Of a stretch of DNA of 64,000 bases, positions 1 to 64,000 are shown in pieces. Source of the DNA: a virus. Taxonomy: Duplodnaviria > Caudoviricetes. The stretch lies in the IMG/VR virus record IMGVR_UViG_3300020411_000002. One strand, written 5' to 3'. The position numbers were made by a program, and so were the translations under genes. A model generated the notes under the pieces. It did not search any database, was not told the origin of the DNA, and saw only the letters and a list, made by a program, of their open reading frames with translations. The number at the start of each line of letters is the position of its first letter. Positions within the stretch are counted from its first letter, which is position 1.

Positions 1-2428
1 AATAAGCAGTATAAGTATTTAAAACAGCCTCAGCGATACGGTCGTTAAGAACACTATCTTCTCCCGTAGTATATTCACTGAACGTTTCAAAGCTAGCAGA
101 CGATACAACGCTAGGTGCAGTAGTTAAGATACCATTGTACCCTGCTTCTGCTGTCGGTGCATTACCAGACTGCTGTGCCGATTCTCCTAGTATACGAACT
201 ACTGTAACTTTCAAATCTTCAATGTGACTTGGAACAGTTCCGATAGTACTATTCCACGTTGAGCCTTCTTCGGCAGTTACTTCATCTACTTCAATTGTAG
301 TAGTATTAGCTTCGCTTTCTTTCGGGTGGTTGTCGCTTGCAGAGCTGTATGTATAGAACATAGTTGTAGTAGGATATCCATCTGTGGCATCAGTTATGTA
401 CAGAATACTTACTTTCTTTTGAGTGGTAGGCACGTTGTCTAAAACATATCTAACGTAAGAAGTAAACATGGATACGGATGCAAACTCACCACCTATAATT
501 GCATTACTTGGTATTGAGAAGTCATTTAGTATCTGAATTATAGTATCGTCACGAGTTTGTTCAGGTGTCCCATTTAAAGTAATATCACTACCATTCGAAG
601 TAGAGCCTGACATATCTCGGAAGATATATACTTGAAAGCTTTCGCCCTCACTAGCTAACTCAACTTCCGTAACATCAGGAGTATTATCGACTATTGTAGC
701 AATGCCCTCCCTTTTGCCTATAGTTCCGATACTAGGATTAGAAATAATAAGCTTGAATGTTTCGTCATGCTCTGGAACGTCATCACACTTGATAACGATA
801 TCCACCTGCTTAGATGTATCGCCTTCATCAAATGTTACTGTACCTGTTGCTGCCGTAAAGTCGCTACCAGAAGTAGCAGTTATTCCAGTTGTCGAATACT
901 CTACGGTACGACTATCTCCTATGACTGCTTCACTCGAAGTAATGGTGAACGTAGCTGTAGTATCTGTATCAGAAGCACTACACTCGGCAACGTTGATATC
1001 ATTAACAGAGAATTCAGTTCCGTTATTTACAACTACGCAAGGCATTTCAAAGGTTAGTATTGCATCGTCTGAATCTTCTACGCCTGCTGTAGAGTAATCT
1101 AAATCAGATACTGTGACGTTAACTGTGTAAGGTATCAACTGTCTAGCATCTTCTTCCTTAATAGTGCGAGTAAGTTTGAATATGCCTATACGTCCACCTT
1201 GTTCAACACCTTTAAGTGTTAGTTCTCTGGAAGGACTAGACCATACATACTTATATCGTCTAAGTTGCCAGTCAGGTGGATCAACAAATCTAACTTCAAC
1301 TTTGACTTCTGAAACAAACGTATCGCCTACGTTCAAACATCTATCTTCACATGGAATAATCGGGTCTGGTTCTGGTGGCGGTGGCGGTGGTGGCTCAGGT
1401 GGTTCTGGCTCTGAATACTCTTCTACTGGAACTTTCTTGAAGATTTCTAACCATTGACCTCCTCTTGGGCGCACCGACCAGTACAAAGAAAAAGAACTTC
1501 CTACTACTTCCATCCAGTGATCAGTACCAACTTGATGTGCAAAGCCAGCTCCGTTAGATAACAAAGGCATAAGCTTTTCAGAAAGTATCATGTGACCTTG
1601 TTGGCAAAGCTCATTAGTTTTGTACGTATCAAGAGTAGAGAACATGTATTCACCATCTACAGGCATAGATGCTTTTGATACTGACATTGTGTTAAGAGGA
1701 CCTGAGCCCTTAGATACAGATTTAAACGTGTTATAAAAACCTTTGTCCAAATCGTAGTTCATAGGTCTTCTATAGATTCTATAGATTTTGTGGCTACTTA
1801 CTCTGAACTTAGTTTGTGTCGTTTCTGTAGTTCCAGAAAGATTTATCCAGTCATCCCATCCACTACGGCCCCAGTACTTTATCATTCTATTGCTAAAGTA
1901 CTTAGTTTGCGTATATGCACTTCCGAAGTTATAGAAGATTGTGCCGCTATAATATCTTTCTTGGCTAGACTGATTACATTCTACTACAAACAAATACTCA
2001 TAGTCTTTTTCAAAGTTAGTGATAGTAAGAGTCTTGCCTTGTGTTGTATACCAAAGCTCAAACTCGGCAGTATTATCGGCAGGGTCTAATAGAGAAGTAT
2101 CTGGAACTAAGTTTCTTTCACTTATTCTAACTATTCCACTACCGTCCTTACTTCTGACGAGTCTAAATCTCTTTGTTCCACTTGTAGTTATTTCAGCCGT
2201 AGCTAAGTGGTCAATACCTCCACTAGCTCTCCAACCAATAGTACCACTTGTAGGCTTTTGGAGATCCATATCAGGAGGTATATTTATAAATGTATGACCT
2301 ACTTCATCGTCTTTACTTAGTTCGCGTACTTGTATGCAGTACTCTTTATTCGGGGCCCACTCATAATTAAATGTTTGGACACCCGATGGGTTGTAAAATA
2401 TCTCAACCCACGGGTTCACTTGTGCCAT
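1..2428 (-). CDS. Large putative fibre/adhesin protein (runs off the left edge) with a Pro-rich hinge, a Calx-beta domain and a vWA-like domain
   Basis: Not in the ORF track. I translated it by hand: ATG at 2428, 2 nt after the stop of 2431..6534, open to base 1 (>800 aa). Contains EPEPPEPPPPPPPEPDP, Calx-beta-type TATSGSDFTAATGTVTFDEGDTSKQVDIVIKCDDVPEHDETFKLIISNPS, MIDAS-like IFRDMSGS and later VSILYITDATDG. Confidence 0.8.
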   Translation of the reverse strand, partial: MAQVNPWVEIFYNPSGVQTFNYEWAPNKEYCIQVRELSKDDEVGHTFINIPPDMDLQKPTSGTIGWRASGGIDHLATAEITTSGTKRFRLVRSKDGSGIVRISERNLVPDTSLLDPADNTAEFELWYTTQGKTLTITNFEKDYEYLFVVECNQSSQERYYSGTIFYNFGSAYTQTKYFSNRMIKYWGRSGWDDWINLSGTTETTQTKFRVSSHKIYRIYRRPMNYDLDKGFYNTFKSVSKGSGPLNTMSVSKASMPVDGEYMFSTLDTYKTNELCQQGHMILSEKLMPLLSNGAGFAHQVGTDHWMEVVGSSFSLYWSVRPRGGQWLEIFKKVPVEEYSEPEPPEPPPPPPPEPDPIIPCEDRCLNVGDTFVSEVKVEVRFVDPPDWQLRRYKYVWSSPSRELTLKGVEQGGRIGIFKLTRTIKEEDARQLIPYTVNVTVSDLDYSTAGVEDSDDAILTFEMPCVVVNNGTEFSVNDINVAECSASDTDTTATFTITSSEAVIGDSRTVEYSTTGITATSGSDFTAATGTVTFDEGDTSKQVDIVIKCDDVPEHDETFKLIISNPSIGTIGKREGIATIVDNTPDVTEVELASEGESFQVYIFRDMSGSTSNGSDITLNGTPEQTRDDTIIQILNDFSIPSNAIIGGEFASVSMFTSYVRYVLDNVPTTQKKVSILYITDATDGYPTTTMFYTYSSASDNHPKESEANTTTIEVDEVTAEEGSTWNSTIGTVPSHIEDLKVTVVRILGESAQQSGNAPTAEAGYNGILTTAPSVVSSASFETFSEYTTGEDSVLNDRIAEAVLNTYTAY

Positions 2429-2430
2429 AC

Positions 2431-5400
2431 TTATACCTTTCGATTGACTGTATCTACGTTGTGTACTAGGAAAGGATTTCTACCAACGTAGTAAGAATCA
2501 CTTTCTTCAACGTCTATACAGACTACATCAATCGGATCATCTACGCGTGTTAAAGAACCTACAAGAACTTCTTCTTTGTCTCCATAACAAGAAAGAAGTA
2601 CATCGCCTACTTTCATATCCCTAACGTCCATCCACTGCCAAGTGTCATCGCGTTTAACAAAGATAAGGTGTTCTTGGGTTATTTCAACATCACCATTAAT
2701 AATCCAATATTCTCTAAACCAATCGTGTTTGATTGCTCGAATTGTACTAACTACAGGATAACGTCCGTTTATGTCTTTAGTAGTCCAGTCTTCCCAACCA
2801 TCTACGTTTTCATCAATCATATTAGGAATGAATTCACTAACGAGTCGGTCACCTACTTTAAGTCTTTCTGCGTTAATAGATTTTCCATCTTCTAGCACGA
2901 CCATCGTACCAAAAGATATACAACCACCACCGCCACCACCTGAATAAACTTGTGCTTTCTGCTGTAAGCTTACTTCAATAGGTGCAGACTTTTGTACGTT
3001 ACCCAAGTCGTCTTTAACAAATATCTCTACTGTTAAATTGGCAATTCCTGCTAAACTTGAATTAGAAACCGCACGTTCAAACTGAATACTCATGCACTGA
3101 TTATTAGCGCCGTAGTTTGAAACACTATTAGGTACATCGGCTGTTTCTTTAGATTCATCAAAAGCACAATACGGCTTTATCGATACGCGAGACCCTGGGA
3201 TTGAATTGTTAACTGTAACAACGTTCCACTTATAGGTGTAAGAACGCGCTGGGTCAAATTCAAATTCCGCTAATAGTCTGCTAGTCCAATTAGTGCCTGC
3301 TGCTTTGTCGTCAACTCCACTTGTAGCGCTGTCCGCAGTTTTAGACATAGTAAAGCAAGCTACCTTTCCATTGTCTTGTGCATACTGAGGAACACCGTCA
3401 CCTAAGTCACCGTCAGTGCCCCAATCCATATCCAACTTATTAGAGTTAATCTTGAAAGCTAGAATAGTTTCAGGGTGTGCGTACTTAGTTGCAGTAACTT
3501 TTGCAGTACCAGTACTTCTAAGAGTTCCAGTATATACAATGTTCATATCTCCTTGAACAGGGGCAGATGATTCTACAATAGTAGCAATGCCTTCATCTTG
3601 AATGATAGCACCAACGCTTGCATCGTAGATGATAACTTTAAACTGTTCATTCGGGTCACGTTCACTATCAGCAAAAGTATTAATGCTAATAGTACCACTG
3701 CCTGCACCTGCTGGAATAGTAAGACTTCCAGATTTAGATTGATAATCTGCATTTGATGTAGGAGTAGACGGGCTTCCATCTGAACCAGTATTAGCTAGCG
3801 TAAAGTTTGTCATACGCTTAACACCGCTCTGGTTTTCGAAAGAACTAGACCCAGACAAGTCTTCAAACAGATAGCTGTCACCTGCTTTGTCTTTTATTTG
3901 CTGAACAGAAACACTACGCGCACCAGACGGGCTAGATACGGTAGAGTCAGACGCTGGAATATCTACCAAGCTCTTAATGTTGAAAGAGTTGATAAGGTCT
4001 TTAGCGTGAGCGTTAGCAAATCTGTAGTAGTTGCCTGCGGTACTTATATCAAATGCTGCTGCACTGATCACTACCATAGGCTTAGAACCTTTAGCTGCTC
4101 TCGCTACTGCAACACCAAACGCTGTACCTTGTTCAAGATTAAACATCTTGTTCAAGAAGTGATTAGAAGTATCTACTCCTGCGTTTTCTTTAGCGTGGTG
4201 TCTCCATTCTCCAAACTGGTCAGATACAATAATGTCATAGTTACCTACTACGTTTTTAGGTGAACTATAAGTTGCATCTTGGTACGAGTAGCTACCTTGC
4301 TTGACAGTTCCATGTGCATCAAACTCATTGACTACGTGAACATCAACCTGAATACCGTAAATGTTTGCCAGTGACTTAGTGAAGAAGTCCATAACAGTAG
4401 ACATTTGGTAAACGATTTCATATTCACGCTCATTTACTCTTGGATCAGGGTCATAGGGTGTAGAGTAAGATTGAATACGCTGGTGGGTTACTACCAATAG
4501 CTTTTTACCAGATAAAGAACCAAGACGGTGCTTTAACATATTAACAATCATCTTTTGGTAATCGTTAAGTTCTTCGAATGTAGAAACGCTACGGTCAACA
4601 TCCCTATTTGCATCAGTTCCATTGTATGCAGTAACTGTCTCTAGATAGTTTTCAACATCGTAAAGTCTGTGTGGGTCTGCTTCTAACATTAACGTATAGC
4701 CGTCAGTATCGTTAGAGTAAACAACTGTAGAAACATGATTACTATCTCTGAATAACGGATATGGATTAACTTCACCTGCTGCAACGGCTTCGCTGCTAGC
4801 AGTCATATCTTCCGTTCTATAGTTCAAAGACAAGTCTTCATTGATTGGATAGTTAAGACCTACTGTAAATTTAGCTGTAGAGCCTTCCGCTACTGTAATA
4901 CTATTAATAGCTATTTGAACATCAGGACAATTTGGAACTTCCTGATCATCAATCTCTACATCTAAGAGAGGAATATAACAGCCAACCCAATAAGCCCAAC
5001 TACTGTCAATAGGGCAATCGATACGTACACTGATTTCTCGCAAGTCATCGTAGTCCGCACTTTCTTCTAGTCTAAACCACTGTAAGAAAGTTGTACCTCT
5101 GCTTCGTTTAGCAGTTACTAACTTTCCTTTCTTGTTGAATACGCTAGCTGTATACGTAAAGTCTCCATAACCAGTAACTTTAATTGAAGCTACGCCGTTA
5201 TCGAGGTCGTTCATTAAGTAGTGGTCTTCTGTACTGTGGTGTCCAGCACTGTTTATGCCTGACTCTGGTACTTCACAAGGCCAACGATTCTCTTTGTACC
5301 CGCGAGTATTTGGATCATAAAGCATGTACTCTTGCGAAAGCACATCTGACCCGTACTCCCGTTGACTTGCCATTACTTTAACTACGATATCAGGAACAGC

Positions 5401-6534
5401 GTTTGCAAATCTCCAAGGGTCAAACACAATAGACAAAAGCCCATCTGTGTCTTTATTTCCCATAGTTGAAGCAATACGTTCACCGCCATGATAGACTTCA
5501 ACCCAGTCTGCATTTTCCCAAGTCTCGTAGTTAAGATGAAGAACATAAGGGCCTGTAGCAGGGTCAACTAGTCCAACTGTGTGAACGTACTCTACCCAAT
5601 ATTGTCCATCTGTGATTCTGTTCTCAAATGGAGTTACACGGCTATGAGCAGGTGCTGGAAACAAGCTAGTACCAATATACTCAGTAGTACGAATTTGTGC
5701 TAAATGTCTATTGTTGCCCGGCTCAAAGTCTTGAAGCGTAAGAAACGATTTAGGACCTATAGCAGAATACATCCATCTGCATTTGTCTTCACCACGAACA
5801 CGAATCATTACTCTATCTTCACCAGAACCGATTGCAGGGTCTAGACCGAACTCTAGTTTTCCTCTACCAGTAACTCTGCCGCATGTGGAAGCAATTAAAG
5901 CACCAAGATAATATACGTCAATAGAGATACCTTGTTCGTGGTAGCAAGCGTAAAGAATTTCAAAGATACCACCTCTATCACCTAACTCATAAATAGTTTC
6001 AGTTATTGCACTACCATTAGAGAAAGTATGCGTAGACAGGTAACTAGGATTCTCGTAACTTCCTCTACCAAGAAAAGAGTTAGTGCCCGGATTAGTATAA
6101 GTTTCTTTTGTGTTTTCAATTCCGGGTCTGTTAATTACTTGACCTTCATAAGTACCATAAGCACGTTCTAGACCAAAGCCTGCTTGACCTGCATCTGGTA
6201 AGTCGTAACCTTCTGGATATCCACGTAGTATGTCAAATTCGTTTCCACCACTACCGCTACCATCACCAGAACCTGCTTCTGTAATAGGAATAGAGTTAGA
6301 ACAAGTAAGAGAAGTAAGCATAGCTAGGTTAGCACAAGGGTCATCTAGCACATCGTCAAAAGTACAGTCCACCTGCATCCAAGTGTTGTTTCCGCTATCT
6401 CTTACTTGCGTTTGGTCTGGATAGAAACGAATCCACGTACTATTAAAGCCGTCGCGAAAATAGAACTCGCTGCTGCATTGGTCGAGCCAACCGTTATCTT
6501 GTGCATTACGAACTGTTAGTCTTGTAGTTGTCAT
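2431..6534 (-). CDS. 1367-aa multidomain tail fibre/adhesin: tandem beta-sandwich repeats, interrupted Calx-beta domain, C-terminal Hint domain
   Basis: Calx-beta halves INSITVAEGSTAKFTVGLNYP...RTEDMTA and ADYQSKSGSLTIPAGAGSGTISINTFADSERDPNEQFKV. C-terminus GGGGGG-CISFGTMV...ITQEH...IDVEESDSYY...LVHN-VDTVNRKV has Hint blocks A, B, F and G. Confidence 0.8.
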   Translation of the reverse strand: MTTTRLTVRNAQDNGWLDQCSSEFYFRDGFNSTWIRFYPDQTQVRDSGNNTWMQVDCTFDDVLDDPCANLAMLTSLTCSNSIPITEAGSGDGSGSGGNEFDILRGYPEGYDLPDAGQAGFGLERAYGTYEGQVINRPGIENTKETYTNPGTNSFLGRGSYENPSYLSTHTFSNGSAITETIYELGDRGGIFEILYACYHEQGISIDVYYLGALIASTCGRVTGRGKLEFGLDPAIGSGEDRVMIRVRGEDKCRWMYSAIGPKSFLTLQDFEPGNNRHLAQIRTTEYIGTSLFPAPAHSRVTPFENRITDGQYWVEYVHTVGLVDPATGPYVLHLNYETWENADWVEVYHGGERIASTMGNKDTDGLLSIVFDPWRFANAVPDIVVKVMASQREYGSDVLSQEYMLYDPNTRGYKENRWPCEVPESGINSAGHHSTEDHYLMNDLDNGVASIKVTGYGDFTYTASVFNKKGKLVTAKRSRGTTFLQWFRLEESADYDDLREISVRIDCPIDSSWAYWVGCYIPLLDVEIDDQEVPNCPDVQIAINSITVAEGSTAKFTVGLNYPINEDLSLNYRTEDMTASSEAVAAGEVNPYPLFRDSNHVSTVVYSNDTDGYTLMLEADPHRLYDVENYLETVTAYNGTDANRDVDRSVSTFEELNDYQKMIVNMLKHRLGSLSGKKLLVVTHQRIQSYSTPYDPDPRVNEREYEIVYQMSTVMDFFTKSLANIYGIQVDVHVVNEFDAHGTVKQGSYSYQDATYSSPKNVVGNYDIIVSDQFGEWRHHAKENAGVDTSNHFLNKMFNLEQGTAFGVAVARAAKGSKPMVVISAAAFDISTAGNYYRFANAHAKDLINSFNIKSLVDIPASDSTVSSPSGARSVSVQQIKDKAGDSYLFEDLSGSSSFENQSGVKRMTNFTLANTGSDGSPSTPTSNADYQSKSGSLTIPAGAGSGTISINTFADSERDPNEQFKVIIYDASVGAIIQDEGIATIVESSAPVQGDMNIVYTGTLRSTGTAKVTATKYAHPETILAFKINSNKLDMDWGTDGDLGDGVPQYAQDNGKVACFTMSKTADSATSGVDDKAAGTNWTSRLLAEFEFDPARSYTYKWNVVTVNNSIPGSRVSIKPYCAFDESKETADVPNSVSNYGANNQCMSIQFERAVSNSSLAGIANLTVEIFVKDDLGNVQKSAPIEVSLQQKAQVYSGGGGGGCISFGTMVVLEDGKSINAERLKVGDRLVSEFIPNMIDENVDGWEDWTTKDINGRYPVVSTIRAIKHDWFREYWIINGDVEITQEHLIFVKRDDTWQWMDVRDMKVGDVLLSCYGDKEEVLVGSLTRVDDPIDVVCIDVEESDSYYVGRNPFLVHNVDTVNRKV

Positions 6535-6543
6535 AGCACTACC

Positions 6544-7038
6544 TTAGCGAGGTTTAATCCATAAAGCACCAGCACCAACAGGACCTGGGTCTTCTGTAGT
6601 TATATAGATACTTACTTTACCATCTAATCCATGTTCGCCTTGAGGTCCAGTAGCACCAATAGGTCCCTGCTCCCCTTGCTTTCCTTGCGCACCACGAACA
6701 CCACGTTCTCCAACTGGGCCACGAGGACCTCTACATCCACGTTCACCACGCAATCCATTTTCACCAAGAAGTCCATTAATACCAGCGTTACCAGAAACAC
6801 CTTGAGGCCCTTCTTTACCAGTACCAACATCACTTTGAGTCATAAAGTTATTGATACGTAGAACAGGATAGCCTGGGATGCTTAGCGTAAGAGTACCAGA
6901 CGTATTATCGTAGTAACCTTCTAACGTGTCTGCTACTTCATCATCTGTTACAATAGACAAACCTCTACCAGAAGATTCTACATTACCTACAGTAGAACCA
7001 CCACTAATCATGTTCAAGTTAGCTTTTGTAATAGCCAT
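6544..7038 (-). CDS. Collagen-like fibre chain C (about 22 Gly-X-Y triplets)
   Basis: Uninterrupted GXY run GKEGPQ...GLDGK; N- and C-flanking domains are paralogous to 7051..7686 and 8150..9661. Confidence 0.85.
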   Translation of the reverse strand: MAITKANLNMISGGSTVGNVESSGRGLSIVTDDEVADTLEGYYDNTSGTLTLSIPGYPVLRINNFMTQSDVGTGKEGPQGVSGNAGINGLLGENGLRGERGCRGPRGPVGERGVRGAQGKQGEQGPIGATGPQGEHGLDGKVSIYITTEDPGPVGAGALWIKPR

Positions 7039-7050
7039 AATAAGTCTCTC

Positions 7051-7686
7051 TTAAAATTGGTCTAAGTCATCATCGTACTGACCGATATCTGGATTTACCC
7101 AAATAGAGCCAGGTCCTATGCTAGAGCCAGGGTCTGTACTACTAATAACTATGTTGATGTTTCCAGCAGGGCCTTGCTCTCCACGTGGGCCAGTAGGACC
7201 TGTAGCACCAGTAGGTCCAGTTGGGCCTACATCACCACGCTCACCTTTCTTTCCTTGCAGTCCACGTGGGCCCATAGGTCCAGCACATCCAGCAGGACCT
7301 GGAAGTCCAACTTGTCCATCACGACCATTCTGTCCATCTTCACCACGAGGGCCTGTAGGTCCAATAGGTCCAATACAGCCTTCGTCACCAACTTCTCCAT
7401 CTTTACCATCGCGTCCATCACGACCATCTTCGCCAGCTTCTCCTTGAGGACCTTGCTGACCCTGAGGAATGCTATCGAATGTAGGAAAGCCAGTAATAGC
7501 AATCTCATTACCGCTAGCAAATGTTAGAGTAAGAATGCCGCTTCCTTGGTCATAAAATCCAGCTTCGATTTCGCTGGTGGTGTCAACTGCTTCGCTAGAC
7601 GTAGCAAGCTTTCCGTTTTTGACAACTACACTACTGCCTTCGTCACCTGATGACCGTACCATAGTTACAGGAATTTTTGTAAGCAT
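7051..7686 (-). CDS. Collagen-like fibre chain B (about 33 Gly-X-Y triplets)
   Basis: Uninterrupted GXY run GQQGPQ...GPAGNI; same flanking motifs as the other two chains. Confidence 0.85.
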   Translation of the reverse strand: MLTKIPVTMVRSSGDEGSSVVVKNGKLATSSEAVDTTSEIEAGFYDQGSGILTLTFASGNEIAITGFPTFDSIPQGQQGPQGEAGEDGRDGRDGKDGEVGDEGCIGPIGPTGPRGEDGQNGRDGQVGLPGPAGCAGPMGPRGLQGKKGERGDVGPTGPTGATGPTGPRGEQGPAGNINIVISSTDPGSSIGPGSIWVNPDIGQYDDDLDQF

Positions 7687-7688
7687 AA

Positions 7689-8150
7689 TTAAACCCTGTT
7701 ATGTACTAAAATGCCATTTAGAAAATATGTATCACACATATCAACCTTTAGCTCGAATGTTTGTACACTAACTTCTATAAAAGAAATTGTCTCTACTTGA
7801 AATTGCGTAGAGTGTCCAAACATAACATCACCTTTTTGAATTTGTGGAGGCTTTTTCCATTCCCAAAAATCATTACGCTTGATTAAAATGGGTTGGTCGG
7901 CTACAAAGTGCATCAAGTTTATTTTATAGTATCCACTACGTATAAATATTTCGCGGTCTATAACAGTGCCTTCAATAACTTTTCCTTGAACGTCTTTTGT
8001 AGCCCATTCCATAGCGAACTCTTGATTACCAAATCTAGAACTAGGCATAGCACCTATTCTTAATGCAGTAATCTGATCGCCTACGAATACATCTTGTGTA
8101 TTCTTACTTTTAAGAGTATCTGTTCCTGTAGTAATCCTTTGCTTAATCAT
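7689..8150 (-). CDS. Stand-alone, catalytically degenerate Hint-domain protein
   Basis: Aligns by eye along its whole length with the Hint domain of 8150..9661 (VFVGDQI, YYKIN, PILIKRNDFWEW, IQKGD, DTYFLNGILVHN). No Cys1; the block-B His is replaced by Gln. TAATG stop/start overlap with the upstream gene. Confidence 0.8.
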   Translation of the reverse strand: MIKQRITTGTDTLKSKNTQDVFVGDQITALRIGAMPSSRFGNQEFAMEWATKDVQGKVIEGTVIDREIFIRSGYYKINLMHFVADQPILIKRNDFWEWKKPPQIQKGDVMFGHSTQFQVETISFIEVSVQTFELKVDMCDTYFLNGILVHNRV

Positions 8151-9661
8151 TAGTGCTTAACCGTTTGTGTTGTGTTATGGACAACAATAGGCTCATGTCC
8201 GGCAAAGTAGTTATCGTATGGTTCAACGTCTAGTACGACAACATTGAGATTTTCTTTAACTTGATCGATAGACTTGATTTCAATAACTCCATCTGTACCT
8301 TTAAGAAAGTCACCAACTTTAATGTCAGTCGCATCATACCAACCCCACTGCTGATTCTTTCTAACTAGAACAGGGTGGTCTTGGGTAATACATACGTCAT
8401 TGTTAATCTTCCAATACTGAGTGTAGCTAGCATTGTAAGCAACTCGCGCTGTAGTAGGTACAATCTTCGGATTCTTGAACTCTGTAGTCTTCCAATCTTT
8501 CCAATTTCTTTCGTCTTCGTCTAGCATTCCTGTCGAAGTAAAGGACTGTAGAGTATCGCCTACTTTAACATATTTAGCTCGTTTAGTACTTCCATCCCAC
8601 ATAAGAATTGGAGTATCTTCGTGTACACAACCACCGCCACCAACTATGATAGGACCTCCAGGCTCAGTCTCTTCACTATTATCTCTGCTGTTGTAACCTG
8701 AGAAAGAGAAGCGAATATTCTTGATAGACAAACGTTTATTGTTATCGCCTCTATCTGTAATAACGAGTTCCATCTTACCAGAAAAGCTATAGCTTTGTTG
8801 AGGTTGAATAGTACGTAATGCAGCAATCTTTAGTGAACGTGACGTAGTAGAACCGTCAATAGAAATTCCAGCTTCACGCATACTGTTATCAGTATCGACC
8901 CACTTGTAACTGAAAGGACCTATTCCACCTTCAAAGTTCGTTAATGAAAGAATAGCGTTACCGCCGTAAGAATCATCAGTAACGTGAGCTAGTCTAACAC
9001 TAACATCTGTTACTTGTCCTGACATTGGATCAGCTTCTACTATCGGTGAGGGAAGAGAAGTGCCACTAGGTCGCGCCCAAAGAAAGTAGTTTGAGTCTGG
9101 TGCGTTCTCTCCATAGTATACTGTTTCCGCTGGTTTGATTCCTTGTATACCACGTTCACCAACTATACAGCTAGGCCCAGCAGGTCCAACAGGTCCCATG
9201 TTACCAACGTCACCATCTTCACCAGTGTCTCCACGCAATCCAATAGGACCGGGACACCCCATATATCCAGTAACACCAGTTTCACCATCATTACCATCTA
9301 GACCTTTATTGCCAGCTTCACCAGTAGGTCCAATCGGTCCTTCGCATCCAGTCTTTCCTTTCTTACCATCACGACCAATTCTACCATCACGACCTTTCTT
9401 GCCAGCAGGGCCTTTATCTCCACGAGGACCTTCACCCATCTGACCGAGCGTTAAGAATCCAGACACCTCTACAACTTCACCATTATGTCTGACAAAGTTG
9501 AGTGTGCCTGTTCTCTTGTTGAATCCGATTTGTGCAATAGCTCTTTCGCTAACAGGTTGTTCTGAACTGTATGCTAAACTTTTTAGGGAATCAGTCTTTA
9601 AACTAGTTCCCTCTTTATTCTTGCTAGGTACAAGACTTTTAATGTTAGCTTCTTGTGCCAT
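8150..9661 (-). CDS. Collagen-like fibre chain A with a beta-sandwich domain and a C-terminal Hint domain
   Basis: About 33 GXY triplets, then a globular domain, then GGGG-CVHEDTPI...ITQDHP...LDVEPYDNYF...VVHN-TTQTVKH. Confidence 0.85.
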   Translation of the reverse strand: MAQEANIKSLVPSKNKEGTSLKTDSLKSLAYSSEQPVSERAIAQIGFNKRTGTLNFVRHNGEVVEVSGFLTLGQMGEGPRGDKGPAGKKGRDGRIGRDGKKGKTGCEGPIGPTGEAGNKGLDGNDGETGVTGYMGCPGPIGLRGDTGEDGDVGNMGPVGPAGPSCIVGERGIQGIKPAETVYYGENAPDSNYFLWARPSGTSLPSPIVEADPMSGQVTDVSVRLAHVTDDSYGGNAILSLTNFEGGIGPFSYKWVDTDNSMREAGISIDGSTTSRSLKIAALRTIQPQQSYSFSGKMELVITDRGDNNKRLSIKNIRFSFSGYNSRDNSEETEPGGPIIVGGGGCVHEDTPILMWDGSTKRAKYVKVGDTLQSFTSTGMLDEDERNWKDWKTTEFKNPKIVPTTARVAYNASYTQYWKINNDVCITQDHPVLVRKNQQWGWYDATDIKVGDFLKGTDGVIEIKSIDQVKENLNVVVLDVEPYDNYFAGHEPIVVHNTTQTVKH

Positions 9662-9664
9662 ACG

Positions 9665-12091
9665 TTACCCCAAATTAGGCGATACATCGACTACCAAGTT
9701 AATCGTTAGTGCTGAACCATAATCACTTACGCGACCGTTACGTACACGCATTTTAGCAACTATCTCAATAGCACCAGTTGGGTTATTAGCTTTCAATACG
9801 TTCCAGCTTTGAGTAATTGATTTATCTGCATAGGCATACGTGCCTTGCTGTTCTGGATTAGTTACATTGAAACCACTGCTACCAGTACCTTTAATGTTTC
9901 TACCATATTCAGGTTCGTTAAGGCTGTGCGTTCTAAATCCAAGAACAAATTCAATGTTCTCTAATCCATTAGCTGACGTAAAGCCGGGACCTAGTCTAGC
10001 ATTGAAGTCTGCTGTAGCTTTAACAATAACATCACCTTTAAAGTTCACACGTTGAGTATAGATAATCTCTTCCGCGTTAACTATTCTGTGTTGGTTATTG
10101 AACACAACAGGTTTGTCTTTTGCTATTTGCTGACTTAGTTTAGATTCAATCGTGTACTCAGGAAAAGTACCAGAAACTTTAATACCCGTTCCACCTATCA
10201 TATTGAATCGAGGAACTGGAATACGTAAAGGTTCTAAGTTGTGACGTACAAGCTCAATACTCTTAGACGTTACTAACGCATCAGTAACAACACCTTGGAT
10301 ACTGCTATCAGGATTGCCTTGGCTTAGTACGTTTCTGAATATCTGAACTTCGATTTCTTGATTCGCATCAATGTCTCTGCGGAAAATCAAACGGTCATCT
10401 ACAATATCGTACAAGCTACGATTAGCGTGAAGACCTTGTTCAGAAACAAACACTAGACCCTTATCTTGGGGACTGAATGGTAGTTGAAGAACACGCGTCA
10501 GGTCTTTAGTGACATAGTTCTGAGTGTGAACATGAGTTGCATACCCACGAACTTCTTGTGTAATGAACGCATTGATTTCTACAAGTAACCCTTGTGCAGG
10601 TGCAGTAGTGAAAACAATCTTTTGATTATCTTCATCGATAACGTAGTTGTTTATGCTCTGCAAGAAAGGGTCTACGTATACCAGACACTGACTAGAACTA
10701 GTTATCTTTTCTTCACCTACTACAGGGATATCGAATTCAGTTTGATTACCATCTGCAATGTATTCTGCATAACGAATATTTAGCAAAGCACCTGTACTTG
10801 GAGTAAGCGTAAACAAACGCGCATCAATTTGGGTTTCACTAGGTAAGTCTTCTGAGAATTCAATTGCGTTTTCTGTAATCTCAAAAGCTTCTCTGTGTTG
10901 TGTGACGCCGCCAAGTGCTACCATTGCATAGTTGTTATTCTTAGCATGGCTGTAGTAATGAATTTGGGCTTTCTGACTCTGTACTTGCGACAAATCTTTT
11001 TGATAGAGAACAAATGTACGAGAACCTGCTGCGTCCTCTGGCTCTGTTACATAAGCACTCATTTTTAATGTGCCGGGCGGGTGGTACAACGTACTACCAT
11101 TACCAGAAGCTTTTAGTGGAGGCACCCAACGTGGACTAGTAACCCCACGCTCTAATACATAGTTAGACGGTACTTCTTCGTTTAACCAACTTAATGACGT
11201 AGCGCCGTAGTTGCCTGAACGTGGATACCAGATTGAAATAACGCTGGTATCTGATAGCGCACTAAATCCAGTTCCTTTAGCAATGTATGCAATGTTATCA
11301 CCGTTCTGAGTAGCATCGAAGATACGAGTCTCACCAGCCCCAGGTCCTTGAATAACTTGCACTACAACTACATCGCCAGCTTGTACGTTACCAAGTTCGC
11401 TAGCATCAGGCTGTTTGAATTCCGTTTCGTCGTAAACGTTTTCGTATCCAACTTCACCGTTAAAGATTCTAGTATATCCAGAGAAGCCCCAATGTGCGCC
11501 TCCAGGTCCGAACTTCTGAGCAATGCCGGGTACTGCGTTTCCATCTAGCGACCATTCAAGTGTCTGTACACCAACTGCATTTGCAATAGCACTAACAGGG
11601 CTAGGTAAGTCTTCAACTGTAGGTACAGATGGGATAGAACCAAACTCAGATAACGTTACATCAATAGTGCCTGCTTCTACTTCGCTAATGTGCAGCATAG
11701 CTTCAATGCGAATTGATTCGGCAGACGACTTAACGTAAGGCTCAGAATAAACACAATGACCTAGCACTGTGTTGTCTTCTAATAAAACAACTAGCTCACC
11801 AATAGTGATAGAGCTAGTTGCGTTTGCATCAGGTATACCTTGTGGAATATCTAATGTGAATCTAACTGTATTTTCTGACAATACTTGTACGTAAGAAATG
11901 TTACCTGTATAGACAGTGTTGCTTACGAGGTTGTCTGGGATACCACCCTCTTGTTCGTAGAAGTCTTCAACGTCTGATACTTCTAAATCACCTAGCTTGA
12001 ATGCTTTAGGGGCGACACGAATGCCACCCGCATCTGCATTAAGAAGTGATTGACGACCTGCTTCTGTTAAGTGAATTATGTTTGGTGTCAT
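9665..12091 (-). CDS. Baseplate-anchored tail fibre/attachment protein (808 aa)
   Basis: N-terminal IHLTEAGRQSLLNA...FKLGD resembles tail-collar/fibre-attachment domains. Three internal repeats of the type DGxxTxF...LVxV...Q...Y.I....I.F...P..G..V.I. Confidence 0.6.
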   Translation of the reverse strand: MTPNIIHLTEAGRQSLLNADAGGIRVAPKAFKLGDLEVSDVEDFYEQEGGIPDNLVSNTVYTGNISYVQVLSENTVRFTLDIPQGIPDANATSSITIGELVVLLEDNTVLGHCVYSEPYVKSSAESIRIEAMLHISEVEAGTIDVTLSEFGSIPSVPTVEDLPSPVSAIANAVGVQTLEWSLDGNAVPGIAQKFGPGGAHWGFSGYTRIFNGEVGYENVYDETEFKQPDASELGNVQAGDVVVVQVIQGPGAGETRIFDATQNGDNIAYIAKGTGFSALSDTSVISIWYPRSGNYGATSLSWLNEEVPSNYVLERGVTSPRWVPPLKASGNGSTLYHPPGTLKMSAYVTEPEDAAGSRTFVLYQKDLSQVQSQKAQIHYYSHAKNNNYAMVALGGVTQHREAFEITENAIEFSEDLPSETQIDARLFTLTPSTGALLNIRYAEYIADGNQTEFDIPVVGEEKITSSSQCLVYVDPFLQSINNYVIDEDNQKIVFTTAPAQGLLVEINAFITQEVRGYATHVHTQNYVTKDLTRVLQLPFSPQDKGLVFVSEQGLHANRSLYDIVDDRLIFRRDIDANQEIEVQIFRNVLSQGNPDSSIQGVVTDALVTSKSIELVRHNLEPLRIPVPRFNMIGGTGIKVSGTFPEYTIESKLSQQIAKDKPVVFNNQHRIVNAEEIIYTQRVNFKGDVIVKATADFNARLGPGFTSANGLENIEFVLGFRTHSLNEPEYGRNIKGTGSSGFNVTNPEQQGTYAYADKSITQSWNVLKANNPTGAIEIVAKMRVRNGRVSDYGSALTINLVVDVSPNLG

Positions 12092-12127
12092 TATAAAACT
12101 TCCATTAATGTTTCTATAAAATTATAG

Positions 12128-15100
12128 TTATTCTGGTATATACCTTACAGAGAACTTGCCTCGACTAAAACCTCTAGCCGTTGTTCTATACAGATACCAA
12201 GCTTCATCTAAGTCGGTTTCATAGACGCGCGTAACAGTAATAGGTTCTTGCCATTCGCCAAACAATGATGTGTCACTATTTGGTTCTGGAATGTACGTAA
12301 ACTCTGCTCGACCCAGTGCTTTAGGGTGTGCGAAGTATCCATACTCGTCTGCATCTGGATTGATTTCAAACGTACCACCTGTTCTACTAGCCTGCTTTTC
12401 GAACTCACCCAAGTTATCATTGAAGCGAACAGAATTGTTAACACCATCTAAGTATGTTCCGAATAGTGGAAAGCTGGAATACACTTTGATAGTCTTCTTG
12501 TCCGTAAAACTAGGATAGTCTTTGGCTTTGATAGAGATTTCTATTTCTTTGTTTTCAACGATTGGAGAGATAGACAAAACGTTTTCGTCAAACTCTGCGT
12601 CAGGTTCATTGTAGTTAAAGAAAAAGAAAGCACTGTCTGAAACATCAAGAGTATCAGGACCTTGTGAAGTAGAACCAGTCATGATAGCACCAAGTTCATA
12701 TTCACCTGCATCTATAATAGCAGTCTGTACAGTTTGAGGCAGTGTTAAGGTTATATCCGTAGGAGTAAACTGCATAAGCAACGTATACTCAAAATCTTCT
12801 GAGATAGTTCTTAACCCTTCTTTCGCTGTAGCACGTAGTACCATTACTGTGTTGTTCGTTAACTTGGGAATCTTAAAGCCTTTAGTTTCGGCATCATACG
12901 AAATACCAATAGGTCCGCTTACTACATACCATGTTACCATAGCATTTGGGTCAGTAACGTATGTTCCATCACGCCTTTGAATTCTAACAGTAGGAACAAA
13001 GATTGAATCAGGGTCATCATAAACAACTGTTTGACCCGACTGCTCGATTACATCTATTGCTTTAGAGCTTTCAATGATGAAACGTAATGAGCTAGCAACT
13101 GTTTCAACTCTATCTTGGGCAGCAGCAGGGTTACCTGCATCTACTGCGTCTGTGCTTCTAGCGAATTCCTCAGTGTACACACCGTTAATAATAACTTGCG
13201 TATCTGTTTCGACAGGATTAACAAGAAGTCCAATTACGTTTCTACTAGGCTGAGTAAGGCTTACTTTGTTACTCGATGTTTCTAGCGACCACTCAACAAC
13301 TTCTGGATCGTAGAAATTACCTAATTCATCGTTACGCTCGACCTTTGCTTTAAATCGATAGAACAGTTTACCGCTTGTAGGGTCAATGTCTGCAAAGCTA
13401 TCGGGATTGCCGGGCAATACTGCTACATCAGGAAGACGAATAATCTCACCAGCACCAGTTGCATCTGACGGTGTTGTGTTACTGCTACGTTCAAACTGAC
13501 CATCGTTAGTAATGTTGTACATGTACATGCCTGTAAGAATAGCATTAGTACTTTTCATGAAAACATCTAACTGTTCAGTAAACTGCGTAATGCCGTCATC
13601 ATAGTCGGCGTATACCAAAAGCTGCGCATTGATATTGATACGAGGATACAAGTAACCTTCGTTATCTATTTCAGCAATTTGAATTGACTGGAAAACCTCT
13701 GATAACTGTTCTTCATCTAATTCACTAACTTCATAGATACTCAAATCATCATGAGTAGGCAACAATGAACGGTAGCTTTCATTTACTGCAAGTAAAGCAG
13801 TTAGTACTTCCGCTTTGTTAACTACATCTACACGCCAATCACTCGATACCATGTAGGTGTCACCAAGGTCATCGTAATCAACAACTAATCCATACGAGAA
13901 GTCTAGCGTGTTGTCTGCGTAAATCTCACCAGGTCCTTCAATACGCGAATTCAGAATCTTATCGATTGCTTGAACAGGGTTAGCATTGCTAGTGATAGTC
14001 ACTGATTCTACTTGTTGGAAATATCGTGCAGTTACTTTGAAGCTTTGCTGCTCTCCGTCAAGTAAGGTTCTTGTTTGAATCACTGCGCGTGGATATTCAG
14101 TTTCAGGGTCATTGTCGATAATGTTCTTAACTGCTTGCGTCCAATCTGCTTGAACCTCTTCTGCTAGAACTTTAAAGAACAACTCACCGTCAATTAGTCT
14201 ATCTACTTGTGCTTGCGTTAGTTCGTTACTGTCTAACCAAACTCGGTCTACACCTATAAGTGCTTTAACTATTCCCTCAATCGTAAACTGACCTTGTGTT
14301 AAGTCTGCTTCAATTTCTTGATCGATAAAGCTAGGCTCAATACTCCATGTAGCGTTTGCTTGTTCTTGTTCACCATTCGCATAAGTAACAATAGCAGTCA
14401 AGAATGTACGCGTACCCTCAGGCATGTTTTCGGCGTAAATAATCTCCAAGTCTTCTGTTAAGAAAATCTTAGGTGTTACGCTGATAGAGGTAGCATAAGT
14501 AGAGTAAGGAACTTCCGTTAAGTCAAGTTCTTCATCAGTTAGGACAACGCCCTCTTCTGGAACGTCTAACGGGTTTATATAGTAGATGTATATATCCACC
14601 AGCCCTTTAATCTGTTCGAAGTTTGTTTCTTCTGTATCGCTTAGATATTCAATAAGAAACTGCGGGTGGTCTAGGCTTTCATCGATAGCATTGAACTGAT
14701 CGTCAGATAGAGAAAGAATAACAGGCACGTTGTCTTCATGTTCTAACTCGTATCCAGAATCAAGACGAACGTACTTAGATAAAACCCTGTCACCTTGTTT
14801 TAGTTCGACACGATACGGAATAATCTGAGTATTGCTATTGTCATTCCAATCAACATAGAAGCGAACTCGATTAGTGTTACCTTGAGAAAGTGATTGAGGC
14901 ATAAGGGCTTCAATACTGTTTACTTCTCTACGTAATGCTTTGACTTCTACTGTTTTTGAAGTTGCTAACTTAACAATACTTTCGTTGTCGTCCTCGTCGT
15001 AACGGTACACATCAATGATTGCATTCACGCTTACATTGATTGCGTCATCGTCTACACTAGGTGCAGTCATTAAACCAGAGTCAGATATTTCTGTGCTAAC

Positions 15101-16930
15101 TGCATTAGCTGTTTGTCTGCTAGACCAGTCTGCATCTACAATGCTGATCATTCCATTAGACCAAGTAGCCTGCAACTGGTAAACGTTACGTGTTTCTTCA
15201 AGAACAGAACTAGGTCCTATAATCTCGATAGACTCAACTACTAGTCTAGGCTTTTTGAAGAATACTTTGATAGAACCATTAAGCACTCTATCATCTTCTT
15301 GGTAGTTTACTGCAAACTCTGCCGTAAAGTCCCTGTAAACAATTGGAATCTGAATCTCACCTGTCTCACTAATACTAGTTGCAGTAGTAGACGTTTGCCA
15401 GTAAGGTAAAGTAAGCTCAGTACTTCCAGCACGAAATTGGGCTGGTAAACTATAAAGCTCTTTCTCACTACCATCAGTGTATTCTACAATTGCAGTAAGG
15501 AAAACACCTGTCATGCCTTGAACTATATCAGTCAAAGTATTCAACTCGACCCAAGCATTGTCAACGTACTGCTCTGCAACTATGCGAATGCTTTTAGCAA
15601 CAACGTTACGCTCTTTAGGTACTAGAGTTATAGCTAGTGTTTCAGAACTGGTAGTGCCGTCAACGTTGCGGTGTTTAGCAGTAACAGTAGCAGGGTGTTC
15701 TTCGAAGATTTCTTCAATTACAAGGACGTTATCTTTGAAGCTAGCATGTTCGCTATCTATGCTCCAAGTAATTCTATCCTCGTCACCGTACTCTCTTACG
15801 TTGTCGTGTCGTGTAATTAGACGATAAGTATTGGTAGCTTCTTCAAGAGGTCTAACACTTCCAACTATCTGCAATTCATCAGGAATGAAAGGCGTACCGA
15901 TAGGATAAAGCTCTACCGTTACGGTCTTTGTTGTTCCTTTTGCAGTATACGTGAATTCAATATCCGTAACAAAATCAATGTCTGAGAACTCAATCGTTTT
16001 GCCGTCAAAGCTTTTAACGTACTCGCCAGAAACAGAAATAGGATATTCGCTGGCTTGCGTTTCATCCATGTAGGATACCAGTACATGCGCTGGATACTTT
16101 CTGAACCCTTGCACTTTAGATGGAATAACAAACTCCATACTTACAATAGCAGGCTTGTTCGGGTCTACGTAGCGCTTTGGTTTAATTAAGCTAGAACCAA
16201 ACATACCTATATTTGCTACTGCTGAAATTGTCAGATAGATATCTCTAACAACTTTCTCAATAGGTGCAAACTGATAATAAACTTTAAGTATTCTATTCTC
16301 TATCAGCTTACGAACAATAGCTGGGTTGTCCGAAGTAGTTAGCTCTTTTAATTGGAGTACACGAATCGTTTCATTGATTGAAACACGTTCTTCATCAGTA
16401 GCCGTAGAATAACCTAATAGTTCGCGAATACTAGGAATATCTTCTGTAGTGATTCGCAGTGTTAAGCTTTCTTTCAGGCCTTGTACATCAACTGCTATAT
16501 CTACTGTGCTTGTGCTATACCAGTTACCGCCGTCTACAACAAGCTTTCCATGAGTAGGTGAAAACTCAATGTAATCACTTGTATAAAGAACATCTTCTTT
16601 GAAGTCTCTACCAAGTAAGAAGCTGATAAACTTAGGATAGTTCGGATTGCCGTCTGTTTCCCAAAACTTAATCAACTGATAGAATGAATTGGTAAGCTTC
16701 TCTTTGTTGTGTTCAAAGAATTCACTAGTAAGGTTTATGCCTGCTTGACGAATAGCTCGTTCAATAAATACAGGGTCTGTGTCTTGATCGATGTAGCGAA
16801 TTCTTTCTAGTTCTTTTAGAGGAGAACCTAGCTTACTGTCGTATACTCGCTGTGCAACATCTGCAAAGGAAGACCATAAATCATCTTCCTTTAGAATATC
16901 AACAAGCAAGTCTGTAGCTGTCTTACTCAT
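12128..16930 (-). CDS. 1600-aa baseplate wedge protein with multiple Ig-like repeats
   Basis: Follows the gp6-like gene. Helical N-terminus (gp7/P2 gpI-like position), then repeats such as IVGSVRPLEEATNTYRL..., IIGPSSVLEETRNVYQL...WS and IEGPGEIYAD...WRV. Confidence 0.55.
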   Translation of the reverse strand: MSKTATDLLVDILKEDDLWSSFADVAQRVYDSKLGSPLKELERIRYIDQDTDPVFIERAIRQAGINLTSEFFEHNKEKLTNSFYQLIKFWETDGNPNYPKFISFLLGRDFKEDVLYTSDYIEFSPTHGKLVVDGGNWYSTSTVDIAVDVQGLKESLTLRITTEDIPSIRELLGYSTATDEERVSINETIRVLQLKELTTSDNPAIVRKLIENRILKVYYQFAPIEKVVRDIYLTISAVANIGMFGSSLIKPKRYVDPNKPAIVSMEFVIPSKVQGFRKYPAHVLVSYMDETQASEYPISVSGEYVKSFDGKTIEFSDIDFVTDIEFTYTAKGTTKTVTVELYPIGTPFIPDELQIVGSVRPLEEATNTYRLITRHDNVREYGDEDRITWSIDSEHASFKDNVLVIEEIFEEHPATVTAKHRNVDGTTSSETLAITLVPKERNVVAKSIRIVAEQYVDNAWVELNTLTDIVQGMTGVFLTAIVEYTDGSEKELYSLPAQFRAGSTELTLPYWQTSTTATSISETGEIQIPIVYRDFTAEFAVNYQEDDRVLNGSIKVFFKKPRLVVESIEIIGPSSVLEETRNVYQLQATWSNGMISIVDADWSSRQTANAVSTEISDSGLMTAPSVDDDAINVSVNAIIDVYRYDEDDNESIVKLATSKTVEVKALRREVNSIEALMPQSLSQGNTNRVRFYVDWNDNSNTQIIPYRVELKQGDRVLSKYVRLDSGYELEHEDNVPVILSLSDDQFNAIDESLDHPQFLIEYLSDTEETNFEQIKGLVDIYIYYINPLDVPEEGVVLTDEELDLTEVPYSTYATSISVTPKIFLTEDLEIIYAENMPEGTRTFLTAIVTYANGEQEQANATWSIEPSFIDQEIEADLTQGQFTIEGIVKALIGVDRVWLDSNELTQAQVDRLIDGELFFKVLAEEVQADWTQAVKNIIDNDPETEYPRAVIQTRTLLDGEQQSFKVTARYFQQVESVTITSNANPVQAIDKILNSRIEGPGEIYADNTLDFSYGLVVDYDDLGDTYMVSSDWRVDVVNKAEVLTALLAVNESYRSLLPTHDDLSIYEVSELDEEQLSEVFQSIQIAEIDNEGYLYPRININAQLLVYADYDDGITQFTEQLDVFMKSTNAILTGMYMYNITNDGQFERSSNTTPSDATGAGEIIRLPDVAVLPGNPDSFADIDPTSGKLFYRFKAKVERNDELGNFYDPEVVEWSLETSSNKVSLTQPSRNVIGLLVNPVETDTQVIINGVYTEEFARSTDAVDAGNPAAAQDRVETVASSLRFIIESSKAIDVIEQSGQTVVYDDPDSIFVPTVRIQRRDGTYVTDPNAMVTWYVVSGPIGISYDAETKGFKIPKLTNNTVMVLRATAKEGLRTISEDFEYTLLMQFTPTDITLTLPQTVQTAIIDAGEYELGAIMTGSTSQGPDTLDVSDSAFFFFNYNEPDAEFDENVLSISPIVENKEIEISIKAKDYPSFTDKKTIKVYSSFPLFGTYLDGVNNSVRFNDNLGEFEKQASRTGGTFEINPDADEYGYFAHPKALGRAEFTYIPEPNSDTSLFGEWQEPITVTRVYETDLDEAWYLYRTTARGFSRGKFSVRYIPE

Positions 16931-18393
16931 TATCTGTCCTCACGTTCTGTGTACTTAACGAAAACGTTCAAACTGTTAAGTGTCACATACTCTAGTTTTG
17001 AATCTGGCTCAAGGTCGTTGGTAGGACTTAGTACTTCTACGTAGTCAACACCATCACGGCGCGTGTCTTCATCTGGAATAAACTTACATACGTCAATAAC
17101 ATCTGACTTGGAAAAGCGTTTGCCTAACATGCCTGGCTTACGTTTGAATAGCTGTATAATTGCTTCACGTAATGTAGCTTTCATTTCTTGCAAGTTAACC
17201 CAGTCTTGTACAGATACTTCAACATTCAAATCAACCAGAATCTTTTTCGGGTTGTATGTTTGAATCGTAATGTGAGGACCTATACGTTGCTGTGCGTATG
17301 TTACAAAGTCATTCCATATTGCGCTACGTGGATTAGGATTATCACCGCCCCAAGTAGCACTACCAATTGGCAGAATACATACACGAACTACATTCATCCA
17401 GCTTGGGTCATTTGGGGCAATATCGCGCTGAGACATAATAGTACAATCAGCAACGCCCGGATACTTCATGATGTTGCCTTTCCAGCTAGACGGTCTAGTC
17501 CATGTATTCTTAGACTGGTAAATATGTGGGGCATACTTTTTGTAATACGCTGCTGACTTTGGAAACGTACCACCTTTAATGTTCTCAATAGAAGAACCTG
17601 TAACTAATGGATTAGCTACTACGGTTGCTCGTGTACCAGTATTACCAACGTTGCCGTTCTGACCTTGAGTAATTACATACTGAACAATAACAGTATCTTT
17701 CTTTGTCAGTGCTTTACCAAACGTACCATCACCAAATAGAAGAGAAACATCACCATCACCTGTTGTAGATTCAAAATACTTTGTATCTGATGAAGTGAGA
17801 TCAGTTAGAGATTCTTCGTGGTCTTCCCATTCTGTGTAATCGCCTTTTTCATCTACTGTATAAACAAGTAGATCGTGATCAGCAACTGAGAAGTTAGGTT
17901 CACCTAGTACAATCTCTGGCATGTTTATGTTTCTGTTTGCCATTGAGAATTCTTTACGACGAACAATGCCTTCATAGAGTGTGAATATCTTTGTTTCTCT
18001 TACTTGCAGTATAATACTTTCACGACAATAAAAGCTTCTACCAGAAACGTTTATCTGGGCGTATGGAGGCACGTTAACTTTTTCATTTGAGTTGTTCGTA
18101 AGTTGGAACTCTGCTCTTGCACTGGTACGGCGATTTATCTTAACGCCTAACATTCTTGTACAAGCAAAGATACTGCTATCTCTTCTAGCATGAGTAATAA
18201 AAGATTCTAGCTGTGCAATGTCTAGGTTAACACCTGCATTGGTATAAAGACCTGCCATTACATCTACAAGAAACGTATTTAAACTAGAAGTAAGTTTATC
18301 TTGCCAAGGGTATTCTTGTGCAAACTGTTCTTGGATTTCGTCAACAATGTTTTGGAAACCTACTGTAGTTCTCGATAGTTGAATGTTGTTCAT
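16930..18393 (-). CDS. Baseplate wedge subunit, T4 gp6 / baseplate J-like
   Basis: ESFITHARRDSSIFACTRMLG, LLFGDGTFGKAL, YVITQGQNGN, GGTFPKS...YKKYAP; next to a gp25-like gene. Confidence 0.8.
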   Translation of the reverse strand: MNNIQLSRTTVGFQNIVDEIQEQFAQEYPWQDKLTSSLNTFLVDVMAGLYTNAGVNLDIAQLESFITHARRDSSIFACTRMLGVKINRRTSARAEFQLTNNSNEKVNVPPYAQINVSGRSFYCRESIILQVRETKIFTLYEGIVRRKEFSMANRNINMPEIVLGEPNFSVADHDLLVYTVDEKGDYTEWEDHEESLTDLTSSDTKYFESTTGDGDVSLLFGDGTFGKALTKKDTVIVQYVITQGQNGNVGNTGTRATVVANPLVTGSSIENIKGGTFPKSAAYYKKYAPHIYQSKNTWTRPSSWKGNIMKYPGVADCTIMSQRDIAPNDPSWMNVVRVCILPIGSATWGGDNPNPRSAIWNDFVTYAQQRIGPHITIQTYNPKKILVDLNVEVSVQDWVNLQEMKATLREAIIQLFKRKPGMLGKRFSKSDVIDVCKFIPDEDTRRDGVDYVEVLSPTNDLEPDSKLEYVTLNSLNVFVKYTEREDR

Positions 18394-18890
18394 AGTCGCT
18401 TCAATCCAAATTCTATGTTTTCAAAAGTTAGCCCAAGTCTAGGTATCTCTATAGCGATAGAAACAAAGTAATTGCCGTTGTCTACATCTGGTAGAACTTC
18501 AACGTTGCGCACATTAACTCTGCCGTCCCCTATTCTACTTCCAGTAAGACCAGTAATGATAGTGCTACGAATAGCGTTAGCAGTTACTGTATCTAAAGGT
18601 TGAAATAGGAGTCGTTCTAAGTCTACACCAAACTCAGGTCTAAACCATCTTGTTCTTTTGCTTACACCTAGTATCATCATGATACTTTGCACAACGCTTT
18701 CTCTGTCGCGCACTTCTGTTTGAGAAGTTTTATTCATTTGAAGGTTTACGTCTGAGAATAAAAAGTTGCGCTGGGCAGTTCTGTGGGTATCAACTATATT
18801 ATCTCTTTGAGCTATAGCTGTATTGTTGGTAGGGATTTCTTGTGCTGTGTGTCTTTCGTAATAAGAAAGATTGATAGGAGAACGTGCCAT
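18390..18890 (-). CDS. Baseplate wedge subunit, T4 gp25 / gpW-like
   Basis: FSDVN...DRESVVQSIMMIL...RWFRPEFGVDLERLLFQPLD, typical of the gp25 family. Confidence 0.85.
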   Translation of the reverse strand: MARSPINLSYYERHTAQEIPTNNTAIAQRDNIVDTHRTAQRNFLFSDVNLQMNKTSQTEVRDRESVVQSIMMILGVSKRTRWFRPEFGVDLERLLFQPLDTVTANAIRSTIITGLTGSRIGDGRVNVRNVEVLPDVDNGNYFVSIAIEIPRLGLTFENIEFGLKRL

Positions 18891-19174
18891 TAACCACCTG
18901 CCTTTACATTAGAGCTTCCTTGTCCTGCTGTGTCTCCACAAGTAAGCTTCTTTCCTGTAGTATGAATACCTTTACCATTAACTTTAACAGTCGATGAACC
19001 TAATGCTGCGCCTTGGTGACAACTGCTAGATATACAATGGACGGCGTACTTATCGCCTTGACGCACAACACCAATACCATTAGCTTTGACGTTGCTGCTT
19101 GCTTGGATGGATGGAACAGGCGGATAGCCGTGACCTACACTCTTATCTCCAAGTCTCATAACTGAACTACCCAT
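18890..19174 (-). CDS. PAAR-domain spike tip protein (T4 gp5.4-like)
   Basis: MRLGDKSVGH...VKANGIGVVRQGD..AVHC...CH...VKVNGKGI..TG.KLTCGD. Start moved to the ATG at 19174 because AGGAG lies 6 nt upstream. Confidence 0.85.
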   Translation of the reverse strand: MGSSVMRLGDKSVGHGYPPVPSIQASSNVKANGIGVVRQGDKYAVHCISSSCHQGAALGSSTVKVNGKGIHTTGKKLTCGDTAGQGSSNVKAGG

Positions 19175-19262
19175 AAGTACTCCTGCACTCAGTAATTTTA
19201 TAAAACTGTAAATACCACGTAATAATAGTAAATTAGCAAATTGCAAATCAAGGGGTTGCTCC

Positions 19263-19892
19263 ATGCTCTATGCAAGAAATGTTTTACAAAGCCTGTATGA
19301 TGAAGCTAAGACCGATACAGAACGAAAGAAGCTTCTGGACGGTCTAGTTGTCAATGCAAGCGTTAACCACTTCTCCCATCTATCGGACTCTAATACTACT
19401 GTAAGTAAGCCTAATATTTCTTGCAGACACTCTTGGACTTTAACTGCTGAGGCGGGCTTTAAAATTGTAGGTGTCACTTTAGATATACTGGATACGGTAG
19501 AGAAGGCTACAAAAGAACTGGTAGATAATATTATCGACGCAAGAGACTTTAAAGTCTTAGAATCTTATGCGCAGATTCAGAAAGTTCTGGGCGACGATGG
19601 TAAGACTTTAATGAATGGTAACACGCGTTATTTAATAAAAGCTATGCCTGAACTGTCCCAGTCTGTCTATGATGCATTGACGTTTACTGACACACCTAAT
19701 AATAATGTTTCTATTTTCGCTATGGAAAGTAGATACATAATTAAAATACCGCAATTTGGGTCTGCATTTAGAGTAGACATTAAAGAAAGTACGTTTGACT
19801 CAAAAGCAAAACCCGTATACAAAGCAGAAATAGACTTCAATTGGGACTTTGAAGGTCTAGAAGTTTATTTAATTAACAAGAGTATGTTATGA
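19263..19892 (+). CDS. Hypothetical protein (first gene of the plus-strand block)
   Basis: 209-aa ORF divergent from PAAR; overlaps the next start (ATGA); no recognised motif. Confidence 0.7.
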   Translation: MLYARNVLQSLYDEAKTDTERKKLLDGLVVNASVNHFSHLSDSNTTVSKPNISCRHSWTLTAEAGFKIVGVTLDILDTVEKATKELVDNIIDARDFKVLESYAQIQKVLGDDGKTLMNGNTRYLIKAMPELSQSVYDALTFTDTPNNNVSIFAMESRYIIKIPQFGSAFRVDIKESTFDSKAKPVYKAEIDFNWDFEGLEVYLINKSML

Positions 19893-20416
19893 AAGACAGA
19901 ATCGAATACGAAAAGAAACACTTAATAGCCTTGGATGCAAACAGTAAGTGGTTGCAAGACCTATACCTAATCCTATCTAGTGAACACTTCTTTACGGTTA
20001 TAGATAGCAAGTTAGAAAATCAAATAACGGTAGGACCCTTAAACGCTTTTGTAATTCTCTTTCCTAGTATAACAGATGCAAAGCTTTTTGACTCACTTGG
20101 TAATTGCCTATCACTAGGCTGTAACGTTATGAAAAACGAAGAAGAGTTTGAAAAGCCTTTAATGAAGCTCCAAGCTCTTGCTGCACAAGAAACAGTTACC
20201 AATCAAGAACTGTCTGAGTTAGCTATTGCTTTCAACAAAGCTGATACAGAACGCTTTATGCGAACTGACCGAACAATCCTTATGGAAATAATGACACAAT
20301 TCTTTTTGTATTCAAGTTTCCTAATTGAAGACGGCATTCTCGATATCAACTTCGAAGAAGCCAAACAAAAACGCATAGATTTTATTATGCAAAGCAACAC
20401 TAGCACCACCCACTAA
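19889..20416 (+). CDS. Hypothetical protein
   Basis: 175-aa ORF in a tightly packed operon. Confidence 0.7.
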   Translation: MKDRIEYEKKHLIALDANSKWLQDLYLILSSEHFFTVIDSKLENQITVGPLNAFVILFPSITDAKLFDSLGNCLSLGCNVMKNEEEFEKPLMKLQALAAQETVTNQELSELAIAFNKADTERFMRTDRTILMEIMTQFFLYSSFLIEDGILDINFEEAKQKRIDFIMQSNTSTTH

Positions 20417-20432
20417 TCTTTTTGGAATATTT

Positions 20433-20837
20433 ATGAACTTTCTTTTTATTACTGAACGCGAAAAAACTATTGCTGGCGAAGTATGTCCAACTCTAGCAGG
20501 TGTTGATTTAAAATCATTTGAAACTGAAATGCCTGTAACAGTTAAAAAGCTTCGTAGTGAATATGGAGAGCCGTTTGACCTTCGTCTAGAACAATTCGAA
20601 ACTTTTAGCACGTTGTCTTTTCCTTTGTTTGGCAGTGATGCCGACTTTATCAAGTGCTTCGAACAAGTTAAAAAGAACGGTATGATGTTTACTCATATCT
20701 TTCTAGATGTACGAAATGCTCAATTTGCTTGGGCTGCAACCGAATCTTACAGACAGTGCTTGAACAACAACGAGCGCGTGTTCAATTCTTTCATTAAGCA
20801 CCCTGTGTTCCACCACTGGGTCCCGTCATTAGGATAG
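20433..20837 (+). CDS. Hypothetical protein
   Basis: 134-aa ORF with a GGA ribosome-binding site (RBS). Confidence 0.7.
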   Translation: MNFLFITEREKTIAGEVCPTLAGVDLKSFETEMPVTVKKLRSEYGEPFDLRLEQFETFSTLSFPLFGSDADFIKCFEQVKKNGMMFTHIFLDVRNAQFAWAATESYRQCLNNNERVFNSFIKHPVFHHWVPSLG

Positions 20838-20840
20838 TCT

Positions 20841-21503
20841 ATGACTATTACAAACTGTAACTTGCGTGACGAAGTTAGTGTATCTATCTCTGCTCCATCT
20901 GTTCAAGTAGACCCTGATGTAGGAGCTAGCGCTAAAGTAACAACTGCTTTTTCAGCCTTTAACGATTTTTCTATAAGTGTTGAAAGTACTGTTATCTTTC
21001 CAGATTATTTGAATTATCACACAACTAGTCTTTCTGATAATCCAGAATTCGTTCGGGCTATTAAGGACGATATGACGGTTAAGTTTGGACGTTGTATTAA
21101 ATCTCTGCAAAACTTATTACCTGAAAAGGAGAAAAATAAAATGGATATTTTAGATTCAATACCGAACTCGTCTTCTATTGAAAACATAAACATGCCTGTT
21201 GAGAACATGCTTCAACTTATTGCGGTTGCGATACAGGCAGTAGTGAGAAAAGAAGAGGGAAAAGACAACAAAGATTTTGATGTTATTGTAGTAGACAGTC
21301 CTAAATATCCTAAAGCTTGGACAATTACTTTTCAAAACTCGAAAAAGAACTACGACGTTATTGAAAGATTTCACTACCCTCTGCTTAATACGTATCTAAA
21401 GTCTAAAGGCTGGGAAGTAGAGCATACCAATAGAAAGCCTGACCAGTGGGACAATCCTCACACTGCATCTTTCACATTAAGAGCTATAGAGAAAACGGAA
21501 TGA
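20841..21503 (+). CDS. Hypothetical protein
   Basis: 220-aa ORF with an AGGA RBS. Confidence 0.7.
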   Translation: MTITNCNLRDEVSVSISAPSVQVDPDVGASAKVTTAFSAFNDFSISVESTVIFPDYLNYHTTSLSDNPEFVRAIKDDMTVKFGRCIKSLQNLLPEKEKNKMDILDSIPNSSSIENINMPVENMLQLIAVAIQAVVRKEEGKDNKDFDVIVVDSPKYPKAWTITFQNSKKNYDVIERFHYPLLNTYLKSKGWEVEHTNRKPDQWDNPHTASFTLRAIEKTE

Positions 21504-21856
21504 TGAATCTTATACTTGTAGTAGGAAAAGATTTTGATGAATCTCCTTGGAGTCTAGATACAGTAAGTGAAGTTCAAGAATGGTTTCACGTTGACCCGTA
21601 TAAAGGCTTTAAGAATTTAGTATCAAGATTTTTAAGCGAAGCAGGTCGTCAAGTTCGTGTAGTTCATTATGAAAATATTTTCAACTGGATAGACAATACG
21701 GGTTCTGACGAAAAATTCTATTTAAAGGTATGTCCTTTCTTCAACGAATCAGAAAGCGAATACTCTTCTAGGGAACATGCAGTTTCCGAGAAAATACAAA
21801 GCTTAGGAAGTGCCTCTAATAAATCAGTCATACTTAGGAAAAGGAAAGACAAATGA
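21500..21856 (+). CDS. Hypothetical protein
   Basis: Start moved to the ATG overlapping the previous stop (ATGA); ends overlapping the next start. Confidence 0.65.
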   Translation: MMNLILVVGKDFDESPWSLDTVSEVQEWFHVDPYKGFKNLVSRFLSEAGRQVRVVHYENIFNWIDNTGSDEKFYLKVCPFFNESESEYSSREHAVSEKIQSLGSASNKSVILRKRKDK

Positions 21857-22398
21857 GCGGAAAAGATATTGCAACAATTGAAGAACGTACTCGCGACCGT
21901 ATTCGTGAGGTCTTTGCTGGACTTCTTTCGGACGAAGAGCTAGATACACTTATTAAGAAAGCGTATGACAAGTTCTTTAACGAACCGAGTGATCGTGTAA
22001 TTATTGATAGAACTATTCGTGAGGAAGGCGGTAACTTTACTGGCAAGCCTCAGCGAAAGGTTTTAGAAACTACTGGTGTAAAAGCTAGCCCATTCGAAGT
22101 TATTTGCTTTGACTTCTTTGCGCGTGAAGTTCATAAACATATATCGGGTATATTTGAATCAGAAGACTTTAACATATCGCATAAAAGCGAGTTTGTTACT
22201 GACGAACACGGCCAGAACGGTATGTATGTTCCAACTATTAATCTAGGTAAAGAGCTAGAAGAGCGTTGTGAAAAGCTTGCTAAAGAAAAGTCACACATTT
22301 TCTTTGAATCTATCTTTGCAGGTTTTATGTCTACTGCTCGTGTCGATATGATTAATCAGATCACTAACAATCTACACGGTGGTAACAATCAATGGTAA
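21853..22398 (+). CDS. Hypothetical protein
   Basis: 181-aa ORF, AGGA RBS, coupled to its neighbours. Confidence 0.7.
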   Translation: MSGKDIATIEERTRDRIREVFAGLLSDEELDTLIKKAYDKFFNEPSDRVIIDRTIREEGGNFTGKPQRKVLETTGVKASPFEVICFDFFAREVHKHISGIFESEDFNISHKSEFVTDEHGQNGMYVPTINLGKELEERCEKLAKEKSHIFFESIFAGFMSTARVDMINQITNNLHGGNNQW

Positions 22399-22946
22399 GT
22401 CCTGTTCGTGTAATGCACCGAGTTATTCCAAGCATGGTAGACAACGGTAAAGTCTATCGCAATGATAACTTGGTGTTTGGATACTCGAATGGGCTTTACT
22501 ACAGAATTGTACTTACAGAAGAACCGTTCGGAACGCAGGACTGGATTGTAGAAACTATTGAAACAAGCAGTACAATGAGTTGTTTCAGAGAAGACGATTT
22601 AGAACTGACCCTTACTCCGTTCAATGTTAACTATGATTTTGATTTGGTACAGAAAGTTGCTGAGCCTGAAATTGGAACAGTAGAAGACGTAGACCGCGAC
22701 TTAATTATAGCACTAATGGAATACGGCTTTAGAGAAAGAATGGTATCTAACAGACTATCTTCTATCTCTGGCATGACGGTCTGCATGGGTGGAGTTGCTA
22801 AGTATCTAAGTTACTACTCTACTCTTCTTGATGATGCTGGAATAGAAGTTGAGTTTGAGAGTAGCTTTCTTACTATAGGTAAGAACGGTCTTGTTCTACA
22901 TTCTGGTATCGTTGATTCAAAAGATAAATTCTTTGTAAGACTATAA
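22392..22946 (+). CDS. Hypothetical protein
   Basis: 184-aa ORF followed by a terminator. Confidence 0.7.
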   Translation: MVSPVRVMHRVIPSMVDNGKVYRNDNLVFGYSNGLYYRIVLTEEPFGTQDWIVETIETSSTMSCFREDDLELTLTPFNVNYDFDLVQKVAEPEIGTVEDVDRDLIIALMEYGFRERMVSNRLSSISGMTVCMGGVAKYLSYYSTLLDDAGIEVEFESSFLTIGKNGLVLHSGIVDSKDKFFVRL

Positions 22947-22967
22947 GGGGGCTATGCTCCCTTTTTT
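22945..22967 (+). terminator. Rho-independent terminator
   Basis: AAGGGGG-CTATG-CTCCCTT stem-loop running into a T tract, directly after a stop codon. Confidence 0.75.
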
Positions 22968-23010
22968 AATGTCTGAGTTTCACGCTAATTTAAAAGCGTG
23001 GAGGTCATGA

Positions 23011-23916
23011 ATGGAAATAGAACAATTCTTAAAAAACGTTCTTGGATTCGAACCAATTTCTAACGTAGAGAAAGAACCTCATACGTTGCCTTTTTTGCCT
23101 AGCGGATTTTTCCAAGAGTTTGTTAGAGGGAAGTGGAGAATTAGAATCTTAGATACTCATTCGCTTGAAGATAGAGCGAAGATAGGTGTTATTGTTTTGG
23201 TAGATATAGGACTAAAACAGCACACCTTGTATAAGGGTTATATAAATCAGAACGATGGACTTTCTCAGTTTCGTCGTATGTTACAATCATGTACTGATTT
23301 ACTTGATAACCCTGATGATTATTCTTGTGAAAAAATAATTCTATCTCAGGATAATCCTAGCTTACATTCTAGTGCGTGTATTCACATGTACTACATTTGG
23401 AAATTTGATGACCTTCTTGCAAGTTCAATTCCATCCGGCTTTAATGTATTAATACCAGAAAACGTACCCTTTGATGATTGCATAGATTTCGTAAATGGAT
23501 ATCTTTTGAATCTAGGTGCGTCGCATATTGGAACTAAGACATATAAAGCTTTACCCAATTTCAACAAAAGTTATGCACAACATTTTAGAAGCGTAGGAGT
23601 CAACGTATTAGACTTAGACGAATCGGGTAGACTGGTACTTAATAAGGACACTATTAAGGACAAGATATACAAACTTAAAAATGTTGAGACTGCATACATA
23701 GTAAGATTCGCACTCAAAGCCATTCTAGAAAAGCGAACGGACTATGCTATAGAATTTCTAAAGGATGTAGGTTTAATCAAGGATATGATTATAAGTCGTA
23801 CCAAGCACAACACTGTGCGTATAGCTTTTATGAGTGTTAACTTTGGAGATATTGAGGTAGTAGGATGCTTGGATGAAATTCTCAAAAATATTCAAAGAAA
23901 GTTTGGTAAGTTATGA
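23011..23916 (+). CDS. Hypothetical protein
   Basis: 301-aa ORF with a GGAGG RBS. Confidence 0.7.
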   Translation: MEIEQFLKNVLGFEPISNVEKEPHTLPFLPSGFFQEFVRGKWRIRILDTHSLEDRAKIGVIVLVDIGLKQHTLYKGYINQNDGLSQFRRMLQSCTDLLDNPDDYSCEKIILSQDNPSLHSSACIHMYYIWKFDDLLASSIPSGFNVLIPENVPFDDCIDFVNGYLLNLGASHIGTKTYKALPNFNKSYAQHFRSVGVNVLDLDESGRLVLNKDTIKDKIYKLKNVETAYIVRFALKAILEKRTDYAIEFLKDVGLIKDMIISRTKHNTVRIAFMSVNFGDIEVVGCLDEILKNIQRKFGKL

Positions 23917-24143
23917 AAACAAAAGACCGTGTGTTTAACTGCATCAAAAGGCAGATGGGTAAGTCAGATATAAATCTTAGCACTGACTTGAAAAATGACC
24001 TCAAAGCAGACGACCTAGATTACATAGAACTGACTATGAGATTAGAGTCAGAGTTTGGTATTGCTATAGACGATGAAAAGTTTAGTACTTTGAAAACTGT
24101 AAATGATGTATATAGATACGTAACGGAACTTGCAGATGCTTAG
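23913..24143 (+). CDS. Acyl carrier protein homologue with the attachment Ser replaced by Asp
   Basis: DLKADDLDYIELTMRLESEFGIAIDDE...LKTVNDV aligns with E. coli AcpP [27 protein letters not shown]...ITTVQAA. Codons read GCA GAC GAC CTA GAT. Confidence 0.85.
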   Translation: MKTKDRVFNCIKRQMGKSDINLSTDLKNDLKADDLDYIELTMRLESEFGIAIDDEKFSTLKTVNDVYRYVTELADA

Positions 24144-24249
24144 GCAAATACCAGTAAAGGAGTTAGTGCTATTCGTAGTGCTTTCTCCCATTATCCTATT
24201 AGTCTTTCTTTACTGCTACGTTCGATTTAAAAATAAAAGTAGGGAATAA
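24136..24249 (+). CDS. 37-aa single-pass membrane protein (not in the ORF track)
   Basis: MLRQIPVKELVLFVVLSPIILLVFLYCYVRFKNKSRE. Fills the gap between the ACP homologue and the deaminase; overlaps the ACP stop and ends 2 nt before the next ATG. Confidence 0.55.
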   Translation: MLRQIPVKELVLFVVLSPIILLVFLYCYVRFKNKSRE

Positions 24250-24251
24250 AA

Positions 24252-25100
24252 ATGCTTTTGAAGAACTATCCTGAACTGATGGTAAGCATAATGCATCAAG
24301 CGTTTAGTTTTGCAGGTTTAAGCTATGCGCGTAGAAGAAAGACAGGTGCTATCGTGCTTCGTCATTTGGAAGGCAAAGAGTTTACACCAGTAGCGTTTGG
24401 CTATAACGGTACTCGACCTGGAGAATCTAACTTATGTGAAGATGCGAACGGAGATACTTTAGATACTGTTATTCATGCTGAGCGTAACTGCATTAGAAAG
24501 ATGATGAATCAAGGTGTTGCCACTCCCGGAAGTATACTGGTAGTAACGTTTGTCCCCTGTCCTGATTGCGTTGAGTTGATTATCGATGCCAAGTTCAAAG
24601 AAGTTATTTACTGTCACGATAGTAATAATCCGCAAAAAGTAAAAGGTCTTGAAAAGCTGTTTAATAAAGTTAGCGTATCTCGCGTAGATATCAAAGACGT
24701 TATTGAATGGGGCAGCTATGTTCAAGATGGATTGAACATGCCCAAGTTTTTAGGTACTGTTGCAGAGTCTGAAAACAAAGCACTAGATAGATTTGTCCGT
24801 ACTAAGTCTATAGAAGAAATCGATAGAATAGTTAAGCACTTCTTTGATACGGTTCAAAGAGTACATCGTTTAGAGTCTACGGATTTTCATAGAGAACTGT
24901 ATTTCAATACTCTACACCGCAATCTTCACGGTACTAGACGAGAGTTTTTCAAGTGGTGCAATCTAGCATACGAAACTATTTCCGAAATACAACTTAAATC
25001 AGAAGACCCAATATTAGGCATAGAAGAGTTCATTGACTTTTATCTACTAGCGCCTTTTATTAAATCTCCAAAGCAAAGTAACAATGAGTATAACCAGTGA
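24252..25100 (+). CDS. dCMP deaminase with a C-terminal extension
   Basis: RRRKTGAIV, FGYNGT..G..N.CE, HAERN and PCPDC zinc-deaminase motifs; about 130 extra C-terminal residues. Confidence 0.85.
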   Translation: MLLKNYPELMVSIMHQAFSFAGLSYARRRKTGAIVLRHLEGKEFTPVAFGYNGTRPGESNLCEDANGDTLDTVIHAERNCIRKMMNQGVATPGSILVVTFVPCPDCVELIIDAKFKEVIYCHDSNNPQKVKGLEKLFNKVSVSRVDIKDVIEWGSYVQDGLNMPKFLGTVAESENKALDRFVRTKSIEEIDRIVKHFFDTVQRVHRLESTDFHRELYFNTLHRNLHGTRREFFKWCNLAYETISEIQLKSEDPILGIEEFIDFYLLAPFIKSPKQSNNEYNQ

Positions 25101-25353
25101 AGCGCGTATTTCTGTCTATTTCGTAAAGCGTACATTTAGTCAGTATTACGATATTGAAGTAGGTGAGTACTTTATTAGTATTCACGGCAATTATCGAAAA
25201 GTAGAAGTGTTGAACTTAGACGATGCTTCTTTTAGAATCTTGTCCTCCACATCGGTTGATGTTACACGCATAGACAAAGAATACGTAGCAAGCGTACATG
25301 TCACTGTGGAACTATCGGATACCGGTTTAATAACAAAGCGAATAGTTGAATGA
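25084..25353 (+). CDS. Hypothetical protein
   Basis: 89-aa ORF overlapping its neighbours. Confidence 0.6.
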   Translation: MSITSEARISVYFVKRTFSQYYDIEVGEYFISIHGNYRKVEVLNLDDASFRILSSTSVDVTRIDKEYVASVHVTVELSDTGLITKRIVE

Positions 25354-25748
25354 TAAAATATGATTTAGAACCTTACTTTATTAACAGTACTTGGAGAGCA
25401 ATCGTTGATAACGGGCTTACTCCTTACATTACACTTGTCGTAGATGAACGTTGCAATGTTCCGCAAGAACACATCAAAGAGAAGAACGGTCTTCCTACGA
25501 TCACGTTTAACACAAGTCTTGTTGCTACTCCTAATATTGTGATGAACGATAAAGAAGAGTACATTACGTTTAGCGGTTCATTTAGCGGTCGTCGTATAGA
25601 TATTCAGTTTACGTATGACAACATCGTAGCAATCTACGCTAAAGAACTTAAAGACTTTGGCATAGTAGTGCCGTACACTCCTCCAAAGCAAGTTGAGCAA
25701 GAACAAGAACCAGAACGCGCTAAGCCTGTGCTGCAAGTGGTGAAGTAA
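25350..25748 (+). CDS. sspB: ClpXP adaptor SspB homologue
   Basis: PYFINSTWRAIVDNGLTPYI...VPQEH...ITFN...FSGSFSG...IVAIYAKE, plus C-terminal KPVLQVVK matching the E. coli SspB ClpX-binding tail RPALRVVK. Confidence 0.85.
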   Translation: MIKYDLEPYFINSTWRAIVDNGLTPYITLVVDERCNVPQEHIKEKNGLPTITFNTSLVATPNIVMNDKEEYITFSGSFSGRRIDIQFTYDNIVAIYAKELKDFGIVVPYTPPKQVEQEQEPERAKPVLQVVK

Positions 25749-26077
25749 TGAATCCATTATTTCCTACTCCGATAAAAGGGTTTAGTATTTGTACTATAAC
25801 ACAAACAGTTGGTGACTTGTATATAGGTCAGTGGTTCTACAAAGAGCAAAATAGCAGTAAAGGTTATCTAGCAGAGTACGCTAGTGATAGCTGGTTTAAG
25901 GGTAAAGAGTTTGATACATCTGCTGTCCCACATGCCCAAGTATATCCTAACAATTTGCAAGAGTTTGAAGCGATAGACACTGAACGAGCTAAGAGCATGA
26001 CTGTAGAGTCTATTCTCAAAGAGTATGGTATTGAAAACAAAGGCTTAGAGTTGAGCCTACTTAGAAGAATGAACTGA
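25748..26077 (+). CDS. Hypothetical protein
   Basis: 109-aa ORF, TAATG-coupled. Confidence 0.6.
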   Translation: MNPLFPTPIKGFSICTITQTVGDLYIGQWFYKEQNSSKGYLAEYASDSWFKGKEFDTSAVPHAQVYPNNLQEFEAIDTERAKSMTVESILKEYGIENKGLELSLLRRMN

Positions 26078-26084
26078 GGAATAT

Positions 26085-27470
26085 ATGAAAAGTTTGGAAT
26101 TTGAATGTTCGGATTTTACCAAAGTATACACTACTACAGGTCTGTATCCTAAGTTCTCAATCTCTGTATTTCTAATGGATGCAGTTGACCTAGAACCAGG
26201 TCAAGTGTTTGAAGATATAAGAATCACTAATTCGTCTGGTACTTATGTCCAAGAAGGTTTCTTTAAACTTACTTCTGTTATGCAAGGTCCTAATACTCAT
26301 ATATTAGAGCTTTCCACTATGTCCTCGTCTGGTATTCTCAATGATGTAGATTGCCAGTACTTGAATGTTGCGCAAAAGATTTTAGACGAAGGTTATCACT
26401 CAGAAAACAGAACCAAAACAAACACGTACAAACTGTTTGGCGATGCGCAATTAAAGTTCGACTTACGTGAAGGTTTACCTGTTCTAACTACCAAGAACGT
26501 ATTAGTAGGTGCATTGAAGAAAGAACTGTGCTGGTTTAATCGTGGTGAGACTAACATCAAAACACTTGGTACTCCTATTTGGGACGAATGGGCAACTGAG
26601 TCTGGTGAGCTAGGTCCTGTCTATGGTGAGCAGTGGAGAGACTGGCTTGCTTGGCATGAAGTGCATGAATCACAAGTTGAGAAAATCAAGTTCTTAGAAG
26701 AGCAAGGTTACACTAAAGGTTATCAAATTGGTGGATTCCTTTTATTCCACAAGCGCATTGACCAACTCAATCAGTTAATTGAGAACATCAAGAACGATCC
26801 AAACAATCGTCGAATGATTGTTTCTGCTTGGAATCCTACTGTAGACCCAGACACTAAGCTCACACCAAACAAGAACGCTGAACTTGGTATGCAAGCGCTG
26901 CCACCTTGTCATACATTATGGCAAGTAGGTTGCACTAAAATAGCTAACGTATATGATCGCGAAAAAGAATGGATTCGCCTTGAAGCTATTAAGAACATGC
27001 ATGAAATGGGCATCTATTATGATGAAGCGTATGTTATAGCTAACAACCAATGGGTACTATTTGTATCGGATACTGCGGTGCGTCTGGATGAACGTAACGA
27101 TGAAATAATATTAACAGAAGCATTGGATTCAGTAAACGCACCTGACTACTATCTAGACTTAAAGCTTTATCAGCGTAGTGCAGATTGGTTCTTGGGCGTA
27201 CCGTTTAATATAGCTAGCTACGCTATGCAGGCTGAAATACTTGCCGCTCATACAGGCACTGTAGCTCGTAACTTCTATCATTCGTTTGGTGATTTCCACA
27301 TTTACGAAAACCATGTTGACCAGTTACGAACTCAGATAGAGCAACCGCACAAAGCACTTCCGCGTTGCTACATTGAAAAGCAAAAAGACATTGCGCACTA
27401 TCTGCCAGAGCATATTCATGTACTTGGATATGAAGGCGGTATCAAACTAACAGGGGACGTTGCCGTATGA
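26085..27470 (+). CDS. thyA: Thymidylate synthase with an N-terminal extension and insertions
   Basis: LPVLTTK, ELCWF.RGETN, IWDEWA, LGPVYG.QWR, RRMIVSAWNP, ALPPCH, YQRSADWFLGVPFNIASYA, GDFHIYENH. Confidence 0.95.
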   Translation: MKSLEFECSDFTKVYTTTGLYPKFSISVFLMDAVDLEPGQVFEDIRITNSSGTYVQEGFFKLTSVMQGPNTHILELSTMSSSGILNDVDCQYLNVAQKILDEGYHSENRTKTNTYKLFGDAQLKFDLREGLPVLTTKNVLVGALKKELCWFNRGETNIKTLGTPIWDEWATESGELGPVYGEQWRDWLAWHEVHESQVEKIKFLEEQGYTKGYQIGGFLLFHKRIDQLNQLIENIKNDPNNRRMIVSAWNPTVDPDTKLTPNKNAELGMQALPPCHTLWQVGCTKIANVYDREKEWIRLEAIKNMHEMGIYYDEAYVIANNQWVLFVSDTAVRLDERNDEIILTEALDSVNAPDYYLDLKLYQRSADWFLGVPFNIASYAMQAEILAAHTGTVARNFYHSFGDFHIYENHVDQLRTQIEQPHKALPRCYIEKQKDIAHYLPEHIHVLGYEGGIKLTGDVAV

Positions 27471-28540
27471 CAAGTAAAGTATTAACAAACAAAGAAAAAG
27501 CATTTCTGAAAGAAATTCGTAGACGGTCTAAGCCTACAGAAAGCAACATGAAAAACTTTCTAAAGCAAGATGAAGACCCAGAAAAGCTATTAAAAGTAGC
27601 TGTTTGGTATCATGGCGGATGTAACGATGGACTAGGCTCTGCGGTATCTATTGCAGTCTTCTTAAAAGAAGAGTTGGACTTTGACTTAGACTCAGTTGAC
27701 TTTGTTCCAGTTGGGTACGGTAAGCCTGCACCAGAAGTAGATCATGATTTTGTGTTCATAGTTGACTTTGCGTATTCGCCCGAAGATACAGAAGAGCTTT
27801 GTAGCAAAAACAAAGATACTTGGTTCTTAACCGTTGACCACCATGAAACGGCGTACAATAAGTATTTGACTTACTATAAGAATAACTCATTCTCTGATAG
27901 AAACTGTTTTGTTATCAATGCTAATGGAAATTTAGCAGGCGCAGACCTATCTTGGATGATACTTAATCCACATATAGATGTACCTGATTTGATTAAAGAT
28001 GTTGCAGACAGAGACTTGTGGAAGTTCGAAAGACCTTCATCAAAGCCGATGCATTTGTTTTTAGTAGGTCTACGCGCTATTAAAGAGTACTGCCCTGTAA
28101 AAGTTTACTACAGATTCTTAACTGGAAAAGATTCAGAGTATGACGAGGCGCTGGTAATAGGTAAAAGCTTATTGCAATTCCAAAAGTCTTTGATTAGAGA
28201 AGTAAGCTATCCTGCTAAAGCTGGAACTATACAGATGGGTGACGAGAAGATGCCTGCTATATTCTGTAACTGTTCCAACTACTCTTTAATTTCAGATACT
28301 GGTGATTATATCCTTAATCGCCCAGATAAGTTTAAAATAGATACCGACAAACACGTTGCTATTTTATATTTATTCTCTGCTGATTTAAAACAAGTAAAGC
28401 TGAGTTTTAGAAGTAAGAACAAGCAGGCAAAGGTCTATGCGGAATTCTTTGGAGGAGGTGGTCATCCTAATTCAGGTGGTGCTGCAATACCAAAAGAAGA
28501 GTTCGATAGAATTGTTGAACTAAAAACTAACGAAGCATAA
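27467..28540 (+). CDS. DHH/DHHA1 family phosphoesterase (NrnB-like)
   Basis: YHGGCNDG, IVDF, VDHH, DRDLWKF, SFRS and GGGGHPNSGG motifs. Confidence 0.85.
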   Translation: MTSKVLTNKEKAFLKEIRRRSKPTESNMKNFLKQDEDPEKLLKVAVWYHGGCNDGLGSAVSIAVFLKEELDFDLDSVDFVPVGYGKPAPEVDHDFVFIVDFAYSPEDTEELCSKNKDTWFLTVDHHETAYNKYLTYYKNNSFSDRNCFVINANGNLAGADLSWMILNPHIDVPDLIKDVADRDLWKFERPSSKPMHLFLVGLRAIKEYCPVKVYYRFLTGKDSEYDEALVIGKSLLQFQKSLIREVSYPAKAGTIQMGDEKMPAIFCNCSNYSLISDTGDYILNRPDKFKIDTDKHVAILYLFSADLKQVKLSFRSKNKQAKVYAEFFGGGGHPNSGGAAIPKEEFDRIVELKTNEA

Positions 28541-28549
28541 GGGACTACG

Positions 28550-29194
28550 ATGCAAAACAGCTATATCACTGTAACAAACAAAGTAATAATTCTTAATTAT
28601 TGTATGCTAAAGTCTACTCTAAAGGAGAGATTAGGTGCGCTAAGTGTTCGTGTACTGGAAGACCTAGAACCATGTGTTGTGCGTTACTGTGATATAGAGG
28701 TTCATTGGAGAGAACATCAGTTAGACATATTGATCGACTTAAAGGTTGAGCCATTGGTCGTAAACTGTATTAATATAAATCACAAAATAATTATTAATAC
28801 TAAACCCGAAGTAGAGATAAATGACAAACGCTTTGAGAATATTCTTTCAGGCGCTGTAGGTCGAATACATAAAAATATACAACTACAAGTAGTTAATGAA
28901 TCTAGTGGTAACACTAAGCAGCAACGTCTTCAATTTGTCGAAGGTCAAACTGTAGATGGATGGTATGAAAACTTACAACCTGGAAAAGATTTTGTAACTA
29001 AGAGAGGTGCTAAAGGTAAAGTAGTTATGTTAGACTACTTTGGTTTAGGTCAGTCTTTCCCTCTAGACCCTCTTATCGTGGTAAAGTGGTTATCTAAAAG
29101 CGAGATAAAAGATACTGCTTTTTGGAAAGAAGAATTTACCAATATGACAGGTGTAAGCCTTGAGAATTTCAAAAGTAGCTCAGACATTGCGTAA
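28550..29194 (+). CDS. Hypothetical protein
   Basis: 214-aa ORF. Confidence 0.65.
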   Translation: MQNSYITVTNKVIILNYCMLKSTLKERLGALSVRVLEDLEPCVVRYCDIEVHWREHQLDILIDLKVEPLVVNCININHKIIINTKPEVEINDKRFENILSGAVGRIHKNIQLQVVNESSGNTKQQRLQFVEGQTVDGWYENLQPGKDFVTKRGAKGKVVMLDYFGLGQSFPLDPLIVVKWLSKSEIKDTAFWKEEFTNMTGVSLENFKSSSDIA

Positions 29195-29381
29195 CACTCT
29201 TTCGTGCTTGATGGCATGGCTGGTGGTATGCATAAACTATTACATTATACTTTTCGTAAGCCCAAGTATAGCGTATTTAACTTTCATTACTCTAAATATT
29301 TTATCAATTTTTATTGTAAGGGCTATTGATAGGTTTATCAAAATTAAAAAGCCTGATGTATGGTACGACTTTATGAATTGA
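29160..29381 (+). CDS. Small putative membrane protein (start uncertain)
   Basis: Hydrophobic stretch YYIILFVSPSIAYLTFITLNILSIFIV; fills the gap between flanking genes. Confidence 0.5.
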   Translation: MRISKVAQTLRNTLSCLMAWLVVCINYYIILFVSPSIAYLTFITLNILSIFIVRAIDRFIKIKKPDVWYDFMN

Positions 29382-29390
29382 GGAAAGACA

Positions 29391-29807
29391 ATGACCGAGA
29401 CAGAACGTGCAGAACTACTATTGAACGGAAAAGTTCTATTAGGACCCAATGCCACTGACGAACAGTTAGATAGATTTGTTGACTATGTGTATACTATAAA
29501 GCAAGAAGTGTCATTAGGTTCTCAAACTAAGATACTAACTAAAGCCCAATCCGAAGGCGTTTACAATAAGCTTATCTTAGAACACAACTCTAAGCTAATA
29601 CAAGCTGGTAAGAAGAACGCATCACCCGCCAAGCCTAAACAAAATCTTTCATTTGAACAGCGCTTACGCGAGATTAATATTCTTATTGAAAAGATTCTTG
29701 CCTTGAACATAGAAATAGATGTAATGAACTCTATGGGTGCTATTGACGGAAACGAAACAGTAGCAACAACCAACCTCAAACTTGCCACACTTTACGGCGT
29801 ATCTTGA
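29391..29807 (+). CDS. Hypothetical protein
   Basis: 138-aa ORF with a GAGG RBS. Confidence 0.65.
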   Translation: MTETERAELLLNGKVLLGPNATDEQLDRFVDYVYTIKQEVSLGSQTKILTKAQSEGVYNKLILEHNSKLIQAGKKNASPAKPKQNLSFEQRLREINILIEKILALNIEIDVMNSMGAIDGNETVATTNLKLATLYGVS

Positions 29808-30147
29808 GGTCTTTTGATAATACTAATTTTATATAACTGGAATACAATTCGCGTGTATTCCAGTGTTGCATTTCAGCTTGTGAAGCGATAGCCTAACAAT
29901 GTATCTATCAAACAGTCTCGATACAGGCTAAAGGTAAGACTGTTTAGAACTTACTAGAAAGTAACTTTGGAAGAACTTGACGTAATACACTTAGAATAAG
30001 CTAAGGCGTTAGGTGTCCAAATGGAAGTCAGTAAGAAGCGAGGATCGAACATTAGTTTCTATATGGATGGTAGAAAGCTTAACTCAGCAGCCTGTGTTAC
30101 TCAGGTTTCTAATGTTTTAACTTGCAAATTTATTAGAAGGACTTATC

Positions 30148-30948
30148 ATGAGTAATGACATTTATAACGCTAGAAATTTATTTGAATCCACATCGGAAAG
30201 CAATAAAGAATTCAACGAAATACTTCCTTCTTTTGTAGAGTATCCTTTCAAAAAAGGTTCGAAGAAAGTTGATTACTTAGCGGAAACTATAAATATTATC
30301 AATTGTGATAAGATTACTTTCTATATCACAACTAGCGTAAAGTTCCACAATAGAACCCATAAGCTTTTCAACATAGCTATGCTAGTTGACTACAAAAGTA
30401 TATTAGAGCCGTTTGCTGACAACATTGTTGAGCATCCATCGCAAATGACAGGTTACGGCCTAGTATCTTCTTCCCATGTAATTCATCACATGGACAGCTT
30501 TCTTCAATGGTTTAGATCTGCTAAACGTAATGTTTGGGGTGTTACTACTTTAAGTGGAGTATACTTGAAAGGAAACCCTAGACGCGAAGAACATGCATTG
30601 AAAGACCCCAAGTATCCTCTTCCTCGTTCCCAAGATATACATAGCAAGTATCTAAAGTATATGGAATATCTGGGCGATGAAACTTTTGACTACGAAGAAC
30701 TTATCTATATAAGATTTCACTTAGTCCTATCTATGTTTATTGAATGCTTAAACAGTTCTGACATTCCTATTACTGTTAATTATATGGGAGCGTTAGGTAT
30801 GTTGAAGCGATATTTATTAACCCACCAGTTTAATCCATCTACAAAGACTCTACTCGATAAAGTTAAGCCTTCTGTTCTTGGTAACTTCATTACTGACGTA
30901 TTAGACGAAGCCTCTAGGCCTTGTTTTATACAAGCAATGAAACTGTAA
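30148..30948 (+). CDS. Hypothetical protein
   Basis: 266-aa ORF with an AAGGA RBS. Confidence 0.7.
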   Translation: MSNDIYNARNLFESTSESNKEFNEILPSFVEYPFKKGSKKVDYLAETINIINCDKITFYITTSVKFHNRTHKLFNIAMLVDYKSILEPFADNIVEHPSQMTGYGLVSSSHVIHHMDSFLQWFRSAKRNVWGVTTLSGVYLKGNPRREEHALKDPKYPLPRSQDIHSKYLKYMEYLGDETFDYEELIYIRFHLVLSMFIECLNSSDIPITVNYMGALGMLKRYLLTHQFNPSTKTLLDKVKPSVLGNFITDVLDEASRPCFIQAMKL

Positions 30949-30985
30949 ACTGTACAAACCATTAAGTAAATCAATTCGGAGCGTC

Positions 30986-31270
30986 ATGAATTGGGAAAAA
31001 GCTAACCATCGGAACGGATTTGTTTTCTCTGGAGACATATCACCCGAAAACCCCATAGACTTACGTGAAATAGTCGTAGGCAAAAGCAAAGTAGTATTGA
31101 AAGCGCCAGACGGTTGTTGTGGAACAACACTATGCATGAAAGAGTATGTAGTAGAAGGCGTAGGGAAATATAAAGATGCTGGACTGAAACAAATCATTCC
31201 AGTGTTTAGGTTAGAAAGCGGAGTGTTTTGTACTCCAAATCAGATAAGCTATGTACTCAACCCTGAGTAG
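30986..31270 (+). CDS. Hypothetical protein
   Basis: 94-aa ORF with a GGAG RBS; last gene of the plus block. Confidence 0.6.
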   Translation: MNWEKANHRNGFVFSGDISPENPIDLREIVVGKSKVVLKAPDGCCGTTLCMKEYVVEGVGKYKDAGLKQIIPVFRLESGVFCTPNQISYVLNPE

Positions 31271-31282
31271 ATTGTAGACATT

Positions 31283-31322
31283 AAAAAGGCTGGATACTCA
31301 ATTACGAGTCCAGCCTTTTTTT
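31283..31322. terminator. Bidirectional Rho-independent terminator between convergent blocks
   Basis: AAAAAGGCTGGA-TACTCAATTACGAG-TCCAGCCTTTTTTT, with A and T tracts on either side. Confidence 0.85.
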
Positions 31323-31395
31323 ATATAAAAAAGAACATCCTTGTTCTTATAAAAAGCGTCTATCCATGTACGCTACGCTTGCCTCCACAGCCGCG

Positions 31396-33450
31396 TTAAA
31401 TCAAACGTTCAGTTCCATCAAGACTGTATACGTACTTCACTGACTCTGCTCCTGTACCTTTCCGTCCACGTACTAAACGTACCAACACTTCACCTTTAGG
31501 AATATCTAAGCCAACAATCTCAACTGGCAAATATGCAGAGCCTGTTTTGATTGAGTACATCGGTGCATTTTGTACTAATACTTTGGACTGTATTAGTTCG
31601 TTACTTAGCTTGTTAAGTTGTCGCTCTAGCTTAGTAATCTCAGCACTTGTACGGGCATCCTTTTCCTTAGATGACATATTCTTTAAGCGCTCAATCTCAT
31701 TATACAAATGGGTGTATTCAGATGTACCAGAGTTTCTACGCTTTGAGTTTCTCCAATATTCAAGAAGCTTCAATGCGCGTTCTTGTTTATCGGCTGGATA
31801 CGGTTTAAGTAGTAAAGCAACTTGCACTGTCAGACCTTTGTTAGCGTCTAGTACAACTTTGCCTTTAATTCCTTTTCCGTATGTATTCTGTAATCGCTCA
31901 ATGAATAGCTCAGCTTCGTTCTTGTACTTACGGCTTACTGTAGAGTTTTTAAGAATAAGAACAGGCTTACCTTTACTATTAGCGAACCCTGTCTTAGATA
32001 CGTTATTACTCTTCTTAAAGATGCCAGTAAATTTACCATCAAGAACTGTTAGCTTTTCAATCTCTTGAAGTACTGCTTTCTCGTTGCCTGGGAATATAGG
32101 TTCTTCTGGTTTTACTGTGCTATCGTCGTAATGAGGAACTTGAATTGTTTCATCGTACATTACAACACCGTCTGGAACGTAACGTTTATCTTGGATAACA
32201 CCTTTTGCTTTAAGACGCATAGCGTGGGGTGTAGAAAGATAAGAAATCTTTTTGTTGCGCACTTTATTCAAGAAGCTTTCTATCTCGCCGCGCTTAAACT
32301 TGTATATTGTAGCAGGGCTGCCAGAGGCATCAGACATAAACTTGTCTAGTGCTATACGTGCAGTAGTTACGTTAAGGCCTTGAACTATGGCAATTTTGTC
32401 ACTATGTAATGATTGCTTATAGAAACCTAAGAACACGTTACCAGTAAGAGCTTCTGCACTAATAGAATGCATACCAGTTAAGTGTAGATTCTTAGTATAA
32501 GCAGGGTCTTTAACCTTAGAGCTAATAGAACCTTCCAAGAAATCTAACGGGTCAATAACAGATGTAGATACCGATTCAGCAAATACTTTAGCGGCTTCCA
32601 TTGCTTCGTCTTCTGATGCAATAGTATATTCACCTCTTCCACGCGGTACAAATTCTTCATGATGTAGATCGTCAGAGCTAATCTTGAACTTGAAGCCGTT
32701 GTCTGTGTCGTCAACTATTAGCACTTTAGATTTGTCCCAAAAGTTTTGAACTTTCTCTATAGCAGCTTCTTTGGTATCTGGTAGATAAGCAATATCGCCT
32801 TGTTTGACAGTATCGCCCTCACCAAATCCATGCAACGCACGATGCGACCAACCATACCACTTACCATCTTTTCCTTTACCGATAGTACAGATGTTTGCGT
32901 TAGGTTTAGCAGGTTGTGGATAGATACCACACTCTTCACACAAGAACTTAGCGTCTTCTGGTGAACCAATGTAATGACCATCTGCATTATAAGCAGAGCG
33001 AAGAACTACAGGCTCGTTCAGGTCAGAAATCATTACTGATTCTTCCGCACTGATGTAGTAACCGTGGTCTTTCAGCATTGTAGAGTCACGCGATATCTCA
33101 CGCTTTAAAAGATTGTAGTCGTTGGTAAACTGGAAACCGTCGTCTAGCATTTGCTTTATTTCACTGCTATATCGAGGTTCAACAGGAGATTCTTCGTTGT
33201 CTTCCCAATTAGAGTAAAGACGCGTAGGCTCCCATTGCCAGTTCTGCCATTTCTTACCGATTTTTGTACCATCACCTATTGGTGCAATGTTCTGCTCTTC
33301 ATACATTGCGTCTTCACGTTCAATAGTAGATACCAAAGATACAGACTTAACACCTGTTTGTGAGGCATAATCAAAAGCGTATAGACGGCGATTGATTCCA
33401 GCTAGCGATGCAGAAGTTGCTTCACTTACTATAAGATTTAAAGTATCCAT
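31396..33450 (-). CDS. 684-aa mosaic hypothetical protein, possibly virion-packaged
   Basis: Several apparent modules, including WYGWSHRALHGFGEGD; basic C-terminal half; AAGGA RBS. Confidence 0.65.
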   Translation of the reverse strand: MDTLNLIVSEATSASLAGINRRLYAFDYASQTGVKSVSLVSTIEREDAMYEEQNIAPIGDGTKIGKKWQNWQWEPTRLYSNWEDNEESPVEPRYSSEIKQMLDDGFQFTNDYNLLKREISRDSTMLKDHGYYISAEESVMISDLNEPVVLRSAYNADGHYIGSPEDAKFLCEECGIYPQPAKPNANICTIGKGKDGKWYGWSHRALHGFGEGDTVKQGDIAYLPDTKEAAIEKVQNFWDKSKVLIVDDTDNGFKFKISSDDLHHEEFVPRGRGEYTIASEDEAMEAAKVFAESVSTSVIDPLDFLEGSISSKVKDPAYTKNLHLTGMHSISAEALTGNVFLGFYKQSLHSDKIAIVQGLNVTTARIALDKFMSDASGSPATIYKFKRGEIESFLNKVRNKKISYLSTPHAMRLKAKGVIQDKRYVPDGVVMYDETIQVPHYDDSTVKPEEPIFPGNEKAVLQEIEKLTVLDGKFTGIFKKSNNVSKTGFANSKGKPVLILKNSTVSRKYKNEAELFIERLQNTYGKGIKGKVVLDANKGLTVQVALLLKPYPADKQERALKLLEYWRNSKRRNSGTSEYTHLYNEIERLKNMSSKEKDARTSAEITKLERQLNKLSNELIQSKVLVQNAPMYSIKTGSAYLPVEIVGLDIPKGEVLVRLVRGRKGTGAESVKYVYSLDGTERLI

Positions 33451-33568
33451 ATACTTCCTTTAATCAGTTGGTGCAGGTGGAGTGCCTTCATAATCAGGCT
33501 AATTTGCCCACTCTACAAATTTTAATTCTTCGAGTGTATTGCATTTCATTTTACTTTACCGTAAAAAG

Positions 33569-34066
33569 CTATAGTTTGTTTTTATCTACGTCTAATTTTG
33601 AACGTATATCAAATAACCCTCTTCTACTATGCTGTTCGATATAGGAAATGCTACTGAACTCAAAAACAAATTGTGTATTCTTCAAGTCCTCTTTTGGAAC
33701 AGGCATGCCTAAGTAATAGAATTGTTTATCCCAGTCTATATCACAATGTTCGTGTACTCGACCTTTCTTATCTACATTAAATACGTGCTGAAACATTTCC
33801 CACTTAGAATTATTTCTATACACAAAGTATCCAATGTAGACAGGTAGACCTTTCTCTTCATATACTTTAACTGCTGATTCCGCCGGATTGTTACGACTGT
33901 ATTCTACTGTCTTGATACCTCTATCAATAACAGGTAGTTTATAGAGTCTTATAGGCAAGTCACGAATATGAAAGTAACGATTAGAAAGTTCTTCTATCGT
34001 ACTCATATTCAAATGCTTTGGGCTTCTAGATAGACTTAGACTCGTTAAATCTAATATTGCCTGCAT
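33569..34066 (-). CDS. Hypothetical protein
   Basis: Start moved to MQAILDL (GGAAG RBS), which shortens the overlap with tmk from 98 to about 41 bp. Confidence 0.6.
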   Translation of the reverse strand: MQAILDLTSLSLSRSPKHLNMSTIEELSNRYFHIRDLPIRLYKLPVIDRGIKTVEYSRNNPAESAVKVYEEKGLPVYIGYFVYRNNSKWEMFQHVFNVDKKGRVHEHCDIDWDKQFYYLGMPVPKEDLKNTQFVFEFSSISYIEQHSRRGLFDIRSKLDVDKNKL

Positions 34067-34724
34067 ATATTTCTTCCAATCTATCTTTAACAAATTCAAT
34101 AACCTTACCAACCGTTTGTTCAATAGTAAGCTCAGATGTATCTATTAAAGTTATGTTTTCTGGTTCTGCGAGATTCCACTCTTTGTATTTGCTGACTGCA
34201 TTTCTGTAACACCCAGAAAGACGGTCTGCATCGGAATACGCTTTTTCAATTGCATCGTTTTCTAAATCGGCTGTGTCTCTGTCTAAACACTCTAGCTTAC
34301 GCTGTGCAGAAACTTTACCGTTAACGTCTAGAACTATGTAGATGCGATTAACAGGCTCTTCGAAAGGTCTGTTAAGTATTGTTCTAGTTGCAGCAAACAC
34401 TCGGCTTGCTTCATTGTCTTTCATGTACTCACACTGGTACGCATAAGTAGACATATCAGAGCGGTCAAAAATATGTAGGTTTGTTGGCGATTCAGCAACA
34501 TGTTCTAGCAATACTGATCTGCTAAGAAGCATAGCAAACAGATTAGAAGTATTACTTAGTGAATTGCTTTTAACAATGTCACGTACAGCTTCACCAACAA
34601 GAGTACCGCCAGGCTCTCTGTGTCTTTCCACCAGCATTGTTTTACTGAGGAAGTTATATAGAGAACTAACAGCATGAGTTTTGCCTGAATAATCAGGACC
34701 GTCTATTGCAATTATTGTTTTCAT
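34026..34724 (-). CDS. tmk: Thymidylate (dTMP) kinase
   Basis: P-loop IAIDGPDYSGKT, REPGGTLVGEAVR, FDRS..STYAYQ. Confidence 0.85.
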   Translation of the reverse strand: MKTIIAIDGPDYSGKTHAVSSLYNFLSKTMLVERHREPGGTLVGEAVRDIVKSNSLSNTSNLFAMLLSRSVLLEHVAESPTNLHIFDRSDMSTYAYQCEYMKDNEASRVFAATRTILNRPFEEPVNRIYIVLDVNGKVSAQRKLECLDRDTADLENDAIEKAYSDADRLSGCYRNAVSKYKEWNLAEPENITLIDTSELTIEQTVGKVIEFVKDRLEEIYAGNIRFNESKSI

Positions 34725-34748
34725 AAATACCAACTGTGGAGGATTGTT

Positions 34749-35369
34749 TTATTCTAACCAAGCATTCTCAGCACTGATAACACGTTCGGGGCCCAGCTTT
34801 TTAGTTTCTGGGTCTTCTATTCGAACTTTAACTTTGTTACCGAATGGCTCTACACCTAACAAGACACCTTGGTATTGTTTATTCTTACCAATAAGAATTG
34901 TTTTGTTAAATGAAGTTTGAGCACCCTTGGTCTTTCTTGGATTGAACATAAGAGATTTTAACCCCTCTGCCCTTTTAAGGTGTTCAGCACACCACTTTCT
35001 AGAATCTGCTGCATCAGAATCTTTAATGCGTTGCAGATCTAAGTTGCAGAAAAAAGCTTGGATAGCAGGCTCTTTGTCTGCAAACATGTAAGCACTTGGT
35101 TCAGCTAGTCTAGGGCTGGAACGACTTACCATGTAACGCCCAATACCCAAACGGCTTAGAGTTGTTACGCTATTAGTAAATCGACTTTTCCAAATGCATC
35201 TATACAGTTTAGAATCTTCTTCATATATCCAATTAAGGATAATGTGACCTATCTGAGTGTTATCGATAGGAATAGCTCCACCTTTTCTCTGGGAGAGCTT
35301 CTTATTAAAAGTCTTTACGAAAGAGCTTTTCTCAGATAGAGCTATTAGCCCCTCAATATCTAAGCGCAT
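34749..35369 (-). CDS. Hypothetical basic protein
   Basis: 206-aa ORF with an AAGGT RBS. Confidence 0.65.
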   Translation of the reverse strand: MRLDIEGLIALSEKSSFVKTFNKKLSQRKGGAIPIDNTQIGHIILNWIYEEDSKLYRCIWKSRFTNSVTTLSRLGIGRYMVSRSSPRLAEPSAYMFADKEPAIQAFFCNLDLQRIKDSDAADSRKWCAEHLKRAEGLKSLMFNPRKTKGAQTSFNKTILIGKNKQYQGVLLGVEPFGNKVKVRIEDPETKKLGPERVISAENAWLE

Positions 35370-35418
35370 AGCACGACCTTATTGTTAGTTTTGTACAATA
35401 CTTTAAATTAGTTAATTG

Positions 35419-35763
35419 CTACCATAGATCATTCAGTGCCCAATAAGCAGCCTGAAACTTATCTTTATATGCTAGCTTACCGTCTTTTGTTTTGATGCCC
35501 ATGTGGCGCTTACGATAGTTATCTCTACGCTTTTTATCTTTATGCGTAGTATAGTCTTCGTAGTCCTTATGTCCGTACTTAACTAACTTAAACTGATTTC
35601 CTTTCTTAGCAAGCACACATCGTTTGTGTCTGCTGTCAGTAGGATTATCTATTGGTTTGTTCCAGCCGGGAAAAGTCATTCCACGATACTTTAGCTTACC
35701 GTTTTCTTTTTCTACCTTTTCTATGGGCTGGCTTGTTGCTGATAGACTTACTAGTATCTTCAT
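35419..35763 (-). CDS. Small basic protein (K.V.FG...YED.T.HKD..RR..Y..RH family, DUF5754-like)
   Basis: KLVKYGHKDYEDYTTHKDKKRRDNYRKRHMGI...AAYWALNDLW. The family name is recalled from memory, not searched. Confidence 0.55.
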   Translation of the reverse strand: MKILVSLSATSQPIEKVEKENGKLKYRGMTFPGWNKPIDNPTDSRHKRCVLAKKGNQFKLVKYGHKDYEDYTTHKDKKRRDNYRKRHMGIKTKDGKLAYKDKFQAAYWALNDLW

Positions 35764-36502
35764 AGATAGATTCTCTGTTCTGGACTTTCTGAATACGCAT
35801 CTGTATCTCAGGGTCTTTAAGTCGGTCTTTGAAACTACTTTTGGGAAACTTCTTTAAGTACTTTTCTTTTTCGTGAGGGTCAAACTCGTACAAGAATGTA
35901 TGCTCAGAAACACTTGCATCAAAGTGGTAAGTGTCTTGAAGATAGACACTGCCTCTACTGGGCTTTAAGTTAGCAACACATAAACCACCACGCCATGCTA
36001 ACTTGGTAATTAACCATCGTCTGTTCTTACCTGTTACTTTGCGCTTACGTGCTGGAACTCTATTTGTAAGCCAAACTCTAAGTCTCTTCTTACCATTCTC
36101 TACCGTAACATCAGGTTCTTTTTGTTTACCAGTTACAGGGTCTTTAAAGTTGCAGCATAGTGTAAGCAATCCCACTTTATGTTTCTTACATTCGTCTACA
36201 ATGAACTGACCTTTATCTGAATCATATAACCATTCTGGAATACAGAAATACATTTTGTTGCAGTAGTCTAGGTATGTGTGCCACTTGGTATCTGTAGCAA
36301 AGTCTTCCCAACAGCTTTTTATTTCTGTTATTATGATTTCACCTTTCATACTGAACGCAACTAAATCGGCGCGACTGCCTTTGTTTTTGCTTATGCCTAC
36401 TTCTTCGTATAGACTGTAGTTCTTATCTGCAAAGTACCTGACACACGCTTCGGTCGACCTTGCAGTTATTTCTTTTCTTCCAAATGTTTTTTGAACACTC
36501 AT
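35696..36502 (-). CDS. MmcB-like PD-(D/E)xK endonuclease
   Basis: RADLVAF..KGEIIITEIKSCWEDF.TD.KW..YLDYCNKMYF, characteristic of the MmcB family; Arg/Lys-rich tail. Confidence 0.75.
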   Translation of the reverse strand: MSVQKTFGRKEITARSTEACVRYFADKNYSLYEEVGISKNKGSRADLVAFSMKGEIIITEIKSCWEDFATDTKWHTYLDYCNKMYFCIPEWLYDSDKGQFIVDECKKHKVGLLTLCCNFKDPVTGKQKEPDVTVENGKKRLRVWLTNRVPARKRKVTGKNRRWLITKLAWRGGLCVANLKPSRGSVYLQDTYHFDASVSEHTFLYEFDPHEKEKYLKKFPKSSFKDRLKDPEIQMRIQKVQNRESIYEDTSKSISNKPAHRKGRKRKR

Positions 36503-36951
36503 TCTGATTTTATAACATGGACAATACGAACATCGTTAGTAACTTGACTAAGAGGTAAGTACCCGATTCCGCCTTCGTCTAATGTTATTCCATTAATTAA
36601 CTGTGAGGGCTTGCTTACAAGCACTGGAGGCTGTACGTTGTTAGTATACAAATTCTTAGCCCAAGAACTCTGAATTTCAAACAAAGTCTTATCAGCTAGA
36701 AAATTTTTATTAAATTGATCGATAAGTACTGGGTCGTTTACCATATAGATAGTGAGGAAGAGATTAACTTTAGAATAACCTTTCCGTTTACCTAGAAATA
36801 TCTCTCTTATATTTGAACGTGTTATGTCTGAATAGTTAGACTGATTTACAACGACTACTATATCTGAACTTGCATCGTATATAGGCTCTTCTAATGAGTA
36901 CGAAAAGAAAGGCATCAAAGAAAAGAAAGATAGCGTTAGCAGCTTTTGCAT
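36499..36951 (-). CDS. Secreted protein resembling the small 'phosphate ABC transporter substrate-binding' family
   Basis: Signal-peptide-like N-terminus; VVVVNQSN...ITRSNIREIFLGK...W.K.LYT...P......GGIGYL. Confidence 0.65.
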   Translation of the reverse strand: MQKLLTLSFFSLMPFFSYSLEEPIYDASSDIVVVVNQSNYSDITRSNIREIFLGKRKGYSKVNLFLTIYMVNDPVLIDQFNKNFLADKTLFEIQSSWAKNLYTNNVQPPVLVSKPSQLINGITLDEGGIGYLPLSQVTNDVRIVHVIKSE

Positions 36952-36952
36952 A

Positions 36953-37396
36953 TCAGTCCTCTTGAATAGGTTCTATATATTCACCAGCAAGCTCTAGTTT
37001 AAAATTAGCTAAATCCATTTCTAGGAATTTTTTCTTTTCTTCACTAGTTGGTTGATACTTGATAGAAATGTGTGGGCTGAACTCAGGATAAGAGTGTCTA
37101 AGTTTATAGACTTTCTTTAACGCTTCGTGTCTGCGTGAAAGAGCAGGTGCGTCTAGCTTTAAAACCAATGCTTCCCACTTATCGCCAGCTTTACCGAATA
37201 CGTCTTTACCTGTTACAGTAGCTTTGAAAGTTCTGTAAGGTGCAGGGGTAAACTTGTGATGTACATCATCTTCAGGAGCGTAAATAATTGTTGCATGTAA
37301 ATCATCAATCATTCTTGTGAAGTGTGCGCGGAATAAGTTTCTCAATTGCGCTTCGCTTTCAGGTGTAAGCCTAATACCTATATAAGTTCCAATCAT
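36953..37396 (-). CDS. acb1: Anti-CBASS 2H phosphodiesterase, Acb1 (T4 gp57B)-like
   Basis: TYIGIRL, LHATIIY, LVLKLD...L..RH, HSYPEFSPHISIKY and GEYIEP follow T4 Acb1 (LYVAAKF, IHSTICY, LVLVLD..YL..RH, HDFDDYTPHITLSY, REYKEP); similar length. Confidence 0.8.
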   Translation of the reverse strand: MIGTYIGIRLTPESEAQLRNLFRAHFTRMIDDLHATIIYAPEDDVHHKFTPAPYRTFKATVTGKDVFGKAGDKWEALVLKLDAPALSRRHEALKKVYKLRHSYPEFSPHISIKYQPTSEEKKKFLEMDLANFKLELAGEYIEPIQED

Positions 37397-37761
37397 GATA
37401 TCTTTCCCAATGTTTTAAACTTTGCTATGTGTACTACGTGTCTTCTATCCAACGAACCAAAGCGATACGTAAGAGCAGTAGGGTTGAATCGGTCTTCAAC
37501 GCGTTTGTCTTCGTATGTATCAAACAGAATAAATTTCTTTTGTTCGTCTAATACAATCATGTGAGAAGGGTCATTACTTCCCTTGTGACTTAGTAATGCA
37601 AAATGCAAATCAGGTCTACGTCTATTCTTAAAGTAATACATACTTCCAGCGTAGCAGCTTGCCTCTGAATGAGGTATGCGTTCTCTTCCTTGTGCTATGT
37701 CTTCTAACCAAGAAATACGCTCGTGTAGAGTACGATTAGATAGAGATATTAATAACTTCAT
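37393..37761 (-). CDS. Hypothetical protein
   Basis: 122-aa ORF; N-terminus MKLLISLS. Confidence 0.6.
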   Translation of the reverse strand: MKLLISLSNRTLHERISWLEDIAQGRERIPHSEASCYAGSMYYFKNRRRPDLHFALLSHKGSNDPSHMIVLDEQKKFILFDTYEDKRVEDRFNPTALTYRFGSLDRRHVVHIAKFKTLGKIS

Positions 37762-37776
37762 AAGAGTCTCTAATTG

Positions 37777-37800
37777 AAAAGAGGGGCATTGCCCCTCTTG
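37777..37800 (-). terminator. Rho-independent terminator closing the paralogue array
   Basis: AAGAGGGGC-AAT-GCCCCTCTT followed by TT on the minus strand. Confidence 0.75.
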
Positions 37801-37809
37801 ATAAGTTTA

Positions 37810-38334
37810 TTAAGTAAACGCTACGTCTAAATCGGTAGTAGAGTATTCGCGAGAATCAACAAAACCACCAAGTAGTTTCAAATCGGCGTCTGACTCTTCA
37901 TCGCCTACAGTACCTAGATATGATACGTTGGATCTTTCTGCTAGAGCAGGTAAGTCTGATTCTGTAACAATATTAGAACCTATATCTCTTTCTAATACCA
38001 AGAAAGCAAACCAAGTAGGCGTGCCTTCATTTATTTGTCTGAACAGTTCTAAACTTTCGCTTAGAGGCCACTGAACAAAGTTATAGTTCGGGAATCGAGG
38101 CTGCATACTCGAACCATACACGTTGAAGTTTAAAAGCGTATCTCCACGGTCAGAAGCCCAACTAAGAAGATTATTAACGATTACTTCTTGGTTGTCATCC
38201 ATTCCTTTTATAGCTTCTAGCTCTTCACGCGTAGGTTGCGTACCACCTGCAAAGACAAAAAGCATTTTAGAGCAAGGGGCACTAAAGGCAGAATAGTTAG
38301 ATAGTCTAACAAATGAATCTGAAACGTTTATCAT
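37810..38334 (-). CDS. Array paralogue, short (scaffold-only) type
   Basis: FVFAGGTQPT..EL, GTPTWF, GTVG....ADL.L. Confidence 0.75.
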   Translation of the reverse strand: MINVSDSFVRLSNYSAFSAPCSKMLFVFAGGTQPTREELEAIKGMDDNQEVIVNNLLSWASDRGDTLLNFNVYGSSMQPRFPNYNFVQWPLSESLELFRQINEGTPTWFAFLVLERDIGSNIVTESDLPALAERSNVSYLGTVGDEESDADLKLLGGFVDSREYSTTDLDVAFT

Positions 38335-39260
38335 TATACGTCCTCCACTTCGTCTGCAACAATTTCGCAGTGAACTAATCGAGCCGCTTGAGCAGGCTGG
38401 TGGTTTGTTTTAGCTAGAACCATTTCGGATGGTGATAGAGCGGAACCTACATTCATCCAAATGAAAGGAAAAGTTGTACCAAGTACATTTACCGAAGTAT
38501 GACTAACTAAGTCAAATAGAATAAGACCCCAAGTAACGTCATTCTTTGGAGTATTTACAAAGTCTGTTTTGTTAGAGAAGAAGTAAATACTTTCTATCCC
38601 CACTGTAGATATAGGTGCTACGTCAAACTGAACACGAACACGACTGCTATTAATAGGCTCTGCAAACTCTATTCTATCTTTCAGTTCATTTGAATCTACA
38701 ACTAAAGCAGTAGCCCAATCGCCGTTACCTTCATTTAGTGCTTCATCAAAGTACTTTACACTAAAATGTCCGTAATTGTAGGTAGCTGGAAAACGATAGT
38801 CAATACCATCAATTTGTGAATTTGCTTCAAATTCAAATTCAATGTAGTCCCCTACTTGTATGTACGTGTTACTGTACCAACGGTTAGACGGTAGGTGGTT
38901 AAATACATTAAGAAAATCGAAACGCTTAGCTTGTTCTATCTCTATATTTGTATCGACACTCAAAGGAACTAAATTGTTTACTTGTCCGCTACGATAAATA
39001 TCACTCCCATGACCCTTAAAGTGTATTCCAGTGTCTCCTGGTACACCTCTAAAGATAATAGAACTAGTATCGTCATTGTAAAGGAACTCAGACTCAATGA
39101 CTGCACTGCACTCGTTATACATAGATATCGGGTCTGTAGGGTCGAAAGTAAACAAATTTTTGTTAGCTGGAATATCTGAGCTAAACAAGAATATTTTACA
39201 TTGCTTTTTAGAAAGATTCTTTAAGGTCTTTCCTAGGCTTTTTGATTGCTCTATAATCAT
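38334..39260 (-). CDS. Array paralogue, long type with a discoidin (F5/8 type C)-like insert
   Basis: FLFSSDIP...FTFDP; insert EFEFEANSQIDG...DEALNEGNGDW...SRVRVQF...IESIYFF; VTWGLIL. Confidence 0.7.
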   Translation of the reverse strand: MIIEQSKSLGKTLKNLSKKQCKIFLFSSDIPANKNLFTFDPTDPISMYNECSAVIESEFLYNDDTSSIIFRGVPGDTGIHFKGHGSDIYRSGQVNNLVPLSVDTNIEIEQAKRFDFLNVFNHLPSNRWYSNTYIQVGDYIEFEFEANSQIDGIDYRFPATYNYGHFSVKYFDEALNEGNGDWATALVVDSNELKDRIEFAEPINSSRVRVQFDVAPISTVGIESIYFFSNKTDFVNTPKNDVTWGLILFDLVSHTSVNVLGTTFPFIWMNVGSALSPSEMVLAKTNHQPAQAARLVHCEIVADEVEDV

Positions 39261-39270
39261 TACATCAACC

Positions 39271-39831
39271 TTAATTAAGTTTGAATTTAATAGAAGACAG
39301 TTTGATAACTTTATCTAAAGTAACCTCAGTGTCAGAAATTTGAACCTCGCCGCCGTTTTCAACAGTATCAACGCGAGACATATTAATATAAAAAATAGCG
39401 TCAGTAGCGTCCACCAAAGGGTTTTCTAAATTAAAGTAATAAGATCTTACTACCATTGTAAGCAAGAAGCCTGCTTGACCTTCGGCTAATATATCAAACT
39501 TCGTTTCTGGACTTAATGAAGAATCAAATTCTATCAAGTCTTCATTAATTAGCGTCCACATTGAAGAATCGGCGTAAGTAAAACCTGTCGTACCCAAAAG
39601 AGTGTGTCCTAAATCATCTGAGATATAAGACAAAACATCTTTTATATTTACATTACCTATGTCACCAGTCGTTTGATTAAAGCGACCATCTTCTACAGCT
39701 TGTTGGAATTCATCAGCCGTAGGAGGCGTACCTGTGAAAAGTGCAAAAACCATTTGACCTTCATTAGTAACTTCGTATTCAATACCAACATAGTTGTTTG
39801 CCACAATAGACATTGATTTATTAATAAACAT
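39271..39831 (-). CDS. Array paralogue, short type
   Basis: FALFTGTPPTADEF, GQAGFLL, GGEVQISDT. Confidence 0.7.
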   Translation of the reverse strand: MFINKSMSIVANNYVGIEYEVTNEGQMVFALFTGTPPTADEFQQAVEDGRFNQTTGDIGNVNIKDVLSYISDDLGHTLLGTTGFTYADSSMWTLINEDLIEFDSSLSPETKFDILAEGQAGFLLTMVVRSYYFNLENPLVDATDAIFYINMSRVDTVENGGEVQISDTEVTLDKVIKLSSIKFKLN

Positions 39832-40859
39832 TAAAAGCTCTCCTTGGCTACAAACTTAAATTCAAGATTGAGCAAACTGTTAACACGCCCGGGTATAGGG
39901 TCTTCGTTAGAGAATATAGCTTCTCTTGGATCAAGAGGCCCACCAGCAGCGCTGACAATGTAAGGCATTTCAGGACTTACTTCAATAAATGTCTGATTTA
40001 CAGATAGTATACATGGAACTAGCAGCATCCAGCCGATAGTTGTTTGCGTATCTACTACAGTAGGTGTAGCACCGTAAAAAGAGATTTGTGCAATACGAGT
40101 ATTCAAGCTAGGAGAAGGTTCATTGAACTTAAAGCGAATTTTTCTAGTAGTCACTTCATCGAACCGAATCGTACTAAGACTAGATAGAGTTAAATCAACG
40201 GTATGGAAAGTTACCCAATCGCCGTTACCTTCATTCAAAGTATTATCCCAGCGCTGAATTTCTGTAGTCCCTACAAAAGCGTTGCTTTCTCGACTACTAT
40301 CGAACTCGATTAGATCGACAGGAACTTCTTTTTCAAAATCACACTCTAGATACAAGCCCGTAGTGCCTTCAGGAATCTCAGTATAAAAAGCAGCGTTGGT
40401 ATTAAAATCGTTCAGACCTGGAGTGAAGATAAAAGGAAAAGGAACTGTCGTTTCGTTTTCTGAAACTATCGAGTTTTTATCATAGTCTAATAGATTAGTA
40501 TTAGCAGTCTTAGGGATGTGTCTTGTCTTCTTCTTAGCATAGTCATAGTATCCTAACTTAGGAATACCAATAGGAACACCACGCTGCGACCATGCCACCT
40601 TGTCTTTTCTAGGACGAGAAGCTGTAACAAAGTTGGCTTGAACCATATTATTGTAGATAGCTTGCCAATTTAGAGTTCTGAAATCCTTAACAGGATAATC
40701 TAATATCTCATTAGAGTTAACAAACAAATCAAATGGTATTTCAGAGGGATTGGTAGGGGCAGTCCCTTCAAAAGCAAACGCGTAGTAATAAGGCCCTAGC
40801 TTGTCTACTATGTTGTGGGATCTAGTGTTACCAGAATAATCTAACATGCGTTTCCTCAC
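39831..40859 (-). CDS. Array paralogue, long type with a discoidin-like insert
   Basis: FAFEGTAPTNPSEIPFDL; WDNTLNEGNGDW; TRKIRFKF; IAQISFYG; IGWMLLV. Confidence 0.7.
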   Translation of the reverse strand: MRKRMLDYSGNTRSHNIVDKLGPYYYAFAFEGTAPTNPSEIPFDLFVNSNEILDYPVKDFRTLNWQAIYNNMVQANFVTASRPRKDKVAWSQRGVPIGIPKLGYYDYAKKKTRHIPKTANTNLLDYDKNSIVSENETTVPFPFIFTPGLNDFNTNAAFYTEIPEGTTGLYLECDFEKEVPVDLIEFDSSRESNAFVGTTEIQRWDNTLNEGNGDWVTFHTVDLTLSSLSTIRFDEVTTRKIRFKFNEPSPSLNTRIAQISFYGATPTVVDTQTTIGWMLLVPCILSVNQTFIEVSPEMPYIVSAAGGPLDPREAIFSNEDPIPGRVNSLLNLEFKFVAKESF

Positions 40860-41602
40860 ATACTAAAACGGGGGTTATTAGAAGGTTCACCAGACGGAAT
40901 GAATTTTAAACCGACAGGTGATACGAATTTAAAGCTTGTTGGTTGAACTTCATTTTCTACAATGTTCATAAAACTAACAGGCTTGGTTTCTGTACTGACA
41001 CCAGCAACGTCAATAGTAGAATTTCTTGAAGCTACTACTGACTCAACATCTATATCGAAAGAGACTTGACCCTCAAAATAGGTTGCGGTAGTCCAAATAG
41101 ACTCGCCGTTCAAGAACTTTACGTCTAACGATGCAGGAGTCTTTAAAGTTCGAGTATCTAAGATTCGTGGAACAAATTCAGAAGGACCTAGTGCCTTGTC
41201 TATCTGTTCATTTATCTGCGAAAAGAACACAGTAGAGTACGTTACTTCTAAAGCTGGTTCAGCTTGCATCTGTTTTGACTCTGAACCTACTAGATAGGTC
41301 ATATAGTTAGAAGTTGTTACTGTACTTATTGTAGCATCTGCTACAAACTCACCTAGTATTGTAGCATCAAGAGAGTAAAGCATTGCAACCTTCTTAAACT
41401 CTTGATCTTCTAAGAAGTAAGTACTTTGAGTAGCTCCACTGGATAGGATACTTTCGGTGTTGAAGTTGCTTTGTGTTATCGAGTAAACTGATACAGGGCC
41501 TGGAGTCTTAAAGAAGTGAGAACCAGATAGATTCTCACCATCGAATACATAAGTACCGGGCTCAAACTGATCAGCTACATACGGAATGACTTGTAGTAGC
41601 AT
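40856..41602 (-). CDS. Hypothetical beta-rich protein within the array (non-paralogue)
   Basis: 248-aa ORF lacking the array motifs. Confidence 0.6.
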   Translation of the reverse strand: MLLQVIPYVADQFEPGTYVFDGENLSGSHFFKTPGPVSVYSITQSNFNTESILSSGATQSTYFLEDQEFKKVAMLYSLDATILGEFVADATISTVTTSNYMTYLVGSESKQMQAEPALEVTYSTVFFSQINEQIDKALGPSEFVPRILDTRTLKTPASLDVKFLNGESIWTTATYFEGQVSFDIDVESVVASRNSTIDVAGVSTETKPVSFMNIVENEVQPTSFKFVSPVGLKFIPSGEPSNNPRFSM

Positions 41603-41611
41603 ATCTTTCCC

Positions 41612-42193
41612 TTATTCAGCAGGAGGTGTCTCTGGCTCGGCAGCAGGTGGAACAGGTTGTACATCAAATTGAATTACAACATCGTTCATTTTATGTCTGC
41701 GTGAAGTGCTGATTAGTGTATTTGCAATTTCCATATCCGACCCAGAGTCTACTGCACCTACTGTACCTACAACGTTCCAATAAGATACACTGTTAGTAGG
41801 GTTATTGTCTGGGTGTTGATACATCCAAAACCAAGTTGCCGTTTTATCGTCAGTAAGTCCGAAAGCAGTTTCATCACGTTGCGAAAACAAAAACTCTATT
41901 TGAGATTGCGTTACCAGTCGGCGCTGATTCATGTTATTGAACATGATATTCAAAAGCTCTGTATATCCAGCATTTGCGATAGCGTCTTTCATTTGACCTG
42001 CATACAACCAACCATCAGCATGGTAATTAGTTGTATCAGCAAGTGCTTGCATTTCTGCTTGCGTAGGAGGAGTACCGTCAAACAATATAACAGATATACT
42101 ATCGTTAGCGTTGCCGTAACACTCCCAATAGAGTTTAAGCAACATAGCCCTAAAGTCGTCATTAATTTCAATGTTCTGCATGTTTTTCTCCAA
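41612..42193 (-). CDS. Array paralogue, short type
   Basis: VILFDGTPPTQAEM, KTATWFW, GTVGAVDSGSDMEI. Confidence 0.75.
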   Translation of the reverse strand: MEKNMQNIEINDDFRAMLLKLYWECYGNANDSISVILFDGTPPTQAEMQALADTTNYHADGWLYAGQMKDAIANAGYTELLNIMFNNMNQRRLVTQSQIEFLFSQRDETAFGLTDDKTATWFWMYQHPDNNPTNSVSYWNVVGTVGAVDSGSDMEIANTLISTSRRHKMNDVVIQFDVQPVPPAAEPETPPAE

Positions 42194-42210
42194 ACTCGTT
42201 CATCTTTAAA

Positions 42211-43278
42211 TTAAAAAGTGTTGTCTATATCGATAAAGCCTCTTTGCAGTCGAGGTATATCTAAATTAGTCGCCTGTAGTGTATCAAACTCCAAGGGTGC
42301 GCCAGAGTTGTCTCCACTCTTACCTACGTTCAATAGCATAGCAGGATATCCTGGGTCTGGTTCAGCAAATGAACTAGCATATATCTTCTCATAGTAGCCA
42401 GAGTAAGTATCACGCTCAGGTAACATAAGAGCCCATGTAACAGTTCTTGAATCTTTACCCCAATCTGGTTCGTTTCCATAGAACTGAATTTGGTTCATAG
42501 CGAAAGTGCCGCCAGGTCCGTTACCAATTACCTTGAATCTGGTAGATATTATATCTGGAAATTCAAAATACATTTGAGTGCTATATACAGTATCATAAAG
42601 ATTATACTGGTCTACTGCTGTATACCAACCACCGTTACCGTCATTTAGTGTTTCGTCCCAAGCCTGTATAGTCCATAAGTTTGGTACGTTACCTGCGCTA
42701 GTCCAAGTCTTTAGAACCATTTGATTGATAGTTACAGGTTGGTCGTAAATAAACATGTGACCTGACGGACTAGAGTCATCAATAACTGAGCCGCCGTAGT
42801 TATTGATACTTTTTATTCGGTGTTCGTCATAGCGGCGAATCAATAAATCGTATCGATAAAGCCAGTGTGACTTACGTAGTGTATTTTCATCATCGTCATG
42901 AGAAGCTGGGTCTAGTAGTTGAGGTTCAAGTTCATCAGTCCAGTACTTTAGTGGAACACTACGTCTAGGTACTAGATGCCACTTGCGCCACTTAGGACTA
43001 AAGCCGTGTATATACGTTCCGAACTCCATGTCACCAGTAAGTGCCCAGTAATGTTTTGAATTTTCCGAAACTCTTTCTACATCAATCTGCTGGCTTGCAA
43101 CAGTATGCTTTTGCATTTCAAAAGGGTCTTTAATATCAAAAGGAAGATCGTTAATAGACTCAGGTGGCGTACCATCAAACAAGTGAAGCATAGCTGAACC
43201 TGTTTTCGGTGCATTAGTAGAAAACGCATAATAGAAAGCACTGATAGAAAAGCTTTCTTTAGAAGAAAATAAAAACAT
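42211..43278 (-). CDS. Array paralogue, long type with a discoidin-like insert
   Basis: LFDGTPPESINDLPFDI; WDETLNDGNGGW; STRFKV; MNQIQFYG; VTWALML. Confidence 0.7.
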   Translation of the reverse strand: MFLFSSKESFSISAFYYAFSTNAPKTGSAMLHLFDGTPPESINDLPFDIKDPFEMQKHTVASQQIDVERVSENSKHYWALTGDMEFGTYIHGFSPKWRKWHLVPRRSVPLKYWTDELEPQLLDPASHDDDENTLRKSHWLYRYDLLIRRYDEHRIKSINNYGGSVIDDSSPSGHMFIYDQPVTINQMVLKTWTSAGNVPNLWTIQAWDETLNDGNGGWYTAVDQYNLYDTVYSTQMYFEFPDIISTRFKVIGNGPGGTFAMNQIQFYGNEPDWGKDSRTVTWALMLPERDTYSGYYEKIYASSFAEPDPGYPAMLLNVGKSGDNSGAPLEFDTLQATNLDIPRLQRGFIDIDNTF

Positions 43279-43279
43279 G

Positions 43280-44410
43280 TTAACCCTCCGAGAACTTTAT
43301 GTTAAAGCTATTACATCTAACAATAGACCCACCATCTAGGTCTCTAGCTTTGTTTAGAATCAACATGTGGTTAGAGTCTGTTATGTCTCCTACGCTACAC
43401 ATCAAAATAGGAAGTCTACCTACTTGGGTCTCGCTGGAAGTATACACTCTTGGGAAATCATCAGTGCGATTTTCGTATGCATGTGGATAAACAAGAGCCC
43501 AAGTAATATCGTGAGTATCTTGTGCGTCATCAGGTTCAACACTAGACAACAAAGATATATGCTTGATATGCCAACTATATCTACCTGTATTTACCCCACT
43601 AACTTTAAACTTACGTGCAGTTACTTGTGGAATGTCCACAATTATATCTGACTCTACGTTAAAAGAAACTACAGATTCATCGTTGCGCCAGTGTTCTACC
43701 CACACAGAATTGGTTTCGTCCCAAACTTCAACAACTACAACACCGCTGGTATAAGGGGTTGAGCCGTGCGAATACACTTCTAACTTATCTACTGTTACAT
43801 CTTTACCGAAATCCATATATAGGCCAGTATCGTCGGAGAATGCGTATCGCCCACCAAAGTTTAATCCGTAATTAGCCCAAGTATCACCTTGGATGCCTGG
43901 AGTTCCTATATAACGCTCGTTGTAATAAGAATATGAACCGAAATAAGTTATCCAGCGGTGATGTTGAACTTCATTTAACGACAACTCATTTTCAGATCCA
44001 GGTTTAAGCGAGTATCTATCAGATGCATCCGCTCTATCAGGATTTGCTTCTAGATAATCAGTATGCAGTTCATACCTGCCTTGTGTCTTGGCATAAAGTC
44101 TCCAACATTTACGACGAAGATCCCAATGTGAAGATTTTACAGGAACTACGTTTAAGCTATGAAAAGATTCATGCGTATCGGCATTAGGTAATTCTCGAAC
44201 TTTACCAGATATCATAACTTGTGCAATACTGTTTCTATCAGTATCGTAAACGTTTTGAATATCCCAAGGAATTTCTTCTAGCGACTGAGGAACAGGACCA
44301 GAAAAAAGATAAACGTAGCTACGATCCCTACCTCCGGCGGTAGAATCATACGAAGTAAAGAACCTTGAAAAGGAATACGCGAAGCTACTTTTTGAACTAA
44401 AGGTAAACAT
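43280..44410 (-). CDS. Array paralogue, long type with a discoidin-like insert
   Basis: YLFSGPVPQSLEEIPWDI; MDFGKDVTVDKLEV; ARKFKV; WHIKHISLLS; ITWALV. Confidence 0.7.
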   Translation of the reverse strand: MFTFSSKSSFAYSFSRFFTSYDSTAGGRDRSYVYLFSGPVPQSLEEIPWDIQNVYDTDRNSIAQVMISGKVRELPNADTHESFHSLNVVPVKSSHWDLRRKCWRLYAKTQGRYELHTDYLEANPDRADASDRYSLKPGSENELSLNEVQHHRWITYFGSYSYYNERYIGTPGIQGDTWANYGLNFGGRYAFSDDTGLYMDFGKDVTVDKLEVYSHGSTPYTSGVVVVEVWDETNSVWVEHWRNDESVVSFNVESDIIVDIPQVTARKFKVSGVNTGRYSWHIKHISLLSSVEPDDAQDTHDITWALVYPHAYENRTDDFPRVYTSSETQVGRLPILMCSVGDITDSNHMLILNKARDLDGGSIVRCNSFNIKFSEG

Positions 44411-44412
44411 AA

Positions 44413-45486
44413 TTACTCCAAAAACAGTTTCAAAGAAGTAGGTTCAATCTTTTGTTTTGCACCTATGTCCGTAGCTTTTTCTACAAACAGTGTTCCAAAA
44501 GAATCATTATCCCCTACAGTCATTGCCAGCAAAGGACAATTACTTTGTGTGCTATAGTCTGCATGTATGTTATACATATCAAAATCAGTACCACTATATC
44601 TATTATAGACACCGTTCCAGTAAGGCAGCATTATACACCAACGAACTGTTTTGGTAGTATCAATATTGACAGGCTCTGCATTGGTATAAAACGTTAGATA
44701 CTTTAATATCCAACCGTAATAACCTGTGTCTCCCGGTACAAGTCGAATCGTCTTAGCAACTACAGGATTAGCGAGAGCAACAAATGATTTATCATTGCCG
44801 CCTGGATACGACACACGTTCCGCTCTGTCCCACTCTTGGGTGTCTTCGTTAAACACATCTAAGTCAAAGTATGAGTTATCGTAACGAGAGCCTGAATGAG
44901 TTTGATGAATACCTACGTGTGAAATAGTCTGCTCCGTTTCAAACTCTACAACAAATGGGTCGTTGTATGCATATCGATTAGGAGATACATAGAACTGACT
45001 TGCACTATTGCCTTCTACATAATCGTCAGGGTCTAAACTCATAGCCAAGAAAGTAGGTACTATAGTTCTAAATCCAGAGAATTGATCTTCTGTGGTTAGC
45101 GTACCTGCTCTTTCTTTTTGCCAGTTTTCCTCGTTCACTACTAAACGTGGGAAAATGCGCCAAACACTATTCGCTTCGTCTAGATAAGGAATGTTGATAA
45201 GGCTAGCCTGGTCAACTGAACCATCACCTCTTACCAGATAAGGGTCTAGTTCGAAAGCACCACTGTCTGAGTGGTACGTTATGTTTGAGTGCGTGTGTGC
45301 GCAACTATTTCTGACTATATCAAAAATGTTCTTGGTATCAAAAGGCGCTTGTGCTAAAGAGCTAGGTGGTTCACTGTCAAAGTAGAAAATCATACCTCGA
45401 CCACCACCGCTTTGCGCTTCTGCTTTTCCTAAGAATATTTCCGACATAGAGTGCATCTGTGCATGTTGATGTTTAAATAAATACAC
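44413..45486 (-). CDS. Array paralogue, long type with a discoidin-like insert
   Basis: FYFDSEPPSSLAQAPFDT; VEFETEQTISHVGI; AKTIRLVP; WILKYLTFY; VRWCIML. Confidence 0.7.
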   Translation of the reverse strand: MYLFKHQHAQMHSMSEIFLGKAEAQSGGGRGMIFYFDSEPPSSLAQAPFDTKNIFDIVRNSCAHTHSNITYHSDSGAFELDPYLVRGDGSVDQASLINIPYLDEANSVWRIFPRLVVNEENWQKERAGTLTTEDQFSGFRTIVPTFLAMSLDPDDYVEGNSASQFYVSPNRYAYNDPFVVEFETEQTISHVGIHQTHSGSRYDNSYFDLDVFNEDTQEWDRAERVSYPGGNDKSFVALANPVVAKTIRLVPGDTGYYGWILKYLTFYTNAEPVNIDTTKTVRWCIMLPYWNGVYNRYSGTDFDMYNIHADYSTQSNCPLLAMTVGDNDSFGTLFVEKATDIGAKQKIEPTSLKLFLE

Positions 45487-45497
45487 AAGTTACCTCT

Positions 45498-46859
45498 TTA
45501 TTCTTTAACTATAAATAAACCATCGCTAGTATAAACCTGGGCTAAGTTACCTGACCTACGATAATCGAAGTAATAATATCGATAGTAGTCCCTAGGTCCT
45601 GCCATCATTAAACTAGTTCCTTCGTCTGCTGAGTAACTGCCGTACCCACTATAGCCGTAAGCATCATGTAATGTCCTACCAAAGTCACGATACCATAAGT
45701 CTAGTTTTTCTCTACTAAATGTACCAGTAGGTCCGTTACCTGCATAGTCTGCTTCTTCCTCTGCAAACCAAGACAGTAAAGCTTGAACCTCATCTTGAGT
45801 AGCCAGACGGTGGTTTGCAAATTCAGGTCTGTCGGTATCTAAAAACTCTTGAATACTCATTTCTCTAGTATGGTAAAGCTTCAACCAAGTTAAGCCTACA
45901 TGCGTAGAGTACTGAGCGTCTGAGAATAGAGTTTCTTTTGGATACAAAGGAGTTTGGACAATGTAGTCAGGCTCAATGCCTTTACGTACAAGCATAACAC
46001 CAGTATCAGATCTAGAATACGTTATGTCTTGGTCGTATCTCCAATCAAAGACACTTCCATTAGACCAGTAACCCCCTCCACCTAATTTCTCACTTTGCTC
46101 TGAGTTAGGTTGATCTCTGGAAAACTCATACCACCAGCCGTATGCAGGTCCACCTAAATATTCTCTTAAAGCGTTATCAATTTCAGTAGGATAACTACGA
46201 GATATAGCAGGAGATCCACAGATAGAGTCAAACAGAGTAGCAGAAGGGTCAACAGATCTAATTATGTTATTTATAAACGTAATAGCTTCGTAGTTGTTAG
46301 CTACTCTCCAACCTGAGAACATTGGGTCATCTTCAACTTCTTGTATACTCTTGCCGTTAGTTTCGCTAAGTTTCAACCACTCTAGACCAGTATAGTGATC
46401 GGCTGTTATTAAAGCGTCACCTCCTCCTATCATGTCTCTGTGTGTAATGCCTTCATCAAGTTCTACGTTAGTCGAGGGCTCTTCAATAGTTAAAAGATAT
46501 TGATGATCAGTTAACGTATAAGGACTATCTACCTCGAACAAAGCAAATAAAACATCAAGTCCGCTGCTTTTAAAATTTAGACTGCAAGAATCTAAGTCAA
46601 CTGTAGCAGGAATACTTAAAGTGAAAACAGGTTCAGCATACAAGTAATATTTAGAACTGTCTGTTAAGTCACTAGGTATAGAACCTGATATAGTTTTAGG
46701 TTTAAATATTTGAGATACATCAGACTCTTTTACCAATATGTTATCGAATGTACCTTTTTCAGTAGTTACTTTTATGTCTATTTTGGCAGGATACGGGTAT
46801 ATCCTGCCTGGGTCTCCAAACGCACTATAAATAGTGTCTACGGAAAGTAGCTTACTCAT
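45498..46859 (-). CDS. Protein with two tandem Lcl/DUF1566-like (C-type-lectin-fold-like) repeats
   Basis: TGLEWLKLSET..KSIQE...GWRVAN..E and VGLTWLKLYHT..MSIQE...HRLAT..EV. Confidence 0.55.
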   Translation of the reverse strand: MSKLLSVDTIYSAFGDPGRIYPYPAKIDIKVTTEKGTFDNILVKESDVSQIFKPKTISGSIPSDLTDSSKYYLYAEPVFTLSIPATVDLDSCSLNFKSSGLDVLFALFEVDSPYTLTDHQYLLTIEEPSTNVELDEGITHRDMIGGGDALITADHYTGLEWLKLSETNGKSIQEVEDDPMFSGWRVANNYEAITFINNIIRSVDPSATLFDSICGSPAISRSYPTEIDNALREYLGGPAYGWWYEFSRDQPNSEQSEKLGGGGYWSNGSVFDWRYDQDITYSRSDTGVMLVRKGIEPDYIVQTPLYPKETLFSDAQYSTHVGLTWLKLYHTREMSIQEFLDTDRPEFANHRLATQDEVQALLSWFAEEEADYAGNGPTGTFSREKLDLWYRDFGRTLHDAYGYSGYGSYSADEGTSLMMAGPRDYYRYYYFDYRRSGNLAQVYTSDGLFIVKE

Positions 46860-47396
46860 TTACATCACCAATAAATCACCTACGTCAATACTTAGACTGG
46901 ATGGGAAAATTAAGTCTTGGTCTGTAAGATTTAATTTAACTAGCTGCATATCTCCGCCTTCACCCATAAGACTTACTGCACCTGTGAATGCATAGTGCTG
47001 ATTATCAAGAGAAGCCGACATTGACCGTATAGCAAACCAACTAGCAGTACCAGAATTAAACTGATTTTGTGCGTGTGCGTCTTTGGTGTAATCAGCTCGG
47101 TCTCGTTGATTAAACTTAAAAGATACCACGTTATCTTCGATAGAGATATTTTTAGAAAAATCGTTTAAGACAAAACGGCGAATTATATCCATACTTCTAT
47201 TAGAAGTGAAGGCATCCCACTTAGAAGGGTCAATCCATCCAGTTCCATCTGGTAGGTAAATGTTTGAAAGTTCTAATTCAGATTTAGTAGGAAGAGTACC
47301 AGCATAAATATCTAGTATCATTGAGTGACCTAAGTCCTGACCAAATCTATTTTGCAAAGAGAAATTTAATATATCACTAGTTGCAAGAATAGTCAT
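46860..47396 (-). CDS. Array paralogue, short type
   Basis: LDIYAGTLPTKSEL, GTASWFAI, GAVS..GEGGDMQL. Confidence 0.75.
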   Translation of the reverse strand: MTILATSDILNFSLQNRFGQDLGHSMILDIYAGTLPTKSELELSNIYLPDGTGWIDPSKWDAFTSNRSMDIIRRFVLNDFSKNISIEDNVVSFKFNQRDRADYTKDAHAQNQFNSGTASWFAIRSMSASLDNQHYAFTGAVSLMGEGGDMQLVKLNLTDQDLIFPSSLSIDVGDLLVM

Positions 47397-47938
47397 TACG
47401 CAATCCTACCATTGATAGAGAAGTTTAAAGTAATATCACTGAGCTTGAAAGGTATAGAAGGGTCAAGCTCAACATTAGACAGTTCCATATCAGCACCAGA
47501 GCCTACAGCACCAATACTTCCAGCAACGGCCCAATAACTAGTGGTGTTCTGAAACATTGCTGATGCAGCACCGTATTGGATAAAGAACCAACCTGCTGTA
47601 CCGGCTACATCCGGGTTGAAACGCTCACTACGTTTAGAAAAATACATACGAACTTTCTCAGGCTCTAGATGCTCTTGATACACGAAGTTGATATAAGAAC
47701 CAGTTAAAAGAACTGTATTTCCAGAACCGAGTGCTTCCATGTTGGTACGAAAGGATGCATTGAAATAAGGCCAACCGTGCGCATGATAACTATCTACACA
47801 GCCAAGTAAGTCTTCTTTACTTGGCAGAGAGCCTTGCATAATAGCAAAAGTTATTTCATCGTTTCTATTAGTACTATCTGCGAACATTGTTTTCAACAAA
47901 GAAGATTTGAATGAGTTATTAGGTATAATTTTAGGCAT
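47396..47938 (-). CDS. Array paralogue, short type
   Basis: FAIMQGSLPSKEDL, GTAGWFFI, GSIGAVGSGADMELSN. Confidence 0.75.
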   Translation of the reverse strand: MPKIIPNNSFKSSLLKTMFADSTNRNDEITFAIMQGSLPSKEDLLGCVDSYHAHGWPYFNASFRTNMEALGSGNTVLLTGSYINFVYQEHLEPEKVRMYFSKRSERFNPDVAGTAGWFFIQYGAASAMFQNTTSYWAVAGSIGAVGSGADMELSNVELDPSIPFKLSDITLNFSINGRIA

Positions 47939-47948
47939 TGCTGTTACC

Positions 47949-49184
47949 TCAAGCGTCTGTAAAGTCTAAAATGAAATTGGCAAGTTCAGGCACTTGACCC
48001 GGTTTAATGTTACGTGCTTTGGTTAGAGTTACCGCAGCATCTTTGTTCGGTCCGTCTACATCTACGAGAAGTAAAGGAATTGGAAGTTTGCTTACTTCTG
48101 GACTTTCAACAAGATTTTGGTCAGTGAACCAAGCTTCTTTTACGTCATCAGAGGCATAGTAATCACGATACATAAAGTCATCAAAAGAGAAAGCTCTATC
48201 GTGATAAGGAAGAATAAGGCCCCAAGTTATATCAGTATCAACAGGCATTGTAGGAGGAGGAGTAGAACTTAACAGTCTTACGTATCCAAAGTTCATATCG
48301 TAATAACCCGAATCGTTAAAAGTAAGTCTAAACGCTTTACCCGTTACAATAGTTTCAAGCTCAATGTACTGAGCTTTACTGTCAACACCGTTTTCTTCAA
48401 GGTCAACACGTTGAGTACTAGTCCAATCTCCATTTCCATCATTTAAGGTCTCGTCCCAAACTTCAACGTCTACCTGAGAACTTGAGTATCTGTTATCTGA
48501 GAAATCGCCTCTGTAGTATTCTAAGGCGTCTACTTCAATAGCTTCATCAAATTCTAGTATTAAAGGATAATCTTGGGCACCGCGTGGACTGTATCTGCTA
48601 TAGTAACTGTAATCTCTACCGTTAGTAGCGTTACTGTCCTGCGGCTGATCTGAGCGATTACGGTCGCGGAAACGATTTAGATTCCAGTAATAACGCATAC
48701 CTAGCATTATATAGTTGTACCTGAACTCGGTATGAATCATAGAGCTGTGGTTATACTCTACACGTTGAGCAGGCGAAGAAGAAGTGGTTAAGTTTTTAGA
48801 TCTAATGTTGTCTAAAGTACCTGACTTCCAATCCTTCCATGCTTCTTCACGCAACATTACGCGTGGATAAAAAGACCACTTGTTGTAGTTCAAATCCAAG
48901 TAAGGTTGCTTGGGCGTAAGATACGTTCTAGTATGACCAGCCATAAACGAATCAGACGTAGGTTCTGTTTCTAGTTTATTCATAGTCATTGAGATACCAA
49001 CTTCTGCTTGCGCATACATTTCTAACAAATCACTTTGGTCGAAAGGCAAAGAGTCTAAGTCAGTAGGAACAGGGCCTTTAAAACCAAGAAAGAATAAATC
49101 ACATGCGTATAATCCTCTATTGTCATTAAGACCTGAATAGCAAAAGCTGTGTGCAAAAGTAATTGAAGGTTTAAGTGTATACAT
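47949..49184 (-). CDS. Array paralogue, long type with a discoidin-like insert
   Basis: GFKGPVPTDLDSLPFDQ; LEFDEAIEVDALE; WDETLNDGNGDW; GKAFRL; ITWGLIL. Confidence 0.7.
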   Translation of the reverse strand: MYTLKPSITFAHSFCYSGLNDNRGLYACDLFFLGFKGPVPTDLDSLPFDQSDLLEMYAQAEVGISMTMNKLETEPTSDSFMAGHTRTYLTPKQPYLDLNYNKWSFYPRVMLREEAWKDWKSGTLDNIRSKNLTTSSSPAQRVEYNHSSMIHTEFRYNYIMLGMRYYWNLNRFRDRNRSDQPQDSNATNGRDYSYYSRYSPRGAQDYPLILEFDEAIEVDALEYYRGDFSDNRYSSSQVDVEVWDETLNDGNGDWTSTQRVDLEENGVDSKAQYIELETIVTGKAFRLTFNDSGYYDMNFGYVRLLSSTPPPTMPVDTDITWGLILPYHDRAFSFDDFMYRDYYASDDVKEAWFTDQNLVESPEVSKLPIPLLLVDVDGPNKDAAVTLTKARNIKPGQVPELANFILDFTDA

Positions 49185-50311
49185 TATTCACTTCCCAAAA
49201 GCTTCAAGTTAAAATCTAAAATCTGAACCTCACTTAGTGCTTCCAGACCTCGGCTCTTGTTTAAGGTAACTGCACAACCATCACCAGATTCTCCTACGTC
49301 TAAGAATAGAAAAGGATAGCCTTCACGATTCCATAGAGTAGATTCTGTTTCAAAAGAGCCGTATCTAATATTGGGAGAGTCATAGATGTTGGTGGCGTTT
49401 GTATAAGAAAGAGCAGCCCATGTAATATCTACAGGTCCAGTACCGTAAGTAGGTTCTGTACTTGAACATAGGTGGATAAAGAGCAAATACGGGTGATACC
49501 CGCCTGTGTCGGACATGCGTAACTTGAATTTCTTTGCAGTGTAAGACTGAGAAAAAGAAACCAACTGCGCCTGTGATGTACCTTTAGTTACAGATAGTCT
49601 TTCCATATCTACCCAAACTTCATCTACTTCGTTCCAATATTGGAAGTCGTAGTGCTCACTTGCGTAAGCGGTCCCTGTAGAACCTAAAGCCAAGAACATA
49701 CTATCTACAGTAACAGCCTGGTCATACGTAAATACCATTGGGAATCTATAAGGGTATCTAGATAACTTGGTGTTAAAGTTATCAGTCTTGTACCAGCGTT
49801 GTCTAGGAGAGTAACGCAATACATCAAGATTGTACGCATCCCGCATTTCATTCATTTCCCAAACTAGGCTTCGAGAAAGACCGTCAGTGCCTTCGCCTTG
49901 TAGGTCTCCAGGCTCTACGTTCTCTAACCACTTAGCTGTGCCTTCATGAGTTCTAGAAAGCGTTAGCAAAGAGTGTGAAAGAATCCACTTTTGCATTGCA
50001 GGTACAAACTTGTGACGTTTAACCGTTATCCAGTTTTCCACATTACTGTAATTGAATTGAGAAACACCGGGTTTATCTAAAATAGGATCGCCGTTAAGCT
50101 GACTCATTGCTATGCTGTTTCGAGAGAACTCAGCAAAGTTAGTCTGCATTTCTATTGGAACGTCTTGTACTGAGTTTGGCACATCACCTGTAAAGAAGTA
50201 CAGTACAGTGTTATGATTGTAGTTCGATACGTAGTTTGCAAAGTTATTGGTAAAACTATGACCTAAAGCCATTTGTGAAATTAAGCTATACATGTTAGTC
50301 CTTAAATACAA
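49184..50311 (-). CDS. Array paralogue, long type with a discoidin-like insert
   Basis: YFFTGDVPNSVQDVPIE; FTYDQAVTVDSM; AKKFKL; ITWAAL. Confidence 0.7.
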   Translation of the reverse strand: MYLRTNMYSLISQMALGHSFTNNFANYVSNYNHNTVLYFFTGDVPNSVQDVPIEMQTNFAEFSRNSIAMSQLNGDPILDKPGVSQFNYSNVENWITVKRHKFVPAMQKWILSHSLLTLSRTHEGTAKWLENVEPGDLQGEGTDGLSRSLVWEMNEMRDAYNLDVLRYSPRQRWYKTDNFNTKLSRYPYRFPMVFTYDQAVTVDSMFLALGSTGTAYASEHYDFQYWNEVDEVWVDMERLSVTKGTSQAQLVSFSQSYTAKKFKLRMSDTGGYHPYLLFIHLCSSTEPTYGTGPVDITWAALSYTNATNIYDSPNIRYGSFETESTLWNREGYPFLFLDVGESGDGCAVTLNKSRGLEALSEVQILDFNLKLLGSE

Positions 50312-51659
50312 GATTGAACTTTACTAACCCAGGCGTTTGTCCTGTAATTAGGCTCAGATTGTCTACTTCGATACTATCAGTTTCTGTAGTACCTACATCA
50401 CACAATATATAAGGAGTGAAGCCTCTAGAAGCTGTTAGAATTCTATCTTGTTGAGTTTCGAAATCCTCTGTAGGAATAATCATTGCCCACTGTATAGTCT
50501 CTAAAGACTCTGACGTATAGATAGGTTCAGCTTTAGAATAAGCAGACATGTGATTAATCGACCAATGTGGATCTCCACTGTATATGACAGTCTGTTTCAT
50601 TAGGCCATCAATGCATACAATTCTAACAAAGCTTTCTACCATTACTGGATCTATCTCTTTGCTAATGAAGCCTTCACCAGAAATAGAGTAAGTGTTACCT
50701 ATATCCCAAGTGTTACTTTCTGTATTCCATACGTCTACTCTAAAAGTTTCGCATGATGTGCTGTAAAGAGAGTTACCGCTCCAATGGGCTTGCTTTTGTC
50801 GAGAGTCAATTAAACGCTGGCGTAAAGATATAGCGCTCAGTATGATAGGCACTTCTGTTTCTGGAATATCATGTTTCTTGAAAGAAGTAAAATCTTCAAT
50901 AGTACCTGCATCGACCCAATATCCATTGTTATAAATATCGTCGTTTTTAAGTACATATATAGAAACGATTTCAGTACCACCAGCAACTAAATCAACTGCG
51001 TAATCTAATACAGAAACTACATTGCCTAATTCGTCGGCACTAGCAGTCTCTTGCTCAAAAGAATACGTTGACTGGTACGTACCTGAATCCAATGTGCTTA
51101 AATGGTGTTCGAATACAGTATCTAATAAAGACTGTTCTGACATTGTAGGTACGTAGTAATAAAGACGAGAGTTAAACAGTTGCTTAGTTCCAGAGAAGTC
51201 TAGTACTACACTGCTGTCTTCTCTACCTACACGTAAGAAGGCAGAATCTGCGATAGAGTTTTTGAATCCGTAGTCATATTCCACCTGGGCCCAAGTAGAT
51301 ATTGCACTTGTAAAAACAGGCATATCGTTATTTAGAATCTCGGTAGTGTAGAAGTTCTTGTACGGAACTTTTGAAAAGTTTTCTTGTGTAAGTCCTTCAC
51401 CTGTTTCTGGTATTGACTCTATCGTATTAGATAGAGATACACTGACAGTGGACTCGCCGGGCAAGCTCTGTGTTTGAAAATCGTTTAATCCAATAGCCCA
51501 ACTATGAACATGTTGAGAAATATCAACAATATCCAAAGGATTAAAAGGGAGCGATTGTAAGTCAGAAGGCATTTGTGACGCAAAGAAAAATACTTGATAC
51601 TTCAAGCCTACTTCGCTCATGCCTTCTGACATTATGTTTGAAATATTAATACCTTGCAT
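50295..51659 (-). CDS. Array paralogue, long type (largest insert)
   Basis: FFFASQMPSDLQSLPFNP; VWNTESNTW; SFVRIV; WSINHMSAYS; IQWAMII. Confidence 0.7.
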   Translation of the reverse strand: MQGINISNIMSEGMSEVGLKYQVFFFASQMPSDLQSLPFNPLDIVDISQHVHSWAIGLNDFQTQSLPGESTVSVSLSNTIESIPETGEGLTQENFSKVPYKNFYTTEILNNDMPVFTSAISTWAQVEYDYGFKNSIADSAFLRVGREDSSVVLDFSGTKQLFNSRLYYYVPTMSEQSLLDTVFEHHLSTLDSGTYQSTYSFEQETASADELGNVVSVLDYAVDLVAGGTEIVSIYVLKNDDIYNNGYWVDAGTIEDFTSFKKHDIPETEVPIILSAISLRQRLIDSRQKQAHWSGNSLYSTSCETFRVDVWNTESNTWDIGNTYSISGEGFISKEIDPVMVESFVRIVCIDGLMKQTVIYSGDPHWSINHMSAYSKAEPIYTSESLETIQWAMIIPTEDFETQQDRILTASRGFTPYILCDVGTTETDSIEVDNLSLITGQTPGLVKFNLVFKD

Positions 51660-51667
51660 GTTATTTC

Positions 51668-52654
51668 CTAAGTATTAAAACGTATAGATGTTCCTATAAC
51701 TTCTGGATACTGATTTTCGTCAGGTTGCACATCTAAAGCAGAAATGTCCGCGACTATTATAGGTTTATCAATAAGTGCCGAAGCTAAGTTTTCTAATGCG
51801 CTGTCTAATCTAGGGACTATCAAAAGCCAATCAGCACTTGGAAAGCTATCAACAGGTTCGTCTGTTAGCGCTGTAAGATACTTAACGTTCCATTGAGGGT
51901 TTCCAAAAGTTCTATGACCTGGGTGGTTTCCCCAACTGCCGTCCCTGCTAACTATCTTAATAGCGCGAGTCTGTACTGGTGTATCTAAAGTTATTACATT
52001 TCCATTAGTGCCTAGATTTTCATATCTCTGCACTAGAACGAAACCTCCAGCACCTTCATTTTCATCATCAGACCAGTAATAAAAATCAACAGACGTAGCG
52101 TAAGCATACGCTCTATATCTAGCACCACCATATCGGTACTCTATAGAATTCTGATCAAAAGAAAACCCTGTTACGTTACGAACTTTATCGAATACTGCAA
52201 ATAAAGGTACGCCTGATCTACCTATACTAAATCCATTAAATCCATTGTTGGCTGTATTTTCTCTATAGAATAAAGAGTTGACCGAAATTTCAGTGCGAAA
52301 GCGTTCTGGATAAGAATCAAAGCTTATCTGATCCTCGTCAAAAGTTTTCCACCCTATATAGAAAGGACTGATTTCGTTATGCCCTTCTACAACACTAGGT
52401 CGAATTCCTATAGGTCTCATTCTCCACTGAGTTTTTGGACTAGACAAAAAATCAATAAATCCTAATGGCTTAGAATCTATGCTACCGTATAGATTATAGT
52501 AAACGGAATTTTCTATAAGAGATATGTAGTTCAAGTCGAATGGTATAGCATCTAAGCTTTGCGGCATAGTGCCTTGAAAAAAGAAAGCATCGAACCAATC
52601 GTAGTCGATAGAAAATCCAAATGCCGCTAATTTGTTTAAGTTAATTCCTTGCAT
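51668..52654 (-). CDS. Array paralogue, long type with a discoidin-like insert
   Basis: FFFQGTMPQSLDAIPFDL; AVFDKVRNVTGF; TRAIKI; WNVKYLTAL; ADWLLIV. Confidence 0.7.
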   Translation of the reverse strand: MQGINLNKLAAFGFSIDYDWFDAFFFQGTMPQSLDAIPFDLNYISLIENSVYYNLYGSIDSKPLGFIDFLSSPKTQWRMRPIGIRPSVVEGHNEISPFYIGWKTFDEDQISFDSYPERFRTEISVNSLFYRENTANNGFNGFSIGRSGVPLFAVFDKVRNVTGFSFDQNSIEYRYGGARYRAYAYATSVDFYYWSDDENEGAGGFVLVQRYENLGTNGNVITLDTPVQTRAIKIVSRDGSWGNHPGHRTFGNPQWNVKYLTALTDEPVDSFPSADWLLIVPRLDSALENLASALIDKPIIVADISALDVQPDENQYPEVIGTSIRFNT

Positions 52655-52665
52655 AATCCTCGCCT

Positions 52666-52704
52666 AAAAACGCGGAAAGGGAGGGACCGTAGTCTTACTC
52701 CCTT
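52666..52704 (-). terminator. Possible terminator/attenuator upstream of the array
   Basis: Minus strand AAGGGAG..GAC-TACG-GTC.CTCCCTT (UNCG-type tetraloop), with a T5 tract a few nt downstream. Confidence 0.45.
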
Positions 52705-52711
52705 AACAGGT

Positions 52712-53128
52712 TTATTCTCTGATTACTGCAAATACTGCTTTACCATCGATAGGTGTAGTGTTGAAAGTAATCTCTACAGTGTTTTCGTCAACTGTAGTAA
52801 TATCGTCAGGAACGATAACTTTGCCCGCACTATCAAATACCGTTACCAAGTACGCTACGCTATTCATGTTGTGAACAATATTCCACGTAGTAGCAGCTTC
52901 GCTTTGAGCATGAACATAGTTATCGGTGTTACCTGCAACATCGTCTAGTAGCACTGCTTGAAGTGTACCAGAAATGTTCATTAGTATTTCACCTTCTTTA
53001 AGCTCAATACCAGTAAGCTGACGAGGACCTGCACCTTGTCGAACAATAACAGAGTTAGCTGGAACATCACTAGGCAAGTACGGTCGCAAAGGAAGTTCTG
53101 TCTGAATGAAATCAGTAAAAGCACTCAT
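52712..53128 (-). CDS. Putative virion structural protein
   Basis: YVHAQSEAATTWNIVHNMN...VTVFD..G..IVPD.I...DENTV.ITF, a motif common in phage virion proteins. Confidence 0.55.
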   Translation of the reverse strand: MSAFTDFIQTELPLRPYLPSDVPANSVIVRQGAGPRQLTGIELKEGEILMNISGTLQAVLLDDVAGNTDNYVHAQSEAATTWNIVHNMNSVAYLVTVFDSAGKVIVPDDITTVDENTVEITFNTTPIDGKAVFAVIRE

Positions 53129-54786
53129 TAATCAGTCTCCTCTACTTCTAGTACAAATGTACCTGATGTGTTAGAACCAGCAAACGCGCTATCTGAAATC
53201 CAGATGTGATCGCCATTTGCATCAAAGTCGCCGTCGCTATTTACAACCGTAAAGCCTTTCTGAACTTCACGCTTATCTGGATAGTACGTAAGAACGTCTG
53301 CGCCTTTGTATGAAACAATTAGGTTATTAACGTCATAAACGTTAGTACCAATAGCAACATACTGAGCTAATGCAGGCACTGTAATATCACGTTGTACCAT
53401 ACCAGCAACAAGATACGAATCACCAGAAGTAATTGTACTACCTTGTACGTCGGCTAGGTTAGTAATAGTAAGTCCAGAGAAAGTGTGGTCGCCACGAGCA
53501 ACAGTGTCATCGACTGTTAGCGTAGTACGCCAGCGTGTATCGTTAACTTTAGTCCAGTTACCAGAAAGAACACCACCAGAAGCCGATAGAGAATCAGGTG
53601 CGTTAAGTAACTTCTGATCAGCACGAACTTCAACAGTGTAGTCTTCACCTTCTTGGCTTGAACGTAAACTGTTACCACCGTTAACAATAACGATTTGTGC
53701 ATCAGGTACATCATCTGCTACGCTAACTTTCCAGTTAGTAGTAGCCGTTGAACCGTTAGCTTCACGAACTGCATAGATTTCTACGTTGTTCGTATCGACT
53801 TGATAACCAATAGTGTCACCGCTACGAGTAACAGTTTTAGTAGCACCGTAAGTGTTTGCATCTGCTACGCTTAGACCTGCATTCGGGCGATACTCTACAG
53901 TGTCGGCATTGCTGATAGTCATAGACACATCAACACTTTCACTGCCTTTAACTGCTTGCTGTCCAGCAGGATAGCTGTAACCAATAGCAGCAAACGTAGG
54001 CTTAACTTGCGAAACAATCATTGTATCTGTAGAAGTGAATACATCACCCTCAGTACCTAGCAAGTTAGTAGCAACTGCACGAATCGCTAAATCACCAGAG
54101 CGGTTAGATACAGTGAACGTACCAGTAATCGCTTTGAATCCAGCACCAGCACTATCAGCAGCACCTAGAGTTAGATTCTTTTCTTGACTGCTTACACCGT
54201 AGTTAAGCAGACGTACTTCTTCTGCATCGTTTCCAACAACACCAGATAGAGTAACAGTGTCGCCTTGTTTAACTTCTGTCTGAGAGCCTGGATAAGCACC
54301 GAGATTTAGCTGAGTGATTTCAGGACCGCCAATAAGAACGTTTAGTGTACATGAAAACTCTGCACCAGTTGAACTAACAACAGTGATAGTTTGGTCAGTA
54401 ACTTCTGGGTCTAAAGTCAGTTCTACGAAACCATAATAAAGACGAGGGTTATTTGGGTCTGCACTAATGTTTTCAATTAAAGCAGCTTGACCATTTACAG
54501 TAGCTTCAATAGAAGAAGCAGCCATATCAGGCTCAGCCATGAATTGAACACGTACAGTTTCAGTGTTAGTAACAGCATGATCGAGATAGAAATCAGCAGG
54601 GATAGTATTTGGAACGTACTCTTTCAAACCAACAATGCCTTCACCTACAGGCTCTATGTCGATAATAAAAATACCACCTGCTGTTCTCAAATCCACGTAC
54701 TGTTTAGGCACAGCGTGTAATGCATCTACTGGATCACCAGAGAGCGAAGCATGCCCAACAACCTTGGGGGAATGGAGTTTCATCAA
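53128..54786 (-). CDS. Putative fibre/neck protein with Ig-like domains (552 aa)
   Basis: N-terminal GDPVDALHAVPKQYVD fibre-type motif; Thr/Ser/Val/Gly-rich beta-sandwich repeats. Confidence 0.6.
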   Translation of the reverse strand: MMKLHSPKVVGHASLSGDPVDALHAVPKQYVDLRTAGGIFIIDIEPVGEGIVGLKEYVPNTIPADFYLDHAVTNTETVRVQFMAEPDMAASSIEATVNGQAALIENISADPNNPRLYYGFVELTLDPEVTDQTITVVSSTGAEFSCTLNVLIGGPEITQLNLGAYPGSQTEVKQGDTVTLSGVVGNDAEEVRLLNYGVSSQEKNLTLGAADSAGAGFKAITGTFTVSNRSGDLAIRAVATNLLGTEGDVFTSTDTMIVSQVKPTFAAIGYSYPAGQQAVKGSESVDVSMTISNADTVEYRPNAGLSVADANTYGATKTVTRSGDTIGYQVDTNNVEIYAVREANGSTATTNWKVSVADDVPDAQIVIVNGGNSLRSSQEGEDYTVEVRADQKLLNAPDSLSASGGVLSGNWTKVNDTRWRTTLTVDDTVARGDHTFSGLTITNLADVQGSTITSGDSYLVAGMVQRDITVPALAQYVAIGTNVYDVNNLIVSYKGADVLTYYPDKREVQKGFTVVNSDGDFDANGDHIWISDSAFAGSNTSGTFVLEVEETD

Positions 54787-54887
54787 TATACCTCATAGTA
54801 TGAGAATAATTTAACCAGTTAAATAGGAGTTATTCTAATTAACACCTAACATTAAATTAGTATGTTTGTATATTGACTTATAGATAC

Positions 54888-54919
54888 AAAAAAGCTCACT
54901 AAGAAAGTCAAAGTGAGCT
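54888..54919 (-). terminator. Rho-independent terminator
   Basis: AGCTCACT-N11-AGTGAGCT, followed by a T tract on the minus strand. Confidence 0.6.
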
Positions 54920-54925
54920 AGTCTG

Positions 54926-55243
54926 TTACAGTATGAAGTGAGGAACGCGTTTCTTTTTAGCTAACCGTAGTTCTCGGCTTCTGGCAGGTACTATAGCATA
55001 GTCGTGATCGCCTATAGATATTTCATCTACTACTTCAAAGTTCATAGAATTAATGTTACTAAACTGCTTAAAGATATCAAACAATTCACAACCGTGTTCA
55101 AACACAAACTTTATTCTAGGCGTTTGGCAATCAGACCTTTTACATGCAGAGTTTCTTAGCTCTACAAACATATTCTCTAAGTATTCTGACCGTGAACGCC
55201 GTATTGATTCACTAGAGAACGCGCAAATAGTTACAAAGCTCAT
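54926..55243 (-). CDS. Hypothetical protein
   Basis: 105-aa ORF; start is approximate. Confidence 0.5.
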   Translation of the reverse strand: MSFVTICAFSSESIRRSRSEYLENMFVELRNSACKRSDCQTPRIKFVFEHGCELFDIFKQFSNINSMNFEVVDEISIGDHDYAIVPARSRELRLAKKKRVPHFIL

Positions 55244-55244
55244 T

Positions 55245-55553
55245 CTATTTCCTCAACATTGGGTTTTCTGGTAGAGCAATACCGTAATAGCCTAGCTTTC
55301 TTTCGAGTAAAGAAATATAGAGAAGTAAGTCTGTTTCAGGGTGAGCAGACAATGCTTTTACAGTAGCTTTGCATTGATTGAGTTCTACTAGAGCAGTAAT
55401 CAATTGGTTGTTACTAGATAGCGCGGCTTGTTGTAGTTCTTCTACAGACATAGTTCCGCTTTGTATTGAATCACCACGGTCTTCTAGGTTCTGTATTGTT
55501 TCAGAAGTTTCCGCAGATGACACTTTGGGTTGTTTTGACATATAGCTACTCAT
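55245..55553 (-). CDS. Hypothetical protein (coiled-coil-like)
   Basis: 102-aa ORF. Confidence 0.55.
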   Translation of the reverse strand: MSSYMSKQPKVSSAETSETIQNLEDRGDSIQSGTMSVEELQQAALSSNNQLITALVELNQCKATVKALSAHPETDLLLYISLLERKLGYYGIALPENPMLRK

Positions 55554-55590
55554 AATGTATGTTTTTGTTGTCTACCATCTATTTACAGTA

Positions 55591-56430
55591 TTAGTTTAGA
55601 TTAATGATACTGCCTTTAGCATTCAAGTTACCACTAGCTTTTAAATCCATAGTAGCAGAAGTACGGTCTTCTATCTTACCAGTAACTTTACGCGAGTAGC
55701 GGCCTTTAATCTTTTCTTCAACATTGCCCTCTACTTCCATAGTGTAGTTACCAGTTACTTTTGTATGGTAGTTACCAGACTCACCACCTAGTAAACCTTG
55801 GAAAGCTACTTTCTTTTGTGGATTAGCAGACAAAGAACCAAGTACAAAGTCTGGTGCATTCAACAGATAGCCGGGCACATCACCTTTGTTTCCTGTCACT
55901 ATTTGTTGCAAGTTGCCAACGATTGTTTGATTCACATCACCAAGTATAGTTAAGTTAACATCGCCTGGGTTATGTAGAAACACTTCATTGGTTTTCAAAT
56001 CAATAACGAATGTAGAACCATTTGGAAGCACTGTACCCTGTCTATTAGGATAGTTCTTTTCAAACTCTGGAAGTAAGTTCTGAGTATCAATAGGAACAGG
56101 GCCGTAGCTTGGATTGTTAGCGTCACCTTTATTTCTAAAGTATACAGCTACTTTGTTTCCACGTTTGGGAACTCCACGAAAAGAACCAGTGCGTTGTTCA
56201 ACATCACCACCTCTTAGACCGTTTGGATGAAAGTTAGTTTCGGGAATAGCCCAAGGAAGTTTGTCATCTGGAATACTATCTTGGAACACATCAAGACGAA
56301 CTCTAACACGACCTAGATATTCTGGATCGTTATCATCAATCACTACACCAATATACGGCTTGTTTGGGTCTAATCCTTTTCTGTGGATTATCTTACTTAA
56401 ATCTACTGTAGGTTGCATTATATGCTCCAA
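55591..56430 (-). CDS. Baseplate central spike, gp5/gpV-like (OB-fold plus beta-helix, no lysozyme)
   Basis: YIGVVIDDNDPEYLGRVRVR...LPWA...VP..GNKV.V.F OB domain; beta-helix repeats ending GSIINLN. Confidence 0.85.
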   Translation of the reverse strand: MEHIMQPTVDLSKIIHRKGLDPNKPYIGVVIDDNDPEYLGRVRVRLDVFQDSIPDDKLPWAIPETNFHPNGLRGGDVEQRTGSFRGVPKRGNKVAVYFRNKGDANNPSYGPVPIDTQNLLPEFEKNYPNRQGTVLPNGSTFVIDLKTNEVFLHNPGDVNLTILGDVNQTIVGNLQQIVTGNKGDVPGYLLNAPDFVLGSLSANPQKKVAFQGLLGGESGNYHTKVTGNYTMEVEGNVEEKIKGRYSRKVTGKIEDRTSATMDLKASGNLNAKGSIINLN

Positions 56431-56442
56431 CTCATTTGCAAC

Positions 56443-56473
56443 AAAAAAGGGCTACACGTCAATGCAGCCCTTT
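56443..56473 (-). terminator. Rho-independent terminator
   Basis: AAAGGGCT-N12-AGCCCTTT, followed by a T tract on the minus strand. Confidence 0.6.
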
Positions 56474-56485
56474 GTATTTACACTT

Positions 56486-56782
56486 TTATTGTACTGTGAC
56501 AGCACCGACAATCAATGCAGTTATCAATACTATTAAAGATATGACTACCATCGTGACCCAGTTATTAGCCCACGAATGCCAGTACCCATCTAAGCTGACA
56601 GGTCTGTTTTGTGGGTACGGTTGGTAAGGTATACCAGCAACAATAGCTAAAACTGCTAAGAATGATAAAGCAGATAGGAATGATTGTATTTCAAAACCAA
56701 AGCCTACAAAAACTCCAATAAACATAATCAGCAAAGTACGAATAAGTACATCAACTATTGTTAGTCCAAAGTATAGTGCCAT
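56486..56782 (-). CDS. Small multi-pass membrane protein
   Basis: Three hydrophobic segments in 98 aa; AGGAG RBS. Confidence 0.65.
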   Translation of the reverse strand: MALYFGLTIVDVLIRTLLIMFIGVFVGFGFEIQSFLSALSFLAVLAIVAGIPYQPYPQNRPVSLDGYWHSWANNWVTMVVISLIVLITALIVGAVTVQ

Positions 56783-56791
56783 GTTATCTCC

Positions 56792-58825
56792 TTATGTACC
56801 TGTTCCTACAGTAGTTGTAGTAGAGCCAGGTCCGTTCAACGTAGCGTTAGCAGAAGCGCCCTCACCATTTGCACACAACAAGTCATTAACTAGAGACTCT
56901 AATTGTTGAAGTCTTCTAGCTAAATCATTTTGAGGTATAAACAACTTAGCAAGAGCTAGTCTATCAAGACAGTTTGTAGGAGGCATTGCTAAGTCCGACA
57001 TTCTATCTTGAATTCTTTCGTTGAGTTGTCTACAAGTAGATTGTACTCTTGGGTTATTCAGGTACTGATCTGGTATATTACCTTTACTAGCGAGTTCGTT
57101 CACATCAGCTTGGAACTCTTTAGATAATTGGTCGATACGATTGATACGGTTTGCTACCATTCCAATTATATCACCTAGATTAGGACCGAATAAATCAAGT
57201 GCAGCCAACTCACTCGGAATGAGTTCGTTACAAAGTTCTTCCATCTTCTGTATAGCAGATTGAAATTCTCTACCAACAGCAGTAAGGTAGTCTTTGGCTT
57301 CCCCGTACTTATCTACAATTCTCTGATCTGCAAATGCTCGACCTTCTTCCTCAAAGTCATTGAGCAACTTATCTATTTTCTTTTTCTGATTTTCTACAAA
57401 CTTGTTAAAGCTATCAGTTGGATTAGCTTGGGACTCAGCAGGTTCTTCGTACTCGCCTAGTTCTTTAGCTAACTGTATTTGCTCTGACTCGTTTGCTGTA
57501 TCAGTTTTTACTTTTGGATTAACAGTGTTTTCCAACGTAGTCTCGTTATGAGGGTCAGTTGGGTCTACCGCTGTATCTACTTTGTTTGTTTGCTTTGGAG
57601 ATACACTGCTCGTATTCTTAGACTCACTTAAAGGAGTTGAACCTGAATCAGTCACATAGCTTCGATAGAGTGTGTATATCTCGCTGTAATGATTAGAGCG
57701 AATGGCAATGATTTTATTACCGATAATGTACTTACCAGAAAACGATTCGTTTAACGACGGTTCGCCTTGATTAGCTTCTGGGTTTACATGCTCGTAATCA
57801 CACACTTGCAACAAATCTAAGTTGTTGAAGTTATCACATATACCTCTAACTGTTTCAGTGAACAGCGACAAGTGACGCATATTCAAGTACTGAGCTTTGT
57901 AGTAATGCTCATGCATGTTAGAGGCTGAAAGAGGTGCAGTACCACTATCGAAGTAGTAACCAGATGTAAGACTTGTTAAGTCGATAGAGTTTTTCAAGTC
58001 CTCGTTTAAAGGCAATCCATCACCAAACACTTCTGGTTCTGACTTTTCAAACTTCAACAAGTCACCGCTTAAACTATGCTGTACATGCGTATGCCCATAG
58101 TTAGTTAGCTTGTTAAAGAATCCGCTAGTTGTATCAATACTGCTTTCACGTAAAGCGATTCGGTTTTCTTTACCAGATACATTGGATACGTTAAACATAC
58201 CAACTTCGGGTTCGCGTTTAAGCTCTTGGAATAAATCATTTAGAAAGTAAGTGCTATTCCAATCTAAGCAACCTTTCATGCAGGTGGATTTACCAGAGTA
58301 AGAATGTTCCAGTATTTCTTTGATAAACTGAATCTGACTCTTACCTATGTTTCTCCAACACATAAAGTCACTAAGAGATAATCCACCCTCAGGCTGTTTA
58401 ACCTCAATATTGTACTTCTTCAATATGTCTGTAATAGCAGTAGCGCTAGTGCCGTCATAAAACTCGCGTTGCGCTTCAAGTATGTATTCAGGTATATCAG
58501 GAACTAATGTAGCTCTTCGTAATAGACCTGCACTAATAGTCTCGCTCTTCACTTTACCAAGCACACGGGTTTTTATTTCCATGCTGTCACCAGTTCTATC
58601 TACTCCTTGAGATAGAACGATATCAACTTTAGTCCCGTCTACTAAGGCATAGTCACCAGTATTGAATATTGCATGAACGTCATTTAGTTCTAGAACAGCT
58701 ACAGGTATTTCATAGCCAATTCCAGAGTACATTGTTAGAGATTTAAAAACATTCGACGAAGGAGGAATCTCTTGATCGTTTATTTTTATCTCTAAGAAAA
58801 CACCGTTCTTTAATTCAATAGCCAT
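56792..58825 (-). CDS. Baseplate hub protein (gp27/gpD-like) with a C-terminal helical extension
   Basis: Sits between gp53-like and spike genes. GT..AIT.IL, WRNIGKS..QFI.EIL and FSGKYII.NKII.I..NHYSE hub-type segments; residues past about 390 are low-complexity then helical. Confidence 0.6.
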   Translation of the reverse strand: MAIELKNGVFLEIKINDQEIPPSSNVFKSLTMYSGIGYEIPVAVLELNDVHAIFNTGDYALVDGTKVDIVLSQGVDRTGDSMEIKTRVLGKVKSETISAGLLRRATLVPDIPEYILEAQREFYDGTSATAITDILKKYNIEVKQPEGGLSLSDFMCWRNIGKSQIQFIKEILEHSYSGKSTCMKGCLDWNSTYFLNDLFQELKREPEVGMFNVSNVSGKENRIALRESSIDTTSGFFNKLTNYGHTHVQHSLSGDLLKFEKSEPEVFGDGLPLNEDLKNSIDLTSLTSGYYFDSGTAPLSASNMHEHYYKAQYLNMRHLSLFTETVRGICDNFNNLDLLQVCDYEHVNPEANQGEPSLNESFSGKYIIGNKIIAIRSNHYSEIYTLYRSYVTDSGSTPLSESKNTSSVSPKQTNKVDTAVDPTDPHNETTLENTVNPKVKTDTANESEQIQLAKELGEYEEPAESQANPTDSFNKFVENQKKKIDKLLNDFEEEGRAFADQRIVDKYGEAKDYLTAVGREFQSAIQKMEELCNELIPSELAALDLFGPNLGDIIGMVANRINRIDQLSKEFQADVNELASKGNIPDQYLNNPRVQSTCRQLNERIQDRMSDLAMPPTNCLDRLALAKLFIPQNDLARRLQQLESLVNDLLCANGEGASANATLNGPGSTTTTVGTGT

Positions 58826-59151
58826 TAGATAGATACCGTTCTGTTTCTGTTCAAGCTTTTAGAAAATGCTAGCACTTGGCTACTGTCAGGAATACGCAAA
58901 GTATCACCTGCTCGAATACTCATGCCGTTAGATATCCCATTGAATGCCAAAATCAAACCAAACAGTTCAACATCGTCATAGTAATCGAATGCGATTAGCT
59001 GAGGATTACTTTCTTCACTATTTGTAACAGTGTGATTAGTGTACTGAGTTATTCGATCTAAGTTTTCGTATAGCTTATTTTTTAAAGGGTCTATACCTAG
59101 TTTATCAATGTGTACGAATCGCGTTAAGTCTAATGCCATTACACACCCCAT
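58825..59151 (-). CDS. Baseplate wedge protein, gp53-like (LysM-like)
   Basis: NPQLIAFDYYDDVELFGLILAFNGI.N...I.AG..LRIP. Confidence 0.75.
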   Translation of the reverse strand: MGCVMALDLTRFVHIDKLGIDPLKNKLYENLDRITQYTNHTVTNSEESNPQLIAFDYYDDVELFGLILAFNGISNGMSIRAGDTLRIPDSSQVLAFSKSLNRNRTVSI

Positions 59152-59882
59152 CTGTCAGTACTAAACCAAGTTTCAATATCTTCTCTCGACACTGGATAGT
59201 AAGACTCAATCTGTACGTTCATTTCTACGCTCATAGGCAAACCTGAACCATGTTCAAACATACCATCGAATGCAGCAGAAACGTTTTTGATAACACAAGG
59301 AGTCATTTGAAAGAAGTTACCTATAGTACAGGTAAATATTTTACCAGTAATAAGAGAACTCGCATCACTAGATTGTCCTTCTTTAGTATTCTTTCTATAC
59401 TGTGAAATAGCTTCTGCAACTGGACTAGGACCTGGAATAAGCATACGTCCAAGCTTATCAGTTTCGGGAGTAACGAGTCTAAGCATAGCAGCCAAAGGAG
59501 TAAGTACATCTTCCTTTGAGCTTTTCCAGTTAACTAAATCGAATGGAATAGAAAGCGATAGATAGCTAGGACCTGACCATGTTTGGGGCGATAAGTATTT
59601 AAACTTCTGATTACCACCAAGAACACGACGAGTAACGCTATCTACTGCTTGTGAAATACCAGCAGCAGCAGGCAATGCTTCTGCAAGACCGTCGATCGGG
59701 TCCCAGTTATTAGCTAAGTCAATATTAAAGTCTTGTGGAACTTTGCCTTCAAATACGTCTTTACCGTCACTGCTAATGATAGTACTTTTGTACATACCAT
59801 CTACATCAACTAGTGCGTTATCATCACCAGTCAATGCAGGTCCGCTTGAAGGTCTTCTAGATTCTGGTAATAGATAATTCAT
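59139..59882 (-). CDS. Tail tube initiator / baseplate cap, gp48/gp54-like
   Basis: WSGPSYLSL.IPF.L, CTIGNFFQM.PCVIKNVS..FD, G.PMSVEMNV; directly after the tape-measure candidate. Confidence 0.65.
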   Translation of the reverse strand: MNYLLPESRRPSSGPALTGDDNALVDVDGMYKSTIISSDGKDVFEGKVPQDFNIDLANNWDPIDGLAEALPAAAGISQAVDSVTRRVLGGNQKFKYLSPQTWSGPSYLSLSIPFDLVNWKSSKEDVLTPLAAMLRLVTPETDKLGRMLIPGPSPVAEAISQYRKNTKEGQSSDASSLITGKIFTCTIGNFFQMTPCVIKNVSAAFDGMFEHGSGLPMSVEMNVQIESYYPVSREDIETWFSTDRWGV

Positions 59883-62608
59883 TACAAATACCCTAATGAA
59901 ATAAGATTAAATGTACCATCGTCAACAAGTATAGGAACATTGTTCAATGATGGAACATCACGATAAGGACCGGAGCCTTGCATAGTTGGAGACTTAGCTT
60001 TACGTGCAGTAGCTTGAACTGACTTAGGCTTAGACTTCTCTTCTACTTTGGGCTGTTCAACCGTTACATTAACGTCTGGAAGTCTAGTCTGCGTATTCTC
60101 CATATTGCCAACATCTTTTTCAGGCAACACACTGCTAACCATTGGACTACTGCTTTTGATATCAGGTTCAATAGAATCTTGATACGTGTTTTCAAAACCC
60201 TCAATGATATCGTTCTGCATATCAATCTGCTTGAAAGAAGTAACAGGCTGACCGGTAGTCAAGTCATACTCTCTACCACTCGGCTCAGGAGAAAAGCCGT
60301 ATTTCTTTCTAACTACTTTCTCTGCATCAGTCAATGATATAGACCCACCAGAGTTTTTATGCATAGCGATTATTTCATCTTCTACAGCATAGTAATCGGA
60401 AATATAAATACGGTTACGTCTTTCTTCTTGCTCTTTCTTCAAAGCATCAATATTCTTAGAACGTTGGGCAAAGTGGGCATCTTCTAAAGTTCGAACAGCA
60501 GTAGAAACTTCCTCAACTGCATTACCAGAACTTTCGATAGTAGGTAAAGATTCCGTAGTTATGCTATCTACTTTTCTAGATACAACTTCACCGTTTCGTA
60601 TTTTGGCACTACCATCAACAATGTTTCCAGCATCGTCCATAAGGTCAGCTTGCTTTGCAGCATCGTTAATAGACTTTTCTATTTCAGCGAATTCTCTATC
60701 TTGGAATGAAGTGTCAGGAGAAGTAGGCTTAACATCGGAGGGTGCGTCACTTGAAAACCAATCAGAAACTAAACCTTCAACAGCTTCTTCGCCGTAAACA
60801 GCACCAAGCAATCCACCAGCAATACCACCAATAGCAGTACCAAACCCGGGTATAACACTTCCAAGAGAAGCACCAAGAGCAGCGCCAGCAGCGCCGCCAG
60901 CTAAAGAACCACCAGCACCAGCATATTGAATGTTCTTCTCTTCGTCTGTTAGCGTATCGTCAGTAGCAGTACCGTAAATGTCAGCACCAGCATACAGCAA
61001 ACTCAGACCGGGAATTCTACCAAGACCTTTTCTGACTTTGGCCCACTTGCTTTCTTTAGGAAAGTCAGCATCTACAGGTAAAGCAGGCGTATTGATTGCA
61101 GGTGGTTTATTAGTTGGAACTACACGATCTCTAACTTGTGTGAATCTATCCGTAGCAAACTGACGAGCATTTGGATTGAGCGCTAACGCACCCGCAGCAG
61201 CGGCAGTACCATAAGCAGCATAGTTAGATTCATCTGTCTCAGGCATAGCTAATTCTATATCAGGAGACTCTGATACATTCTCTAACGTTGGTTGTTCGTC
61301 TTCGTCATCAGATAAGAACGGAAGTAAAGATAAGCCAGTTAGAAGCATACCTACTTTACCACCCATAGCACCACGTAACTTACTAAAGATTCCTTTCTTA
61401 GCTGGACTGTCTGGACTTGCTGGACTAGGCTTCTGCGTTGGAGCTTCATCACCTATAGGTCTAGCGTTTTGTTTTCCTTGTAGATACTTACGCGTACCAA
61501 TTGTTCCAGCAACACCTGCTGCACCCAACGCTGCTAATCCAGTACCAGAATCCATTACGCTTTGAACTGCTTGTGCGTTTTCTTCGCCGAGTATGTTCTC
61601 TACTATACCACCAGTAGCTTCACGCAACATCTTAAAGCCCGGTACTAGGTCTAACATAGATGTGAATATTTCTCTGATAAATGTTCCTACTTCTCGAATC
61701 ATGTTACCAAACATGCCCGGCAAGCTATCAAACATTTCACCAATCTTGTCGTACATTATTGAACCGAGATTGTCCCAGTTATCAGTAATATAACTAAATC
61801 CATCTGACACCATTTGAATTAAATCGATACCAAAGAACTGTCTTAGTACATCACTAACTAACAAGAAGCCTGCACCAACTACTGTAACGATACGTAAAGC
61901 TTTACCTAGTATTCCAAGTATACCACGCGCTTTACCACCCTCACCAAATCCACCAAGAAGACCGCCAAGTCCACCCATACCAAACGGCATTTGAAAGAAT
62001 GGATTACGTTGTTTTTCTTCTTGTGGAATATCTTTAGTATCAGGATTATTTACGTTTTCGCCAGCCGCTTTCTGATCTAAATCGAAGTCCCGTTCTTTGG
62101 TATACTCCAAGCTTTCTCTTTCTGTATCTCTAACATCCGTAAGTAGCTTAGAGCTTTCCATCATTACGTCTAGTTGACGTTTAGATTGGGACTCTACGGT
62201 ATCTGTTAATCCATCAAGCTTGGTTTCAGTAACAGACGCAAGCTTCTCAACAGTTTCTTGTAACTCTGCATTATTCTCTACATAGTCAACAATCTCACGG
62301 GACTCTACCGAATCGTCGTAGTCTATAGACATTGATTTAGGTTCATCAACGAATGTACGTAGAACTTCTGCAATCTTTTCAGGAAAGCCCGATAAGTCGG
62401 TTCGTGCATTGCTGTCATGAATACTGATAGACTCAGGGCTCATAACATTAACAAAGTCTGGATAGACTGTATAACCCTCTCCCTCTGCTGAACCATTGTG
62501 TTCCAGACCTGGAGGCATGATGACAGGGCCGCGTTGTCTTTTCTTTGGTGCTGATCTACTCGCTAGTTTATCAGCAAAATCAGTAAGGAGTTCGTGTCTA
62601 TCTGCCAT
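59882..62608 (-). CDS. Probable tape-measure protein (908 aa)
   Basis: Helical N-terminus, Gly/Ala-rich hydrophobic segments and glycine zipper GGSLAGGAAGAALGASLGSVIPGFGTAIGGIAGGLLG; position between chaperone-like and gp48-like genes. Confidence 0.65.
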   Translation of the reverse strand: MADRHELLTDFADKLASRSAPKKRQRGPVIMPPGLEHNGSAEGEGYTVYPDFVNVMSPESISIHDSNARTDLSGFPEKIAEVLRTFVDEPKSMSIDYDDSVESREIVDYVENNAELQETVEKLASVTETKLDGLTDTVESQSKRQLDVMMESSKLLTDVRDTERESLEYTKERDFDLDQKAAGENVNNPDTKDIPQEEKQRNPFFQMPFGMGGLGGLLGGFGEGGKARGILGILGKALRIVTVVGAGFLLVSDVLRQFFGIDLIQMVSDGFSYITDNWDNLGSIMYDKIGEMFDSLPGMFGNMIREVGTFIREIFTSMLDLVPGFKMLREATGGIVENILGEENAQAVQSVMDSGTGLAALGAAGVAGTIGTRKYLQGKQNARPIGDEAPTQKPSPASPDSPAKKGIFSKLRGAMGGKVGMLLTGLSLLPFLSDDEDEQPTLENVSESPDIELAMPETDESNYAAYGTAAAAGALALNPNARQFATDRFTQVRDRVVPTNKPPAINTPALPVDADFPKESKWAKVRKGLGRIPGLSLLYAGADIYGTATDDTLTDEEKNIQYAGAGGSLAGGAAGAALGASLGSVIPGFGTAIGGIAGGLLGAVYGEEAVEGLVSDWFSSDAPSDVKPTSPDTSFQDREFAEIEKSINDAAKQADLMDDAGNIVDGSAKIRNGEVVSRKVDSITTESLPTIESSGNAVEEVSTAVRTLEDAHFAQRSKNIDALKKEQEERRNRIYISDYYAVEDEIIAMHKNSGGSISLTDAEKVVRKKYGFSPEPSGREYDLTTGQPVTSFKQIDMQNDIIEGFENTYQDSIEPDIKSSSPMVSSVLPEKDVGNMENTQTRLPDVNVTVEQPKVEEKSKPKSVQATARKAKSPTMQGSGPYRDVPSLNNVPILVDDGTFNLISLGYL

Positions 62609-63554
62609 TTTTATTAACCAGTGAATTGCCCAGAGCGCCTCTTTGTGCTTGACGTTTCTTTTCAGCTTCTTCTTGCTTCTGCTTATCTTTGACTAATCGA
62701 CTATGCCAATAGAACAGCTTCATGCTAGGAGTGTCTTCATCGAGTACAGCGCCGGGAAAGTTACCAAACAAATTGTACTGCAAGTCCATAACTTTGTCGC
62801 CGGGAAGACTAGGTAGAATACTAAACAAGTCCGGGTCTTTAACGATATCGTACTCATGATCGCATGTTCCACATTTAAGCTTGTAGTTTATGCGAGTACC
62901 ATAAGGCAATGCTTTGAACTTATCAATGTTGGCACACGTTTCAAATATGTCGCCGTCCATTAATTCAAAGATTTCTAATGCATCATTTAAAGGACTGTCT
63001 ATCCACATCAAGTAAGGAACAAGATGTTCTAAACTCTCGTCTTCTAATAATTCTTCGGCATCTAATAGGTCTTGAACAATAGGGAATTTGTAGCCTTTGG
63101 GAAGTTTGAAGTTTGTGGGAATGACTTCAACAGAAGAACGTACCATATAGACTATCTCGGTATTCAAACGTGAACACGTTGACCGTTCATAGCCCATACG
63201 GTGTAGTGAAGCAGAATTAAGTGTGTCGAGTTTTCCAGACTTGTCTATTCGTTTAGGGAAACCCTCTACGTGAACAACTGGATTGACACACCGCCATTCT
63301 ACGGTGATAGAATTGTCAGGAAAGCTTTTCTGCTTCAACCAGAATAACAGATATTTAAAGTCAATGACTCTTAGTGTTTTAACATCAACGCTTATGTGCG
63401 TTTGAATCAAATCAACTAGAGTATGTATACTGCGGTGTCTGACGGCATTATCCAGAACACCTAAGTCTCCAATCGTAAGAGGTCTAAGCTTGATAGACTT
63501 GAAAGGATAAACAGAATAGTCGGAAATAATGCCACCAACGTCTAACCAACTCAT
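62598..63554 (-). CDS. Baseplate hub assembly chaperone, gp26/gp51-like
   Basis: IKLRPLTIGD, DFKYLLFWL...F and CGTC zinc-knuckle motif. Confidence 0.65.
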   Translation of the reverse strand: MSWLDVGGIISDYSVYPFKSIKLRPLTIGDLGVLDNAVRHRSIHTLVDLIQTHISVDVKTLRVIDFKYLLFWLKQKSFPDNSITVEWRCVNPVVHVEGFPKRIDKSGKLDTLNSASLHRMGYERSTCSRLNTEIVYMVRSSVEVIPTNFKLPKGYKFPIVQDLLDAEELLEDESLEHLVPYLMWIDSPLNDALEIFELMDGDIFETCANIDKFKALPYGTRINYKLKCGTCDHEYDIVKDPDLFSILPSLPGDKVMDLQYNLFGNFPGAVLDEDTPSMKLFYWHSRLVKDKQKQEEAEKKRQAQRGALGNSLVNKNGR

Positions 63555-64000
63555 GCAGTTCTAAAGAAGCTTTTAGCGGATAACTGAATGCGCTGTCTAA
63601 CTTTAGTCTTACATTTAGTACACTCGCCTACTATTGTATCACTAGGTCCGTGGGCTAGTTGTTCATTGAGTACAGCAGCTTTGTCGAATAGAACAATGTC
63701 CTGACTTCCTTGCTCTTTCAACCATTCAAGCTTTTGCATTAACGTGTTGCCCGGCTTAATCCATTGTAGCGCTGGAAGTAACTGGGTCATTGTACCGTCT
63801 TTACTTAGTCTATCGTATTCTGCAAGTAGACTAGCATTAGGCAGTGTGAATTCTTCTTCCAAGTCTTCTAGTTTGAAGCCCTCTGGAAGCCTAGCAATAT
63901 CGAATGCTTCAAAAGGAAACACTTGATAGTTAGAAGTGTTGCAAACGTGAGGAACTAACTTACCATCACGATTGTTTGGGTCTTCTGCGGCGCTACGTGC
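63551..64000 (-). CDS. 3' part of a second hub-chaperone paralogue (continues past the right edge)
   Basis: The frame of 63551..63922 stays open to base 64000 (ARSAAEDPNNRDGKLVPHVCNTSNYQVFPF...). LPEGF..., LQWI and CTKC parallel 62598..63554. Confidence 0.65.
   Translation of the reverse strand, partial: ARSAAEDPNNRDGKLVPHVCNTSNYQVFPFEAFDIARLPEGFKLEDLEEEFTLPNASLLAEYDRLSKDGTMTQLLPALQWIKPGNTLMQKLEWLKEQGSQDIVLFDKAAVLNEQLAHGPSDTIVGECTKCKTKVRQRIQLSAKSFFRTA

What the first reader, a model, noticed from the sequence alone, without database searches (positions are those of the whole stretch)
2431..9661. Candidate new system: tail-fibre operon built around Hint (intein-like) autoprocessing domains preceded by poly-glycine
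Seen: two fibre proteins end in about 150-aa Hint domains, at 2458-2922 (GGGGGG|CISF...TQEH...VHN) and 8174-8629 (GGGG|CVHE...TQDH...VHN). Both have Cys1, block-B TxxH and block-G His-Asn, no homing endonuclease, and only 7-8 residues after the Asn. A third, stand-alone Hint gene is in the same operon. Established: a Cys1/TxxH Hint domain makes an N-S acyl shift, leaving a thioester on the preceding residue. Hedgehog uses this to ligate cholesterol; bacterial intein-like domains use it for cleavage. Inference: these Hints either act as self-removing folding chaperones (a counterpart of peptidase-S74 intramolecular chaperones) or activate a Gly-Gly C-terminus, as in ubiquitin, for covalent ligation to another virion protein or a small nucleophile. 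The second option would be an enzyme-free fibre-stapling system.
Basis: partly seen in the sequence, partly recalled or inferred. Interest (0 to 1): 0.9.

Follow-up and report, generated by a model that had tools for sequence, protein, structure and literature searches.

The report
Self-processing Hint caps on phage fibres
Two tail-fibre proteins of a marine giant phage end in small intein-like (Hint) domains that probably cut themselves off behind a glycine linker, perhaps re-attaching a tiny lysine-bearing tail, while a third, catalytically dead copy is encoded as its own gene; the module is widespread in phages but nothing about it has been tested.

Summary
P0001 (2431-6534, minus strand) and P0002 (8150-9661) end in 155- and 152-aa Hint domains with a Gly-run|Cys1, TxxH and His-Asn, followed by 8- and 7-aa tails. 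P0003 (7689-8150) is a stand-alone Hint. AlphaFold models (pLDDT 91-93) match Tetrahymena BUBL BIL2 and the Clostridium thermocellum BIL domain best.

The domains fit type-A bacterial intein-like (BIL) domains. They are not inteins, Hedgehog or S74 chaperones.

- 66 of 67 independent C-terminal family members carry a Lys in the short tail (14-19 expected).
- In tandem-Hint relatives the junction is usually HN-K-(G)n-C.
- Dickeya phage JA11 has an orthologue of the Hint-bearing fibre that stops 6-7 residues before the Gly|Cys junction, so the Hint is an add-on.
- P0003 has lost Cys1 and block B, yet it is conserved in about five marine lineages with dN/dS 0.06.

Best reading: self-removal at Gly|Cys, probably resolved through the tail lysine as in BUBL. 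No processing has been shown.

GenBank records for phages NCTB and Y3 already note an "intein domain". This scan found the same Gly-Hint-Lys module at least seven times on other DNA. I found no paper on it.

The parts
8150..9661 (-). P0002, 503 aa. Order of parts: N-terminal fibre domain, collagen triple-helix repeats (about residues 77-165), Ig-like distal domain, Gly linker, Hint, 7-aa tail.
   Evidence: Pfam Collagen 4.9e-15. Full-length match to phrog_38766 'virion structural protein' at 2.1e-68.
8630..8659 (-). Flexible linker GGPIIVGGGG (residues 335-344), ending in Gly(-1).
   Evidence: AF2 pLDDT is 53-74 over this stretch. Gly is at -1 in 43 of 61 family members.
8174..8629 (-). Hint domain of P0002. 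Cys345 is residue 1. Block B is T426..H429, block F is LDVE..D.YF, and the domain ends at H495-N496.
   Evidence: dN/dS is 0.055 against a near relative.
8153..8173 (-). Tail TTQTVKH with a single Lys (K502). The proposed role as acyl acceptor is inferred.
   Evidence: AF2 pLDDT is 47, meaning flexible.
7689..8150 (-). P0003, a 153-aa stand-alone Hint paralogue. It has no Cys1 (Arg5 sits at that position) and block B is VADQ instead of TxxH. HN is kept, and the tail is RV. The N-terminus M-x-K-Q is invariant.
   Evidence: dN/dS is 0.057. The start overlaps the P0002 stop as TAATG.
7051..7686 (-). P0004, a 211-aa collagen-like fibre protein without a Hint.
6544..7038 (-). P0005, a 164-aa collagen-like fibre protein without a Hint.
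2431..6534 (-). P0001, 1367 aa. Order of parts: phrog_26008 N-terminal region, Calx-beta-type beta-sandwich domains, Gly6, Hint, 8-aa tail.
   Evidence: Five orthologous lineages of 1367-1387 aa all keep the Hint.
2923..2940 (-). GGGGGG run (residues 1199-1204) immediately before Cys1.
   Evidence: The run is conserved in all four P0001-type orthologues.
2458..2922 (-). Hint domain of P0001. Cys1205 is residue 1. Block B is T1286..H1289, and the domain ends at H1358-N1359.
2434..2457 (-). Tail VDTVNRKV with a single Lys (K1366).
9665..19264 (-). Upstream genes of the same minus-strand baseplate/fibre module: PAAR-like (18890-19264), gp25-like (18390-18890), then proteins of 487, 1600 and 808 aa.
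   Evidence: The same order is found in NCTB, in Tara contigs and in the enterobacterial relatives.
2..2428 (-). Downstream Calx-beta protein. It runs off the window and at least 809 aa are visible.
   Evidence: Calx-beta 1.5e-14.

Best explanation
The window is part of a marine jumbo myophage of the NCTB / 'hairy Myoviridae' lineage. Two proteins of its baseplate-fibre module carry a type-A bacterial-intein-like (BIL) Hint domain at the extreme C-terminus, on a flexible glycine linker.

Proposed mechanism:
1. Cys1, helped by block-B Thr/His, converts the Gly-Cys peptide bond into a thioester.
2. The thioester is then resolved so that the Hint leaves the fibre. The mature fibre is therefore the part before the Hint.
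3. The invariant His-Asn and the near-universal single lysine in the short flexible tail suggest how step 2 happens. It is probably not plain hydrolysis. Instead, Asn cyclisation frees the tail and an amine of the tail (the Lys) captures the glycyl thioester. This is how type-A BILs and BUBL BIL2 work.
4. The fibre would then end in Gly joined to a 7-8-residue peptide, and the Hint would be discarded.

The stand-alone P0003 cannot make a thioester. It is a conserved non-catalytic paralogue whose role is unknown.

What is shown: the fold, the catalytic residues and their conservation, the Lys signature, and the dispensability of the Hint in a related phage. What is inferred: that cleavage occurs, the route through Lys, and the fate of the Hint.
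For: Fold and family:
- Profile hits to 2lwy (2.7e-14), BIL2 (1.2e-12) and Rhs PT-HINT.
- AF2 pLDDT 91; Foldseek tops are BIL2 at E 5e-9 (TM 0.77 by target) and 2lwy (TM 0.81).

Conservation:
- Cys1, TxxH and HN are present in all window, NCTB, Tara, Erwinia, Yersinia and Y3 orthologues.
- They are present in 61 of 61 complete metagenomic C-terminal members.
- dN/dS is 0.055 for the Hint.

Lys signature:
- 66 of 67 tails carry Lys, against 14-19 expected. None of 200,000 simulations reached that number, even at a Lys frequency of 0.12.
- Tails hold 67 Lys against 9 Arg.
- HN is followed by K at +1 in 91 of 170 domains of tandem relatives. The commonest linkers there are K, KG, KGG and KGGG before the next Cys.
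- The tail and the linker are predicted flexible.

Precedents:
- Type-A BIL: an amine of the freed C-fragment attacks the thioester (PMC4031507).
- BUBL BIL2 forms a Lys epsilon-NH2 to C-terminus isopeptide after a Gly-Gly (PMC8616854, section 2.4).

Natural experiment:
- JA11_096 is 48-50% identical to the Hint-bearing orthologues over its whole 324 aa. It stops 6-7 residues before the G|C junction.
- JA11 has no fibre Hint anywhere in its genome.
Against: - There is no experimental or proteomic evidence of cleavage for any member. I could not reach virion mass-spectrometry data for Y3, AD1 or the Alexandraviruses.
- RefSeq calls the orthologue a 'virion structural protein', which says nothing about processing.
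- The Lys position varies from +1 to +10.
- The dead stand-alone clade, which cannot form a thioester, still keeps HN followed by K or R. HN and Lys may therefore have a role other than resolving a cis thioester.
- A spliced product could simply be encoded directly, so the selective advantage of the detour is unexplained.
Confidence: 0.6

Rival explanations
1. Plain self-cleaving assembly aid. The Hint acts as a transient C-terminal chaperone or assembly checkpoint, a functional counterpart of the peptidase-S74 intramolecular chaperone. It is released by simple hydrolysis of the thioester. HN and Lys would be conserved for folding or rate reasons only.
For: - The domain sits at the extreme C-terminus of many unrelated fibre-like proteins: collagen, Calx-beta, Flg_new, fn3 and Laminin_G.
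- The catalytic N-terminal residues are conserved.
- There is an analogy with S74 domains of jumbo phages (PMC7824862).
Against: - The Hint is separated from the fibre body by a flexible Gly linker with low pLDDT. This makes it a poor registration nucleus.
- JA11 builds the orthologous fibre without it.
- Hydrolysis alone needs neither the invariant HN nor a Lys-specific tail (67 K against 9 R).
- Hint domains are normally monomeric.
Confidence: 0.2
2. Intermolecular ligation ('fibre stapling'). The glycyl thioester is passed to a lysine or other nucleophile of another molecule. Candidates are another virion protein, the stand-alone P0003 (invariant Lys3, and Lys or Arg at +1), or a host surface molecule.
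For: - BUBL BIL2 conjugates its Gly-Gly-ended N-extein to different substrates without ATP (PMC8616854).
- Unhindered Gly at -1 is typical of acyl-transfer systems.
- P0003 is conserved, translationally coupled to P0002 and under purifying selection. Its N-terminal M-x-K-Q is invariant.
Against: - The conserved Lys is in cis, on the Hint's own tail.
- The enterobacterial relatives have one Hint fibre and no P0003.
- No acceptor motif was identified.
- The P0002-Hint plus P0003 complex prediction gave no verdict, which is evidence neither way.
Confidence: 0.12
3. Retained distal domain. The Hint is not removed. It stays on the fibre as a structural or receptor-binding tip, possibly a latent or conditional 'fuse', and P0003 is a free copy with the same binding role.
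For: - The existence of a conserved, non-catalytic stand-alone Hint shows that the fold has some use beyond N-terminal catalysis.
- A family-specific Trp-rich insert (GM.DE....W..W) is conserved in catalytic and dead copies alike.
- dN/dS of the Hint equals that of the fibre body.
Against: - A purely structural domain would not keep Cys1, TxxH, block-F Asp and HN in every fused member while the free copy loses exactly the N-terminal set.
- JA11 lacks the domain altogether.
Confidence: 0.08
4. Ordinary selfish mini-inteins that happened to insert near the ends of fibre genes.
For: P0002 has Thr at +1. Real inteins exist elsewhere in related genomes (PMC7412058; weak matches).
Against: - The +1 residue is not conserved in orthologues: T, T, A, K for the P0002 type and V, A, T, L for the P0001 type. 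Across the family it is A 17, K 7, V 6 and so on.
- The 'C-extein' is only 1-18 residues.
- There is no homing endonuclease.
- The host proteins are hypervariable, not conserved.
- Hint clades are orthologous and vertically kept in about five lineages.
Confidence: 0.01

Closest known systems
Type-A bacterial intein-like (BIL) domains (Amitai 2003; Dassa 2004; C. thermocellum BIL, PDB 2lwy), including the Pfam PT-HINT domain of polymorphic toxins
   Same: - Mini Hint fold.
- Cys1, block-B TxxH and C-terminal His-Asn.
- No conserved +1 nucleophile and no endonuclease.
- Found in variable surface or secreted proteins.
- Best sequence hit (2.7e-14) and TM 0.81.
- 59 of 67 family members have sub-threshold PT-HINT matches.
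   Different: - The domain sits at the extreme C-terminus with only 1-18 residues after Asn. There is no toxin or other domain downstream.
- A Gly-rich linker precedes it and a single conserved Lys follows it.
- It has a family-specific Trp-rich insert.
- The hosts are phage fibre proteins.
- Scores fall below every Pfam and NCBIfam curated cut-off.
BIL2 of the Tetrahymena thermophila BUBL1 polyubiquitin-like locus (PDB 6y75 / 6tmm; Chiarini et al. 2021, as described in PMC8616854)
   Same: - Best structural match (Foldseek E 5e-9) and second-best sequence match (1.2e-12).
- The N-extein ends in Gly-Gly before Cys1.
- The chemistry ends in a Lys epsilon-amine to C-terminal-Gly isopeptide, without ATP.
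   Different: - The exteins there are ubiquitin-like domains and the acceptor Lys lies on a folded domain or another protein.
- Here the N-extein is a fibre and the only conserved Lys is on a 7-8-residue tail.
- No isopeptide has been shown here.
Hedgehog / Hog autoprocessing domain (PDB 1at0)
   Same: Gly|Cys cleavage site, Hint fold (Foldseek E 1.5e-5), and a thioester resolved by a non-peptide-backbone nucleophile.
   Different: Hedgehog lacks the terminal His-Asn and needs a sterol-recognition region of about 60-70 aa after the Hint. Here HN is invariant and only 7-8 residues follow.
Peptidase S74 intramolecular chaperone domains of phage tailspikes and fibres (Schulz 2010)
   Same: A C-terminal, self-releasing module on phage fibre proteins. 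This is similarity of function only.
   Different: S74 has an unrelated fold and chemistry (Ser-Lys dyad). It is trimeric and directly contiguous with the stalk it folds. No S74 match was found here.

Membership tests
Hint superfamily (Hedgehog/intein fold) | Hint beta-fold of about 130-160 residues | tested here: met
   AF2 pLDDT 91.2 (P0002 Hint) and 92.9 (P0003). The top 50 Foldseek PDB hits are all BIL, intein or Hedgehog domains.
Type-A BIL domain | N-terminal Cys/Ser nucleophile plus block-B TxxH | tested here: met
   P0001 has C1205 and T1286..H1289. P0002 has C345 and T426..H429. Both features are conserved in the family. P0003 does not meet this feature: it has Arg and VADQ.
Type-A BIL domain | C-terminal His-Asn (block G) | tested here: met
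   HN is invariant in alignment A3 of 67 sequences and in all three window copies.
Type-A BIL domain | No conserved +1 Cys/Ser/Thr; located in variable, non-essential surface or secreted proteins | tested here: met
   +1 residue counts are A17, K7, V6, T5, S5 and so on. The N-terminal parts are collagen, Calx-beta, Flg_new, fn3 and CARDB.
Type-A BIL domain | Demonstrated auto-cleavage or splicing activity | not testable with these tools
   Needs expression and mass spectrometry. No published data were found.
Canonical intein | Conserved +1 nucleophile and a substantial C-extein that is ligated to restore a conserved host protein | tested here: not met
   The C-extein is 7-8 aa here and 1-18 aa in the family. 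The +1 residue varies between orthologues.
Canonical intein | Homing endonuclease, or evidence of mobility into a conserved site | tested here: not met
   The domains are 152-155 aa with no insert of endonuclease size. The three clades are inherited vertically.
Hedgehog/Hog autoprocessing | Sterol/adduct-recognition region after the Hint; no terminal HN | tested here: not met
   Only 7-8 residues follow the Hint, and HN is present.
PT-HINT of polymorphic toxins | Hint followed by a C-terminal toxin domain | tested here: not met
   There is no domain after the Hint. Pfam PT-HINT scores 23.7 bits, under the cut-off of 27.7.
BUBL-type BIL | Gly-Gly|Cys junction with a Lys acceptor giving an isopeptide | tested here: inconclusive
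   The junction and the conserved Lys are present and BIL2 is the best structural match. There are no ubiquitin-like exteins, and the product has not been observed.
Peptidase S74 intramolecular chaperone | S74 fold with a Ser-Lys dyad | tested here: not met
   No Pfam or PHROG S74 match. The fold is Hint.

The most novel reading that the evidence does not exclude
The terminal Hints are not just self-cutters. They would be an ATP-independent protein-ligation device of phage virions. The glycyl thioester would be handed to a lysine to make a Gly-Lys isopeptide. That lysine could lie on the domain's own tail (self-capping of the fibre end), on the dead stand-alone Hint P0003, or on another virion or host protein. 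This would be a viral counterpart of BUBL-type, enzyme-free ubiquitin-like conjugation. The K-(G)n linkers of tandem-Hint relatives would then be a related peptide-processing array.
Probability: 0.3. Interest if true: 0.85.

Novelty: new variant of a known kind. Interest (0 to 1): 0.62.

Why it matters
Phage fibre maturation is known to use S74 chaperone domains and separate chaperones. A widespread Hint-based C-terminal module would be a third route that has not been studied. If the lysine route holds, it would be a natural example of enzyme-free protein ligation outside eukaryotic BUBL loci.

The family is large. The profile found 20,905 proteins at E <= 0.001, which include Hint domains of other kinds. 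Dozens of independent viral clusters carry the domain at the C-terminus.

It is directly testable. Orthologues exist in cultured Erwinia, Dickeya and Yersinia phages, and JA11 provides a natural Hint-less control.

Small, fast-acting Gly|Cys...HN-Lys Hints could also be useful protein-engineering tools.

The three-copy operon here adds a conserved pseudo-Hint whose role is open.

Tried and rejected
- Complex prediction of the P0002 Hint with P0003 gave no verdict (score 0.00). It is not evidence either way.
With P0003 alone it found only one near-identical IMG/VR fragment.
- The window's own assembly is not held.
- Ten literature searches and several full-text look-ups found no paper on Hint-terminated phage fibres. 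The Y3 paper is not held, so no virion proteomics could be checked.
- Six apparent 'stand-alone' Hints among the metagenomic hits (P0010, P0043, P0090 and others) begin at internal Met residues of the LM.DG motif. They are probably truncated gene calls, not true free copies.
- I considered using P0003's missing Lys (tail RV) as an internal control for 'no thioester, no Lys'. I rejected this because three orthologous lineages keep Lys at +1.
- An earlier first-reader note says Met1 of P0003 replaces Cys1 exactly. This does not hold generally. Orthologue N-termini differ in length (22-25 residues to the GD motif). The HMM alignment and the AF2 strand positions put Arg5 at the Cys1 position, with M-x-K-Q as a 4-residue stub.
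- A search for Hint-less orthologues of P0001 found none; all five lineages keep the Hint.


Full report
**1. What is there**

All genes of interest lie on the minus strand in one module. The order is:
- PAAR-like (18890-19264)
- gp25-like baseplate wedge (18390-18890)
- proteins of 487, 1600 and 808 aa
- P0002 (8150-9661)
- P0003 (7689-8150)
- two collagen-like proteins, P0004 (7051-7686) and P0005 (6544-7038)
- the 1367-aa P0001 (2431-6534)
- a further Calx-beta protein that runs off the window

P0002 consists of an N-terminal fibre domain, collagen repeats, an Ig-like distal domain, the linker GGPIIVGGGG, a 152-aa Hint (Cys345 to Asn496) and the tail TTQTVKH. P0001 consists of a phrog_26008 region, beta-sandwich domains, GGGGGG, a 155-aa Hint (Cys1205 to Asn1359) and the tail VDTVNRKV. 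P0003 is a 153-aa free-standing Hint whose start overlaps the P0002 stop as TAATG. A six-frame profile scan finds only these three Hints in the window.

**2. Are they really Hint domains?**

Pfam and NCBIfam see them only below their curated cut-offs: PT-HINT 23.7 against 27.7, Intein_splicing 29.8 against 35.8, and nothing for P0003.

Family profiles are unambiguous against solved structures:
- C. thermocellum BIL 2lwy: 2.7e-14
- Tetrahymena BUBL BIL2 6tmm/6y75: 1.2e-12
- an Rhs PT-HINT 8w20: 3.9e-9
- then inteins

AlphaFold2 with a 67-sequence alignment gives pLDDT 91.2 and pTM 0.86 for P0002 residues 330-503. P0003 gives 92.9 and 0.89. Foldseek against the PDB returns BIL2 (E 5e-9), 2lwy (TM 0.81 by target), many mini-inteins and Hedgehog 1at0 for both models. 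Confidence is low only for the Gly linker (pLDDT 53-74) and the tail (47), so both are predicted to be flexible.

**3. Which phage, and who else has it**

The nearest cultured or deposited relatives are:
- Phage NCTB (LT598654, about 48-52% aa identity, same gene order, genes annotated 'contains intein domain')
- Erwinia Alexandravirus, Yoloswagvirus and Sasquatchvirus Y3 (whose gp110 note reads 'contains intein domain')
- Dickeya AD1
- Yersinia fHe-Yen9-02

This is the 'Lupandier' / 'hairy Myoviridae' group (PMC7412058, PMC6143709). Tara Oceans contigs L005 and L008 carry the identical three-Hint operon. The enterobacterial phages have only one Hint-bearing fibre and no free Hint.

A maximum-likelihood tree shows three separate orthologous clades: P0001-type, P0002-type and free-standing. 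Each contains the window, NCTB and both Tara lineages. The two catalytic clades are not sisters, and the free clade sits on a very long branch. P0001-type proteins are found in five lineages of 1367-1387 aa, and all keep the Hint.

**4. The wider family**

A profile search of 1.84 billion representatives gave 20,905 hits at E <= 0.001. Among the best 150, 77 have a single high-scoring Hint at the extreme C-terminus. The rest are tandem-Hint proteins.

I set aside the window's own proteins, fragments lacking HN, and long-tailed members. That leaves 67 independent members (50% identity or less). Their features:
- All 61 complete ones have Cys1.
- TxxH and HN are near-invariant.
- Gly is at -1 in 43 of 61, and Gly dominates positions -1 to -5.
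- The +1 residue is not a conserved nucleophile (A17, K7, V6, T5...).
- Tails are 1-18 residues long.

The striking feature is lysine. 66 of 67 tails contain Lys, almost always exactly one (67 Lys against 9 Arg in 452 residues). From composition, 14-19 tails with Lys are expected. Random windows of the same length give a mean of 15.6 and a maximum of 27. Even at a Lys frequency of 0.12, none of 200,000 simulations reached 66. Seven of the eight one-residue tails are 'K'.

In the tandem-Hint relatives the residue after HN is Lys in 91 of 170 domains. The commonest inter-domain linkers are K, KG, KGG, KGGG and KGGGG, directly followed by the next Cys1. 'G|C ... HN-K' is therefore a signature of the whole clade, not only of the terminal copies.

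The N-terminal parts of the terminal members are diverse adhesin or fibre modules: collagen, Flg_new, fn3, CARDB and Laminin_G. ESM Atlas structural neighbours (TM 0.88-0.90) are almost all Uroviricota.

**5. A natural experiment**

Dickeya phage JA11 belongs to the same phage group and has the same gene order. At the position of the Hint-bearing fibre it encodes JA11_096, 324 aa. This protein aligns at 48-50% identity with the Erwinia, Yersinia and Y3 orthologues over its entire length. It ends (...ARNPK) 6-7 residues before their Gly|Cys junction. A profile scan of the whole JA11 genome finds no fibre Hint, only a weak intein-like N-terminal match elsewhere.

The part before the Hint is therefore a complete, functional fibre protein in a close relative. 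This is what one expects if the Hint is a removable accessory. It argues against the Hint being an indispensable folding nucleus or the receptor-binding tip.

**6. The stand-alone Hint**

Orthologues of P0003 exist only in this marine lineage, in about five clusters on contigs up to 257 kb.
- All lack Cys1.
- All have lost block-B Thr and His (V/T/K/L..Q/Y).
- In the window copy the block-F Asp is replaced (LKV in place of LDV).
- All keep LVHN followed by Lys or Arg and 1-2 more residues.
- All have an invariant N-terminal M-x-K-Q and an invariant MP[SC]SR[FL]GN insert.

dN/dS against a 98%-identical relative is 0.057. That equals the P0002 Hint (0.055) and the P0002 fibre body (0.059). P0003 is thus a selected, folded, N-terminally dead Hint. 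Its function is unknown.

Two points matter for interpretation. First, the Hint fold has some use that does not need a thioester. Second, HN plus a basic residue is retained without Cys1, so these residues may do more than resolve a cis thioester.

**7. Mechanism**

Established chemistry:
- A Cys1/TxxH Hint performs an N-S acyl shift.
- His-Asn supports Asn cyclisation.
- Type-A BILs lack the +1 nucleophile. They ligate when an amine of the freed C-fragment attacks the thioester, with cleavage products dominating (PMC4031507).
- BUBL BIL2, which follows a Gly-Gly, makes a Lys epsilon-amine to C-terminus isopeptide without ATP (PMC8616854).

Inference for this locus:
- The Hints detach from the fibres at Gly|Cys (about 0.7).
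- The detachment goes through the tail lysine, leaving a short peptide on the terminal Gly (about 0.35).
- Alternatives are plain hydrolysis, transfer to another protein, and retention as a structural tip. These are listed as rivals.
- The flexible linker and the JA11 orthologue weaken the S74-like chaperone idea. The cis location of the Lys weakens intermolecular stapling.

**8. Known or new**

The domain's presence is already noted in two GenBank records. This scan reported the same Gly-Hint-Lys cap on at least seven other genomes. First-reader notes on this genome already flagged the pseudo-Hint.

I found no publication describing or testing it, including a 2025 tail-fibre structure atlas and a jumbo-phage comparative survey that discusses S74.

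It is best classed as a new variant of a known kind: a type-A BIL or BUBL-like Hint in a new, phage-specific architecture. This locus adds several things to the earlier notes:
- the three-clade operon with a conserved dead paralogue
- the JA11 Hint-less orthologue
- the HN-K-(G)n-C signature in tandem relatives
- cultured-phage orthologues for direct tests

Noticed in passing
window 8492-8641 (start of the P0002 Hint): Compared with the near-identical IMG/VR relative L010, this 150-nt stretch has 24 mismatches. The rest of the 4.4-kb comparison has 0-6 per 150 nt. The changes are mostly synonymous (dS 0.39 in the Hint against 0.065 in the fibre body). It looks like a recombination or gene-conversion patch inside the Hint.
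   Followed up: partly
metagenomic proteins P0009, P0013, P0024, P0031, P0035, P0046 and others (one search hits): Many relatives are arrays of 2-10 tandem Hints joined by linkers K, KG, KGG or KGGG (HN-K-Gn-C). If both ends are processed, each linker would be released as, or cyclised into, a tiny Lys-Gly peptide. Their biology is unknown.
   Followed up: partly
window 6544-9661 (P0002, P0004, P0005): Three collagen-like paralogues share the same N-terminal domain of about 70 aa and a post-collagen motif (..P....W..P). Whether they form homotrimers or a heterotrimer was not examined.
   Followed up: no
L013 (Dickeya phage JA11) record position 130716-130829; L002 record (pEa_SNUABM_16) position 30927-31037: Weak partial Hint matches lie inside long open frames elsewhere in these genomes. 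One covers only the N-terminal splicing region and the other only the C-terminal one. They are probably genuine inteins in replication or packaging genes, as reported for terminases of this phage group.
   Followed up: no
window 2-2428 and 2431-6534: Two consecutive giant Calx-beta proteins follow the collagen fibres. The NCTB orthologue of the second is annotated as 'aggregation factor core protein MAFp3'. In this 'hairy Myoviridae' group the proteins forming the tail hairs are still unknown (PMC6143709), and these are candidates.
   Followed up: no
catalytic and dead Hints, for example P0002 residues about 388-402 and P0003 residues 35-50: A family-specific insert between blocks A and B is absent from 2lwy and BIL2. 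It reads GM.DE....W..W in the catalytic copies and MP.SRFGN....W in the dead copies. It is conserved in both kinds and could be a docking surface.
   Followed up: no

Follow-up and report, generated by a model that had tools for sequence, protein, structure and literature searches.

A candidate heterotrimeric collagen helix encoded by paralogous tail-fibre genes of a jumbo phage

Described collagen heterotrimers and phage collagen fibres

Animal type I collagen is composed of two alpha1(I) chains and one alpha2(I) chain, [alpha1(I)]2 alpha2(I). The A, B and C chains of complement C1q are the products of three tandem genes, are linked through A-B and C-C disulfides and form a kinked collagen stalk. 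Collagen heterotrimers based on charge pairs were reportedly designed by Gauba and Hartgerink in 2007 and by Fallas and Hartgerink in 2012. In such designs a basic and an acidic chain are held together by axial and lateral inter-chain salt bridges from Y to X', and like charges serve as negative design against homotrimers. The chain make-up of animal collagens has been reviewed (PMC8968730), and the characterised prokaryotic and phage collagens are all homotrimers (PMC8968730; EPclA, PMC3368898). EPclA, a side tail fibre of an E. coli O157:H7 prophage, was determined by experiment to be a homotrimer with PCoil and PfC trimerisation domains, and the word "heterotrimer" is absent from the paper on EPclA-D (PMC3368898).

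The stretch of Caudoviricetes DNA analysed here (64,000 nucleotides, IMG/VR record IMGVR_UViG_3300020411_000002; hereafter "the window") encodes three paralogous collagen chains, A, B and C. We propose that A and B probably form one heterotrimeric collagen helix, most likely A·B2, which would form a fibre on the tail or baseplate of a jumbo myophage; all of the support for this heterotrimer is computational. The proposed fibre would resemble type I collagen in its two paralogous chains of equal length, its 2:1 helix and its adjacent non-collagenous domain, here proposed to set the register. It differs from type I collagen in that only compositional matches were found, with no homology beyond the Gly-X-Y composition, and no hydroxyproline machinery is in view at the phage locus. 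In the phage, the domain proposed to set the register has about 75 aa and is N-terminal, chain selection is apparently by charge pairs, and the fibre head would be carried by one chain only. With C1q the locus shares tandem paralogous collagen genes, a Gly interruption in one stalk chain and a disulfide, putative in the phage, between two specific chains. However, the C1q chains are of equal length and each has a gC1q head lobe, whereas the third phage gene is shorter and apparently separate, and the phage head would consist of one Ig-like domain followed by a Hint-like domain. The charge pattern computed for A and B is the same as that of the designed heterotrimers. The designs, however, are synthetic 30-mers with hydroxyproline, whereas the phage chains would be a natural co-evolving pair with helices of about 100 residues, flanking domains and cysteines. 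Like EPclA-D, the proteins belong to phage fibres and have a collagen stalk between non-collagenous domains, but the flanking domains are different and EPclA-D has no conserved in-helix cysteines (PMC3368898).

The collagen genes and their relatives

The genes lie in the tail-fibre module of a jumbo phage akin to Phage NCTB and the Alexandravirus/Yoloswagvirus phages. Chains A, B and C are encoded by three minus-strand ORFs, the codon coordinates of which were checked twice (Table 1). They matched Pfam Collagen (PF01391) with 55.5, 63.4 and 57.7 bits, respectively (cutoff 27.2). Among PHROG profiles, A matched 38766, "virion structural protein" (E = 2e-68), and B matched 8745 (E = 4e-38). In the phages NCTB, Yoloswag, AD1 and SNUABM, the orthologues lie beside tail and baseplate genes and carry the annotation "tail fiber" or "virion structural protein". 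The stop codon of A overlaps the start of a 153-aa Hint-like ORF in the sequence TAATG, and the start codon of B follows 2 nt past the stop of this ORF. The 153-aa ORF is found in the window and in NCTB, is absent from Alexandravirus, and lies outside the collagen helix. A megablast search with 12 kb against a phage collection gave no match, and a metagenome scan recovered generic collagen genes for the most part and only three loci of the family. In a sequence search against solved structures, B matched animal collagens by composition alone, its N-domain and cap being covered by no match. A literature search found no paper on these phage collagen proteins.

Table 1 Features of the collagen fibre locus in the window (nucleotide positions; basis given where recorded).
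Feature	Position	Strand	Basis
Upstream neighbour, 808 aa, conserved; weak tail-collar-fibre N-terminus	9665-12091	-	PHROG 21488
Chain A, 503 aa	8150-9661	-	ORF list, Pfam, PHROG 38766
A N-domain	9431-9661	-	
A collagen, 29 triplets + Cys-for-Gly triplet 30 + 3 triplets	9134-9430	-	
A Cys106, triplet 10, X position	9344-9346	-	
A Cys136, triplet 20, X position	9254-9256	-	
A Cys165, in place of triplet 30 Gly	9167-9169	-	
A cap motif	9068-9133	-	
A distal domain, Ig-like	about 8630-9067	-	Model, weak structural matches
A Hint-like domain, Cys345 to His-Asn 495-496, then 7-residue tail	8174-8629	-	
Stand-alone Hint-like ORF, 153 aa, between A and B	7689-8150	-	
Chain B, 211 aa	7051-7686	-	ORF list, Pfam, PHROG 8745
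B N-domain	7462-7686	-	
B collagen, 34 triplets, no interruption	7156-7461	-	
B Cys104, triplet 10, X position	7375-7377	-	
B Cys134, triplet 20, X position; partner of A Cys136 by covariation	7285-7287	-	
B cap motif, then acidic 12-residue tail	7090-7155	-	
Chain C, 164 aa	6544-7038	-	ORF list, Pfam
C N-domain	6820-7038	-	
C collagen, 23 triplets	6613-6819	-	
C Cys102, triplet 10, X position	6733-6735	-	
C cap motif	6547-6612	-	
Downstream neighbour, 1367 aa; Calx-beta domain, C-terminal Hint-like domain	2431-6534	-	

The first-pass annotation had described three chains with a common N-domain, a common motif after the collagen and equal spacing between the N-domain and the collagen. All of these features were recovered: the N-domain is common to A, B and C, the cap motif is also present in each, and the F-x-T of the N-domain lies 9 residues ahead of the first collagen Gly in all three, although the A versions of both the N-domain and the cap have diverged from the B/C motifs. 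The profile alignment was built without rows from annotated-record loci. Roughly 380 representatives of the family were recovered. Giant single-gene fibres, presumably homotrimeric, contain repeats of the N-domain core as well, so that the module by itself does not dictate hetero-assembly.

The collagen regions span 33 triplet positions in A (29, the Cys-for-Gly triplet and 3), 34 in B and 23 in C, and the offset from Gly1 to the cap Pro is 110 residues in both A and B and 77 in C. Hence paralogous chains with equal helix length and register were found in A and B and not in C. Gly-Cys with Cys in the X position occupies triplet 10 in every chain (GCE in A, GCI in B and GCR in C) and triplet 20 in A (GCP) and B (GCA) only, and each Gly-Cys triplet is directly followed by GP[IRM]G, as had been reported. 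The further Cys assigned to triplet 30 of A is present; it is no Gly-Cys, however, but replaces the Gly itself (CIV) and is followed by three regular triplets. Recomputed net charges agreed with the earlier values, namely +7 (A), -6 (B) and 0 (C) over triplets 1-9, and -3 (A) and +2 (B) over triplets 21-29.

More than 20 related genomes, with identities of about 30-50%, have the trio, its triplet counts, Cys10 and the Cys30 of A, which is far beyond chance; the length lock and Cys10 were verified on the Alexandravirus/Yoloswag loci. Cys165 of A (triplet 30) is invariant in all A-type chains, and Cys10 of A is kept in all orthologues seen except L035 and the representative P0066. Gly substitutions occur in A-type chains only, B being unbroken in all genomes. 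Both the asymmetry of charge and the Cys20 pair are far more pronounced in the clade of the window than in the Erwinia jumbo phage relative.

The distal domain of A models as an Ig-like beta-sandwich, a fold without need for three chains, with pLDDT exceeding 90 across residues about 38-150 of the modelled piece. Foldseek against the PDB gave no match for this domain at E <= 0.001, only weak Ig-like rows, and Pfam gave only SprB-repeat matches below threshold. The C-terminus of A scored 29.8 bits against Pfam Intein_splicing, below the cutoff of 35.8, and carries the Hint-like residues GGGG-Cys345 and His-Asn 495-496 followed by Thr.

Charge contacts, covarying cysteines and predicted complexes

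Contacts between chains were scored as opposite-charge minus like-charge pairs from Y(n) to X(n..n+2), with formal charges only and an idealised one-residue stagger. Mean scores were -10.5 for A-A (range +2 to -40), +14.5 for B-B and +19.9 for cognate A-B, compared with +8.9 for non-cognate A-B pairs between clades. The A-A contacts were about neutral, not repulsive, in Alexandravirus, the window and L009, and scored +8 in L108; the self-repulsion of A appears unusual relative to a background set that was picked by a GRD-rich pattern and is biased to favourable self-contacts. The A-B score was maximal at zero register shift. Summed over 13 loci, A-B complementarity from Y to X was 128 at offset 0 and 101 at offset +1, compared with 35 and 30 at offsets -1 and +2, 12 for X-X and -60 for Y-Y. 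The excess of cognate over non-cognate pairs was likewise 5.8 and 4.4 at the contact offsets and 0.8, 0.8, 1.8 and 1.3 elsewhere. The A·B2 make-up scored best, outscoring A2·B in 13 of 13 lineages, and it is from these scores alone that we infer the stoichiometry.

When seven clades with one representative each were permuted (5040 permutations), only the true A-B pairing attained the observed score (p = 1/5040), and the result was the same for all 36 choices of representatives. A correlation of charge density was rejected as the source of this result, a density-normalised score having given the same p. In the clade of L011 and L013 the polarity is inverted, A being acidic and B basic, and the A chains of this clade score negatively with the B chains of other clades. 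Judged from the sequences, this inversion is a compensatory change. The cognate A-B advantage was absent in L022 and L014.

Cys20 was shared by A and a B-type chain in the window, L009, L012, L014, L108, L110, L114, L115 and L116, and was lacking from both in NCTB, L010, L011, L013, L022, L028-30, L035 and all Alexandravirus/Yoloswag loci, with no case of discordance. Its state changed at least three times on well-supported branches in a tree of the neighbouring 808-aa protein, which served as the phylogenetic marker. In prospective look-ups starting from one Cys20 chain, the partner had Cys20 in five of five informative cases (among cluster representatives, about 18% of B-type and 32% of A-type chains carry it); the look-ups of L111 and L112 were uninformative, the contig ending before triplet 20 or before the A helix. 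A sign test on the tree gave p = 0.25, and three independent pairs are too few for significance; because the test has no power at this number, we rely on the zero discordance and the prospective look-ups. Gene conversion between A and B was rejected as the source of the pair because the triplets flanking Cys20 differ between the two chains. A disulfide lock of A and B may be inferred, the covariation itself indicating in-register proximity or a shared role and not a bond.

Prediction of the ABB complex, a check that the first-pass annotation had suggested, was carried out with ESMFold2 on two B chains and A(1-200). It gave an ipSAE of 0.42 versus 0.00 in the best of three controls, classed as weak support, in an interface comprising residues 74-177 of all three chains, N-domain residues included; since a helix may be predicted for any collagen chain, such a prediction does not separate a heterotrimer from homotrimers. 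In calibration, 58 of 80 solved complexes attained the ipSAE mark, as did 2 of 110 mismatched pairs; the passes at 0.60 or below came from only 7 of the 80 solved complexes and both passing mismatches.

Assembly models and their significance

The arrangement toward which we incline is a register-specific A·B2 (or A·B·B') heterotrimer with chain selection by charge pairs, in-helix cysteines, and a single Ig-like head with a Hint-like domain; relatives with two B-type genes may combine A with two different B-type chains. The paralogous N-domains would set a common register, as suggested by the equal Gly1 spacing and the 110 residues to the cap Pro. Charge would encode chain selection: the blocks of A would repel one another in an A-only helix and, beside B, would be paired with opposite charges at the inter-strand contacts Y(n)-X(n) and Y(n)-X(n+1). 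Cysteines at matching triplets (10, joined by 20 in the lineage of the window) would adjoin and form probable inter-chain disulfides once outside the reducing cytoplasm. A alone bears the Gly-to-Cys break at triplet 30, the Ig-like distal domain and the C-terminal domain of putative Hint-like autoprocessing function. The earlier claim that a single chain carries the distal domain and Hint thus fits chain A within the A/B helix, and the stalk would show one head, not three. As B-B contacts are positive, B3 homotrimers may also form.

A competing arrangement, which we consider unlikely, has A3, B3 and C3 homotrimers, with A3 and B3 bundled in register on the baseplate, like C1q stalks or a collagen microfibril, through charge blocks and disulfides between helices. 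Side chains in the X position of collagen point outwards and are solvent-exposed, and by this general geometry X-position cysteines would suit links from helix to helix; if those of the same triplet cannot bridge within one helix, they would favour such links. The common N-domain and Cys10 could allow docking at equivalent sites and equal height, the B-B and C-C self-scores are positive, and the N-domain core is repeated in the giant single-gene fibres. The homotrimeric state of all characterised prokaryotic and phage collagens also speaks for a bundle (PMC8968730; PMC3368898). However, A-A contacts are neutral to strongly repulsive (to -40) exactly at the intra-helix contact offsets, and A-B complementarity and its lineage-specific excess are limited to the Y-to-X offsets 0 and +1, with no signal at same-height X-X or Y-Y, a pattern that purely lateral attraction of blocks would not give. 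The restriction of Gly substitutions to A also argues against the bundle.

We regard as improbable a second arrangement in which three separate homotrimers form without A-B association, and the patterns arise from a common third partner (a baseplate socket or chaperone) or from folding constraints. Homotrimers are the default for phage fibres, and B and C, which have no distal domain, could be simple struts. However, a common partner would select similar, not opposite, charges at the same positions of A and B, and the compensatory inversion of L011/L013 together with the permutation result points to direct A-B contact. That Cys20 occurs strictly in A and B together also speaks against separate assembly.

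Least credible is a 1:1:1 A:B:C register-defined heterotrimer with cysteine locks at triplets 10 and 20, in favour of which stand the equal Cys10 and N-domain-to-Gly1 spacing of all three chains, the charges of triplets 1-9 in the window, which total about zero, the confinement of Cys20 to A and B, which would yield exactly one disulfide, and the cyclic A-B-C registers of Alexandravirus-like lineages, which score about equal to A·B2 over triplets 1-23; against it, C falls 11 triplets short of A and B in all genomes, so that its cap would stand a third of the way up the helix. The earlier caveat that chain length argues against C joining A and B was therefore right. C never has Cys20, and it has lost Cys10 in L110, L114 and L115, where A and B retain theirs. 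Cognate scores were no better than shuffled for A-C (1.6 versus 2.2, p about 0.56) and B-C (2.7 versus 1.8, p about 0.57), both being near zero and flat under register shift, and C-C contacts are self-complementary with a positive score. Complementarity favouring a mixed helix over homotrimers was found for A-B and was absent for A-C and B-C. In three lineages C-D scoring gave no signal in either direction, the fourth paralogue (D) having been examined in the relatives L002, L011, L014 and L115. The mixed-chain helix first proposed thus keeps its support for A and B (length, Cys20, contact-position charges and self-repulsion of A) and loses it for the A:B:C composition. With 23 triplets, self-complementary charges and no co-evolution with A or B, C is most likely a separate, shorter fibre, which would have an N-terminal anchor of the same type.

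The A+B heterotrimer, if true, would be the first collagen heterotrimer to be found in nature outside animals. It would offer a natural counterpart to the charge-pair design rules of synthetic collagen heterotrimers and an evolutionary test of these rules. Recombinant production of defined collagen heterotrimers is a recognised bottleneck; the phage pair would self-sort into a mixed helix in the bacterial cytoplasm without hydroxyproline and would be a ready-made scaffold for recombinant heterotrimeric collagens. In the phage, it would explain a single asymmetric receptor-binding head on a three-fold stalk. The hair proteins of "hairy" jumbo myophages are unassigned (PMC6143709), and the A+B helix would give conserved fibre genes of these phages a structural assignment.

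Gene module and collagen register

The three neighbouring paralogous collagen-like fibre proteins, chains A, B and C, share an N-domain, a Gly-X-Y run and a cap motif after the collagen. The closest deposited genome was that of Phage NCTB (48% identity in A), followed by the Alexandravirus and Yoloswagvirus jumbo phages of Erwinia and Dickeya at about 30% identity. Gene order was identical in all these phages, whose orthologues carry the annotation tail fiber or virion structural protein. AD1 and its kin have been described as "hairy Myoviridae", with no hair protein assigned (PMC6143709). We found no literature on this phage collagen family.

Collagen-like fibre genes of the window and their neighbours
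Feature	Coordinates	Strand	Remark
1600-aa tail protein	12128-16930	minus	tail/baseplate module
808-aa protein	9665-12091	minus	tail/baseplate module
Chain A, 503 aa	8150-9661	minus	Pfam collagen repeat above threshold
Hint-like ORF, 153 aa	7689-8150	minus	between A and B
Chain B, 211 aa	7051-7686	minus	Pfam collagen repeat above threshold
Chain C, 164 aa	6544-7038	minus	Pfam collagen repeat above threshold
1367-aa protein, Calx-beta domain and C-terminal Hint-like domain	2431-6534	minus	

A residue-by-residue check bore out the common register described in the first-pass annotation. A, B and C all have F-x-T placed 9 residues ahead of the first Gly, and each carries Cys at X of triplet 10 (Cys10); only A and B also carry it at X of triplet 20 (Cys20). 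GP[I/R/M]G directly follows every Gly-Cys triplet, and the net charge over triplets 1-9 is +7 (A), -6 (B) and 0 (C). The further Cys reported in A is present at triplet 30 (Cys30), but it replaces the Gly of that triplet and three more triplets come after it; A therefore spans 33 triplet positions, with 34 in B and 23 in C. A and B have the same distance, 110 residues, between the first Gly and the cap-motif Pro; in C it is 77, shorter by exactly 11 triplets.

Related loci (designated L) were gathered from viral contigs, metagenomes and contigs encoding representatives of the N-domain-family clusters. The triplet counts (29 plus Cys plus 3, 34 and 23), Cys30 of A and, with few losses, Cys10 recurred throughout them. 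Gly substitutions were confined to A-type chains, B being uninterrupted in all loci. Triplets 27-31 of B form a highly conserved GPT-GPT-GxT-GPT-GP block (window 7069-7113 region of the alignment), which in the aligned register faces the invariant Gly-to-Cys replacement of A. Relatives also carry, a few kb downstream, a fourth paralogue of 24-25 triplets with Cys10 and a C-terminal domain of its own, which ends in a G..M.WG motif (L002:14748-15569; L011:11965-12624; L014:12080-12598).

The start of the stand-alone Hint-like ORF overlaps the stop of A (TAATG), and in a profile search its product matched PHROG 38766 over that family's C-terminal part. Further small ORFs (140-190 aa) occur between A and B in L112, where the sequence was read, and just upstream of A in L108, L110, L114 and L115, where they are known from size and position alone; the Alexandravirus loci had no small ORF near A/B. 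The Hint-like domain of the 1367-aa protein (Gly6-Cys ... His-Asn) scored 23.7 bits against PT-HINT, below the cutoff, and NCTB and Yoloswag have the same large "intein domain protein" after their collagen trio. The public annotation of L108:6420-7115 places a 379-aa ORF on the opposite strand, while the plus-strand ORF clearly encodes a B-type chain (34 triplets, Cys10 and Cys20); the public call is likely a mis-annotation, because the collagen repeat is open on both strands.

Covariation of cysteines between A and B

Cys20 was found in A together with a B-type chain in the window, L009, L012, L014, L108, L110, L114, L115 and L116, and in neither chain in NCTB, L010, L011, L013, L022, L028-30, L035 and all Alexandravirus/Yoloswag loci. 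Among the loci compared, no genome had Cys20 in just one of the A/B-type pair, and it never occurred in C. In a maximum-likelihood phylogeny of the adjoining 808-aa protein, well-supported branches require at least three changes of state, one per clade (window/L009 vs NCTB; L012 vs L010; L014 vs L011/L013). A sign test on these changes gave p = 0.25 and could not reach significance with just three independent pairs. Prospective look-ups from representatives with Cys20 in one chain found it in the partner in 5/5 informative cases, the base rates among representatives being about 18% (B-type) and 32% (A-type). Gene conversion was rejected as the source of the pair, since A and B have different triplets on either side of Cys20. 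Cys10 was less strict than the Cys20 pairing, being absent from A in L035 (4987-5982) and from C in L110 (8482-9003), L114 (5761-6285) and L115 (6481-6984); the remaining chains retain it.

Charge co-evolution of chains A and B

In the collagen triple helix, the Y residue of each strand lies in contact with X residues of its neighbour, in the same triplet and in those that follow. We scored opposite-charge minus like-charge pairs at these contact positions in 13 lineages. Mean self-scores were -10.5 for A (range +2 to -40), +14.5 for B and +5.2 for C. Cognate A-B pairs, from the same locus, averaged +19.9 against +8.9 for non-cognate pairs between clades, with the maximum at zero register shift, and in 10/13 loci no non-cognate B matched the cognate one. 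The A-C (cognate 1.6 vs non-cognate 2.2) and B-C (2.7 vs 1.8) scores were flat under register shift. When one representative was taken from each of seven clades, only the true A-B pairing among 5040 permutations reached the observed score, a result that did not depend on which of the 36 possible sets of representatives was used and that survived charge-density normalisation; the same tests revealed no pairing signal for A-C or B-C (p ~0.56 and ~0.57). Contact scores between C and the fourth paralogue, computed in three lineages, pointed neither towards nor away from pairing.

Five further lineages showed largely the same pattern, A-A being negative in four of them (+8 in L108); in each of the five, A scored positively (10 to 16) with one or more of the B-type chains. 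The Cys20-bearing B-type chain of L110 (Bx) scored 0 with A and the other B scored 10. The polarity is inverted in L011/L013, where A is acidic and B basic, and their A is negative with B of other clades; this inversion is a compensatory change.

Lateral and axial salt bridges within one triple helix connect Y to X at offsets 0 and +1. The A-B scores summed over 13 loci were 128 and 101 at these offsets (cognate minus non-cognate excess 5.8 and 4.4), 35 at -1 and 30 at +2 (0.8 each), and, within the same triplet, 12 for X-X (1.8) and -60 for Y-Y (1.3). Self-repulsion of A extended over offsets 0 to +3, with its maximum at the contact offsets (0 to +2). Per triplet, the self-score averaged -0.32 in A against +1.19 in 38 unrelated collagen runs from metagenome loci, and fell below -0.3 in 6/13 A chains against 0/38 of these runs, a background biased upwards by its GRD-rich search pattern.

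Candidate assemblies of the fibres

The sequences show these patterns and their co-evolution, from which we infer how the chains assemble, their stoichiometry, their disulfides and where they sit in the virion. The best-supported model, which we consider probable, is a mixed A/B heterotrimeric triple helix. Its most likely make-up would be A·B2, which outscored A2·B in 13/13 lineages. A3 and B3 homotrimers bundled laterally would be expected to show opposite charge blocks for any same-height position pair. Such blocks were not seen, and the restriction of the A-B signal to particular position pairs argues against mere side-by-side association, leaving this arrangement rather unlikely. Homotrimers with no relation between A and B, although the state of the phage and bacterial collagens so far characterised (PMC3368898; PMC8968730), are quite improbable beside the permutation result. 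The disulfide-locked A:B:C heterotrimer of the first-pass annotation is very improbable, C being 11 triplets shorter and having neither Cys20 nor a charge signal with A or B; C probably forms a separate, shorter homotrimeric fibre.

An ESMFold2 prediction of two B chains with A(1-200), one of the trimers suggested earlier, gave an ipSAE of 0.42, where the best of three controls scored 0.00; this "weak support" verdict does not separate a heterotrimer from homotrimers. In the calibration of the tool, the mark was reached by 58/80 solved complexes and 2/110 mismatches, and scores of 0.60 or less included just 7 of the 80 solved complexes but both passing mismatches. The predicted interface runs along residues 74-177 in all three chains, N-domain residues included. 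The distal piece of A was modelled as a beta-sandwich (pLDDT > 90). Its structural matches were weak and Ig-like, and SprB-repeat matches on its GGxGPFxYKW motif fell below threshold; as modelled, this fold does not need three chains. The N-domain core (about 35 residues, G.FD...G.L.L...NG....I.GF) recurs as a repeat unit, in up to 18 copies, in giant fibre proteins of 2000-4600 aa (cluster representatives P0001-P0005 and other matches), so the "N-domain" amounts to a single unit of a widespread fibre-shaft repeat.

B-type chains of 33-34 triplets number two or three in some relatives (L110:6453-8467; L011:5992-7787; L013:4153-9428), and some of these chains carry large distal domains (356-920 aa). 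The A-type chain of these relatives is short (about 250 aa), is longer at its N-terminus and lacks a head. The head-bearing chain therefore varies between lineages. In a metagenomic relative (L111:1507-3644), the A-type chain stops after the cap; the distal region and a GGGGG-Cys Hint-like domain have ORFs of their own further downstream.

In the mixed A/B helix, the paralogous N-domains would set the register, charge pairs would select the chains and the same-triplet cysteines would probably cross-link them after lysis, while A would contribute a single Ig-like head and a single Hint-like domain. Such an assembly would resemble in principle the 2:1 make-up of animal type I collagen, the tandem paralogous genes and specific inter-chain disulfide of C1q, and designed charge-pair heterotrimers, although A and B are homologous to none of these beyond Gly-X-Y composition. 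Three different chains could share the helix in those relatives that possess two B-type genes (L110, L011 and L013), of which L110 has Cys20 in A and in only one B-type chain.

Follow-up and report, generated by a model that had tools for sequence, protein, structure and literature searches.

A free-standing, degenerate Hint domain gene conserved within the collagen-like fibre module of a marine jumbo phage clade

The locus described here lies in a 64,000-nucleotide stretch of DNA (the window) from a virus of the Caudoviricetes (IMG/VR record IMGVR_UViG_3300020411_000002), a marine jumbo phage. This phage groups with phage NCTB and with Erwinia and Dickeya jumbo phages, which a published study places together as the Lupandier group, describing NCTB as Trichodesmium-associated (PMC7412058). 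When the module was compared with GenBank phages by megablast, no match was found. On the minus strand, positions 2431-12091 hold a tight row of late genes (Table 1), within which no promoter-like or terminator-like site stands out. The row begins with a conserved 808-aa protein that has weak matches to tail-fibre N-terminal domains, followed by a collagen-like fibre protein ending in a Hint domain (chain A), a free-standing Hint gene that we call psi-Hint, two collagen-like fibres without a Hint (chains B and C), and a long adhesin-like protein that again ends in a Hint. All three chains match Pfam Collagen and many PHROG tail-fibre families; chain A also matches phrog_38766, a "virion structural protein" family (E 2e-68), and Calx-beta and PT-HINT matches were found on orthologues of the adhesin. 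Chains A, B, and C (6544-9661) are alike in their N-domain, in carrying a Cys at a comparable offset inside the collagen repeats, and in a D-P-G...W..P motif after the collagen, and it is possible that they form a heterotrimeric fibre.

Table 1. Features of the fibre module and of the psi-Hint gene (window coordinates).
Feature	Position	Strand	Basis
808-aa conserved fibre-module protein, 5' of chain A	9665..12091	(-)	phrog_21488, E 5e-192
Chain A, 503 aa: N-domain, collagen repeats, Ig-like domain, GGGG-Cys345, active-type Hint	8150..9661	(-)	Pfam Collagen and Intein_splicing
Hint of chain A, active type, spanning Cys345-Asn496; TQDH, block F Asp, and HN all present	8174..8629	(-)	Translation, alignment
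TAATG, chain A stop/psi-Hint start, one-base overlap	8148..8152	(-)	Sequence
psi-Hint, free-standing degenerate Hint gene, 153 aa	7689..8150	(-)	ORF, translation, homology, AF2 fold, nine intact orthologues
psi-Hint residues 83-86, VADQ, in the place of block B TxxH (Gln86 = His equivalent)	7893..7904	(-)	Alignments
psi-Hint Lys135, in the place of the block F Asp	7746..7748	(-)	Alignment
psi-Hint His150-Asn151 (block G), then only Arg-Val-stop	7698..7703	(-)	Translation, alignment
Chain B, 211-aa collagen-like fibre without Hint	7051..7686	(-)	Pfam Collagen, PHROG families
Acidic C-terminal tail of chain B, DIGQYDDDLDQF	7054..7089	(-)	Conservation
Chain C, 164-aa collagen-like fibre without Hint	6544..7038	(-)	Pfam Collagen, PHROG families
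Adhesin-like protein, 1367 aa, ending in GGGGGG-Cys1205 and an active-type Hint (2458-2922)	2431..6534	(-)	Translation, tblastn

At the 5′ end of psi-Hint, positions 8148-8152 read CATTA on the plus strand and TAATG on the coding strand, and a stop codon lies in the psi-Hint frame two codons 5′ of its ATG, making an N-extein impossible. The free Hint of NCTB starts with the identical one-base overlap with the preceding stop. At the 3′ end, chain B begins 2 nt beyond psi-Hint in the window and overlaps it by 10-11 nt in three other lineages. In BLASTP, psi-Hint residues 74-151 align with the C-terminal Hint of the upstream 503-aa protein (30% identity, E 6e-10), and in tblastn psi-Hint aligns with the Hint of the 1367-aa protein (2458-2922) at 27% identity over 150 aa (E 2e-10). 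When the three Hint-like stretches were used as tblastn queries, no Hint copies beyond these three were found in the window. The initial annotation had described a 153-aa ORF collinear with the upstream gene's Hint, with a start overlapping the upstream stop and with neither an N-extein nor Cys1; the BLASTP alignment, the coding-strand bases at the junction, and the in-frame upstream stop together with a Met in the Cys1 column bear out each part of that description. Contigs in marine metatranscriptome assemblies from three studies cover psi-Hint and bridge both gene junctions, with DNA carry-over a possible source.

The one-base stop/start overlap in the window and in NCTB could conceivably let programmed frameshifting or readthrough fuse psi-Hint to chain A, giving a tandem Hint. 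We give this next to no credence. The frame offset between chain A and psi-Hint varies by lineage (-1, +1, and 0), the conserved M-x-x-Q motif at the N-terminus of the psi family marks a start of its own, and in L016 two stops and 27 nt separate the two genes; a recoded fusion was excluded because of the variable offset and the two stops.

An AlphaFold2 (AF2) model of psi-Hint, built on a 53-row alignment, has a Hint fold (mean pLDDT 93.2, pTM 0.89). The top Foldseek match in the PDB was the bacterial intein-like (BIL) domain 2lwy (E 6e-7, TM 0.69/0.76), followed by BIL2 of Tetrahymena BUBL1, many mini-inteins, and the Hedgehog domain 1at0, with a Foldseek probability of 1.00 to BIL domains, inteins, and Hedgehog and TM scores of up to 0.76. 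Among predicted viral structures the best match was the NCTB orthologue (TM 0.93), and the next were the C-terminal Hints of the NCTB fibre and adhesin and those of other phage surface proteins. The nearest clusters in the ESM Atlas were all viral proteins of 226-668 aa with a terminal Hint, none of them a 150-aa protein. Sequence similarity to the neighbouring Hint (E 6e-10) agrees with the fold. Nearly all of the 170 library matches to psi-Hint are C-terminal Hints, and a profile of the psi family matches BUBL BIL2 at E 6e-4, BIL domains being the only solved proteins that it reached. Against Pfam PT-HINT (PF07591) psi-Hint scored 15.8 bits (E 0.018), below the gathering threshold of 27.7 bits; its sole match in Pfam, PHROGs, and NCBIfam was to the Hint part of a virion structural protein family.

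Hint domains are known as single-turnover modules that cleave or splice themselves inside larger proteins. By structure and sequence psi-Hint is a member of the Hint superfamily, and it has none of the functional marks of inteins, BIL/Hog domains, or split inteins. As an intein it would need a nucleophile (Cys/Ser/Thr) at position 1 after an N-extein, the block B Thr-x-x-His, the block F Asp, and a Cys, Ser, or Thr at position +1 of a C-extein; it has none of these, and its His-Asn is followed by Arg-Val and a stop. As a BIL or Hog autoprocessing domain it would not be encoded by a free-standing gene, begin with Met1, and lack the block B His. As a split intein it would not be, as it is, a complete Hint fold in a single chain without extein. 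BIL domains (Clostridium thermocellum 2lwy; Tetrahymena BUBL1 BIL2, 6tmm and 6y75) nevertheless come closest among solved structures, with E-values of 6e-7 to 4e-6, TM scores of 0.65-0.76, a similar size, and no endonuclease. They differ in being embedded in larger proteins and in relying for their activity on Cys1, on the block B His, and on an Asn at the C-terminus, whereas psi-Hint stands alone, has Met at position 1, and has neither the His nor the block F Asp. The Hedgehog autoprocessing domain (1at0) and mini-inteins have the same fold (TM 0.60-0.67), but psi-Hint lacks their cleavage and splicing residue set, the sterol-recognition part, the exteins, and the +1 nucleophile (Arg follows the Asn). 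On these comparisons psi-Hint resembles a pseudo-enzyme of the Hint superfamily.

Residue by residue, nine free (psi) and 12 active Hint sequences were aligned. Met1 falls in the Cys1 column across all nine free copies and the 12 active Hints, and G24-D25 lie as far from Met1 as they do from Cys1 in the two active Hints of the module. Cys1, the block B Thr and His, the block F Asp, and the terminal His-Asn are all kept in 12/12 active sequences. In the psi family, the block B His is present in 0/9 sequences and the block F position is occupied by K, K, K, K, E, E, L, R, and T; also lost, although invariant in the active Hints, are Cys1, the block B Thr, the Gly of the block A Asp-Gly, and the Asp-Glu of the insert. 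The terminal His-Asn is present in six of nine psi orthologues and is replaced by Tyr-Ala, Tyr-Ser, or Tyr-Thr in the other three. These alignments confirm two substitutions proposed in the initial annotation, TQDH to VADQ at residues 83-86 and LDV to LKV at K135, and they narrow a third claim, that VHN is kept: this holds for the window protein (residues 149-151) and fails for the family as a whole, His-Asn being lost in three of the nine orthologues. Several residues are invariant in the psi family only (M1, Q4, P36, G41, A50, G73, R92, and N145, of which G41 lies inside a three-residue insertion). The pattern is one of lost catalysis combined with new, family-specific constraint, not of plain decay. 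Having lost every part of the machinery for N-terminal cleavage (Cys1, block B Thr and His, block F Asp), psi-Hint is predicted to be incapable of forming a thioester or of cleaving, the loss being a fact at the level of residues and the chemistry a prediction from it. The free copies are also less acidic than the active Hints (pI 5.9-9.7 vs. 4.5-5.5). Furthermore, the NCTB protein (L001:9001-9462) and the orthologue P0025 have a Cys at residue 8 and contain four to five cysteines in all, compared with one in the window protein, where residue 8 is Thr.

Some self-processing could in principle persist, either as an Asn cyclization that removes the last two residues or through an N-terminal nucleophile (Thr8, or Cys8 in NCTB), and the His-Asn found in six of nine orthologues and the Cys at position 8 of NCTB and P0025 would suit this. 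We judge it very unlikely, given that three lineages have Tyr-Ala, Tyr-Ser, or Tyr-Thr in place of His-Asn, that position 8 is not conserved, that no member of the psi family has the block B His or the block F Asp, and that clipping two residues has no evident use.

Intact psi-Hint genes were found in nine lineages at <60% identity to one another (the window, L104, L011, NCTB, P0025, L012, L013, L014, and L016), with lengths of 152-157 aa and identities reaching down to 23-41%. Wherever a contig is long enough, the gene order is the same: a protein of 808-815 aa, a collagen-Hint fibre of 503-513 aa, the free Hint, collagen proteins of ~212 and ~160 aa, and a Hint-bearing protein of ~1380 aa. 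The slot of psi-Hint, between the collagen-Hint fibre (chain A) and the two Hint-less collagen fibres, is constant. The NCTB orthologue, BN7874_135 (LT598654), annotated as an "intein domain protein," is 153 aa long, 39-41% identical to psi-Hint, and encoded in the same slot; besides its Cys at position 8 it differs by a three-residue deletion near the N-terminus. For a wider survey of synteny the 808-aa protein served as anchor, chain B having retrieved only generic collagen repeats. This survey recovered a 232-kb contig (L104) with an intact psi-Hint and 19 loci of the Erwinia/Dickeya type in which the chain A Hint is present and the free copy absent. Because the Erwinia and Dickeya relatives build the same three collagen chains without psi-Hint, the basic fibre does not require it.

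The initial annotation had called free Hint genes of this kind unusual, and this is supported: in a library of 1.84 billion representatives, the psi family alone supplied genuine free-standing relatives, and the other match that was checked proved to be a truncated gene call. That match, in L019 (1198-1860), was rejected as a stand-alone 153-aa Hint when its frame was found to run on upstream, taking in a (Thr-Val-Asn)n repeat as well as a GGGGGC junction. Gene callers can split poly-Gly-Cys-Hint proteins at an internal Met of block A, as happened in L019. Other apparent stand-alone Hints of 145-160 aa also start inside block A, some of them with MADG, and L019 is the one that we examined. Literature searches covering NCTB, Hint domains in fibre proteins, and inactive Hint domains returned nothing on the psi-Hint gene, nor any account of an inactive Hint conserved as a gene of its own within phage fibre operons. 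The domain-level annotation in NCTB is the sole public trace of the family.

Variation within the window population points to selective maintenance. Across five haplotypes, amino-acid changes fall in six codons of psi-Hint and synonymous changes in 12, for a pN/pS of 0.13, compared with 0.09 for chain A, 0.07 for the chain A Hint, and 0.03-0.06 for other genes (0.03-0.10 for the neighbours overall). Compared with L104 and L011 (54-59% identity), dN is 0.33-0.42 and dS at least 1.8, so saturated that the resulting dN/dS of ~0.18 or less can be read as an upper bound only. Between lineages psi-Hint is 23-41% identical and is the fastest-evolving part of the module, the chain A Hint being 35-53%, the adhesin Hint 47-57%, and other genes 48-76% identical. 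This fast evolution fits relaxed constraint as well as it fits a changing partner surface. Nonsense variants were rare: in a 90% cluster of ~216 contigs there was one, a GAA-to-TAA change at psi-Hint codon 126 (L124:1876-1878) that would remove blocks F and G and reflects either a rare defective variant or a mistake in assembly.

A decaying duplicate heading for loss is a reading for which the high divergence, the highest in the module, and the stop at codon 126 in one metagenomic contig might speak. It is largely refuted, and we consider it highly improbable, in view of the pN/pS of 0.13, the family-specific invariant residues, the disruption in only 1 of ~216 contigs, and a frame that is intact and constant in length across nine lineages whose proteins differ at up to 77% of positions. 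The initial annotation had named a dN/dS near 1 and frequent disruption in relatives as the marks of decay; with a pN/pS of 0.13, a dN/dS of ~0.18 or less, and one disrupted gene in ~216, neither mark is present, and the comparison of synteny that it had proposed shows slot and length conserved across nine divergent lineages. Its suggestion that an intact frame combined with lost N-cleavage residues indicates a non-catalytic role likewise gains support from the synteny, the pN/pS, the single clade, and the invariants peculiar to the family. That psi-Hint is kept by purifying selection as a non-catalytic protein is well supported.

A maximum-likelihood tree of 28 Hints places the free copies in one group (support 100/99) on a long stem, and the branching inside this group is consistent with how the chain A Hints are related; the tree is rooted at its midpoint only and does not resolve the donor copy. 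The active Hints of chain A and the adhesin, with the wider poly-Gly-Cys-Hint family, are paralogues of psi-Hint that have the same insert between blocks A and B and predicted structures with TM scores of 0.87-0.91 to it; they differ in always being the C-terminal part of a protein of 226-1380 aa and in keeping the full residue set. The history that we propose is a single duplication of a self-processing C-terminal Hint from the fibre proteins of this phage group, in which a new start codon would have been set exactly at Hint position 1. Because the start sits there, the product would have the outline of an already excised Hint, such as chain A would release.

As to function, we favour, with a probability of roughly 0.55, the view that psi-Hint arose by that single Hint duplication and serves as a non-catalytic binding module of the fibre module, whether as a structural subunit or as an assembly accessory. 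We infer this role from the purifying selection, the family's own invariants, and the coupling on both sides within a collagen-like fibre operon. Under this proposal psi-Hint would be a real, expressed-type protein that processes nothing and acts by binding, its synthesis matched to that of chains A, B, and C through translational coupling on both sides, and its likeliest contacts would be the C-terminal ends of the fibres. The initial annotation had put forward an oligomerizing partner of the active Hints, a chaperone, and an inhibitor of cleavage as candidate roles. Tail-fibre assembly proteins of the lambda Tfa and T4 gp38 type are encoded just 3′ of fibre genes, and psi-Hint resembles them in layout only (a small protein directly after a fibre gene, with coupled translation); it differs in having a Hint fold and no sequence or family similarity to them. 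In Pfam, PHROGs, and NCBIfam no homology of psi-Hint to Tfa, gp38, or gp57 was found. An alternative is that psi-Hint has nothing to do with fibres and is, for example, a host-directed or anti-defence binder riding in the late operon. Its fast evolution and the lack of any match in Pfam, PHROGs, and NCBIfam that points to a role would be in keeping with this. We nonetheless regard it as distinctly unlikely, since in every lineage the gene keeps strictly to its slot between two fibre genes, where start and stop codons overlap or abut, and since psi-Hint derives from the fibre's own domain.

If psi-Hint is a binding module, its target would tell how collagen-like fibres mature or attach. One candidate docking peptide may be the acidic tail of chain B. 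The tail GQ[YF]DDDLDQF is invariant in the window, NCTB, L013, L014, and L016, reads YEDDTDQF in L104, and is absent from chain B of Erwinia phage Alexandra. This near-invariant tail accompanies the free Hint in every lineage that has it. The adhesin Hint has the same distribution as the tail, and the co-occurrence is a single evolutionary event and hence weak evidence. When psi-Hint was modelled in complex with residues 330-503 of chain A (its Hint) and residues 150-211 of chain B (its tail), the prediction scored 0.00 in two runs without controls, which has no bearing either way. The conservation of a catalytically dead free Hint in an abundant marine jumbo phage clade indicates that the fold has been reused beyond autoprocessing, and a small and stable Hint scaffold, able to bind yet not to cleave, could be derived from psi-Hint.

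The two active Hints of the module raise a further alternative. In a comparison covering the window, L001, L011, L013, L014, L016, and L104, the residue after the terminal His-Asn of chain A (window 8150-8179) was T, A, M, L, I, N, T, and T in eight lineages, and that of the adhesin (window 2431-2460) was V, A, N, and L. Since no nucleophile is conserved after the His-Asn, the selected reaction of the active Hints is likely to be cleavage or transfer and not splicing onto the short tail. psi-Hint might be a cofactor or regulator of the two active Hints, delaying or triggering cleavage at poly-Gly-Cys or steering the thioester to an acceptor for covalent joining of fibres. The poly-Gly-Cys junctions are conserved in all lineages, the second active Hint, that of the adhesin, co-occurs only in the clade with psi-Hint, and the closest solved relatives include the BIL domains of Tetrahymena BUBL1, a locus for a ubiquitin-like conjugation system. 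Set against this, the psi surface evolves fast and Hint domains are not known to act in such pairs, and we consider a regulatory role unlikely. A more specific form, which we hold to be a long shot, is that poly-Gly thioesters from the two active Hints are passed, with the help of psi-Hint or onto psi-Hint itself, to another virion protein, so joining the fibres covalently to the particle; if true, this would be a viral counterpart of BIL-mediated ubiquitin-like conjugation.

Finally, the active Hints of the window belong to a wider and barely studied phage habit, that of fibre and adhesin proteins ending in poly-Gly-Cys-Hint. The subtype is marked, in the two window copies (2458-2922 and 8174-8629) and in the library matches P0029-P0172, by the poly-Gly-Cys junction and by an insert with M-[IL]-D-E and two Trp residues. 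It recurs widely at the C-terminus of viral surface-type proteins, whose N-terminal parts include Laminin_G_3, fn3, DUF642, and PASTA domains.

Follow-up and report, generated by a model that had tools for sequence, protein, structure and literature searches.

A conserved acyl-carrier-protein look-alike without the acceptor serine in marine jumbo phages related to Phage NCTB, with an orphan gene product as candidate partner

What does a phage do with an acyl carrier protein (ACP) that has no serine at the position where phosphopantetheine is attached? The question is raised by a gene at 23913–24143 of a 64,000-nucleotide stretch of phage DNA (IMG/VR record IMGVR_UViG_3300020411_000002; Caudoviricetes), which we call the window. 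The features at and around this gene are as follows.

22945..22963, + strand: terminator-like GC hairpin followed by a T-run (consensus scan), dividing the upstream genes from the unit of ORF301 and the ACP-like gene
23001..23005, + strand: GGAGG Shine–Dalgarno sequence, 5 nt ahead of the ORF301 ATG
23011..23916, + strand: ORF301, a conserved orphan of 301 aa, whose stop overlaps the start of the ACP-like gene (ATGA)
23913..24143, + strand: serine-less ACP look-alike, ATG start, 76 aa (PF00550, PDB, AlphaFold2, Foldseek)
24012..24014, + strand: codon 34, GAC (Asp), at the phosphopantetheine-Ser position; residue 1 of helix II
24136..24249, + strand: ORF of 37 aa for a single-pass membrane peptide with a basic tail (ATG at 24136; sequence reading)

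A preliminary description, made from the sequence alone, had read the protein as a full-length ACP homologue that keeps the acidic helix II, and family searches, PDB alignments and modelling all bear this out. PF00550 (PP-binding) matched the protein over profile positions 2–67 of 67 with E = 2.2e-10, and the score of 41.1 bits, above the Pfam gathering cut-off of 20.8 bits, places it in this superfamily. PHROG 5934 ('acyl carrier protein') matched with E = 2.2e-15, and solved bacterial ACPs among the PDB sequences aligned with it from end to end (best 2lol, E = 7.6e-11). The AlphaFold2 model, built from 13 aligned sequences, had a mean pLDDT of 95 and contained helices at residues 3–15, 34–48, 54–57 and 63–75. 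Foldseek searches with this model retrieved type II FAS ACPs (TM 0.85–0.90, rmsd 1.0–1.3 Å). The model and these matches agree on the four-helix ACP fold, in which helix II has the attachment site at its N terminus, and Asp34 opens that helix at the position of E. coli Ser36.

In alignments to solved ACPs, the canonical A-D-S-L-D corresponds to A32-D33-D34-L35-D36 of the window protein, so that Asp34 stands where a functional AcpP has the serine of its D-S-L motif. The GAC codon lies two substitutions away from every Ser codon. A single-base error had been discounted on this ground, and we found a protein of identical sequence on 201 contigs, the longest 244 kb, including Tara Oceans scaffolds of 208–241 kb. 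These observations confirm that the window protein is an AcpP-type ACP homologue without the acceptor Ser.

The protein scored just below the models that define AcpP itself: 55.6 bits with TIGR00517 (equivalog cut-off 70.45) and 65.9 bits with NF002148 (cut-off 71). By comparison, protein P0017 passed TIGR00517 at 82.1 bits, and its gene is placed fabG–acpP–fabF on a Tara Oceans contig, which identifies it as a bacterial AcpP. The window protein shares 51–54% identity with P0017 and 46–54% with AcpP-type ACPs in general. The acidic residues of helix II are present (D33, D36, E39, E45 and E47), but the overall picture of a typical ACP has to be amended: the net charge of the window protein is −4 and that of its orthologues −7 to −11, compared with a median of −12 for 66 Ser-bearing single-domain ACP matches. 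A tblastn search of the window with six ACP queries revealed no further ACP gene, and the Pfam families of fab genes and phosphopantetheinyl transferases were absent from the window ORFs scanned.

The residue at the Ser site and its codon could be read in syntenic orthologues from four lineages of NCTB-like jumbo phages.

Window lineage: Asp, codon GAC
Six close relatives, 83–87% identity to the window protein: Glu, codon GAA (read in contigs L012 and L013)
P0112, on the 250-kb contig L006, 44% identity: Glu, codon GAA
P0081, on the 182-kb contig L008, 36% identity: Asp, codon GAT
Phage NCTB (P0025), 41% identity: Asn, codon AAT

The site is Asp, Glu or Asn and never Ser, and the codons for these residues are interconnected by single-base steps. 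The reading frame has stayed intact over lineages that share only 36–44% identity, and about 13–14 alignment columns are invariant over the four lineages, including A32, D33, L35, D36, E39, M42 and E45. Among close relatives, the pairwise dN/dS of the gene was 0.12–0.18 at dS 0.3–0.6. The loss of the Ser is thus fixed and under purifying selection, and a sequencing artefact is excluded. The preliminary description had proposed that its reading would fall if all relatives kept Ser and the allele were unique; the D, E and N of the orthologues and the 201 contigs show otherwise. Loss of the serine together with retention under selection is also the combination that marks a non-carrier ACP of the Plasmodium mitochondrial type. 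Ser, Thr, Asp and Asn are all good helix N-cap residues, and Asp, Glu and Asn are each compatible with a helix N terminus. Because both Asp and Asn are good N-caps, their presence at the site is equally explained by preservation of the fold. Elsewhere in the protein, all four lineages share Cys10 in helix I (window 23940–23942), a position occupied in most ACPs by Ile, Val or Leu.

The strongest contextual clue, which was absent from the preliminary description, is the coupling of the ACP-like gene to ORF301. No ribosome site comparable to that of ORF301 precedes the ACP-like gene, and the 4-nt ATGA junction (ttATGA) is identical in four lineages (contigs L006, L008, L010 and L012). In all four the upstream gene encodes 300–310 aa, whereas the genes that flank the pair differ between lineages. 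ATGA overlaps are frequent across the operon in the window, so the overlap alone is weak evidence, and it is the conserved adjacency across lineages that carries the argument. ORF301 has a dN/dS of 0.08–0.09, indicating purifying selection stronger than that on the ACP-like gene.

The ORF301 family proved to be confined to NCTB-like phages, in which homologues share 40–90% identity; a profile search of 5.8 billion proteins gave no homologue outside these lineages, and among cultured phages the only match was in Phage NCTB. ORF301 matched no Pfam or PHROG family and, in a profile search, no PDB sequence. Its AlphaFold2 model, from a 7-row alignment, reached a pLDDT of 62.9; Foldseek found no match to this model in the PDB at E ≤ 0.001, and the best Z of a wide VIA-align comparison, 6.1, falls inside the tool's stated noise range. 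The family alignment contains invariant Cys, His, Asp and Glu residues. A match to TIGR04424 ('McbB family') scored 24 bits against a cut-off of 65 and was obtained for just 5 of the 8 family members scanned; we take it as no more than a lead. Co-folding of ORF301 with the ACP-like protein gave scores of 0.00, 0.32 and 0.00, which speak neither for nor against binding.

Downstream, the ORF for the 37-aa membrane peptide overlaps the stop of the ACP-like gene by 8 nt and ends 2 nt short of the dCMP deaminase gene. Hydrophobic peptides are also encoded directly 5′ of the dCMP deaminase gene in L012, L013, L006 and Phage NCTB. This ORF is probably a real, unannotated gene, and it may be part of the same coupled string as ORF301 and the ACP-like gene.

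The genes around the pair include gp25-like and PAAR baseplate genes and those for a dCMP deaminase, an SspB-like protein, a long thymidylate synthase, a DHH phosphoesterase and a thymidylate kinase. The sole cultured or deposited relative is Phage NCTB (LT598654, 258 kb), in which the ORF301 homologue has 40% identity; NCTB has been grouped with the Pseudomonas phages PaBG and Lu11 (PMC7412058). The source of the window, which has a G+C content of 39%, is an abundant, uncultured marine jumbo myovirus related to NCTB. Contigs 100% identical to positions 22805–23491, 23616–23928 and 23841–24154 occur in two marine metatranscriptome libraries; they show presence in RNA libraries, not transcription, and DNA carry-over is possible.

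A block on the − strand adjoining the operon of the ACP-like gene encodes a 684-aa protein with a Tad6 (type I Thoeris inhibitor) domain (31396–33450), an MmcB-like protein (35696–36502) and an Acb1-like anti-CBASS protein (36953–37396). On the + strand, the thymidylate synthase homologue (26085–27470) is 461 aa long, about 90 of them in an N-terminal extension, and aligns with solved enzymes in two separate segments, so that an internal insert is implied; just 5′ of it lies the gene for an SspB-like ClpX adaptor homologue (25350–25748). The octamer TGTAAATA stands at 19207–19214 (+), just 5′ of the first gene of the + strand block (19263); with 7 copies in the window against 5.1 expected, it is not above chance.

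In two of the lineages, the dCMP deaminase gene is followed by the gene for another small ACP, which keeps its Ser (C-D-S-L-D in Phage NCTB and M-D-S-L-S in L006). The copies are located as follows.

L010:5977-6231 (LT598654 about 118343-118597): serine-less orthologue of Phage NCTB, with Asn; unannotated in GenBank
L010:7579-7827: Ser-keeping ACP of Phage NCTB, BN7874_152
L006:9481-9738: Ser-keeping paralogue of L006

With TIGR00517, the Ser-bearing paralogues P0165 and P0163 scored 23.1 and 21.9 bits, so that the serine-less window protein, by this measure, is much nearer to housekeeping AcpP than they are. We detected no PF01648 phosphopantetheinyl transferase in the NCTB genome. The pair of paralogues in NCTB and L006 fits an arrangement of one carrier copy and one non-carrier copy.

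A search for recurrent Ser loss among phage ACPs, which the preliminary description had put forward as a check, was positive beyond the orthologues. We scanned IMG/VR with a pattern that accepted S, E or D at the site and ranked the hits against the Asp query. Of the 80 confirmed loci that this yielded, 71 carry Ser and 8 carry Glu; the single Asp locus is the fragment of the window itself. With that fragment left out, the serine-less share is 8 of 79 loci, a figure that was likewise ranked against an Asp query and is less biased than the list of representative matches, where D or E occurred in 33 of 196 domains among the top 150, a count inflated by the Asp query. Seven of the eight Glu loci lie on unrelated contigs of 31–66% G+C with varied neighbours and no adjacent ORF301. 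We also sampled cultured phages: of 13 proteins that are annotated as ACP or resemble one, 11 have Ser at the site. The other two are MAM_092 of Serratia phage phiMAM1 (Ackermannviridae), annotated 'acyl carrier protein', with Glu in F-D-E-L-D (L101:1465-1737), and Lu11_0346 of Pseudomonas phage Lu11, a 140-aa 'hypothetical protein' with V-D-D-L-D in a C-terminal ACP domain (L100:2240-2662). We found no ORF301 homologue beside the Lu11 gene. Altogether, Glu or Asp occupied the site in 20 of the 22 serine-less sequences that we collected; the exceptions were Asn in NCTB and Gln in one metagenomic relative. A literature search found no paper on serine-less phage ACPs, which is not proof of absence.

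One of these loci may point to a functional connection. At L062:2354-3216, on a 235-kb viral contig, a Ser-to-Glu ACP of 96 aa overlaps by 4 nt a MESH1/HDDC3-like gene that matches small alarmone (p)ppGpp hydrolases at E values of 1e-8 to 1e-7 (PDB 3nr1, E = 1.3e-8; 5vxa; 6z3o). Contact between ACP and SpoT is known, and to judge from the gene order and these matches, the pair is possibly a phage version of that connection. A search of NCTB for HD_4 (SpoT-type hydrolase) gave no match, but its negative outcome carries no weight, as the same search also missed the weak case of L062.

A tree of 122 ACP domains, computed with the site masked, was not resolved well enough for the origins of Ser loss to be counted; the best tree had 16 changes and well-supported branches force at least 2, while a single serine-less clade of these domains was not rejected by the AU test (p = 0.24). 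Some metagenomic ACP-like proteins (P0067, P0100, P0150 and P0152; P0008, P0009, P0016 and P0131) have N termini that by eye resemble signal peptides or lipoprotein signals. In some of them the Ser position is D, E or N; others contain two or three ACP repeats, some with Ser and some without; from their sequences, they are apparently exported ACP-fold proteins.

We propose the following explanation. The protein is AcpP-derived and folds into four helices; with Asp (Glu or Asn in the orthologues) in place of the acceptor Ser, it should be unable to receive 4′-phosphopantetheine at the canonical position and could therefore carry no acyl group there. It would work through protein–protein contacts of the helix II face A-D-[DEN]-L-D-x-x-E-x-x-M-x-x-E. 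That it works by binding rather than by carrying is, in our judgement, probable. The coupling of the gene to a conserved orphan of 300–310 aa in every lineage suggests a partner encoded by the phage itself, and the likeliest immediate partner would be the ORF301 product, which we infer to bind the look-alike: the two appear to be translated as a coupled pair, given the ATGA junction and the missing ribosome site, and they have been inherited together in four lineages. The pair may act on host physiology or defence, as its place in a nucleotide-metabolism block beside anti-defence genes hints. For the combined statement, a non-carrier, binding ACP look-alike with ORF301 as its partner, the sequence data incline us only slightly in favour. 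Against a dependence on ORF301 stand the serine-less copies of Lu11, phiMAM1 and seven IMG/VR loci, all without an adjacent ORF301; a function common to all serine-less copies, if there is one, cannot depend on ORF301.

A different target is possible, although we regard it as somewhat unlikely: the protein may be a decoy of host ACP that docks on AcpS, Fab enzymes, PlsB/PlsX, LpxA/D, SpoT, IscS or MukB and, being unloadable, blocks or rewires them independently of ORF301. Such a mimic is expected to resemble AcpP, and the window protein does so, both in its identity of 46–54% to AcpP-type ACPs (51–54% to P0017) and in scores that fall just below the AcpP equivalog cut-offs and far above those of the phage Ser-bearing paralogues, a result that counts against our main reading. 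Serine-less copies recur in unrelated phages with varied neighbours, the L062 copy is coupled to a Mesh1/small-alarmone-hydrolase-like gene in a way that recalls the ACP–SpoT contact, and Tad6-like and Acb1-like anti-defence genes lie nearby. Residues D35 and D38 of E. coli ACP are needed for IscS binding (PMC13343975), and the corresponding D33 and D36 are both kept. The same work, however, found that the ACP variant S36T, which lacks the prosthetic group, fails to bind IscS (PMC13343975). In addition, ACP clients read negative charge, of which the window protein has lost a large part (−4 versus a median of −12), and a decoy leaves the conserved coupling to ORF301 without explanation. The partnership with ORF301 and mimicry of host ACP are compatible with each other, since the look-alike could direct ORF301, as an effector, to host proteins that bind ACP.

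The preliminary description had also suggested that the Asp may mimic a phosphate, in which case the carboxylate at position 34 would imitate the phosphodiester and clients would read the protein as holo-ACP. The prevalence of Glu and Asp, in 20 of the 22 collected sequences and in all eight serine-less IMG/VR loci beyond the window fragment, is in line with this idea. It was weakened by the uncharged Asn of the NCTB orthologue, which argues against an obligatory phosphate mimic, and by the Gln of one metagenomic relative. The D/N/E pattern also fits simple helix N-capping, and the phosphopantetheine arm, roughly 2 nm long, is bound by several ACP clients and cannot be replaced for them by a single carboxylate. 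We consider such mimicry improbable. More improbable still is that the protein remains a carrier, loaded at a non-canonical residue such as the helix I Cys or by a phage enzyme such as ORF301. The four lineages do share Cys10, and the invariant Cys, His, Asp and Glu of ORF301 could form an active site, but the helix I position is usually hydrophobic (I, V or L in most matches), PF01648 was not found in Phage NCTB and ORF301 matches no enzyme family. We know of no precedent for ACP loading at a non-canonical residue. That the gene is a decaying, functionless relic of a phage ACP is hardly credible: nothing beyond the loss of the Ser speaks for it, and its conservation already contradicts it, with a dN/dS of 0.12–0.18, a frame kept intact at 36–44% identity, a model pLDDT of 95 and 201 contigs.

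The serine-less gene is a real, conserved feature, and both this clade-level example of a serine-less phage ACP look-alike and its candidate partner are new. ACP is among the most connected bacterial proteins, which makes an ACP-fold phage protein that cannot be loaded a natural probe of that network and a plausible new route of host takeover. For serine-less copies, the database label 'acyl carrier protein', or lipid auxiliary metabolic gene, is probably wrong. The present case adds a new clade, the NCTB-related jumbo phages, which are marine, abundant and uncultured; a contrast within the family, as two lineages have a Ser-bearing paralogue beside the serine-less copy; and a concrete candidate partner, ORF301, which makes function testable. 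The Ser-to-Glu copy of L062 with its (p)ppGpp-hydrolase-like gene is a second testable lead. More broadly, serine-less phage ACP look-alikes might form a widespread, unrecognised class of host-takeover proteins that seize or silence ACP-regulated hubs through the docking surface, with SpoT-type (p)ppGpp hydrolases, IscS, MukB-like SMC proteins, PlsB and LpxA as candidate hubs and the present protein as the targeting subunit of a two-protein effector with ORF301; we think this generalization unlikely in its full form.

Among known proteins, the closest functional parallel is the mitochondrial ACP of Plasmodium falciparum, which has no prosthetic group and is an essential binding subunit of Isd11–Nfs1 (PMC8547962). 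In both cases the prosthetic-group site has been lost and the protein retained, and the Plasmodium protein functions by binding alone. By contrast, the Plasmodium protein is eukaryotic and organellar and has the LYR protein Isd11 with Nfs1 as its partner, whereas no LYR-type partner is evident in the phage. In MAM_092 of phiMAM1 and Lu11_0346, too, a phage ACP domain has Glu or Asp in place of the Ser; these proteins have other neighbours and no ORF301 homologue, and the Lu11 copy is a C-terminal domain. The ACPs of Prochlorococcus phage P-HM1, Ralstonia phage RSL1 and Cronobacter phage GAP32 belong to the same families (PF00550, PHROG 5934) but keep DSL and are possibly real carriers. Bacterial AcpP (PF00550; TIGR00517; PDB 1l0h, 2ehs and 1hy8) has the same length and four-helix fold (rmsd about 1.0–1.3 Å), shares up to 54% identity (marine bacterial AcpP) and has the helix II docking motif D-x-L-D-x-x-E-L-x-M-x-L-E that the window protein keeps. 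The window protein differs from it in having Asp (Glu, Asp or Asn in the orthologues) in place of the acceptor Ser, and hence no canonical site for phosphopantetheinylation, in its sub-equivalog score and lower acidity, and in adjoining a phage orphan gene rather than fab genes.
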